NCBI GenBank assembly: GCA_002269645.1
Contig: NIVC01000063.1
Span: 89,649-153,648, forward strand
Source: Macrostomum lignano
Taxonomy: Eukaryota
Direction: 5' to 3'
DNA length: 64,000 nt
A program made the translations under genes and the position numbers. Below the pieces are notes generated by a model that worked only from the letters and a program-made list of their open reading frames with translations, was not told where the DNA came from and did not search any database. This document shows, piece after piece, positions 1 to 64,000 of this stretch; the stretch's first letter is position 1, and every line of letters begins with the position of its first letter.

Positions 1-274
1 TCACACCCTGACCAGCCTGACCCACTCACACCCTGACCAGCTTGACCCACTCACACCCTGACCAGCTTGACTCACTCAGCCCCTGACCAGCTTGACCCAC
101 TCACACCCTGACCAGCTTGACCCACTCACACCCTGACCAGCTTGACCCACTCAGCCCCTGACCAGCCTGACCCACTCAGCCCCTGACCAGCTTGACCCAC
201 TCAGCCCCTGACCAGCTTGACCCACTCAGCCCCTGACCAGTCTGACCCACTCAGCCCCTGACCAGCTTGACCCA
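1..274. repeat. 25-bp minisatellite (ctcagcccctgaccagcttgaccca), runs off the left edge
   Basis: About 11 tandem near-identical units. The last unit (250-274) overlaps the final codons and stop of the lectin ORF. Confidence 0.95.
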
Positions 275-1000
275 GTCCGGGCTGCTCTTGATTTCCGGGT
301 CTACCGGAGCGTCGGCGAACTGCAGCAGGCGGCAGGCGGCCAGCCGGCTGTTGTACAGAGCGCTGCGGCACCTGCTGCCGCCCAGGGAGGCTCTGATCAG
401 ACAGGCTTTCAGCGAGTCCACCGGCTGCAGCTCCTTGTGGCAGTAGTACGTGTCGTTCCGGGTTCTCTTGAACTCAATTGGAGTCCAGTAGCCGGCCGAC
501 TTGTTGGCGGCAGGCGGCTTCACGAACTGGCAGACGAAGCCGAGCAAATGGCTGCAGGCTCTGTCGCCGAGGCCCCGATTCGTTGCAAAACGAATGCAGT
601 TCTGCTGATAGCCGTCGCTTGGCTCACCACAGCACCAGAGCGAGTCATTTCTAGGAAACTCGCCGCCGCCGTTGACTCTCTGCCAGCCTGTCCTGTTCTT
701 TCCAACTTCGTAGCCCAGATCGGTGAGTCCAGTCCACATGTCAACCGTGATGTTGTCAACCAGATTCGAGGCAAGCAGCGCAACGATGGACTCCGGCGAG
801 CTGATAAGTTCTCCGCCCAGCTCATCGCACCTTCGGTTGGCGGAGCACCAGCTGTAGCTCTCGCTGGACTCGATGAGCAGGCACAGCTGGGTGGCTGAGT
901 GCAGCTGGAACGGAGCTGGGCAGTTCTGGTCAGACATCACCGGGCCGATTGTCAGCAAGAAAACTGCGGACCAGATCGCAGACAGCACAGTCAGATGCAT
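251..1000 (-). CDS. Secreted C-type lectin domain protein with a C-terminal PAN/apple-like domain (249 aa, intronless)
   Basis: ATG at 1000 begins a hydrophobic signal-like segment (MHLTVLSAIWSAVFLLTIGPVMS). CTLD hallmarks: CP..F, SWCSANRRC..LGGEL, WTGLTD, W..GEPS....QNC, GDRAC...GFVCQ. A Cys-spaced PAN-like tail follows (C..VDSLKACL....CRSALYNSRLAACRL). Confidence 0.85.
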   Translation of the reverse strand: MHLTVLSAIWSAVFLLTIGPVMSDQNCPAPFQLHSATQLCLLIESSESYSWCSANRRCDELGGELISSPESIVALLASNLVDNITVDMWTGLTDLGYEVGKNRTGWQRVNGGGEFPRNDSLWCCGEPSDGYQQNCIRFATNRGLGDRACSHLLGFVCQFVKPPAANKSAGYWTPIEFKRTRNDTYYCHKELQPVDSLKACLIRASLGGSRCRSALYNSRLAACRLLQFADAPVDPEIKSSPDWVKLVRG

Positions 1001-2162
1001 GGATATGCTTGGGATAGGATGCAGCACTTTTTTAGCGGAGTCGGAAATCTTCTGAGAGCGCCTAAGGTCCTCTCTCTGTGGAGCGCAGGCTCTCAATTAA
1101 AAATTGTTTGAGAAATTCTTTCCGGAGAAGAGGAACATAGCTTTCGTTGCTATTGGTAACAGGTAAACAGAGCTTTCAGGGGAATGCAGTTTCTGAATAG
1201 AGCGGCAAACTTTATTCCATAGCGGGCTCTATGCGAGGATGAAGCAGGCACATAGCGACAGAGGTTGGTGGGGGCTAGGAGAAGTTAGCACAGGACCCAG
1301 CTATAGTCGCGGTTTTCCTCAACTGCCTTGGCCTTTCCAATTAAGGCGTCCCTCTGCCAGGCTGCTTGCATCATGCAGTACTTGTAGCTCCAAACCAGCT
1401 CTCAATTTCTAACTTCCTTAACGTATTCATATGTGGTTAGCCTTTTTTATCAGGCACTTTCAGTTTAAGCGACATTGTCACACAACCGGCGATAGGCATT
1501 GCTGCCCATTCCGCCGACTCCCCTGAGCAGGCACACAAGCAGATGAGTACGCAGTCATACGCACAGGAGTGTACAGCAGCCCTGACTTTATTTATCGTTA
1601 GGCATGTACACTTCACTGTTTTCCCGTGGCTTTAAAAGCTTTTATAAAATGGTAAACATAAAAGCTGAGACATGGATAATTGCACTAGCTGAGAAGGAGA
1701 TTATTTCACTATCTAAGAAAATGATTTTAATAAAGTATTCAAAAAAAGGTTGCGTCATTTCAAACGTGTCGAATGTCAAGGCTTACGGGGGGAATTGCTG
1801 AGATGTCAAGGCAAAAAGGATTCACAAAAATAATTTTTGTTTCTTGTTTATTTGGTCACAATATTGTTAGTTGGCACAAAAAAACAAATCTTCGATACAT
1901 ATCGGCAGTCTACCAGCATACAATTCTTGATAAAAACAAATATTCGATGCATATCGACAGAAAGCAGTGAATTGAGAATTTATAAAAGCTTATTGAACTT
2001 TTTTAATACATATCGGTAGATAGATAATCGCTAAATCAAAAGAACGCTCAAATGACAGTCTACAAAAAAGTCCAAATTTCTAAAAAACAACCACATTCTA
2101 ATTTTATTACTGTTAGTACAAAAATGCATTTTTTATCACATTTTTCTCAAAACACCCGTCAG

Positions 2163-5100
2163 AAACTACTGGCGAGCTCGTTCTCCGAGAAGCACCTGAC
2201 AGTTGAAATTCGAAGGCGCTACGGAGCCGTGGGAATTAATTCTCATTTGCTTCGCCAGCGGGGCGAGTTGAAACCAATCGAGGACCAAACCGAGTTTCGA
2301 ACGTTGCAGCTGCCCTATGATGATAAATGCGATTTTCCGGAGGTCGATGTGGCTCAATACGATTTGGAGTCTGACCTGGGCGCCCTGCCCTACCTGCTGG
2401 TGCAGCTGCGCTATGAGCCCCCCGACTCAGATCCGGGTTTGTTGGGCACTCTGGGGATTGAGCACTCTGGGGATTGAGCGCTCTGGGAATTGAGCACTCT
2501 GGGGATTGAGTGCTCTGGGAATTGAGCACTCTGGGGATTGAGCACTCTGGGGATTGAGCGCTCTGGAAATTGAGCACTCTGGGGATTGAGCACTCTGGGG
2601 ATTGAGCACTCTGGGAATTGAGCGCTCTGGGAATTGAGCACTCTGGGGATCGAGCACTCTACAAGGGTTGAGCACTCTGGGGATTGAGCACTCTGGGGAT
2701 TGAGCGCTCTGGGAATTGAGCACTCTGGGGATTGAGTGCTCTGGGAATTGAGCACTCTGGGAATTGAGCACTCTAGGGATTGAGAACTCTAAACGGGTTG
2801 AGCACTCTGGGGATTGAGCACTCTGTGGATTGAGCACTCTAAGGATTGAGAACTCTGAGGATTGAGCACTCCTGCAATTGAGCATTATGTATCAACTCAC
2901 TTATGCCCATCATCCGCAGTAATTCTCGGCTGGGCCAGAGTGACCCCCTACGAGCGCCTTAGCAACGGTCAGTTCGACGCTGTCAAGCGATTCCGCATCA
3001 CGTGCCCGATTTATCCCGGACACCTGCCGGACGATCCGCTCGGCTGGCAGCCCGGGGAGCTGCCGGACTTTGACGGTGGGATATAATGGAAGAAGGGGAA
3101 AGGAAAGATAAGGGGAACATGATGGAGAATAAAGGGATGGGAAGAAAGGATCGGATTGAGGAAATGTGATCAGGAAGGGAAATGCGATCAGGATGGGGAA
3201 TGGGATCAGGATGGGAAATGGGATCAGGATGGGAAATGAGATCAGGATGGGGAATGGGATCAGGATGGAAAATGGGATCAGGATGGAAATGGGATCAGGA
3301 TGGGAAATAGGATCAGGATGGGAAATGGGATCAGGATGGGGAATGGGATCAGGATGGGAAATGGGATCAGGATGGGGAATGGGATCAGGATGGAAAATGG
3401 GATCAGGATGGGAAATGGGATCAGGATGGGAAATGGGATCAGGATGGGAAATGGGATCAGGATGGGAAATGGGATCAGGATGGGAAATGGGATCAGGATG
3501 GGAAATGGGATCAGGATGGGAAATGGGATCAGGATGGGGAATGGGATCAGGAAGGGAAATGGGATCAGGATGGGGAATGGGATCAGGATGGGAAATGAGA
3601 TTAGGATGGGAAATAGGATCAGGATGGGAAATGGGATCAGGATGGGGAATGGGATCAGGATGGGAAATGGGATCAGGATGGGAAAAGGGATCAGAATGGG
3701 AAATGGGATCAGGATAAGAAATGAGACATGAGGAAGGTAGGAATAGGTGTGAATATGATCAGGTAGACAGGAGAGAAAGATAATCGTAGGTAGAGACAAA
3801 AGGTGAGAGGTAGACAAGAATGGAAAGATTCAGTCAGGCATTTTCTCACCGTGTTGTAGAAGACGACCCAGAAGAGCGGCAGCAGGCAGCGGATTACAGG
3901 GACGGCTTAGTGAATGGTGAGCGACCACTGCTGCATTGCTGTTTGTCGAAACGTGAATGGTGGGATCTCTAATTAGGGATTCATACCTTGAATGATGGGA
4001 TCTCTAATTAGGGATTCATACCTTGAATGGTGGGATCTCTAATTAGGGATTCATACCTTGAATGATGGGATCTCTAATTAAGGATTCATACCTTGAATGA
4101 TGGGATCTCTAATTGGGGATTCATACCTTGAATGATGGGATCTCTAATTAGGGATTCATACCTTGAATGATGGGATCTCTAATTAGGGATTCATACCTTG
4201 AATGATGGGATCTCTAATTAGGGATTCATACCTTGAATGATGGGATCTCTAATTAGGGATTCATACCTTGAATGATGGGATCTCTAATTAGGGATTCATA
4301 CCTTGAATGATGGGATCTCTAATTAGGGATTCACCTAAATGACAATAAATGATAAATGAATGATGACAAACCGGCTATAAAAAATCATTCCCAGCCTACC
4401 TGGGCGACTTCTCCGAGATCAGCTTGCACGGCTACCCCATCGGCGAGTCCCCCAGCCCGCTGGTGATTCTGCCGCCGCCTCAAAAAGAGCCCGCCAAGGA
4501 GAAGACTCCCAGCCCGCTGCCACCGCCTCCGGAGACCCCGCCGCCTGCGGAGGAGCCCGAGTGAGCCATAACTGACCCCCACTGATTCCCCCATTGACCC
4601 CCTCATTGCCTCCCTCGTTGACTCCCCCATTGACTCTCCCATTGACTCTCTCATTGACTCCCCCATTGACTCCCCTATTGACTCCCCTATTGACTCCCCC
4701 ATTGACTCCCTCAATGCCTCCCCCATTGACTCCCCCATTGACCCCCCCATTGACTCTGTCGTTGACTCCGTCATTGACTCCCCCCACCCCAGACTGACTC
4801 CTAGATAGCTCCCTCATCAATCCCCCATCAATCACTCAATAATTCCTCCTTAATCCCCATAGGTTACTCCTTAATCCCTCACCAATCCCTCATTAAAATC
4901 TCTCCTCTCCGCCCTCCCAGGCCGGTCCGACAGCCAAAGAACATACCCAGGCGGCATTGGACGATTCACGACCCCGCCATCGAGAAGACCTACCCGCAAG
5001 CCACTGCCACGAATCAGCCTTTCGACGTGTACATCGACCAGATTCGGTACATGTTCGATGGAATCACTATTGTGAAGGTGAGGAACTGCGTTAATTGATC

Positions 5101-8100
5101 TAATTCATTTGATTGACCTTAATTGACCTCCTAGCATCGACAATGTCAACAACGCTTGACCTCAGTTGACCTCAGTATCTAAATAGATTGACTGACCTCA
5201 GTTGACCTCAGTATCTAAATAGATATATATCTAAATAGATATATATATCTAAATAGATTGATATATATAATATATATCTAAATAGATTGACTGACCTCAG
5301 TTGACCTCAGTATCTAAATAGATTGATTGACCTCATTTGACCTCAGTATCTAAATAGATTGATTGACCTCAGTTGACCCCAAGTATCAATACATCTAAAT
5401 AGACTTTTTACCTCAGTTGATTCCAGTTTATAAATGTTTTGGCTGACCTTATTTGACCTCCTCGACCTCGACTTCGCAGCTCACCGGCAGATTTTTAAAC
5501 ACGGGCCACGACACGGAGATCCCAGACATCCTGCTGGTCCCAAATCCCAAGCTATCGCCAAGAAATTTAAATTTCTTTGCTGGCCAGCGGGTTCAGATTA
5601 CCGCATCCGACGCGATGAACCTCGGCAAGGACAGCGCGCTGGTGATCAGGGTGTACACTTTGATCAAGCCAGATCTGGAAATGGTGGTGGTTGGAACCTG
5701 CGTGCTGCCGATATTCGACAATAAGGTGCGTGCAATTGGGCTGTCTGGTAGATTCTGGTGGATTTTAGTGCAGTCTGGTAGGTTCTGGTAGATTTTAGTG
5801 CAGTCTGGTAGCTTCTGGTAGATTTAAGTGCAGTGTGGTAGGTTCTGGTAGATTTGAGTGCAGTCTGGTAGGTTCTGGTAGATTTGAGTGCAGTCTGGTA
5901 GCTTCTGGTAGATTTAAGTGCAGTCTGGTAGGCTCTGGTAGATTTGAGTGCAGTCTGGTAGGTTCTGGTAGATTTGAGTGCAGTCTGGTAGGTTCTGGTA
6001 GATTTGAGTGCAGTCTGGTAGGTTCTGGTGGATTTGAGTGCAGTCTGGTAGGTTTTGGTAGATTTGAGTGCAGTCTGGTAGGTTCTGTTAGGTTTGAGTG
6101 CCGTCTGGTAGGTTCTGGTAGATTTGAGTGCAGTCTGGTAGGTTTTGATAAATTTGAGTTCAGTATCGTAGATTCTGTCTGGTAGATTTGAGTGCAGTCT
6201 GGTAGGTTTTATGAGTGTCTTGTAAGTTTTATCAGCGTCTGGTAGGTTTAATCAGTGACTGGTAGGTTTATCAGTGTCTGGCTCGGGATTGAACCAGTGG
6301 GGGCAAACGAACGGTTTTATTGATCAACCCACAGGGTCGCCTACTCACCGGCGGTCATCAGCTCCGGCTTCGAGAGCACGCCTCCATGGTGGCAGCGGGC
6401 CAGCAGCGGGCCTCTCTCGCCACCAGCTTGGACTCCATCAAGCAGGCCAAGTCTCTGCCCTGCGTGACCGGCTTGTTCCGCCTGCTCCCGCAAAGTGCTC
6501 GGCCAATCGACGCTCCGGACTACACCAGCGGCTACTATCGCTCTGAGGAGTGCCGGCCAACGGACGCTGAGCTGCGAGTATTTCGCGAGCACGACAGATA
6601 CGAGAGCTACCCGGAGACGTTCGCCCCGTTGGTTAACTATGTGCAGAGCCAGGACACTGTGAAAGTGGCCGCCAATGACTATAACCAGGTGTGTTGCAAC
6701 TCTGTTGATAAATCTTGTCACTCTGTTGATTATCCCTGTCACTCTAATGTTGATAAATCTTGTCACTCTAATGTTGATAAATCTTGTCACTCTAATGTTG
6801 ATAAATCTTGTCACTCTAATGTTGATAAATCTTGTCACTCTAATGTTGATAAATCTTGTCACTCTAATGTTGATAAATCTTGTCACTTTAATGTTGATTA
6901 ATCTTGTCACTCTAATGTTGATAAATATTGTCACTCTACTGTTGATAAATCTTGTCACTCTACTGTTGATAAATCTTGTCACTCTAATGTTAATAAATCT
7001 TGTCACTCTAATGTTGATAAATCTTGTCACTCTAATGTTGATAAATCTTGTCACTCTAATGTTGATAAATCTTGTCACTCTAATGTTGATAAATCTTGTC
7101 ACTCTTTTGATGATTGATCTTGTCACTCTTTTGATGATAAATCTTGTCACTTTAATGTTGATTAATCTTGTCACTTTAATGTTGATTAATCTTGTCACTC
7201 TAATGTTGATAAATCTTGTCACTCTACTGTTGATAAATCTTGTCACTCTAATGTTAATAAATCTTGTCACTCTAATGTTGATAAATCTTGTCACTCTAAT
7301 GTTGATAAATCTTGTCACTCTAATGTTGATAAATCTTGTCACTCTAATGTTGATAAATCTTGTCACTCTAATGTTGATAAATCTTTGTCACTCTACTGTT
7401 GATCAATCTTGTCTCTCTAATAAATATTCTTGATGTTACTCCAACAAAAGGTGATGGCCTACGTTCCGACTCGAATGGACCCGGCAAGGTGCCTGCCGCC
7501 CAACACGGCCCCGAGAGCGATGCCGCAGGAGCTGCACTTTCACTATCGGGACTTGTCCGGCGCCTTCGTCCGGCTTGAGGCCGCCTACGGATTGCCGAAG
7601 CCGAATTCGGCAGCTTCGGCTGATCTCATTTTTGGCGTTCTCATGACCATCGTCGGGGCCAAGAAGCTGGAATCCTTGCCTAGCAAAGCTCTGGGCATCG
7701 GCTTTGATACCATGGCCGTGTTTGTGCAGTCTGGTAGGGGCTGGGGTGACCTACTAACCCTACACTGTCTAGTAGGGCTGGGGTGACCTACTAACCCTAC
7801 ACTGTCTAGTAGGGCTGGGGTGACCTACTAACCCTACACTGTCTAGTAGGGCTGGGGTGACCTACTAACCCTACACTGTCTAGTAGGGCTGGGGTGACCT
7901 ACTAACCCTACACTGTCTAGTAGGGCTGGGGTGACCTACTAACCCTACACTGTCTAGTAGGGCTGGGGTGACCTACTAACCCTACACTGTCTAGTAGGGC
8001 TGGGGTGACCTACTAACCCTACACTGTCTAGTAGGGCTGGGGTGACCTACTAACCCTACACTGTCTAGTAGGGCTGGGGTGACCTACTAACCCTACACTG

Positions 8101-11100
8101 TCTAGTAGGGCTGGGGTGACCTACTAACCCTACACTGTCTAGTAGGGCTGGGGTGACCTACTAACCCTACACTGTCTAGTAGGGCTGGGGTGACCTACTA
8201 ACCCTACACTGTCTAGTAGGGCTGGGGTGACCTACTAACCCTACACTGTCTAGTAGGGCTGGGGTGACCTACTAACCCTACACTGTCTAGTAGGGCTGGG
8301 GTGACTTACTAACCCTACACTGTCTAGTAGGGCTGGGGTGACCTACTAACCCTACACTGTCTAGTAGGGCTGGGGTGACCTACTAACCCTACACTGTCTA
8401 GTAGGGCTGGGGTGACTGTCTGGTAGACACTGTCTAGTAGGGCTGGGGTGACTCTCTGGTGGACACTGTCTAGTAGGGCTGGGGCGACTGTCTAGTGGAC
8501 ACTGTCTAGTAGGGCTGGGGTGACCTACTAACCCTACACTGTCTAGTAGGGCTGGGGTGACTGTCTGGTAGACACTGTCTAGTAGGGCTGGGGTGACTGT
8601 CTAGTAGACACTGTCTAGTAGGGCTGGGGTGACTGTTTGGTAGACACTGTCTAGTAGGGCTGGGGTGACTGTCTAGTAGACACTGTCTAGTAGGGCTGGG
8701 GTGGCTGTCTGGTAGACACTGTCAAGTAGGGCTGGGGCGACTGTCTGGCAGTGTCTCGTAAGGGACTGCTCAGGGCCAGAAGACTCAGGTAGCCAACCCC
8801 ACCTCCGCCCCACCCCAGGCGCCGGCAGGTTCACCCGCCGGGCGGAGCAGCTGAACCCGCGGTCGGACCCAGCCAACACCCTGCTTGTGCAGTTCTTCCG
8901 CCTGCCCGGAGTTGCCCATCGCGACGGCAAGCTCTTCGAGGGCGAGCAGGAAGTGACGGAGCTGAAGAAAGATCATTTTGTTGCCTGGGCCGTGTGCCCG
9001 CTGTTGAACCAGTGAGCAACTTGATATAACTGACTATTTTTGAGTATAAACAAGTGATTATTCAGTAATTTGTTCACCCACTGACTCAGGGAGTACACCT
9101 ACAATGGCCGTCACCGGGTGCCCGTGTTCAGCCAGTCCGACTTGCCGCTGACCACCAACAGAGTGCGCACCATCCGCTCTCGGGGCCTGACTGGCGCGCT
9201 CAAGGTTGACGGCGCGCTGGCCACCCATGTGGTACGCTTGGGGCGATTCTGGGGGGCGATTCTGGGGGGCGATTCTTGGGGGGATTCTTGGGGGGATTCT
9301 TGGGGGGATTCTTGGGGGATTCTTGAGGGGGATTCTTGGGGGGATTCTTGGGGATTCTTGGGGGGGTTCTTGGGGGGTTCTTGGGGGATTCTTGGGGGGA
9401 TTCTTGGGGGGATTCTTGGGGGGGATTCTTGGGGGGATTCTTGGGGGGATTCTTCGGGGGGATTCTTAGGGGATTCTTGGAAGGGATTCTTGGAAGGGAT
9501 TCTTGGGGGATTCTTGGGGGTTCTTGGGAGGGATTCTTGGGGGGTTCTTGGGGGGTTCTTGGGGGGGGTTCTTGGGGGATTCTTGGGGGATTCTTGGGGG
9601 GATTCTTTGGGGGGTTCTTGGGGGTTTCTTAGGGGGGTTCTTGGGGGGGGTTCTTGGGGGATTCTTGGGGGGATTCTTGGGGGGGATTCTTGGGGGGATT
9701 CTTGGGGGGATTCTTAGGGGGGATTCTTAGGGGATTCTTGGAAGGGATTCTTGGAAGGGATTCTTGGGGGGATTCTTGGGGGGTTCTTGGGAGGGGGGTC
9801 GAAGCTTGGGAAGGGGCGATTCTTGGGAAGGGGCGCTTCTTGGGAAGGGGCGCTTCTTGGGAAGGGGCGCTTCTTGGGAAGGGGCGCTTCTTGGGAAGGG
9901 GCGATTCTTGGGGGCGATTTTCATGGGTAGCAATTTTGGGAGCAATTCTTGGAGGCGATTGTTGAGGGGGTGATTTCTCGGGGCGATTTTTCGGTGGGCG
10001 ATTACCGGAGGTAATTTTTCGTTGGGACGATTTTCGACGGGCTGAGCGTAGCGGATTTTTGGCGGAATGATTCCGAAAGATCGGCACTCAGAAAGGATGT
10101 TGGCTCCCGGAAGTTCCCAACTAAAATTTATCATTCTTCTGACACAAATATTTGACTGCTTTGTGACAACAGGCAACCAGCAGCGCTCTGCTATCGGTGG
10201 TCGACGGTCACCTGAGCTACAAGGAGGCTCCAGAAAACGCAAAGGTATGCGCAGAGCTTATGGCCGTCCTTATTGAATTAGTAGTGTAATTAAAACGATT
10301 CGAATCCCCGCCCACAAACAGATTCACACCTCTGTGTACGAGCACCTGCCCAAGACCACAGCGGCTGACTATCAACCTGCGATCGACTCTGCTCAGCTTG
10401 AGCAGTCCAGTTTCGGTCAGAATTGTCAGGAAGCCATCGAAAATGCGATTGTGAGATTCCTGCTGAATATCCTACTGAGCACTCTACCTCTCCCTGCCTC
10501 CCACTCTGCACCCTACCTCTCCCTGTCTCCCTCTCTGCACCCTACCTCTCCCTGTCTCCCTCTCTGCACTCTACCTCTCACTGCCTCCCTCTCTGACCCC
10601 TACCTCTCCCTGTCTCCCTCTCTGCACTCTACCTCTCACTGCCTCCCTCTCTGCATCCTAACTCTCACTGCCTCCCTCTCTGCACTCTACCTCTCACTGC
10701 CTCCCTATCTGCATCCTAACTCTCACTGCCTCCCTCTCTGCACTCTACCTCTCACTGCCTCCCTCTCTGCATCCTAACTCTCACTGCCTCCCTCTCTGCA
10801 CTCTACCTCTCACTGCCTCCCTCTCTGCACTCTACCTCTCACTGCCTCCCTCTCTGCATCCTAACTCTCACTGCCTCCCTCTCTGCATCCTAACTCTCAC
10901 TGCCTCCCTCTCTGCATCCTACCTCTCCCTGTCTCCCTGCCTCCTTTTCTGCACCCTACCTCTCACTGCCTCCCTCTCTGCACCCTACTTCACCGTCTCC
11001 CTGATTAAATAAGGATAAATTCCCGAACGCTGAGTCCATAATTAACAAATCGTAAACATATTTTCAGAGCGGCACAAAGCGCAATCAGTACCAGCCTCTG

Positions 11101-11115
11101 TTTGTGCCTGCTTAA
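2163..11115 (+). CDS. Uncharacterised multi-exon protein with several C2-like beta-sandwich segments (>=758 aa; 5' end unresolved)
   Basis: Phase-consistent GT-AG exons: 2163-2436, 2920-3075, 3860-3916, 4395-4560, 4921-5077, 5480-5725, 6335-6688, 7451-7733, 8819-9011, 9090-9231, 10173-10244, 10322-10450, 11068-11115 (TAA). C2-like motifs: YLLVQLRY..VILGWARV, PFDVYIDQIRY, LVIRVYTL..VVGTCVLPIFD, LLVQFFR..VAWAVCPLL. The exon 8/9 junction is uncertain. The first listed exon starts at an acceptor with no ATG. Confidence 0.75.
2445..2870. repeat. 16-bp intronic minisatellite (ctggggattgagcact)
   Basis: Tandem units filling intron 1 of the C2-like gene. Confidence 0.95.
3168..3712. repeat. 18-bp intronic minisatellite (ggatgggaaatgggatca)
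   Basis: About 30 units in intron 2; source of the spurious MGNGIR/WEMGSG ORFs. Confidence 0.95.
3953..4333. repeat. 35-bp intronic minisatellite (tgaatgatgggatctctaattagggattcatacct)
   Basis: About 11 nearly identical units in intron 3. Confidence 0.95.
4575..4800. repeat. 12-bp intronic repeat (ttgactccccca)
   Basis: Degenerate tandem units in intron 4. Confidence 0.9.
5110..5460. repeat. Degenerate ~36-bp intronic repeat (tgacctcagttgacctcagtatctaaatagattgac)
   Basis: Several units in intron 5, interrupted by (AT)n. Confidence 0.85.
5742..6210. repeat. 30-bp intronic minisatellite (gcagtctggtaggttctggtagatttgagt)
   Basis: About 15 units in intron 6. Confidence 0.95.
6700..7405. repeat. 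24-bp intronic minisatellite (tgttgataaatcttgtcactctaa)
   Basis: About 29 units in intron 7. Confidence 0.95.
7734..8745. repeat. 37-bp intronic minisatellite (gtagggctggggtgacctactaaccctacactgtcta), decaying to a 35-bp variant at the 3' end
   Basis: About 18 near-identical units followed by variant units in intron 8. Confidence 0.95.
9238..9960. repeat. G-rich low-complexity repeat (ggggattcttgg)
   Basis: Variable G-runs separated by attctt/ttctt in intron 10. Confidence 0.9.
10480..11000. repeat. 29-bp pyrimidine-rich intronic minisatellite (cctctcactgcctccctctctgcactcta)
   Basis: Tandem units in intron 12. Confidence 0.9.
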
Positions 11116-11699
11116 ACCGGGATCAAAGAAGATTGCAGGACATTTGCACTTTGAGTTTCACACTGATTTTAATATTTGTTATACTGATTCACTTCTCTTT
11201 ACTTCTTTCTCGCGTCACAGGTCGTTTATTAACACTTATAATGCACCTCTGAATAGTACGTCTTTTTTATATCGCATAATTATTAATGTTTATTTCCAGT
11301 TATCTATTTCGATTTTAAATACTTGATATTTAAATACTTTTTTTAAATTACTATCCAGAATCTTCTGTGTATTTTCTGTCAAAATATTCAAAATAGAAAA
11401 TAAAATAAAAAGCGTGCTGAATTTTCCGTAATATTTAAAGGTCTGAAACTTGTTAGGTGGTAAAAATATGGAATTTTTCTTTTAAACATTATTTAATGAG
11501 CATTAGTAGCACTAGAAATAGAAAAGTTTCCTCGTAATATGAAATAATTTATATTGTTTGCAATAAGTACATTTGAGGTATGAAACAGAAAAAATGAACT
11601 AAATAATATTAATAATAAAAATCTTCATAACAATAAGAAACTGAATAAAGCTAAAATTATATAAAATTAATTGGAATAATTTTATGGTCCACGCGGTTG

Positions 11700-12095
11700 A
11701 CAAAACCGTAGCGACTGTGACCTTGAAAATCCGGGGTGATCATCAATCGTGACCTTGAGAATCTTGGGGATCCCCAATCGTGACCTTGAGAATCTGGGTG
11801 GAAAGATCACCAATCGTAACCTTAGGGAATCCCCAGTCGTGACCTTAATAATCTTGGGGATCCCCACTCGTGACCTTGGAGAATCCCCAGTCGTGACCTT
11901 AAGAATCTTGGGAATCCCCACTCGTGATTTTGAGAATCATTTGGATTCCCAATCGTGACCTTGAGTATCAGGGTGGAAAGATCGCCAATCGTAACCTTGA
12001 TAATAATGGATATCCCTAATCCTAACCTTAAGAATCTTGGGGATTCCCAATTGTGACCTTGAGAATCTGGAGGACCCCAACCGCGGCCTTGAGAA
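11700..12095. repeat. Degenerate ~29-30-bp repeat (cccaatcgtgaccttgagaatcttgggga) between convergent gene ends
   Basis: About 13 diverged units. Confidence 0.85.
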
Positions 12096-12189
12096 ACTGG
12101 AGCGATCACGAACCGTATAAACAATCCTGGCCGTAAAAACCATTTAGGGCTTGTAACTAAAAACTCTCATGCTTTAAAAGATTCTCAAA

Positions 12190-15100
12190 TCAAAGCGCAG
12201 CAGCAGCACCGCTTCGATTCCACCGCCACCCGTCGCCGCGAACTCTCGCATTCCTCGCCCGCATCCGAGCTCTGTGCCGCTGGATGCCTCCTTCAACTAC
12301 TCGATTCAAAGCGGCCAGCTGTGGATTCTTGACACTTCTTGGCGGCCCCCGTCTGGCCGTTGGCTGCCGGGATCTGGCTGACCAGCTCAGCTGATTGGCA
12401 CCAGTTCCAGCTACCGTCACCGACATTGGGACAGCAACAGCACCCGCGATCGCGACTGTGTCGTCTTCTACCGCGTCAGCGTCGTTAGCAACCGTTTCTA
12501 TAGCAACAGAGTTGACGACTGCTTCGGGCGTTACAGTGGCGGTTGACTTCGAGTTGCACAGCAGAATTATGGGCCTGACGATTGTGCACCAGCAAATGCA
12601 GGACAGCACGATAGCTGACAGCAGTGCAAGGGAAGCTGCGGTCAGTGCTTGGACCAGCGATGGAGTGGAGCTTGAGACGCTAGCAGGGGAATTTTGCGGT
12701 TCTGATGTTGCCGGCTGGGCTGTTGCTTGTTGCTCCGTTGTTTGCATATTTGGTGTTGCTTTTGACTGTGTTTGCGATGTTTGTGAGGCTATTGATTGTG
12801 ACGTTGGCTGTCCTGATGTGAGTTGCGGTGTTGTTGGTTGTGCTGTTGTTGGTTGCGCTGTTGTTGGTTGTGCTGTTGTTGGTTGTGCTGTTGTTAGTTG
12901 TGATGTTGTTGGTTGCGATGTTGTTGGTTGTGCTGTTGTTGGTTGCGATGTTGTTGGTTGCGCTGTTGTTGGTTGTGCTGTTGTTGGTTGCGCTGTTGTT
13001 GGTTGTGCTGTTGTTGGTTGTGCTGTTGTTAGTTGTGATGTTGTTGGTTGCGATGTTGTTGGTTGTGCTGTTGTTGGTTGCGATGTTGTTGGTTGCGCTG
13101 TTGTTGGTTGTGCTGTTGTTGGTTGTGACGTTGTTGGTTGTGCTGTTGTTGGTTGCGATGTTGTTGGTTGCGCTGTTGTTGGTTGTGCTGTTGTTGGTTG
13201 TGCTGTTGTTGGTTGTGCTGTTGTTGGTTGCGCTGTTGTTGGTTGTGCTGTTGTTGGTTGTGCTGTTGTTGGTTGTGCTGTTGTTGATTGTGCTGTTGTT
13301 GGTTGTGCTGTTGTTAGTTGTGCTGTTGTTGGTTGTGACGTTGTTGGTTGCGATGTTGTTGGTTGTGCTGTTGTTGGTTGTGCTGTTGTTAGTTGTGCTG
13401 TTGTTGGTTGTGCTGTTGTTAGTTGTGCTGTTGTTGGTTGTGCTGTTGTTGGTTGTGACGTTGTTGGTTGTGCTGTTGTTGGTTGCGCTGTTGTTGGTTG
13501 TGCTGTTGTTGGTTGTGCTGTTGTTAGTTGTGATGTTGTTGGTTGCGATGTTGTTGGTTGTGCTGTTGTTGGTTGCGATGTTGTTGGTTGCGCTGTTGTT
13601 GGTTGTGCTGTTGTTGGTTGCGCTGTTGTTGGTTGTGCTGTTGTTGGTTGTGCTGTTGTTAGTTGTGATGTTGTTGGTTGCGATGTTGTTGGTTGTGCTG
13701 TTGTTGGTTGCGATGTTGTTGGTTGCGCTGTTGTTGGTTGTGACGTTGTTGGTTGCGATGTTGTTGGTTGTGCTGTTGTTGGTTGTGATGTTGTTGGTTG
13801 CGCTGTTGTTGGTTGTGCTGTTGTTGGTTGTGACGTTGTTGGTTGCGATGTTGTTGGTTGTGCTGTTGTTGGTTGTGCTGTTGTTGGTTGTGCTGTTGTT
13901 AGTTGTGATGTTGTTGGTTGCGATGTTGTTGGTTGTGCTGTTGTTGGTTGCGATGTTGTTGGTTGCGATGTTGTTGGTTGTGCTGTTGTTGGTTGTACTG
14001 TTGTTAGTTGTGATGTTGTTGGTTGCGATGTTGTTGGTTGCGATGTTGTTCGTTGTGATGTTGCAGGTTGTGATGTTGTTGGTTGTGATGTTGTTGGTTG
14101 TACTGTTGTTGGTTGTGATGTTGTTGGTTGTGATGTTGTTGGTTGTACTGTTGTTGGTTGTGATGTTGCTGGTTGTGTTGTTGCTGGTTGTGATGTTGGT
14201 TGTGATGCTGTTAGTTGCGCTGTTGTTGGTTGTGCTGTTGTTGGTTGTGATGTTGTTGGTTGTACTGTTGTTGGTTGTGATGTTGGTTGGGATGTTGTTG
14301 GTTGTGCCGTTGTTGTTTGTAATGCTGCTGGTTGTGTTGTTGCTGATTGTGATGTTGGTTGTGATGTTGTTAGTTGCGATGTTGTTGGTTGCGGTGTTCT
14401 TGATTGTGCTGTTGTTGGTTGTACTATTTTTGGTTGTGCTGTTGTTGGTTGTGTTGTTGCTGGTTGTGATGTTGCTGGTTGTGCTGTTGTTGGTTGTGCT
14501 GTTGTTGGTTGTGATGCTGCTGGTTGTGTTGTTGCTGTTTGTGATGTTGGTTGTGATGTTGTTAGTTGCGCTGTTGTTGGTTGCGGTGTTGTTGATTGTG
14601 CTGTTGTTGGTTGTGTTGCTGCTGGTTGTGATGTTGTTGGTTGTGCTGTTGCTGGTTTTGCTGTTGTTGGTTGTGATGTTGTTGGTTGTGACGTTGTTTG
14701 TTGCGCTGTTGTTGGTTGTGCTGTTGTTGGTTGTGACGTTGTTTGTTGCGCTGTTGTTGGTTGTGCTGTTGTTGGTTGTGAAATTGTTGGTTGTGATGTT
14801 GTTGGTTGTACTGTTGTTGGTTGTCTTGTTATTAATGTTTGCTTTGTTGTTGGTTGCATGGTTGGTAGTGTCGTCGATTGTTTTGTTGGTTGCATTGTTA
14901 ACTGTTTGTCAGTTGTTCGCTGCGCTGTTGCTATGAGTGTTATCGTTGCTCTTAATTGCTGCGTTATTGTGTGTGGATCTGTTGTTCGTGACGTCGTTGA
15001 TGAATCCGCTGATGCTCCTGATGTTGTTTTTAGATTTATCGTTTTTCCTGGCATTGTCAGTCGATTTGTTGTTACCCCTGTTGTTGTCAGTGGATGTGTT

Positions 15101-16068
15101 GTTGCCCTCGTTGTCGGTGGATCTGTTGTTGACCTCGTTGTTGTCCTCGTTGTTGTCAGTGGATCTGTTGTTGTCCTCGTTGTTGTCAGTGGATCTGTTG
15201 TTGTCCTCGTTGTTGTCAGTGGATCTGTTGTTGTCCTTGTTGTTGTCAGTGGATCTGTTGTTGTCCTTGTTGTTGTCAGTGGATATGTTGTTTCCCCCAT
15301 TGTTGTTAGCCGATCTGTTGTTTCCCCCATTGTTGTTAGCCGATCTGTTGTTTCCCCCATTGTTGTTAGCCGATCTGTTGTTGCTCCTGATGTTGTTAGT
15401 GGAGCTGCAGTGACCAGCAAATGTGTAGTCGGCGGTACTCTTAATTGCGTTTCTGCTGCTAATTGAGACGTTGTACTTAGCGCAGTATTAGATGCTGTAC
15501 TGGCTACTGCAATCGGCTCATCAGTAGTATCCTTTGCGCTGGTTACGACATCCGAAATAGTTGTGGAAAATAATCCTGGAGCGTTGACAGTCGCTGGATG
15601 CAAACCACTTTCAGTAGTTGTCGGGACAGCATTATCGCGTAGAGCAGTTGTCTGTTGGGCCGTGGTGATCTGCTCTAAAATTATGTGGAAATAATTAATA
15701 CAGATATTACAGTGATATTACAGCCTTTGGCGTTATCATTCTTCAAACAGGCTGCAGCACGCACTCGTGCACACGCTCACACGGGGTGCACAGTGGCCCT
15801 TAGTTTAATCTGTGCTCGTGGGTGCAATCGATGGGGTCCGTGGCGCGATAAATCATTTTTGGGGGGTTTCGGCCATAGACAATTTGGACTCAAAGAAAAG
15901 CGAGATCTACACTTCTTAACACAAAAAAGGAAATGATAGATGCCTAAAGGATAAATCAGATATTTTATGCAACGTATAACATACTAACGGCATCATCACT
16001 AATTACGACTATTCAGTTCGACTATTTCAACTCACCTGTTGACCCGGCCTCGAGAGTAGCTGGCGCAG
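12190..16068 (-). CDS. Type I transmembrane mucin-like protein (QPTT[A/S] repeats); 5' exon(s) unresolved
   Basis: Large exon 12190-15674 (acceptor tttag) plus a small phase-1 exon 16036-16068 (caacag...gtgagt). Thr/Pro/Gln-rich ectodomain with well over 100 pentapeptide repeats, a single hydrophobic segment (LTAASLALLSAIVLSCICWCTIV) and a basic cytoplasmic tail. No signal-peptide exon identified. Confidence 0.8.
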
Positions 16069-16609
16069 CTGTTGCACAGTTGAAATAGGAGGCAAAGAAA
16101 ACAATGAAGCCTATAATTAGTGCATTATTAGCCACTGTTGTACCTACTAATTGCATAATCCTATTGACAAAGACCTTACTGTCTGCATGCAAACTAGATT
16201 TTGCGGCCCAGTCTCTGGACTATAACCGTGACAGACCTAATATAAATGTTAGGAATCAAGAACTTCACCTTTGTGAACATTTTCCGTTGCTAAGCAACCC
16301 TTCAAAGCCATTCTATTCTATACAGCTAGATAAGATGCGGTCGCCATGACAACAAACAAAAATACGAAAGGAAACTGATTTAATTGCTCGACATCAGTGG
16401 CAAGCGCGGGTCTCAAATGCAAATATTCAGCTGGGCTATTGAATAGTGCGAGTTTGCCATGCATAATGCATGCGATAACCTCGCCTGCTTCCTGCTGTGA
16501 GCTGTCACCCACTATTGGTCTGGAGTTCTTTCTTAGAAATGCACCGGAAATTATCGTGTGTTTCTTAATATAGCATACAGAATTACAGATCAATGAGCAT
16601 TTGAGAAGT

Positions 16610-17405
16610 GGATTTTGAGAAACCGGTAATGTAGATTTTAGAAATCGGTAATGTGGATTTGAGAAACCGGTAATGTGGATTTGAGAAACCGGTAATGTGG
16701 ATTTGAGAAACCGGTAATGGGGATTTGAGAAACCGGTAATGTGGATTTGAGAAACCGGTAATGAGGACTTTAGAAATCGGTAGAGGATTTGAGAAACCGG
16801 TAATGAGGATTTGAGAAATCGGTAATGTGGATTTGAGAAACCGGTAATGTGGATTTGAGAAACCGGTAATGGGGATTTGAGAAACCGGTAATGTGGATTT
16901 GAGAAACCGGTAATGGGGATTTGAGAAACCGGTAATGTGGATTTGAGAAACCGGTAATGGGGATTTGAGAAACCGGTAATGTGGATTTGAGAAACCGGTA
17001 ATGAGGACTTTAGAAATCGGTAGAGGATTTGAGAAACCGGTAATGAGGATTTGAGAAATCGGTAATGTGGATTTGAGAAACCGGTAATGTGGATTTGAGA
17101 AACCGGTAATGGGGATTTGAGAAACCGGTAATGTGGATTTGAGAAACCGGTAATGGGGATTTGAGAAACCGGTAATGTGGATTTGAGAAACCGGTAATGG
17201 GGATTTGAGAAACCGGTAATGTGGATTTGAGAAACCGGTAATGGGGATTTGAGAAACCGGTAATGTGGATTTGAGAAACCGGTAATGGGGATTTGAGAAA
17301 CCGGTAATGTGGATTTGAGAAACCGGTAATGGGGATTTGAGAAACCGGTAATGAAGATTTGAGAAATCGCTAAAATGGATTTGAGAAACGAGGATTTAAG
17401 AAATC
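16610..17405. repeat. 22-bp minisatellite (gatttgagaaaccggtaatgtg) with an internal ~240-bp higher-order duplication
   Basis: About 36 units. The variant block gaggactttagaaatcggtagagg occurs near 16763 and again near 17003. Confidence 0.95.
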
Positions 17406-18261
17406 GGTAATAAGGATAAAGAATAGAGGAAAAAAGCCGACAAAACACCTTAACAATTAAATGTAGCACTCTGTCAGAGTCCACAACATGTCGACACCGA
17501 GACAGACGCACTGAATTGACATTGATCAGGTGCCACTGATCATATACAATTTCAATGCATCAAATGTGCAGAAATAGGCATGTATATTTATATATTTAGA
17601 AATGTGTAAATTTATGATTATTAATTAATAACTTACATAAACTGCGCCAAACCAAAGCGAATTTACAAATTGTTTTTTTTTGTTTGAATTCACAACAAAT
17701 TTGGATTCTAAATTTTTTAATTAACACATTGGTGCATGCATATGCGCGGATAAATGAAAGCTAAATAAACACACAAAAAGCACAGGTTAGCATACTAACA
17801 GATACAGGCTACTTATAGTAAGGTGATACAATATAATTACAAACAGTGCTGATTAGTTAATAAATAATAATTCAGCAATTGTAGGGCTAGTGAATTATTA
17901 CGAGTTATTGAACAAACGAACAAACAAACAAACAAGGTGACGAGTAGGCAATCAGAGGAGGGAATTCAGAATCAAGCAAGTTAGGTAAATAGATGTGAAA
18001 TAAAAATTGGAATAGGGGCAGGTGAAAAAAAAACAATGAATTATCGAATTACTACTAGAGTTACAGTCGGTACTAAGTAGTATGTTTTAATTGCTTTTTT
18101 AATGAAACTGATTTTTCAAGTTACTAACTAGTAATTGTTACCAATATTATTATTATTACTACTACTTTACAAAAAAGCGTTGGATTATAAAATTGGAGAC
18201 AGAACGCAACAAGTTCAATTTTCAATTCAGGAGTCACTGCACAGCCAAGGACAAGCATTTT

Positions 18262-20039
18262 TTACTTTTTACCAGGCGGCTGCTGCGGCTGGGAGGCGGC
18301 GCTCATAGCCGACCAGAGGCTGGTGGGATTAAATCCCATATTTTGTCGCATAGCCTGCTGCAGCATAGTCAAATAGTTAGCCGGCATAGTGTAGGGATAA
18401 GAGCTGGCGCTGGCGCCTCCGGCAGCCGGGTATAGCTGGGATATGGCCTGCAGCTGGGCGTGCAGGAACTGCTGGCGTTGAATCTGTTCAACAGCGGCTG
18501 CGGTGGCGGCAGCCTGAGAAGCGGCGGCGGCAGCGGCGGCCTGCTGCTGCTGCTGCTGCTGAGTGGTGGCAGCAAGGCGGCTGGCACTGGAGCCCGAGAG
18601 GCTGTGCAACGAACTGGATGACCTGTGCGCAGAGCTTAGCGAAGACATGCCATGCAGAGAATGATGCTGCTGCTGGTGATGATGCTGCTGCTGATGCTGC
18701 TGAGCCTGAGGCTGAGGCGGCGGCGGAAGCAGATGCGGAAAAGCTTGAGCAGCCAGCTGCGGATTAGCCGAATAGCGTTTGAATTCTTTTTCAATTTCTT
18801 CCTCTTGTTTGAGCGCTTTAACAAAAGCGGCCTTGAGCCTGGCCGTGTGATCCTTGCGAATGGCGTTCTTCTGATTGACGGACACGCACTGTTCGCAGAT
18901 GACATTCTTAGAGCCGGGCTTGTCCCGCTTCCACACAGGTGTATAGTCTGTGCCGCACTGCACACAGGTGAACGGGTGGAATACGTACTTGACTTCGGTT
19001 GGCTTGCCGCCCTTCAGTACGGCATCGTATTCGCTGATATTGCGGACAACTTCCTCTAGGCCTACTAGAGCAATGAACTCGTTAGTAACCGTGCTCGGTA
19101 TGAAGTTCAACTCAGACGGCGGCGGCTGGGGATTGGGAATCTCCAGCAGGGATTTCTCCAACTGTTTGCGCAACGCCAGCTTCTTCTGAGCCTTCTGGGC
19201 GTCTAGCTGAGCCTGGCTAATCTGTGGCGGCGGCGGCGGCGTAGCTTTCGTAGTGGAAGCCTGGCCGCTGCTGACGCTGGCCGACGTTTTCATTGGCAGC
19301 GCGGCGGCCGACTGCGACCGGCCAATTGCCGAAGATGGCGACTGATGATGCGACAGCTTCTGGCTGCCGACAGCCGCTGCGCCAGCGGAACGGCCTTGAG
19401 CTGCAGCTGAGGCGCCCGACCGACTGGCACCAGATTGAGTGGCTCCAGCGACGGCGCCATTCTCCTTCTGTTGCTGATGATGGAGACTGGAGCCGGGCGC
19501 CGAGGCGGATCTCTGCTGAGAATGGCGCATAGCCTTCAATAGGGCCAGTTTGCACTCTTCGCTGCGCAGACTTTCGCGTAGTTTACGCAGCACCACGGCC
19601 TGCTCCTTCACCAGGGCCATGGCGGCGTCTGAATCAATGTCAGATTCGGCTAGCTCAGCCTGCTTAGCAACTAGCTTCTGGATTTCCTGCTCTTCATCGT
19701 CTGGCAGCACAATGATCTCATCGCTGCCAGCAGTTGCAGCGCTAGCAGCAGCGGGGGCAGAAGCAGCAAGGCTGCCAGTTCCACCAGAACTTGTCAGGGC
19801 GGGCGCTTTCTTTCGGCTAAGATCCATGGGCGCCAAGCCGACTTGAGAAGAAGACTCAGTAGAGTTAGACGAAGCAGCAGCAGCAGCAGCAGCAGCCGCT
19901 TTCGAACGTTTCAACAGCACATCGGAGGTCTCGGGCAGTAGCCGTTTCCGTTGTTGCTGAGCAGCGGGCTGCATTGCTTTAATAGTTTTAGCTGTTGCTA
20001 CTAATGCTGATTCTGTTGAACACTTCTTGATTGGCGACA
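18262..20039 (-). CDS. GATAD2: Transcriptional repressor p66 / GATAD2 (NuRD subunit), main coding exon
   Basis: CR1 coiled coil (VLRKLRESLRSEECKLALLKAMRHSQ). CR2 with LEKSLLEIPNPQPP...FIALVGLEEVV and GATA-type finger CVQCGTDYTPVWK...ICEQC, followed by HTARLKAAFVKALKQEEEIE. PMDLS CtBP-type motif. The exon begins at a strong acceptor (ctgactaattcaacatttcag) in phase 1. Confidence 0.93.
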
Positions 20040-20189
20040 CTGAAATGTTGAATTAGTCAGATAACACGGGCGCTAATTACAGGGAAATAATTAAACTCTG
20101 GCCATAGACAATTAGACTCTGTGTATACAGTACATAGAACTGCTAGCAGTACAAAATAAATGAATTTTAATAAGCAAACTTATGACAGT

Positions 20190-20458
20190 CCCTAACCAAT
20201 CTATCTACTCGTATCTATCTACCTATCTATTTATGTATCTGTCTATTATATATGTTGTATGTATGTATCTATTGTATCTGTGTATCTATCTGTCTATTAT
20301 CTATGTTGTATGTATGTATCTATTGTATCTGTGTATCTATCTGTCTATTATCTATAAATGTATGTATCTATGTAATCTATGTATGTATGTATCTATCTAT
20401 CTATAATCTATCTATCTATCATCTATCTACCTATCTATCTATTTATGTATCTATCTTT
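20190..20458. repeat. (tatc/tatg)n microsatellite
   Basis: Imperfect tetranucleotide run between the THAP ORF and the GATAD2 exon. Confidence 0.9.
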
Positions 20459-20552
20459 CGCCAAAACTCAAGAATGAAATTGATTTATATTAATTTTGCT
20501 GTTAAGACCTGTCAAGGCTGTTGTTTTCAGCTTACTTTAAGAACTTAACAAT

Positions 20553-20879
20553 TTACAATGATTTCGATTTACCAATCTCGCTAACCAAATCATTGTACTC
20601 TTTTAGACGCAGATGCCCATTGCCGATTTTATCCGGACTAGTCCAGGAGAACAGCCAAGGCGCATAGTCCACGTGATTCGGATCGTTAACCGGGGCCCCG
20701 GTTAAAAAGTGACAATCGCACACCCGCGAATTCGGATTGGGCTGCCACGGCTCGCCGCGGCGCAGCGCCACTATCCATTTCTGTCGCCTGGCCGGCGGTC
20801 CAACCGGTATGCGAAACATTTTCGGCATACCGGCACCGCCGCCCCTGCGTTTACAGTTGACTACGCAACAGCTGGGCAT
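20553..20879 (-). CDS. Stand-alone THAP (C2CH zinc finger) domain ORF, 108 aa; possibly exon 1 of the GATAD2 transcript
   Basis: MPSCCVVNC...MFRIP...RRQKWIVALRR...WQPNPNSRVCDCHF...DYAPWLF retains the C-x-C, W, C-x-x-H-F and AVPTIF-box-equivalent positions of THAP. No transposase catalytic domain follows. Confidence 0.88.
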   Translation of the reverse strand: MPSCCVVNCKRRGGGAGMPKMFRIPVGPPARRQKWIVALRRGEPWQPNPNSRVCDCHFLTGAPVNDPNHVDYAPWLFSWTSPDKIGNGHLRLKEYNDLVSEIGKSKSL

Positions 20880-21583
20880 GCCGCGGGAATATTGTATTGA
20901 GACCACAGAGCACCCTGGCTGCGACAGGTAGCCCAGGTTGAAATAATGGAGGCACAGGGCCAGATCATGATGGAGAGGAGAGAAGTAAAGAGGGGGAGGC
21001 AGACAGTCACACTAAGGGAAGAAGAGGGAAGAGACAAGCCATCTACCACCCCCCATAGGCGTCCGTCCGGTTTTTTTCAAAGCTAAAATTTCTCGTCCCT
21101 CTGCATCCAAGGTGAGTCTGACACTGCTTCTGCCAGCGAAGCTCTCTACTCGGTGAGCACACGCCATGAAGCCTCCCTCCCCTTCTCACCTTCCCCAGGT
21201 CTGCTCTCCCCTCCTTTCCCGGCTCAAACCCACATATCCTGCCCAATTTCTCTGTATCATCTGGCTCAATCTCTTGCCTGCCTATCACCTGTGTCCCGGC
21301 TCCAATTGATTTTTTTTGCAAACCGTAGACCACCTACCTCACTTTCTAGCCAGATATTCTCAGGACTAGCAATAGGGGAAGAGGAAAGACAGGAAAAATA
21401 CTATAATCCTCTTTCCTATTTTTCACTGTCAATGCCAAAACAGGAGGAATAGGAAAGGACAGGGATAGCTTTTAAAGTTATACAAAGCCCCAGCAAGAGA
21501 CATCTGGATTCTGAACAAAACAAAGAAACGACTGGGATTCTTCAGTGGAAGCTTTTAGAAAACTCCCTACCATGCTTGGGCGC

Positions 21584-21731
21584 AACCTAGGGATTCACCC
21601 GGCCGTTTCTATTGGCAACACACACATGTAAGTCGCTATTGGACGGAATAGTACTCACGTGACTGCTCTTAGCTAATAGCGACTTACATGTGCGCGTTGC
21701 CATTAGAAACGGCCAGGTGATTCCCAAGGTT
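21584..21731. repeat. Long imperfect inverted repeat (57-bp arms, 34-nt loop)
   Basis: cacccggccgtttctattggcaacacacacatgtaagtcgctatt (21596-21640) pairs with aatagcgacttacatgtgcgcgttgccattagaaacggccaggtg (21675-21719) with 4 mismatches; pairing extends about 12 bp further out. Confidence 0.9.
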
Positions 21732-22124
21732 AGGGTTAGGAGTCCCTACTTACAGAAAACAAACTGAAACTGGCAAGACGGACTATTCTTGGGGCAGTAA
21801 TTGCTAACATTATTCACTGGATGCGGGCTTAACAGTAAATGATGATATTAACACAACCACAATGAGGACGCAACACAAAGAATTTAAGACATGAAGGAAA
21901 GACAGACTAGACAAGAGTATGACAAAATCCAACCCTTCCACCCTATCTTTTTATAAAGTAATTGGAAGAGAAAGTAGAAATAGTTTAAACGATTGTTAGT
22001 AGAAACCAGAAAAATTGTTAGTAGAAAAGAACTCTTTTAAGCTACTGAGCTTAAGCTACTAATCGTCTTCAAATTTGACGCAAACAATCTTCAACTATTT
22101 TAAGACAATCGTGTAAAATTTCGA

Positions 22125-23160
22125 GGCTTAAAGTTAATTCTGAACGGCACTGTGTACTTTTAAAGTTAGTCTGATTTTGTCAGCGTAGCAACCACCTCAA
22201 CCTCCGCCTCTCTCCTTGCCTTATTTGGCGAGATATGGAAAAGGAGTTTTAAAATTGACTAAACTTTGGCGCTGCTATAAGTTTGCTTCACATAAATGAT
22301 TGACTTCAAACTTGACAAAATACTTCATTGACTCATTCACTGTCATATCTCTAAATGTAAAGTCTCAGCTCTGTAACTCTGTTTTTTGCCTAGATGTTTT
22401 TGCCGCTCATTCATTCCCCCAAGAGGAAGGGGTCGGGCGATAGGGCTCAGTGAACATAGATGTGCTGTGTTGTGGAATAACTTTAGTTATATAGCCTTCT
22501 TTGCAAGAGACTATGTTTAGCCATGACAGTTTAGTGAGAAATTCTTAACACTTGGCCTATTCTATAAAGCCACCATAAGATAAGTTTGTTCTTAGCTCCT
22601 ATCTCCACAGTGTAAAAGTTCCAACGTACAATTGAACTTATGCTACAACAGCTTTATAGTACAACTACAACCCCTCTGTACTACTATCTGATTGAGAGAC
22701 AAGAGTATTCTGTGCCACAAACTGGCTTTTGAAGCAACTTCAGCTCACACTAAAGGATCTGCACTGAAAAAAATATCTTAACATTAATAAGTATTATCCT
22801 GATACTCTATTTTAAATTTTCACAACATTCTAATCATCAATCATATGAACTTTTAAATGATGTCAGAACACAAAGGCTTAGGGACATGGCTTTTAAGGTT
22901 GTAAATATACTTAAAGACATGGCAAATTATAACAGTCAATACTTAATACTAAGTGGCATTGCATTTCTTATATCTTTAACTTACCTGACATAATTGTATA
23001 AAAATGTGCATCTTAAAGAGTATCTTGAAAGACACTGAAAACTTTTAAATTTAGTGTATTTTTGCCATTGAGACAACCACTGTAATCTCCATCTACCTCT
23101 TTTTCCCTTATCTGGCCAGATATATACACAAGGGTTTTAAAATTGACTAACTTATGGCTA
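22125..23160. repeat. Diverged direct duplication of ~140 bp (about 22125-22270 and 23015-23160)
   Basis: Shared blocks acttttaaa.ttagt...caaccac...ccttat.tgg..agatat...gttttaaaattgactaa. Confidence 0.55.
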
Positions 23161-23170
23161 CCATAACATG

Positions 23171-23439
23171 CATGCACAACACCCCACTAAGCTAGCCAAT
23201 CTAGCTGGCTGGCAAAGAGCCTAGCCAAGGTAAGTTGCATAAATGCCCATTCAAAAATTATAGTCATGATACTAATTAGATGATAAGGCAGGCATTTAGC
23301 CTTAATAATACAGTTAGTTACTCTTGTCATTTACTCAAATTAGCATAATTTTTGCTTAGGTATCTTTCATAGGTAATTTGCATTTTTGGTCAAAATGTAA
23401 GATGCATAGCTAGTATATAACTCAGAGGGAGTGCTCATG
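23171..23439 (+). mobile_element. Degenerate copy of a TA-flanked MITE
   Basis: Ends catgcacaac...gagtgctcatg|ta; interior alignable by eye to the 25049 copy (ggcatttagcctt, agttactc.tgtcattta, gcatttttggtc). Confidence 0.65.
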
Positions 23440-25048
23440 TATCTGTAAGTTTATTCCATATAAAACAATTAGCCTTAAACTTGATATAATTCTTTATTAA
23501 CTTATTATCTATCTAAGTATAAAATCTTACTCTAATTTAATTAAAATTAGGCGCACAATTGGTTACAAGAAAAAGAGCACAAATGGGCAATCACTCTAAT
23601 CAGGAGGTGGCAAATTGTACAAATATATTATAAAATGTAAATTTATAAAGCACACAAGATGCCCATATTGTGGATTGTGTTATATATATGCCAGAAAGTA
23701 TCTGACTATCTAGTAAAGTGCACGCCAATAAAGTATGCCAATTAAGATAGTCTTCTAATTCTAGTAAATTGTATGCCAATTAAAAATGTGTGATTAACAA
23801 GCAAAAAATCTAACAATCAAGCTTAGGCATAGCAAATAATTTACAATAAAAAATTAAATTGAAAACATATATCATTTGAAAAAATGAAAAGAATTGGTAA
23901 AACAGAATAGTTACATTTATTATTGATTAAGGTATATTTCTGAAAGAAAGAAAGAAAAAAACTTTCTATAGTTTTCTTTCTTCTTTCTTTCTATAGTTTT
24001 CAAACAATATACTAAAACTATAGAAAGTTTTAGTATATTGTTTGAAAATCTAATTTATTGTCATGACTTTGCAAATTAACTCTATAGCAAAGATTGTTTA
24101 GCATAATTCATATAATTCAATGCTTTTGTACACTGCATCAAAAGCTTGAACAAGTATAGTTAAGAATTATAAGCTAATGATTGTGCTTGAAGGTTGTATT
24201 TCCTCCTTCAATGCCAAATAAATGCTAGATAAAGCACTTGAACGCCAGATGTATGCTAGCTAAAGTGTTTGTATGCCAGAATTTTCTGGTATATACTATA
24301 CTTTCTGCAATATGGTAAAGATGCTAATGCAGGGGCATAAGTGCCCATTGCTATTATACATCTACATACTTACACTGACATTATACGCATAAGATGCATA
24401 GCGCATGCTGCGTATATACCATGCACCTTATGCGCAAATAGAAATTTCTTTCTCTGTAGCCATGCAGGCAATTTTTCACAAGCATACCAGATACTATTTG
24501 TAAAAAACCCTATTTGCTCCAATGGGAATCTTAGTCAACCTAGTAGAAAAGACTATAATCTACTTTAGTAAGACACTAGTAATAGCTATAATTGTGGTAA
24601 CAAACTAGATTCATAACTATTAATTTAATAATAAATACATCAAATACTTTATTGCCAAAAATAGTTCCATTTTCTAAATAAATATAATTTGTTTAAACTT
24701 TCATTTTGACTTTGTAAAAAAATAAACACACACTAGGTACATTTTTATTAAATATTGAAATAACTAATGAAAAATTAATTAGATTATATTATAATATCAA
24801 GTCACTAACTTAGAGATTCTAGTATATACAATTTTCAGTCATTATAGATAATATTTGGAACATATATAGTTAGAAAATAAAATGGATTGATTAAAACACT
24901 TGAATAATTTCAATATCTTATAATATATAATATAGTTTTTACATCAATCTAAATCTTTCAATATATAAAAGTATAGGCTTATCTTAATTTTTTTCTCTTT
25001 TTTAAAAAGTTTATTTGCTTTTTTAGAATATAATTCTATAAGCATATA

Positions 25049-25293
25049 CATGCGCAACTGCTGGCTGACCTGGCCAATCTGGCCATTGTAAATTGTGGTG
25101 GACCAGGGGAAAGTTGCAAAAATGCCCAGCCTAAATAATACAGACATAGTACTAATTAGATAATGAGGCATTTAGCCTTTATAAGACAGTTATAGTTACT
25201 CCTGTCATTTACCTAAAATTGTATTAGGGTTTCTTTTACAGGTAAGTTGCATTTTTGGTCGCATGGCTAGTATAAATCAGGGGGTTGCGCATG
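25049..25293 (+). mobile_element. 245-bp MITE, Tc1/mariner-like (TIR CATGCGCAAC, TA target)
   Basis: ta|CATGCGCAAC...GTTGCGCATG|ta; related copies at 23171 and 57914. Confidence 0.8.
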
Positions 25294-28200
25294 TATGTAT
25301 AAGCATATTAATCATTATATGCAATTATTCTTATTTGTTACTAGTAGGCCCTATCTATTACTAAAGTAGCTAATATTACCACAATAGCTATTATTGGAAT
25401 GGCTATTACTAAAACAAAATGGACTAGACCTATTAATTTATAGTAGAAAAGGCTTAGTTGGAATTTTTTAAATAAACTAAGCCTATCATAGGTTATCCAA
25501 CTAATATTTTGGTCCATATCTATAATACAGATATGATGATTTTTGAAAAAAAAACAATATAGTTCTATTTTTAATTAACAAACATACATGCCTAACACTC
25601 ATCTGTCTTGTCCAAACTAGACAGGTGAAATGGCTGCTGGCCAAGGTAAGTCACAAAATCAAAAACACAAAAATTTGAAGAAAGGAGAGGAAGAGAAAAG
25701 GAAAAGAAAGGAAGGAAAAGAGAGTGAGGATTGAGGAGAAAGAAGAGAGAGAAAGAGAAAAAGAAGAAAAAAGAAAAAAGCAAGAAAAGTCATATACAAA
25801 ATGAAAATTAAGTCACAATTGGGGCGAACTAAATTGCAATTAAGAGGAACTGAGTTGCAAATCTGGACAAAACTAAGTTGCACCAGACAGGTGAAATTGG
25901 TATTGGACCAAGACCACCACATACCAAGACTGCTATACTTGGGGGATCTAGTAGAGAAATTTGGCTTCATGTTTTATTAGATAGTGCTAGAATTAAAAGG
26001 AGACAAATAGATAGGAAAGCCAATAAGACAAGGCTACAAGAAAGAAACTTATTAAAGGAATTGCAATGCTAGAAAATTGGTAATTCTATCTTAATACTAT
26101 ACCAAAAGCCAATAATAGCTGTGGCAGTCTTAGTATGTGGCAGTTTTAGTCATAGGCCTATGCCATAAAATTGTAAGGTTGGGCATGTATGTTAACAAAG
26201 AAAATTTACTAGAAACTTTTGCTTAATATAACTTTGTATTGATTTAATAGTGCAATTTATTTTTAATTAGTTTCTATTTGGTTTAATGATAAATAAGTAA
26301 GTCTATTACATCTGTCCTATTATATTACCTAGGCCTAGGCTTAATAGAGGTTAGACAATATCTCATAGGCCTATATTTATAAGATTTTTTAGTCTTAAGA
26401 TCTATACTTTTAAAATAATAGAGATTCAATTAATATTCAAGTTAAGTTTAATTGGGATCTAGCCATTTAATAAGCCTTCTTACATTATTCTATCTTATTT
26501 AGCTTAGTAGGCCCTACTAATAATAGATATTATTATTTATTTATTAAATATACATAATGATAATAGGCCTAATAGAGGAAAAAACAATTAATACATAATA
26601 TTAAGCTTGTTAGTAACTTGACATATATCAAATATAAATAATATGATGAAATAATATTAATATTAATATCATCTCATCATAGTCAACATTAGTCACATCA
26701 CATAGTCCTAGATTTTGAGATCTCAAAACCAAGATCAAGATTGAGAAAAGTGCCAAGATCTTGTCTTAACAATTGAGATCAAGATTGAGATCTGGTTTAA
26801 CCCCTACTGACTAGTCTGGGTTTACCCACCAGATTGATAGTCAGACTGTGCTAGAGACAAATCTTTCAAGCCATACCATTCTGCGCCCATTTTAATTAGA
26901 TTTCTAAGAAAATAAGTAAAATTTTAAAATGTGCAACAGTAAAAGATCGCTATTTTTGTTACTACTACTACTGGGCCTACTCATCTCAAGCTTAACTCAA
27001 ATAAGTAATATGCTAGACTCGTTAGGACTCTACGACTACATGGTACAATTTTAAGCCACGTCTTATTGGGTCAGCCCCCCTAGCCACATCTAAAAAAGAT
27101 AGGCCTAAGCAGACAAATTTTCAAAACACGACTCTATTGAAGGCGGATATTGAAGATTTTCTATAAGAAACAACTTTGCTGCATCTAGTCGTAGTTACAG
27201 AAGCGATCAAAATCCATCTAAAATGTAATCTAGACTCTAGACTAAATTCAAGATCTAAACAAGACGAAAAGTACAAAATCAAGTCCTAGACTAGGTCAAG
27301 GTGTCAAACAGACAAAACTAACTTCACATGACAGTGTTGAATATAGACCTACTGGTACTTTTTTGTGCCTCGCTTTTGTCAATAGGTGATATCTACTTTT
27401 AGCTGAGGTAGGTGTAAGATGATATACCAAAACTAATTAATATAATTTCATAACTAATACACGTTTTAAAATTATGCTGAAATACTTTTGTTCAAATAAA
27501 AGCATGAATGCTGGGTAAAACAAAGTAGAAACTTTTCTTTAAAGGTAATTTGTGATGCATATTGTTTTTTGTTTTGTTTCTTTTTTTAAAACATTAATTA
27601 TTAAAGCAGTTGCATTTTATTAAAAACGAAAAAATAAACATTTTCACATTTGTATTAGCGTCATGGAACTTTTAATCGTTTAAAATCAAGGCACTTTTAC
27701 GATTTTATCGAAAATCAATTCTTAATCTTAGCTTAGCTAATTACTATCTGACTAAATTACAAGGAAAAAACCTACATATTTTTAAAAAAATTCTTGTATG
27801 GTTAATTCTATATGTCTGTTTAAAAGCTTATTTCATTTACATGCACCACAGTAGCTAGTGACTAGTGTTGTCAGTTGTCTACAACATAAACGACTACCCG
27901 TCCCTGGGCTGTTGCTGCTGTATGGTGTTCTGTACCCAGAATGGTTTTATAAAAAAACCACTTGACACAGCTTCAATGTGTTTTACTTGCTCGTAACTAG
28001 ACCTAATTTGATATGATAGGCCTGTAGGCTAGGCTATGAGTATGTATGTCATCAATTAATATAACTTTAAACTTTTTAATCATTTATTAGGTGCACTTTG
28101 TATTTATTATACAATTTAGTCTAAGTATGGTTTTATGTTATGTTTTTTAATTAATAATTAGTATATTACTTTTTTATTCATATTATAAGCTATAATTATC

Positions 28201-29685
28201 TTATAATTTAATACTTATACTTATAGACCTATTTGTATTAATTTAATTTTTAAAATGACTATAGCTAAATAGAGAACAAGAGTGAGAATGCAAGAGCTAA
28301 TGCTCAAACCAAGGTATAAAAACCCTTAGCAAGTAGAAGAGGAGGGCTATTGTAAACAAAAGAATAGAAAGAATATAATGCACATTCCCCACAAATACCA
28401 TTTATTTACAAAAGTGCAAAAGTATACCCTCTAGTAGAGCCTCGTAGGGTAACTAAAGCTTGTTTGCAAATTGGTCATTGGTGCGCCTTAATGCAAACTG
28501 AGGCATCTATAGCTTTTTTCTAAGAATAAGAACATTGAAAAATATAATTAAAAATACCAATTATGTATGCATCTTAGACAAAACTTAAGGTTTAGATTGA
28601 AATGAATACAATATATTATTGAATAACTAAAGAGTGATTATAGGAAGTATTTTACTTTTACTTTATTAAAACAACTTTTTTCCATTTTTCTTTTTCTAGA
28701 ATATATAAGTAATTTAGTTTAGGGGTTTTTATAATTTAATTTTTTGATTTAGATGATAAATCATTAGGGGCAAAAAGACAAAAAGTTTATGTCTATATTT
28801 TAGAAAAAAATATCTTAATTGTATTTTTATAGGTCTTTAATTATAGGTTTTCTAGAAAGAAAAAGCTAACCCCTTCTTTTTTCTTTATAATTAAAAATAA
28901 AATTATTTTTAAAGTATATAGTATAATATATCAAAGAAATTATCTAATCAGTTTATTGATACAAAAACAAAGCAATAATTTAATAAAGATTAAAGAAGAA
29001 GATTGAAGGTTCAATTCCCAATTCTATTAGAACAATTTATGTCCTTGAGCAAGACATTTCACAATAATTTACTCTACATTGCTTTAGTTCACCTAACTAT
29101 AAAATGGGTAACAATATTAGCTAGGATAATTGAGGATATATGGGCACCCTATAGTCCCTAGACTAAACAGCCATATGCAGCCTTCCTATGCACTACTCAA
29201 TAACTGTAGCTAAACTATTAATTGCATATCTGGCCTAATTACATATCCACTTGTAAAAGCAGAGTTGATTAAGCACAAGCATAGCTTATTGTAAATCTTA
29301 AATAATAATCAATAAGGATTAATTTAATAGCAAGAAATCATCTATGCATGATTGAACTTGATGCTTCCTTTTTTCTTATCTACTACATGCTTGTTTCATA
29401 TGCTAAGAATAAAATGCTTAATAAGTCTATCTGAACTGCCAGCCATAGGCCATGCACATGTCAAGTAATTGAAGAAATTATTATTATATATGAATTTTCA
29501 AGCAAGCCACCTCACCTTGCTGTATTGGCCCAATTTGCAGAAATACTGTGCTTAAATCTTGAACGTGGAACTTGTAGTGTGAGAAACCTGTCACCTGCAC
29601 ACTTGGCCCCCCCCATACTCACCCTCCCTTACTGGCATTATCGAATCTCTTTAAATCGGCGCCCACTCTGCTAAAACCAGCTGCA

Positions 29686-47913
<18,228 letters not shown>

Positions 47914-49450
47914 AAGATGCAGCTTTGCAGTGGTTTCGTTTTTTGGCAACAACAATTATTGAAAAATACAAAATTTTATAGCTTCAATTACAATGTTGAT
48001 TATTTACCAATTTTCATAGGGATTTCTCTAGTAATATTTTATATCATTTAATGGCGTGATATTCTGATTTCTTTATCATCATGACATTTGATTATACATA
48101 ACGCGAGACTTTACTTGTATCATTTAGTAGCTGTCACCTTGTGATGTTATCAATGTTTACGCGTCATCAAAGTAAATGGATTTTACTACGTTTGGCAAAT
48201 TTTAACCATATCATTATAAATTGATCAGCTATTATCCACAGTTATTTTGCTTTCGCGGACCTATGTATTAACTGTATGAAGCAAATTATAGAACTAAAAT
48301 CTCTTACCTACTTCAAGTAACATAGATAGTTTTCGAATTTCAAAAAACATTCAAAAGTCGGCGAAAGTTTAGAACCCTGATTCATACATTATATGTGGGT
48401 GTCTGCATTGTATGTAGATAATTTATAGACATATATTTATTAGATTATTATAACCGCTTTCTGCTAAGGTTAACCTGCATTCTTCATAGCTGCCTGTCCT
48501 TATTGGCATCACTGTTTGACATTATTTATCGTATCGTATTTACTATTTAACGTTTTTGTCGGAAAATGTGCATAAAAAACTTTTAAACTACTGAGTTGCA
48601 CTTTATAGATAATAGTAGTATTCATAGCGTTTTATTGCTTCTCGGGCATCGCTTTTCATCAAAGCTACTGTGTTATTAACGATTAGGATAGCTTTTTCAA
48701 CCCCCATTTGTTAATGAGTTTATTGTTTACTTAAACGTTATTTGTCAGCTTAGAACAATTTATTACAGTAAGCAAAATGCTCGCTTTTTTGCTTAGACGA
48801 TGCTTCACGCGTTTTATCGCCGTACACGTTGCACTACTTGCAGCTGTCTGCTTTCAGTAGTACTGCAGGGGTATGTGTTACTTATTTTTCATGCATTAGT
48901 TTGTATTGTATCAGCTTCCTCAGGCTATGTTGTTTGTGCCGTATAAATTTATATCGTTTTTAAAACAACTATTTTATTCATAAAAAAACTTGTTGCGCCG
49001 TCATGTATAACAAAAAAGACAAATAGATCTATTCAAAATCATCTCTTTTAAATGCGTATTTTTTCTCCTTTTTTGGATGCTAGATTTAAACAAAAATTCT
49101 TTTGTCCCACATTACAGTTTTTGTTTTGTTAACATTTTGGATGCTGGATTTCAATTTTCAAACTTGTTCCGCATAGGCATAGGCTAATTGTGTTCTTTCT
49201 CTTCGTAGCTTTTTAACTGTCATAGCCACCATATTTTCGTCAGTTACACAAACTGCCTGCATTGTAAATTTGTACGAAAATGACGTACAAAAGATCGAAA
49301 ATATATCACTTCTGTAGTAGTGCCAGTAGTCTGCCGAGCGTTTTTTGTCCGCTTTGCCTAAGCGTTAGAATGAAAAAGTTGATCTGAGAATCAATTATTT
49401 GTGTTATCGTTAAGCTTCAGTCATTTTACGAGTCACTAAGCATTTCGCCG

Positions 49451-50512
49451 TTGGCTCAGCCTGAGGATTGGGTGGCTGGTGGCTCAGCCTGAAGATTTGA
49501 GGGGCTGTTGGCTCAGTCTGAAGATTGGGTGGCTGGTGGCTCAGCCTAAAGATTGGGTGGCTGGTGGCTCAGTCTGAAGATTGGGTGGCTGGTGGCTCAG
49601 CCTAAAGATTGGGTGGCTGGTGGCTCAGCCTGATGATTGGGTGGCTGGTGGCTCAGCCTGAAGATTGGGTGGCTGGTGGCTCAGCCTGAGGATTGGGTGG
49701 CTGGTGGCTCAGCCTGAGGATTGGGTGGCTGGTGGCTCAGCCTGAGGATTGGGTGGCTGGTGGCCCAGCCTGAAGATTGGGTGGCTGGTGGCCCAGCCTG
49801 AGGATTGGGTGGCTCAGCCTGAGGATTGGGTGGCTGGTGGCCCAGCCTGAGGATTGGGTGGCTGGTGGCCCAGCCTGAAGATTGGGTGGCTGGTGGCTCA
49901 GCCTGAGGATTGGGTGGCTGGTGGCTCAGCCTGAGGATTGGGTGGCTGGTGGCTCAGCCTGAGGATTGGGTGGCTGGTGGCTCAGCCTAAGGATTGGGTG
50001 GCTCAGCCTGAGGATTGGGTGGCTCAGCCTGAGGATTGGGAGGCTGGTGGCTCAGCCTGAATATTGGGTGGCTGGTGACTCAGCCTGAGGATTGGGTGGC
50101 TGGTGGCTCAGCCTGAGGATTGGGAGGCTGGTGGCTCAGCCTGAGGATTGGGTGGCTCAGCCTGAGGATTGGGTGGCTGGTGGCCCAGCCTGAGGATTGG
50201 GTGGCTGGTGGCTCAGCCTGAGGATTGGGTGGCTGGTGCCTCAGCCTGAAGATTGGGTGGCTGGTGGCCCAGCCTGAGGATTGGGTGGCTGGTGGCTCAG
50301 CCTGAGGATTGGGTGGCTGGTGCCTCAGCCTGAAGATTGGGTGGCTGGTGGCCCAGCCTGAGGATTGGGTGGCTGGTGGCTCAGCCTGAGGATTGGGTGG
50401 CTCAGCCTGAAGATTTAAGGGGCTGTTGGCTCAGCCTGAGTATTGGGTGGCTCAGCCTGAAGATTGGGTGGCTCAGCCTGAAGATTGGGTGGCTGCCTGG
50501 CTGGTGGCCCAG
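49451..50512. repeat. 28-bp minisatellite (ggctggtggctcagcctgaggattgggt) with 21-bp short units
   Basis: Between the convergent ADCY9 and CNOT4 3' ends. Confidence 0.95.
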
Positions 50513-51026
50513 CATTTAAATAAACACGCAGACTGTAAAATAACAAACACAAGAGCAAAATATTGCAGCAAATTGTTAATTAGTTTTGTTAAACTTTCGA
50601 GGAGCAGCTCAGCACATGTCGGACGCACAGTAGACTGGCTCCAGGGGATCGAGAAAGTTTGCGCAGCACAGCAGCACAGCGCCATCCAGTTTATTTTTTA
50701 AAAGGGGGGAATATTATGATACTTTGCTTTTGAAATCTTAAACGACCTGGTGGGGCTCCTGCAAGTGCGGTGTGGGTTTGCGTCTGTCTGATTCGTGTGT
50801 CTCAGTGCCAGATAGTAAAGTTTATTCATCTATAAATTAAATAAATTTCTGCTAAAAGATTTCCTGCACTATGGTCTAGCTAGCATTTATTCAAGCTTGG
50901 CATTCTAAACATCATTAGTGAGCATTGGAGACTGCGTTGAGCTTAAAAGGCTCATTCACACCGCCATCAAATATGGCCAAATTCCGTGTGACCACACCAC
51001 TTGTGCAGCAACTGTCATTCTTTGGT

Positions 51027-51306
<280 letters not shown>

Positions 51307-51855
51307 TTGAGCTTACAATAATTCAGCATCAAACACTCGCAGTTCATTAATAAAGTTTCTCAACATTCAGCCACCCCAAAAGCTCGCCGCAGACACCAAT
51401 CACTAGTGGTGCTAAAGAAAACCTTAAATAGAGAATTTGTCAACGATGCGACAAGGAGCCCAGGATATTGGCACTGGAAATTATTAAACTGATCGCCCAA
51501 TCTGCTTAAAGGTCCTACAGCACTCGAGACGAATAACAAACCACAATGACAGAGGACAGATAGACTTTAATTTTGGAAAAAAAGAAATACTCTGCTACAA
51601 TTTCTAACCGCTTAAATAATGATAATCGACAATACGCTCCTTAATAACAATGCAGTTTTTGTTAAAACAATAATTCGGTGCTTGCTGTTCTTTGAAGAAG
51701 AAAACTCGCACAGACAGGAGAGAATATTGTTTCACCATCAGCGACAACAACAACAGTTTAGTACTAATAGTAGTTGCTAGACAAAGAAACCCCCCCTTTA
51801 CGTTTTAGCTTGGTAATTGAATCAATGAGTCATCGCCATCCAGTTTTTTTAGTTG

Positions 51856-54800
51856 TCAAGCGGTTCTAAAAAAACTGGCGGCGTGCTCTGTTGACGGCTG
51901 CTGCTGCTGCTGTTGAGACGACTGGTCGTCGATTGTGAATGGCGACAGACGGGGCCAAACTGGGTCGCCGCCCAGGCCGCCAAACAGGCGACTGCCGCCG
52001 AACACGCCTCCGCCACCGCCATTGCTGCTGTAGAAACTGCTGCCGCTGCTGCTGCTACCGCCAAATAATTGCTGCTGTTGTTGTTGCTGCTGTTCCTGCT
52101 GAAGCCTCTGATGGCTCGACACGATGGCCGGGTCCGACCAGAGACCAGGCGGCGGCAGCGGATTCAGCGCCGACGCTTTAGAAGCGGCAACTGGCGAGGA
52201 AATCACGCCAGTGCCAGACATTGGCGAACTGGCACTGGGCACGAATCGGTGCCCGCCGCCAACAGCAGACGATAGAGACTGGGGCGGCCGACCGGACCCG
52301 ATGTAGCCAAACATTGAAGTTGGCGCCGCTGAAGCTGGCGAGCCGGCGCCGGGAGCGAACAGAGCGCTTTGATTATTAGAAGCTGCCTGACCCTCGTAGC
52401 TAATATTAGCATTGGGAAATAAACTTCTCAACGTCTGCGCTAAATGACGAACATCAGTTTCTAGCGATGGCTGTTGCTGCTGCTGCTGAAGATGAAATAA
52501 CCCCGGCGGCGGTGCCAATGTTGAGGAGGACGCTGGAACCCGACTAACCTGCTGGTGCTGCTGCTGAAGATGATTCTGGTGCTGCGGTGAGGACAGGCCA
52601 GGCTGATGATGCTGATAAAAGCCAGGCGGGGCCTGATGATGCTGCTGGTGCATAGCCTTCTGCTGCTGTTCGTATTGCAGGCACTCGCTTAATCCCCTCT
52701 GCGACTCGCTAAACGGATCAAAGTCCAAATCGTCGCAAGAGAAAGCTGTCGCTGGTGCCGGCGCTGCTGTAGCCCCTACTCTCAATGATGATGGAGATGA
52801 TGAAGAGCCCGGAGCAGCTGAGCCGGATCCCACAGCCAGACTGGTTGAAGGCGGCGGAGGAGCCGGCGCCAGAGACAGATGCTTTGGCGACGCTGGCGAA
52901 GCCGCGTGTGACGAAGGCAGCGGCGCTGGAACGATCGACCCCAAAGAGGCTGCGCCATTGAACGAATAGCCGCCCAAGCCGCCGCCAATACCGCCAAATA
53001 TCTGATGGGGAAGGTGCTGCATAGAACTACTAACAGTAGTAGCTGATTCAGAAACCACCGCAACAGACGAAGTTACTGATGATGAAGAAGGGGGAGCTAT
53101 AGCTGTGGAACCTGCTGACACTGGTGATTCTCCTCTGGTTCGCTGGCTCTGCTGTTGCTGATGCCTATGAGCCTGAGAAGTGTCCTGAGTACTGCTGGAA
53201 ACATGCCTAGGCTGTGGATGAGGAGCCTGCTGCTGTTGCTTGCCAGTTTTCTCGCCGCCATTTGAACCGCCACAGGCTGCCGCTGCCGCGGCGGCAGCTG
53301 CTTTTTTCGAAGCTTTCTTGCTGGATTTGCTTGAAGTAGCGCCGCCGCCGCCGCCGCCACCAGAAGCGGCAGCGCCAGCTCCGGATGATGACGTCCCGGA
53401 GGCTGCAGCGGCAGCATTGGCCGCCTGCTTCTGATTATGATTGGCTGAGCTTTTCTTTTGATTACTTAGAAATTGCTGCACCAATCGCTCCTCAAACTCG
53501 TTGTGCTTGCCGGCGTTCATTTCTTCTTTAGTAAAACTGGCATTGGGATCGCCAAGTTCGTGCAGGTACATGCAGTCAGGCTTAGGACACGTGTGACCCT
53601 TCAAATACGAGCTGCAATACTTAGTAGTGCCTAGCGACGCTTTCAACATCCGCCTATCAATCTCTGTATTGCGCAAGTCCAACAGAGCTCGAATAGCGTC
53701 CTCAGATTTATAAAAGGTCACGTAGGCGCCAAACGAAGCCTGACTGTTGGACCCGCCGCCGCCGACATTGGTTGGCCTGGACAGGGCGATCTTGTACACC
53801 CGGCCGTACTTACCGAAGTACTCGGCGCCGCGAAGCACGTCGGCGTCAGCTAGACGAGCTGGTAGGCCGATGACAAACACCAGATTGTGTTGGACAACTC
53901 GGACTTCGTTTAGCGATCGCTTATTAACATTGTCAGTTGTTTTCTGTTGCTGTTTGCGAGCCTGCTCCTTCATTTTCTTAGTTCTGCGAATCTTCATTAT
54001 TCTGAAATTGACGCAGATTGTCAACGTTTGGATAGCGATTTATAATCTACAACAAGACAAAAATAAAAATTCAAGTATCGATTCCGATTCAATTCTTAAA
54101 TAGCGCTTTAGATCCCTAAATCTCACGGTTCAGATTCTGAATCTCGTGATTTAGGTCAGAAATCTCACGATTAAGATTCTGAATCTCGTGATTTAGGTCA
54201 GAAACCTCACGATTAAGATTCTGAATCTCGTGATTTAGATCAGAAATCTCACGATTCAGATTCAGAATCTTGTGATTTAGGTCAGAAATCTCTGGATTAA
54301 GATTTTGAATCTCATGATTTAGGTCGAAATCTAACGATTAAGATTCTTAGTGTCACGATTTAGGTCAGACATCTCAAGGTTCAGATTCTGAATCTCGTGA
54401 TTTAGGTCAGAAATCTCTGGATTAAGATTCTGAATCTCATGATTTAGGTTAGAAATCTCTGGATTAAGATTCTGAATCTCGTGATTTAGGTCAGAAATCT
54501 CTGGATTAAGATTCTGAATCTCATGATTTAGGTTAGAAATTTCTGGATTAAGATTCTGAATCTCGTGATTTAGGTCAGAAATTTCTGGATTAAGATTCTG
54601 AATCTCGTGATTTAGGTCAGAAATCTCTGGATTAAGATTCTGAATCTCATGATTTAGGTTAGAAATTTCTGGATTAAGATTCTGAATCTCGTGATTTAGG
54701 TCAGAAATTTCTGGATTAAGATTCTGAATCTCGTGATTTAGGTCAGAAATCTCTGGATTAAGATTCTGAATCTCATGATTTAGGTTAGAAATCTCTGGAT

Positions 54801-55547
54801 TAAGATTCTGAATCTCATGATTTAGGTCAGAAATCTAACGATTAAGATTCTGAATCTCGTGATTTAGGTCAGAAATTTCTGGATTAAGATTCTGAATGTC
54901 ACGACTTAGGTCAGACATCTCACGATTCAGATTTTGAATCTCATGATTTAGGTTAGAAATCTCTGGATTAAGATTCTGAATCTCATGATTTAGGTCAGAA
55001 ATGTCCCGATTCAGATTCTAAATCTTCAAGATTAAGATTCCAAGCTCATCAGGATTCGCATTGGCGCTCTCACAACTGTGACCCCCAATTCTCAATAACA
55101 AGATTCTGATAGGGATAAACTGCGCCTAAAAAAGACAACAAATTAGTCACGTTGAAAACTGACTTACTCTTCCTCCGTCAATGGTTTAAATGACGCCGGC
55201 TGCTCTGAATTGTACGCCTGATTGGGACAATTACAAGCAGTAGTTTTTTTACAATTTAATAACCTGAATGCCGAGTAATCAAAAATATCGATTAAACTGC
55301 TTACATTCCGACAAGCTGGACAAAGACCATTCCCTTCGTCTAAGATTTTAGTCCAACAGAATCGACAGATCTGACAAATGTATAGAATAGTTTGCAATAT
55401 AAATTTAACTACAAAATATTAGACACACTGGGCAGGTTGGTTACAACAAATTACCTGATACTCGCATGGACACGGATAGAACGCCAGATCATCAAAATCT
55501 AAGGGTTCCATGCACAGCGGACACTCTGATTGGTCATCGTCGGCCAT
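51856..55547 (-). CDS. CNOT4: CCR4-NOT subunit 4, E3 ubiquitin ligase
   Basis: Exons 55455-55547 (in-frame alternative ATG at 55556), 55305-55370, 55168-55217, 51856-54001, all phase-consistent. C4C4 RING (CPLC..CPCEYQICRFC..CPAC), coiled coil, RRM (VRVVQHNLVFVIGL..YFGKYG), C3H1 finger (TTKYCSSYLKGHTCPKPDCMYLHE) and CAF40-binding-type motif DDLDFDPF. Confidence 0.95.
54118..55030. repeat. 42-bp intronic minisatellite made of two diverged 21-mers (gattaagattctgaatctcgtgatttaggtcagaaatctctg)
   Basis: About 21 units in CNOT4 intron 3. Confidence 0.95.
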
Positions 55548-57913
55548 TGTTACCATTTGATTCTGGTTAGCTTGGAATAGTTGCGAAAGGGAAATCTGCA
55601 AAGTTTTGTATAGTTTTATTTATTTAAATTTGCATGTTCAACTCCACTACTACACTACTAGCAATTGATAGTAGTAACAAAACTAAAATTAAAAAATTAT
55701 GCAACTAGCATCAATTTATGGCCTGCAATTTCAACTCCTAAGTGGTAATTAGGTCTCCAGCCAGCTAAATTTTATTAACAATTCTTCAGCTTCAAAAAAC
55801 ACGCTGGTATTTCTTCAGTTTTTCTTAAATATCATAGTGAGCAGTAATAAACATCAGGATAAACAATCTAAAACAGGGGCCAGCAAACATTTTTACCTTT
55901 GAGAGCCAGATTGAGAAATTGAGAAGAGATCCAGCACATGAGACATGACTACAGGCTAGAGGAGGGGAGAGAGAGGAGAGAAGAGAACTGAGAAGAAAAA
56001 CATTGAGCAGGCTAGATTGCTTTTGTGAGGCTTAACAGGCTATATGTGGTCTGTGCACTGAAGTTTGCTGACCTTTTGTTGAAAAGGTCACTAACAAAAT
56101 TTAAGAATTCATGTAGCAAAGTAATAAATCAATTTCTTGTTTCTCTTATCTTCTAAGATTTACTTATATAAAACTTAATAATATATAAAACTTATCAATA
56201 CAATCATATATTGTTCACAAAAAATTATGAACCACTATCATTAAAGTAATACAATTATACCTTTTAATAAATAGACTATTTATTATAATAAAATTATGCC
56301 CAAGAAACCTTTATCATTGCACCTGATTTAATTTTAGTATAAAAATGAAAAACTTTTACAATACAATTGCAATTTACTATTTTAATATACTTTAACCTAA
56401 GGTTTATATATCTTAAAAGTCAAAAGTCATTTAAATTATTTTACTATAGATAAATAAATCTAGATAGATAGACAACTCATTTTAAGTTGAAAAACTGTTT
56501 TAAAAAGTTTCAATGTTCAGTTCCAGATCATGTTTTGCACTGAGAAGGTGTCTCAATATGTTTGCTGCTTGAAGTCCTATGTTCTCTCAGCTTTTTATTG
56601 CAGGAATCATTCATAAATTTCAGTGCTCTTAAGACTAGATTATCTCTTACATAGGAAAACAAAGCAACACATATACAAGGGTCAAGGAGAATTGGACTAA
56701 AAATATTAACCATCTAGGAACACGTGCTTGTATAAGATTAATGTTGCAATAGCAACTCTTGTTATAAGTATATTTGTATAGTCACATATAAAAATATTTT
56801 AAAAGTAGAAAAATGACTTAAATCATATTTGTTTTATTAGATATAATTGATTTTTTATATTAGAACTTATCATTCTCAATGTTTTTTAGCTATAATTTAA
56901 TGTTAGTTAAATTGATTCCATAGTTACAAGTGGCATTTTTATTGCCTTTGGTATAAAAATGATTCTAGATGTGATATAATATAAAGTGCGTACATTGCCT
57001 TAGCTTGTATTAAAACATTCATTTGCATATATTGATATATTATAAAATTGATTTCATAGCCTATAGTCATGATCATATCCATTGTATATTAGCATTGTAT
57101 ATTAGGTAAAGTAAAATTTAAAGTTTTCTAAATAAATGAGAAAATTTAATCTATGCAAATTCAAGTATTGAAAAAATCTTTTTTTAATCTTGTTGCCAAT
57201 GCATATTTGCAAATTTCTTTAAAAAGGTCTATAAAAAATTATTAAATAAACTAATTAGCATGTTTTGGTAATAAATGAAAGGTAACTAAAGATTTATCAT
57301 GATAAATATTAATGTCAATATCATATCTAAAAACCTTAAAATAGCAATTTTTTTTAATTTTGTAAAATAGTGCCTCTTTGTTTGATATACATTAGTTTCA
57401 ACACTACAGTTGATCTATACTACATTGCACTATTATATTACAACTGCATATATCAAGGTATTGACCTGAGAAAGCTTTTGTGCATTAGAATTTTCTAAGC
57501 AAAATAACATTATCCTGGGCATAGTTCATAGCTAGGCATTATTAGCTTGAATTTAAAATACACATTTCACTATTTTCCTATGACCTAATTTTATGATATA
57601 GTTTATTGTATAATTTTTGTTCTATAGTCTAGCATATAGATTTGTCATATAGGCCTATGCACTAGAATTAAATTAAATTATATTCAATTATATTATCTAA
57701 ACATGTAATATTCATATTAACTACCCCCTACTCTTTTAGACATTAGTATATACTATATGTAAAAATATTATATCAATGTTTTGGGTGCTAAACAATTTGG
57801 TCAAAGCAAATTTGGCAACAATCTAGGCAAATTTGGGACCAATTAATAAAGGAAAAACAATTGTGTATAATTTGAATAACTCTTTAGTAAAATAGTATTC
57901 TTCAATGCACATA

Positions 57914-58204
57914 CATGCGCAACCTCCAAAATTTGGTCAGCTGTGCAACTTAGTTTTAACAAAAATGTGAAATAGTTTTTGGCCAACAATGCAACTTATG
58001 TAAAAAAACCTAAAGCAAAATTAACGCAACTTTGGGTAAACGGCAGGAGTAACTATGATCGTCTTATTAAGACAAAATGCCTCATCAGCTACTTAGTAAT
58101 ACTACTTTGGTATTTTTTCGGGTGGGCATTTTTGAGACAGACTTCCTTGGTTGGCCGCCAAATCAGTCGGCTGGATCGGCCGACTTGGCCAACTGTTGCA
58201 CATG
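57914..58204 (-). mobile_element. 291-bp MITE, same family as 25049-25293, opposite orientation
   Basis: ta|CATGCGCAAC...GTTGCACATG|ta; interior matches the reverse complement of the 25049 copy (aatgcaactta, ggtaaa..gcaggagtaactat, aaatgcctcat). Confidence 0.8.
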
Positions 58205-59326
58205 TATGTTCAATGCATATTAGATTTCCTTTTGAATTGAGTTTATTTTATCTATCACTTAATCATCTTTGTGAGTTTTAAAGTCCTTTCCAAAAAATGT
58301 TTTTTTAATTTAACAGGCAGCTTCGAAAGCAAAAACTTTTGTTGGAACTTGGAAAAAATGAGAAAAATGATTTTTTGTAGGCCTATGCCTAAAAGGATCC
58401 TTCTATTACTTATTAGTATTGGTTATAATCTCAAGGAAAGGTATTTTCAAAAATATACCATGCAAAGAGAAATTATAAAATTAAAAAATGTCAAGTGGGC
58501 CCCAATAATATATTCTTAAAGATGTGAGATATCCAATTTAATATACTTTCTTGGTCATTTTAATATGCTTATATATATGGCCATTATTTTACATTTATAA
58601 ACTTTCATGAGCATTTTAGAAAAGCCTTTCTTATATGTCATTTGCTTTAACTTGTCTTTAGCTATAAAAAGACATGTTGCCAAATTTGTTTGTCATTGAT
58701 TTTTTGCACATTACAATGTTTTGATGCCTTTAAACTTATAATATAAGCCTATTTTGGCATTGGTTTTTATTTAAACAAATGATTTTTATGCATATTACAT
58801 AAAATTCATAGGCCTTAATTAAGGTTGAGAACAATAAAAACCATTAGGGCCTAATAGTTTACAAAACTAAGTTTAATTGTTTGTTTGAATTGTTTTATTT
58901 ATCATTGTCTTTTTGCTTTCTAATTTTAGACCTAGATTAGATTAAGGGTGCCACTGAATTTGTCAACATCTAATTAAGGCCAACATGGGTTTAACTTACT
59001 ATGCATGATTGACAAATTAGGTTACTTGACAATATGCTAATGACCAACTAGTATATATTGATTATACACATTGAAAATTGAAATTTTTGCATATATTTTG
59101 AAATCTAAAGTTATACTTAAACAAAACCTTTGTTAATGATTTAGGAGAGAAACAAACGGGATTAATTTTTAAATTAAAGTGATCATTTGCTTCACTCTAA
59201 TGATGCAATAAAGTCTAATAAAGCTACATAGCACAAAAAACCTAATAGACTAGCTCTTGATATACTTATATCTGGATACTCAATTATATAGAATATTGTA
59301 TTATATACATAGAATTGACTGCCCAA

Positions 59327-60156
59327 CAGTGTTGGGCACCGTTAATGAAAATCTTAACTTCCATTAACAGCAAAAGCGTTAGCGTTAAAACAAAAAAATC
59401 TTAACTTTTTAACTCCTAATTTTGTTAAGTTAACTTAAAGTTAACTGATTATCGTTAATAAGCATTAATCTGTTAAAGTTAACATAGAAAATACGAAAAT
59501 CTTGCATGTTTTTTCCAAAACAGACTTCATATTGCATGTCTTTGCTATTCCATCTTTTTAGCGAAACATAGAGGTCATCTAAGCAATTTGAAAGCTAAAA
59601 AAGTAATAAATAATCATTCTAAAAAACTTGCATGCATAATACTACTAAAAGTAAAGCATATGGTAAAAAAGTAACTTATTTTATTTGAAACTTAAAAGCT
59701 AATAACAAGAAATTCATAATTAAATATGCATAGGAAGGTTGTTTCAGTACCATTAGCAGGCGCAGCAGAAAGTTGCGAAAGATTGGGACAGAAGTGAATC
59801 AAAGCAATTAATGCTCACACGCAAGAAATAAAGCTTCACACTATTTTAATTCATTATTTTAAAGTTTATTTGTAAGAAGTTGTTAATTACATGTATGTCT
59901 ATATGATCATCGTCATAAATAAAGATATTATATTTAGGCATATAGGTAAGCTCAAATACATTCGTAATGTTTAAACTTCTTGTAAGACTTCTATTTTTCG
60001 TTCCTTCTTTGCGTCTTTGGTCATTGACATAGACACTACCATTAACGATGAATTTATCTGTTATCTGTTAACGTCTGTTAACGTTAATGAAAAATCTTAA
60101 TGCTTATTAACGGATTAACACTTATTAATAGACTGGTGCAGTGGTGCCTAACACTG
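59327..60156. mobile_element. 830-bp non-autonomous hAT-type DNA transposon
   Basis: TIR CAGTGTT(G/A)GGCACC; perfect 8-bp TSD CTGCCCAA at 59319-59326 and 60157-60164; subterminal TTAAC/GTTAA motifs; no transposase ORF. Confidence 0.88.
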
Positions 60157-60816
60157 CTGCCCAATCCATTAGATTTTGAGTTATATAAGCAAAACAGCAT
60201 TTAGAATGTTTACTCATGAAGTCTTGTTGAAGTCTTTTGCAATATTTTGCTCATTGCATTATAGAAATTTATGGTTATTGCATTAATTAAAAAACTTTAT
60301 AGTAAGTCTGTCTTGTTATTGACAAATTTGCTCAGCTTGTTTCAACTGTTGAAAAATTTGATTTTTTTTTAGTTTAGGTCTGTTGACAAATTAGATGTTG
60401 ACAGATTCAGTGTAGGCCTAACCCAGATTTAAATGTTTAGAAAAAAACAGTGCAAAGCTATCAACCTAAATGTCTAATAATAATATATATATACATATGA
60501 TAATACTTGCAATTGTATAAAATATTATTACTTTCAACAATTATAACTTATAATTGATAAATATTTAGTAAAGTAAAAGAAATAAAGAGTCTCAGATTCA
60601 GACATTAGGCCTATGCTTTGAATGATAAAATACAAAAAACTAGACATGCCCTACTACACCTACAGTACAGCCTTACCCCAACGAGTGTTACTTAATAGGC
60701 ATACTATAGTCTCTGAGTCTCTTTATATTGACCTCTTAAACTTTGTCCGACTCGGAATATTCCGACCGTTATTCCAACTCCGATTGATTATTTGAACTCG
60801 GCCCTAGGGGCCTACC

Positions 60817-62239
60817 TAGGGGGCAACCCAGTCCCGGGCCCGGGCCCGAAAAGTCGGGAATCCCGACCGAAATCGTGGCCCGACCCGGGCCCGACCCTAA
60901 AAAAGTCGGGAAATCGGGACAAGTATTTTTTCCCTAAAGGCACTAACCGCGTGCGAATAAGAATAAAATTATTTTTCAACATATTCACACTAATTTACGT
61001 TTAATTCCAGCCCCAGGAAAATGCAACTGCAACTGCAACTGTCTGTGACCGTGAGTGTCAGCCACAGCAGTTTCCACTTTCCAGGAAGATCGGATTTTTT
61101 TCCAGGAAGATAAAATTAAAACAGTTTTGCAATACTTTTTTGCAATATTGATTCCACTTTACACGCTGCAGGCTGCAGCCTAAAAGCAAAAATATGATTC
61201 TTTAAAAAGTTGATTTAGTCATTTTTAAGCTTTTGTAAATAACATTTCCTATTTACATTCCAAGAAGTACCTATTAAGGGCCAAGGCAACCATTTTTCCA
61301 AGAAGTTTGCTATCTATCAGTATCAGAGTTTGTAATCGTGTTCATATTTGTATCGTATTCGTAGGTAGTCGTAGTCGTAGACTCATAGTATCGTATTCGT
61401 AATCATATTCGTTTAGGTGGGTAGGTGAGCAGGTAGGCAGGTATCAGCTAATTACTTGTATTTCCATTGTCTGTTTGCCTGTTCTGTTGAGACAGTTGAG
61501 TGTTGTGTTGTGTTGTCACTTCATTTGTGTTCTGCTCTGTTGTCTTGTCTTGTTGTCTTACTGAATACTGACTGTGTACATGGCTCTTTACATTGAAGCT
61601 ATGTAAAGGAACTAAAAATTCAAATAAAAGAATCAATCAATTGATTTGGTTCTTACTTCCTTACTGCTTCCAATGCCAAGTGCCTTACACTTAATGCTTC
61701 AGCTTTTTTTCTTTTTGATTACTGCCACTGCCAGTGCCAGCCGCACTGCCGCAGTGCCTGCTTGCCTACCTCACTGCCTGTTAGTGTCATTGTCACTGGC
61801 ACACACACAGTACTTGTGCCACACAGGGACATTGAATTTGAACTATTGAGTATTGATATTTGATATTTGAGTATTAAGTCTTTTAATGTAACTCTTATCT
61901 ATTCTGAAGTCTTAACTAATGTATTAAATAATAATATTAATAATATTTATTATATTTATATATTATTATATATTTAATGTATTTATATATTATAATATAT
62001 TTGATGTTTATCATATATTTATTATACATTTAATATATTAAATTTAAAAATTCATATATTTATTATATATTTAATAGTAATCCGCATATGCTAAAAGTAT
62101 TAAGATTTATTATGATTTTTTTCCAATTATTGAGCTGTCCTAAAGATCTTGTCCCGAATTCCCGAGGCCCGACCCGGGCCCGAGTCCTCATTCCCGGGCC
62201 CGACCCGGGCCCGACTTTGGCCGTCCCGGTCGCCCCCTA
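60817..62239. mobile_element. 1423-bp non-autonomous hAT-type DNA transposon
   Basis: TIR TAGGGGGC(A/G)ACC; perfect 8-bp TSD GGCCTACC at 60809-60816 and 62240-62247; clustered subterminal CCCGAC/GTCGGG motifs at both ends; AT-rich non-coding interior. Confidence 0.9.
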
Positions 62240-62737
62240 GGCCTACCCCTACTCTATATCATTGACAGTAAAAATGCAAGTAAAAAACGAACATCTAATA
62301 CAGTCACATAATATATATGGGTGCCGTATAGCAATTGGTCAGCATAAAATACAATAGACTAAAGAAAAAATCATTAGCAAACAGAACGTCTAATCTAAGC
62401 GACAGGAATCTTGCAATCAATTAGGATTTTCTTAAAAATCTCGCGTAAGGGAAAATTTAAAAAGGTTGCTAATTCAAAGTAAAGCAAAATACTCTTCTAA
62501 TTTCGAAAAAACTTTTGCTATTGTTACTTTCATGCTTAGAATGTATAGAAATACATAAACAATCGATTTCTTGATTTCTTATTGCTGAATTGAATTCTAA
62601 CGTTAAAGCTTACCCATTGATATTTTGGAAGTTCGCTAATTTACAAAATGCTCAATTATACTCATTAAATTAAGATTATAGGTTTCCAGAATAATCGAAG
62701 CAAACGTCAGAAGAACTTTTTGTAAAAATTAACCTGT

Positions 62738-63107
62738 ATGTATCTTCTACAACACACGTTTAAAATTGAACGGCGGGCTCTGTGCGATGATCTGGTACAG
62801 AATTGGCACATGATCGAGAAGAATTCAGTCGGTGATAACCTTCTTAAAGCCCCTTTTCAACCTATTACAGTCCTCCAGGGTCTCTGGCAGCTCAACGGAA
62901 GCAGGTTTTATTTAGCCCACACCATTATCGATCTGCCAGAATTTGGATATCGAACCAAGCCTATGGCAATTCATATTCCAGCTGCGCTCTACAGGTACAT
63001 GTATACGCGGGACGCAGCAGAACTCCCCACGCCGTCGCGGCCACATTCAAATTTGAAACATCATTACAATTTCACAGGTACGCATAGCAAAACGTGCACG
63101 CATGTAG

Positions 63108-63200
<93 letters not shown>

Positions 63201-63277
63201 ATGCTATCCCGCTACACAGCAATTATTTCTTAGCATGATCCAGCGAAGCCTGCACCAACAGACAATCCAACAATTAT
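62738..63277 (+). CDS. Possible 5' exons of an unknown gene (62738-62994, 63234-63277)
   Basis: About 85 open codons of non-repetitive sequence ending at cag|gtacat, then a phase-compatible 44-nt exon (ttcttag...t|gtaagt). No family recognised; downstream exons not found. Confidence 0.4.
63111..63198. repeat. (GT)n microsatellite
   Basis: About 44 perfect dinucleotides. Confidence 0.98.
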
Positions 63278-63890
63278 GTAAGTCGACAAGCTCTCCGGTC
63301 TAGCTATAAAATACATTTACATGTACTTCTACGCAGAGACCACTTAAACTAGGGACGGGAATAAAAAAACTGGCCTAATCATGCAGAAAATATAGTTTGG
63401 GAGGCTGGTTTTTTCAAGTGCTCCCTGGCCTAGATCGAACTTATTATTGAACGCACATGTAGAAAGCTGGTTTATCGCCATAATCCTGTACAGAATTTAA
63501 CCCTCTACAAGATATACAAAACTCGATTTTTGTCAATATTCATTCTGAGAGGAGCAGTAAGCTTTTTTGTACAGGACCCCTTTTTTCACAGTGTTTTATA
63601 TAGAGATCGAATGCCAAATTATACATGTACGAGCGTGTTTGTGCAGTCAGAGGGCCTCTGTCTACATGTAGCTCGTACATGGTAGCATATGGTATAAAAC
63701 GCATCACTATAACACAATTGTCTATGAATTGAGCATGCAACAAAGGCTTGGCTTTAGTCTCTGTCTGATGATTGATAGAGCCTGATACATGTACATGTAC
63801 GAGTACATGTATATGAATGAAAAGCTTCGCTAGCTCGTAAAGGCAAACGTCAGAAGAACCTCTAGCAAAGCAAACTTTTTCAAGTCAAGC

Positions 63891-64000
63891 TCACGAGACC
63901 CCCGTCGGGTGGAGCGCCGCCTGCCTCTGTCTGTGCGAGACCAGGTGGATAAAAAGATCGTACAGATGCTGGACAGCTGCATCACCGAGCCGTCGTCGTC
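63891..64000 (+). mobile_element. Ty3/gypsy pol fragment (N-terminal flank of reverse transcriptase), continues past the edge
   Basis: Translates as SRDPRRVERRLPLSVRDQVDKKIVQMLDSCITEPSS, matching the PRRxP...VDxxIxxML..GIIEPSxS pattern that precedes gypsy RT. An in-frame stop near 63831 and no gag/protease upstream indicate a remnant. Confidence 0.7.

Follow-up and report, generated by a model that had tools for sequence, protein, structure and literature searches.

An intact THAP reading frame 0.5 kb upstream of a canonical p66/GATAD2 gene in Macrostomum lignano

We read this locus, tentatively, as a canonical p66/GATAD2 gene accompanied by a separately translated THAP module, any THAP-p66 fusion protein being no more than a minor or young isoform. 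Our confidence in that reading as a whole falls a little short of even. Several features of the sequence make two separate proteins likelier here than a fusion. The window, the whole 64-kb stretch of DNA that was analysed, contains both ORFs on its reverse strand. The argument is built on what was observed there: the identities of the domains, the intactness of the THAP ORF and its single copy in the window, the position of the p66 start, a shift in base composition ahead of that start, and the relative strengths of two splice donors.

As the original prediction had it, an intact THAP ORF lies about 0.5 kb upstream of p66/GATAD2 on the same strand. It occupies 20553..20879 (-) and comprises 108 codons and a stop, running from the ATG at 20879-20877 to the TAA at 20555-20553. 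Such an ORF is far beyond chance. The ORF matches the Pfam THAP family (PF05485) with E=2.5e-9 and 38.2 bits (cut-off 23.9), and an exhaustive search of 1.84 billion proteins returned 1033 relatives at E<=1e-3. The zinc-finger core, residues 1-80 (20640..20879, (-)), is supported by Pfam, conserved columns, AlphaFold2 and PDB fold matches. It holds the C2CH ligands (C4/C5, C9, C54 and H57) and agrees with the THAP signature C-x2-4-C-x35-53-C-x2-H, including the conserved P, W, F and P. In an alignment of 40 sequences, the columns of C4, C9, P25, W35, C54, H57, F58 and P74 are invariant or at least 90% conserved, and every one of these residues is kept here. The AlphaFold2 model has a pLDDT of ~90 over residues 1-78. 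When that model was compared with the PDB, the only meaningful fold matches were ranks 1-5, all of them THAP domains, including THAP2, THAP1-DNA, the CtBP THAP and the P-element THAP. Query-normalised TM-scores for these five were 0.33-0.54, with E values of 1e-2 or weaker, as expected for a small domain. The best PDB match by sequence was 2jm3, the CtBP THAP domain. By domain membership, the ORF is a candidate zinc-dependent, sequence-specific DNA binder.

A helix follows the core at residues 82-102 (20574..20636, (-)). It was delimited from phmmer alignments and from the AlphaFold2 model, which extends it over residues 82-105 at low confidence, and it contains 'LRLKEY', a fit to the L-x-[RK]-Y motif conserved among relatives. 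The phmmer alignments to relatives reach query residues 93-105, and the ORF ends soon after the helix. The homology of the tail to relatives reaches about residue 100, where the tail breaks off, as a truncated fragment of a gene would. The ORF opens with 'MP..C', the natural N-terminal start, and carries no effector part.

The THAP domain had been tied to P-element-type transposases. This tie stands only in a generic sense, as the nearest relatives are often joined to a PIF/Harbinger-type DDE_Tnp_4 domain: among the 39 nearest, HTH_Tnp_4 occurs in five and DDE_Tnp_4 in three. The exhaustive search yielded generic THAP relatives only, at ~50% identity or less, and p66 was present in none of the best 150 of the 1033. 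No relatives came from a word-based search that used the THAP ORF as query, and neither this ORF nor p66 from ATG 19974 had an exact match in the public assemblies looked up. A P-element remnant was considered and rejected, as the window holds no transposase similarity and no inverted repeats flank the ORF. Elsewhere in the window, at 37288-36330, another THAP unit, made up of two exons, stands without a visible partner, so this genome does have THAP-only units. Some lophotrochozoans have undergone a large expansion of their THAP genes (PMC10027918), and this makes chance adjacency of a THAP gene to p66 credible.

The least probable of the readings we considered, and a very unlikely one, is that the THAP ORF is an untranscribed relic of a transposase-type gene, or that SL trans-splicing at 20039 resolves both ORFs from one transcript. 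The ORF is indeed truncated in comparison with its relatives, Harbinger-type transposases among them, and other genes in the window have acceptor-like sites 30-140 nt ahead of their ATGs, as expected in a trans-splicing organism. However, all signature residues and all 108 codons are intact, and THAP codons 1-90 have a host-like coding composition (GC3 0.6-0.8). Nor did the ORF behave as a multicopy transposon remnant, a finding that had been named among those that would refute the idea of a THAP-p66 gene: within the 64-kb window we found no further DNA copy of it, no terminal inverted repeats and no transposase remains. An Rfam scan of the window detected no SL RNA or any other family, and a tRNA scan was also empty.

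The downstream gene is p66/GATAD2, and the predicted exon with a CR1 coiled coil and a GATA finger was borne out on both counts. The canonical CDS is a single exon of 570 aa plus stop (18262..19974, (-)), delimited by 91 homologues, with E down to 9e-67, and by N-terminal alignment. In ten homologues the N-terminal p66 motif M-x5-8-KR...KRxK aligns to Met 19974, and ATG 19974 is the ancestral, conserved start of p66. CR1 lies at 19459..19608 (-) and is the P66_CC coiled coil (Pfam PF16563), scoring 33.1 bits where the cut-off is 26.4. In characterised p66 proteins this coiled coil binds MBD2/3. CR2, a GATA-type zinc finger (CVQCGTDYTPVWKR...CEQC) at 18865..18966 (-), aligns to the GATA1 fingers. 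Its Pfam GATA score of 24.6 bits is slightly below the cut-off of 26.8, as is usual for p66, and GATA also carries a 'weak' mark in those p66 homologues for which the locus was retrieved. Named p66 proteins share with the query a local block of 57-76% identity that covers 18-26% of its length, and we take this block to be the region around CR2. By family membership, binding to MBD2/3 and CHD4 within NuRD is a putative property of this protein. It shares CR1, the CR2 finger and the N-terminal KR...KRxK with canonical GATAD2A/B (p66alpha/beta), and the protein read from ATG 19974 differs from them in nothing; the THAP ORF is the sole extra.

The two ORFs could nevertheless be joined. In a THAP-p66 fusion, the THAP exon would be an alternative 5′ coding exon. 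Splicing from 20573 to 20039 would produce a protein of 694 aa, in which the scaffold subunit of NuRD bears a sequence-specific THAP finger, and transcripts without the exon would encode ordinary p66. We consider this possible but rather unlikely. It is consistent with the shared strand, the distance of 0.5 kb and a THAP ORF that lacks its own effector part, and the splice signals that it needs, all predicted earlier, are present. The phase-1 donor ATTG|GTAAAT follows 102 codons plus one base, with its GT at 20572-20571 (20571..20572, (-)). The cag acceptor is found at 20042-20040, within a candidate 3′ splice site (20040..20060, (-)) in which a CTGAC branch-like motif at 20060-20056 is followed by 'caacatttcag', the final 'tttcag' ending at 20040. 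Its pyrimidine fraction is 0.6; six acceptors inferred elsewhere in the window have fractions of 0.45-0.65. The predicted join is in frame and open, although the fused length comes to 694 aa and not the earlier estimate of about 695. The joined frame reads ...LVSEI-V-SPIKK... at its junction, and the stretch across the candidate junction is EYNDLVSEIVSPIK. Such compatibility is not beyond chance, because a phase match is expected in ~1/3 of cases and the chance of an open stretch of 21 codons in AT-rich sequence is ~0.2.

The spacer, or candidate intron (20041..20552, (-)), is 29% GC and carries an (ATCT)n microsatellite at 20199-20456. The claim that it resembles other introns here in this respect proved correct. 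Confirmed introns of the window also carry micro- or minisatellites, and the candidate intron is similar to them in size and in microsatellite content, a point for the fusion. The spacer lacks coding potential and contains no remnant of a transposase. Against the fusion, the donor TTG|GTAAAT scores 5.4 bits by PWM and falls below the range of all eight confirmed donors of the window (6.8-11.2 bits), a comparison that uses a generic PWM and a small sample. A Haliotis relative was uninformative on whether the 20572 donor marks an ancestral intron position, as its intron positions differ.

From the acceptor to the p66 ATG there are 65 nt (19975..20039, (-)), with a GC content of 0.37 and a GC3 of 0.19. 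The p66 frame alone is open through this stretch up to the ATG, a point for the fusion. However, the GC3 of 0.19 in the 21 codons before ATG 19974 compares with 0.46-0.76 across the p66 CDS, and the would-be linker does not have coding-type composition. The stretch is either 5′UTR or a young linker; by composition it looks like 5′UTR. Both this non-coding composition and the conserved canonical start at 19974 speak against the fusion. The THAP tail also has a low GC3 (0.25-0.4) despite being ancestral coding sequence, so the argument from composition is only suggestive.

A second donor, AAA|GTAAGC, had been predicted just past the THAP stop and is indeed there, with its GT at 20535-20534 (20534..20535, (-)), 18 nt beyond the stop. 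At 7.8 bits by PWM, it is the best-scoring donor between THAP and p66, and its intronic hexamer GTAAGC is identical to that of CNOT4 intron B, a confirmed intron in the same window. This strength would favour a 5′ leader, in which splicing from 20536 to 20039 places the full THAP ORF before p66 as a uORF; translation of THAP would lower p66 output and yield a THAP-only protein. The stop lies 18 nt before the junction, and NMD is therefore not predicted under the 50-nt exon-junction rule. We still judge this arrangement improbable. In the scanning model of initiation, p66 would not be expected to be translated behind the THAP ORF, as an ORF of 108 codons that contains internal AUGs would leave almost no initiation downstream of it. 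Such a message would in effect be a THAP mRNA whose 3′UTR is long, and not a bicistronic one. The original prediction of a THAP-uORF/p66 bicistronic mRNA was thus right about the presence and greater strength of the 20535 donor, but probably not about p66 translation from such an mRNA.

In the reading that we favour, two separate proteins, a THAP gene of this kind would have been inserted or duplicated into the 5′ region of p66, and the resulting module would have lost everything after the helix. The module may now be translated alone, as a short protein with DNA binding as its only function. Its transcript could end in the spacer or could splice from the 20535 donor to 20039, in which case the p66 sequence would be the 3′UTR of the THAP mRNA. 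Canonical p66 would come from transcripts that leave out the THAP exon or are initiated further downstream, and the weak 20572 donor would give THAP-p66 as a minor or young isoform at most.

Several features of the locus weigh against separate proteins. The THAP-p66 gap is 0.5 kb, compared with ~2.6-9 kb between the other genes of the window. A microsatellite takes up about half of this gap, so that a poly(A) site and a promoter for p66 itself would have to fit into very limited space. The sole GC-rich, promoter-like block (GC ~0.53-0.57) lies upstream of the THAP ATG, at 20880..21345 (-). This block contains candidate 5′UTR splice signals, namely a candidate acceptor of 100% pyrimidine ending at 21012 and candidate donors at 21189 (AAG|GTGAGA, 10.6 bits), 21337 and 21342, all on the (-) strand, as is an out-of-frame upstream ATG at 20968. 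A sigma-70 promoter and terminator scan returned chance-level results, the model being a bacterial one that is inapplicable to a eukaryote. Finally, barring trans-splicing, the acceptor at 20040 must be served by a donor further upstream; between this acceptor and the ATG no frame but that of p66 is open, and the phase of the acceptor fits the 20572 donor.

NuRD normally depends on partner transcription factors or on MBD2 for its recruitment to DNA. If the fusion were made, a p66 with its own sequence-specific THAP finger would provide a direct targeting route for NuRD. It would also be a second corepressor with a transposase-type DNA-binding domain, after the nematode THAP-CtBP. If instead the ORFs are separate, the locus would be a p66 gene of the ordinary kind whose 5′ region houses a fragment of a THAP gene, something common where THAP families have expanded.

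Host-transposase fusion genes reportedly arise by 'transposase capture', as Cosby and colleagues are said to have described in 2021. The phrase is used in PMC7776569 and, it appears, in PMC10027918. The locus resembles such cases in having a transposase DNA-binding domain upstream of host exons to which it could be joined by splicing. It differs in that flanking transposon remains were not found here, and its nearest relatives combine THAP with the PIF/Harbinger DDE_Tnp_4. The KP and 66-kDa repressors of the P element offer another likeness, as a truncated N-terminal THAP module may bind DNA alone (PMC7776569). Those repressors are encoded by the P element and repress its own transposase, whereas the locus described here has no known cognate element.

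The precedent originally offered for a THAP-corepressor fusion, CTBP-1, holds. C. elegans CTBP-1a has a THAP domain and CTBP-1b does not (bioRxiv 10.1101/2020.06.09.143248; Nicholas et al. 2008, cited by PMC8816384), a pair of forms that lends support to the fusion. CTBP-1a likewise carries an N-terminal THAP finger on a transcriptional corepressor, but the partner is CtBP and not p66/NuRD. CTBP-1a is also proven by cDNA and genetics, whereas the THAP-p66 join here exists on paper, as a possibility read from the sequence.

Known p66 proteins were said to lack THAP, and this is their normal state: among 98 homologues, just one 90%-identity cluster carries it. The protein collections behind these homologue searches were without this species or its near relatives. 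At seven other p66 loci, all from distant species, no THAP was found within up to 10 kb upstream (3.5 kb at two of them, because of a contig end), which counts against the fusion. The exception is Dreissena polymorpha, for which two annotation pipelines produced THAP-p66 gene models, KAH3837039.1 and XP_052278331.1, both automated. In these models, THAP exons run in frame to the exon with the canonical p66 ATG, and all junctions are GT-AG. The 'p66-beta-like' isoform X1 includes THAP and isoform X2 does not. Dreissena thus resembles the present locus in having THAP coding sequence upstream of the exon with the p66 ATG and a THAP-less form as well; it differs in that its THAP is spread over two exons and is followed by two further small exons. 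These models favour a fusion and count against two separate proteins. We found no description of the Dreissena THAP-p66 in the literature searched.

Shared ancestry with the Dreissena arrangement was nevertheless rejected and lends the fusion no support. The Dreissena THAP and the THAP ORF here are unrelated (BLASTP E=0.27), and the p66 loci of Mya and Mercenaria are without THAP, which points to independent acquisitions. A fuller account along these lines, which we hold to be doubtful, is that a candidate lineage-specific, Harbinger-related THAP became, through capture, an alternative first coding exon of p66. The output would then be switched among THAP-p66, THAP and plain p66 through the choice of donor (20572 or 20535) or by skipping of the exon, and the same arrangement would have arisen independently in Dreissena. 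If so, two unrelated THAPs in frame before the p66 start in two distant animals would indicate recurrent capture. As to wider affinities, the p66 matches suggest a spiralian one, and the CNOT4 of the window is ~55% identical to insect, vertebrate and mollusc CNOT4 alike.

The p66/GATAD2 ORF (592 codons, 18262-20040, minus strand) encodes a P66_CC domain (Pfam, 33.1 bits; cut-off 26.4) together with a GATA-type finger, and it has 91 p66 homologues (best E=9e-67). Upstream on the same strand lies a THAP ORF of 108 codons (ATG at 20879 to TAA at 20553), identified by ORF reading and Pfam (E=2.5e-9; 38.2 bits, cut-off 23.9). All invariant or near-invariant positions in an alignment with its 39 nearest relatives (C4, C9, P25, W35, C54, H57, F58 and P74) are kept. 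An AlphaFold2 model has a pLDDT of ~90 over residues 1-78, and its PDB fold matches ranked 1-5 are THAP2, THAP1-DNA, the C. elegans CtBP THAP and the P-element THAP, with no other meaningful match. The top PDB sequence match is 2jm3, the CtBP THAP domain.

Both donors and the cag acceptor occur exactly where the original prediction put them, all on the minus strand: a candidate in-frame donor TTG|GTAAAT (phase 1, GT at 20572), a candidate post-stop donor AAA|GTAAGC (GT at 20535, 18 nt past the THAP stop), and a candidate acceptor 'tttcag' whose last base is 20040, with CTGAC ahead of it at 20060-20056. A 20573-20039 join does yield an open frame, of 694 aa, and the spacer does contain a microsatellite, (ATCT)n at 20199-20456. 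For reference, conserved protein sequence was used to place eight donors and five acceptors of the window: three CNOT4 introns, one intron plus one extra donor of a second THAP gene, and three donors and one acceptor of an adenylate cyclase gene. On a generic metazoan donor matrix, with small samples that make the comparison indicative only, the eight donors score 6.8-11.2 bits and donor 20572 falls under all of them at 5.4. The post-stop donor is indeed the stronger, at 7.8 bits, and has the GTAAGC hexamer of CNOT4 intron B. The pyrimidine fraction of acceptor 20040 (0.6) is typical of the window's small sample. Candidate donors with stronger matrix scores at 21189 (10.6 bits), 21337 and 21342, and an entirely pyrimidine candidate acceptor ending at 21012, lie upstream of the THAP ATG on the minus strand, so the THAP exon could be an internal one, either included or skipped.

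The start of p66 argues against a fusion as the main product. In ten homologues whose N-termini are complete (Lineus, Owenia, Lottia, several gastropods), the initial Met is followed after 5-8 residues by a KR motif and then by a second KRxK motif. The window p66, 'MQPAAQQQRKRLLPE...LKRSK', fits this pattern at every column, its Met being ATG 19974, and none of the p66 homologues compared has an equivalent of the 21-22 codons that separate the acceptor from that Met. The composition of this 65-nt linker is non-coding-like (GC 0.37, GC3 0.19), against a GC3 of 0.46-0.76 in p66 coding sequence and a GC of 0.29-0.31 in flanking non-coding DNA. Given the conserved Met and this composition, acceptor 20040 most simply belongs to the 5′UTR of an ordinary p66 mRNA; in a parallel case, the CNOT4 acceptor lies 36 nt ahead of its ATG. 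That the p66 frame alone is open across the linker, with two stops in each other frame, favours read-through, the chance of 21 open codons in such AT-rich DNA being ~0.2 by our own estimate. The weakness of the in-frame donor, lowest of the candidates, also counts against the fusion as main product. We lean, at a little under even confidence, towards separate THAP and p66 products, with any fusion minor at most.

A shared THAP/p66 transcription unit is favoured by the gap of 0.5 kb, compared with 2.6-9 kb between other genes in the window, by the microsatellite that makes up half of this gap, by the sole GC-rich block lying upstream of THAP, and by the need of acceptor 20040 for a donor. The bicistronic mRNA once proposed keeps its post-stop donor but probably not its second product: the message would effectively be a THAP mRNA with p66 as 3′UTR, since under the scanning model 108 codons and internal AUGs should keep ribosomes from initiating farther downstream. 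Regulation of p66 by a THAP leader or uORF is improbable.

A real THAP-p66 isoform made by in-frame splicing, suggested by matching phases and an open frame, is possible but rather doubtful. The claim that p66 normally lacks THAP holds: among 98 p66 homologues, THAP occurs in a single cluster, Dreissena polymorpha XP_052278331.1 (isoform X1) and KAH3837039.1. This parallel gene model speaks for such an isoform. In the Dreissena p66 locus (CM035918.1; KAH3837039.1 at 10001-20807 of the fetched region), our reconstructed model has five exons with all junctions GT-AG; exons 1-2 encode THAP, and 10 nt separate the acceptor of exon 3 from the canonical p66 ATG that follows it ('..IIT-MDAPEG'). Isoform X2 of the Dreissena gene is without THAP, which isoform X1 carries. 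Its THAP domain is not related to the one in the window's ORF (BLASTP E=0.27 for Dreissena against window), and no THAP was found upstream of p66 within 10 kb in Mya and Mercenaria, or in Lineus and four further assemblies (up to 10 kb; 3.5 kb in two of the seven loci), although Mya arenaria shares the downstream ETF-alpha neighbour. The arrangement would therefore be twice independent in origin, or at least in annotation, and not ancestral. We found no paper describing THAP-p66, which is known from the automated Dreissena annotation alone. CTBP-1 was rightly invoked as precedent, its CTBP-1a and CTBP-1b isoforms being established (bioRxiv 10.1101/2020.06.09.143248), whereas THAP-p66 here is an in-frame possibility read from sequence. 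With THAP-corepressor and host-transposase fusions already known, THAP-p66, if real, is a variant of such fusions.

Scanned exhaustively with HMMER, a set of 1.84 billion proteins contained 1033 relatives of the THAP ORF at E<=1e-3; p66 appears in none of the best 150. The nearest share only ~50% identity (named ones include tick and abalone). HTH_Tnp_4 occurs in 5 of the nearest 39 and DDE_Tnp_4, a PIF/Harbinger-type transposase nuclease, in 3, so the P-element-type link survives as generic THAP kinship and not as a specific tie. Homology runs beyond the finger into the next helix, whose conserved L-x-[RK]-Y motif reads 'LRLKEY' in the ORF, and fades at ~residue 100, and the stop is codon 109; the ORF thus resembles the N-terminal part of a longer THAP protein, severed right after the post-finger helix. 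A multicopy transposon remnant, one part of the outcome named as fatal to the original prediction, is not borne out within the 64-kb window, which yielded no transposase remnant, no inverted repeats flanking the ORF and no second DNA copy. A relic or trans-spliced arrangement is slightly more improbable than a regulatory leader.

The second THAP gene (two exons, 37288-36330, minus strand, antisense inside the adenylate cyclase gene; spliced Pfam THAP E=1.7e-7) is only distantly related to the first. Exon 1 ('...LALPNQPT') ends ACA|GTGAGT; a GA-rich minisatellite makes up the intron, and exon 2 holds C-x2-H and 'PPSVF'. No downstream partner exon was seen, which weakens the case that a bare THAP requires a partner, and this THAP-only unit also tells against the fusion as main product. 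THAP families are much expanded in several lophotrochozoans (PMC10027918).

Around the locus, an out-of-frame upstream ATG (20966-20968) begins an ORF that runs over the THAP start codon as far as 20861; on a transcript that includes this ATG, it would reduce translation of THAP. An inverted repeat that is single-copy in the window (21584-21731, plus 21728-21740; 57-nt arms, 34-nt spacer with CACGTG; -101 kcal/mol, z = -15.7) lies ~700 nt upstream of the start of THAP, adjoins two CCCTAA telomere-type units and could be a foldback/MITE-like element or hairpin RNA. The AT-rich region upstream of THAP/p66 holds two copies of a local dispersed repeat (22127-22270 and 23012-23158, 71% identity).

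Elsewhere, CNOT4 (51856-55556, minus; RING, RRM, C3H finger) has three coding introns, one of ~1.15 kb filled by a 36-bp minisatellite (~54140-55060), and a candidate 5′UTR donor near 55895. The multi-exon membrane adenylate cyclase gene (29686-47315, plus) has introns with (TGTC)n and other satellites, and exon ends at 30213 (CAG|GTGAGG), 38437 (CTG|GTGAGG), 38794 (acceptor) and 47291 (CAG|GTGCGT). Top identity among homologues found was 43% for p66 and 57% for CNOT4; exact look-ups of window sequences in public collections gave no match. Mini- and microsatellites, highly abundant at 2400-3800, 6300-7400, 9100-10800, 12190-15603, 16318-17511, 35337-35913 and 42084-45351, give rise to long but spurious reading frames on either strand. 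The minus-strand ORF at 12190-15603 may be a genuine mucin-like T/S/P/Q-repeat protein that ends in a hydrophobic C-terminal segment, and that at 251-1096 (minus), rich in conserved-looking cysteines, resembles by eye a C-type-lectin-like exon.
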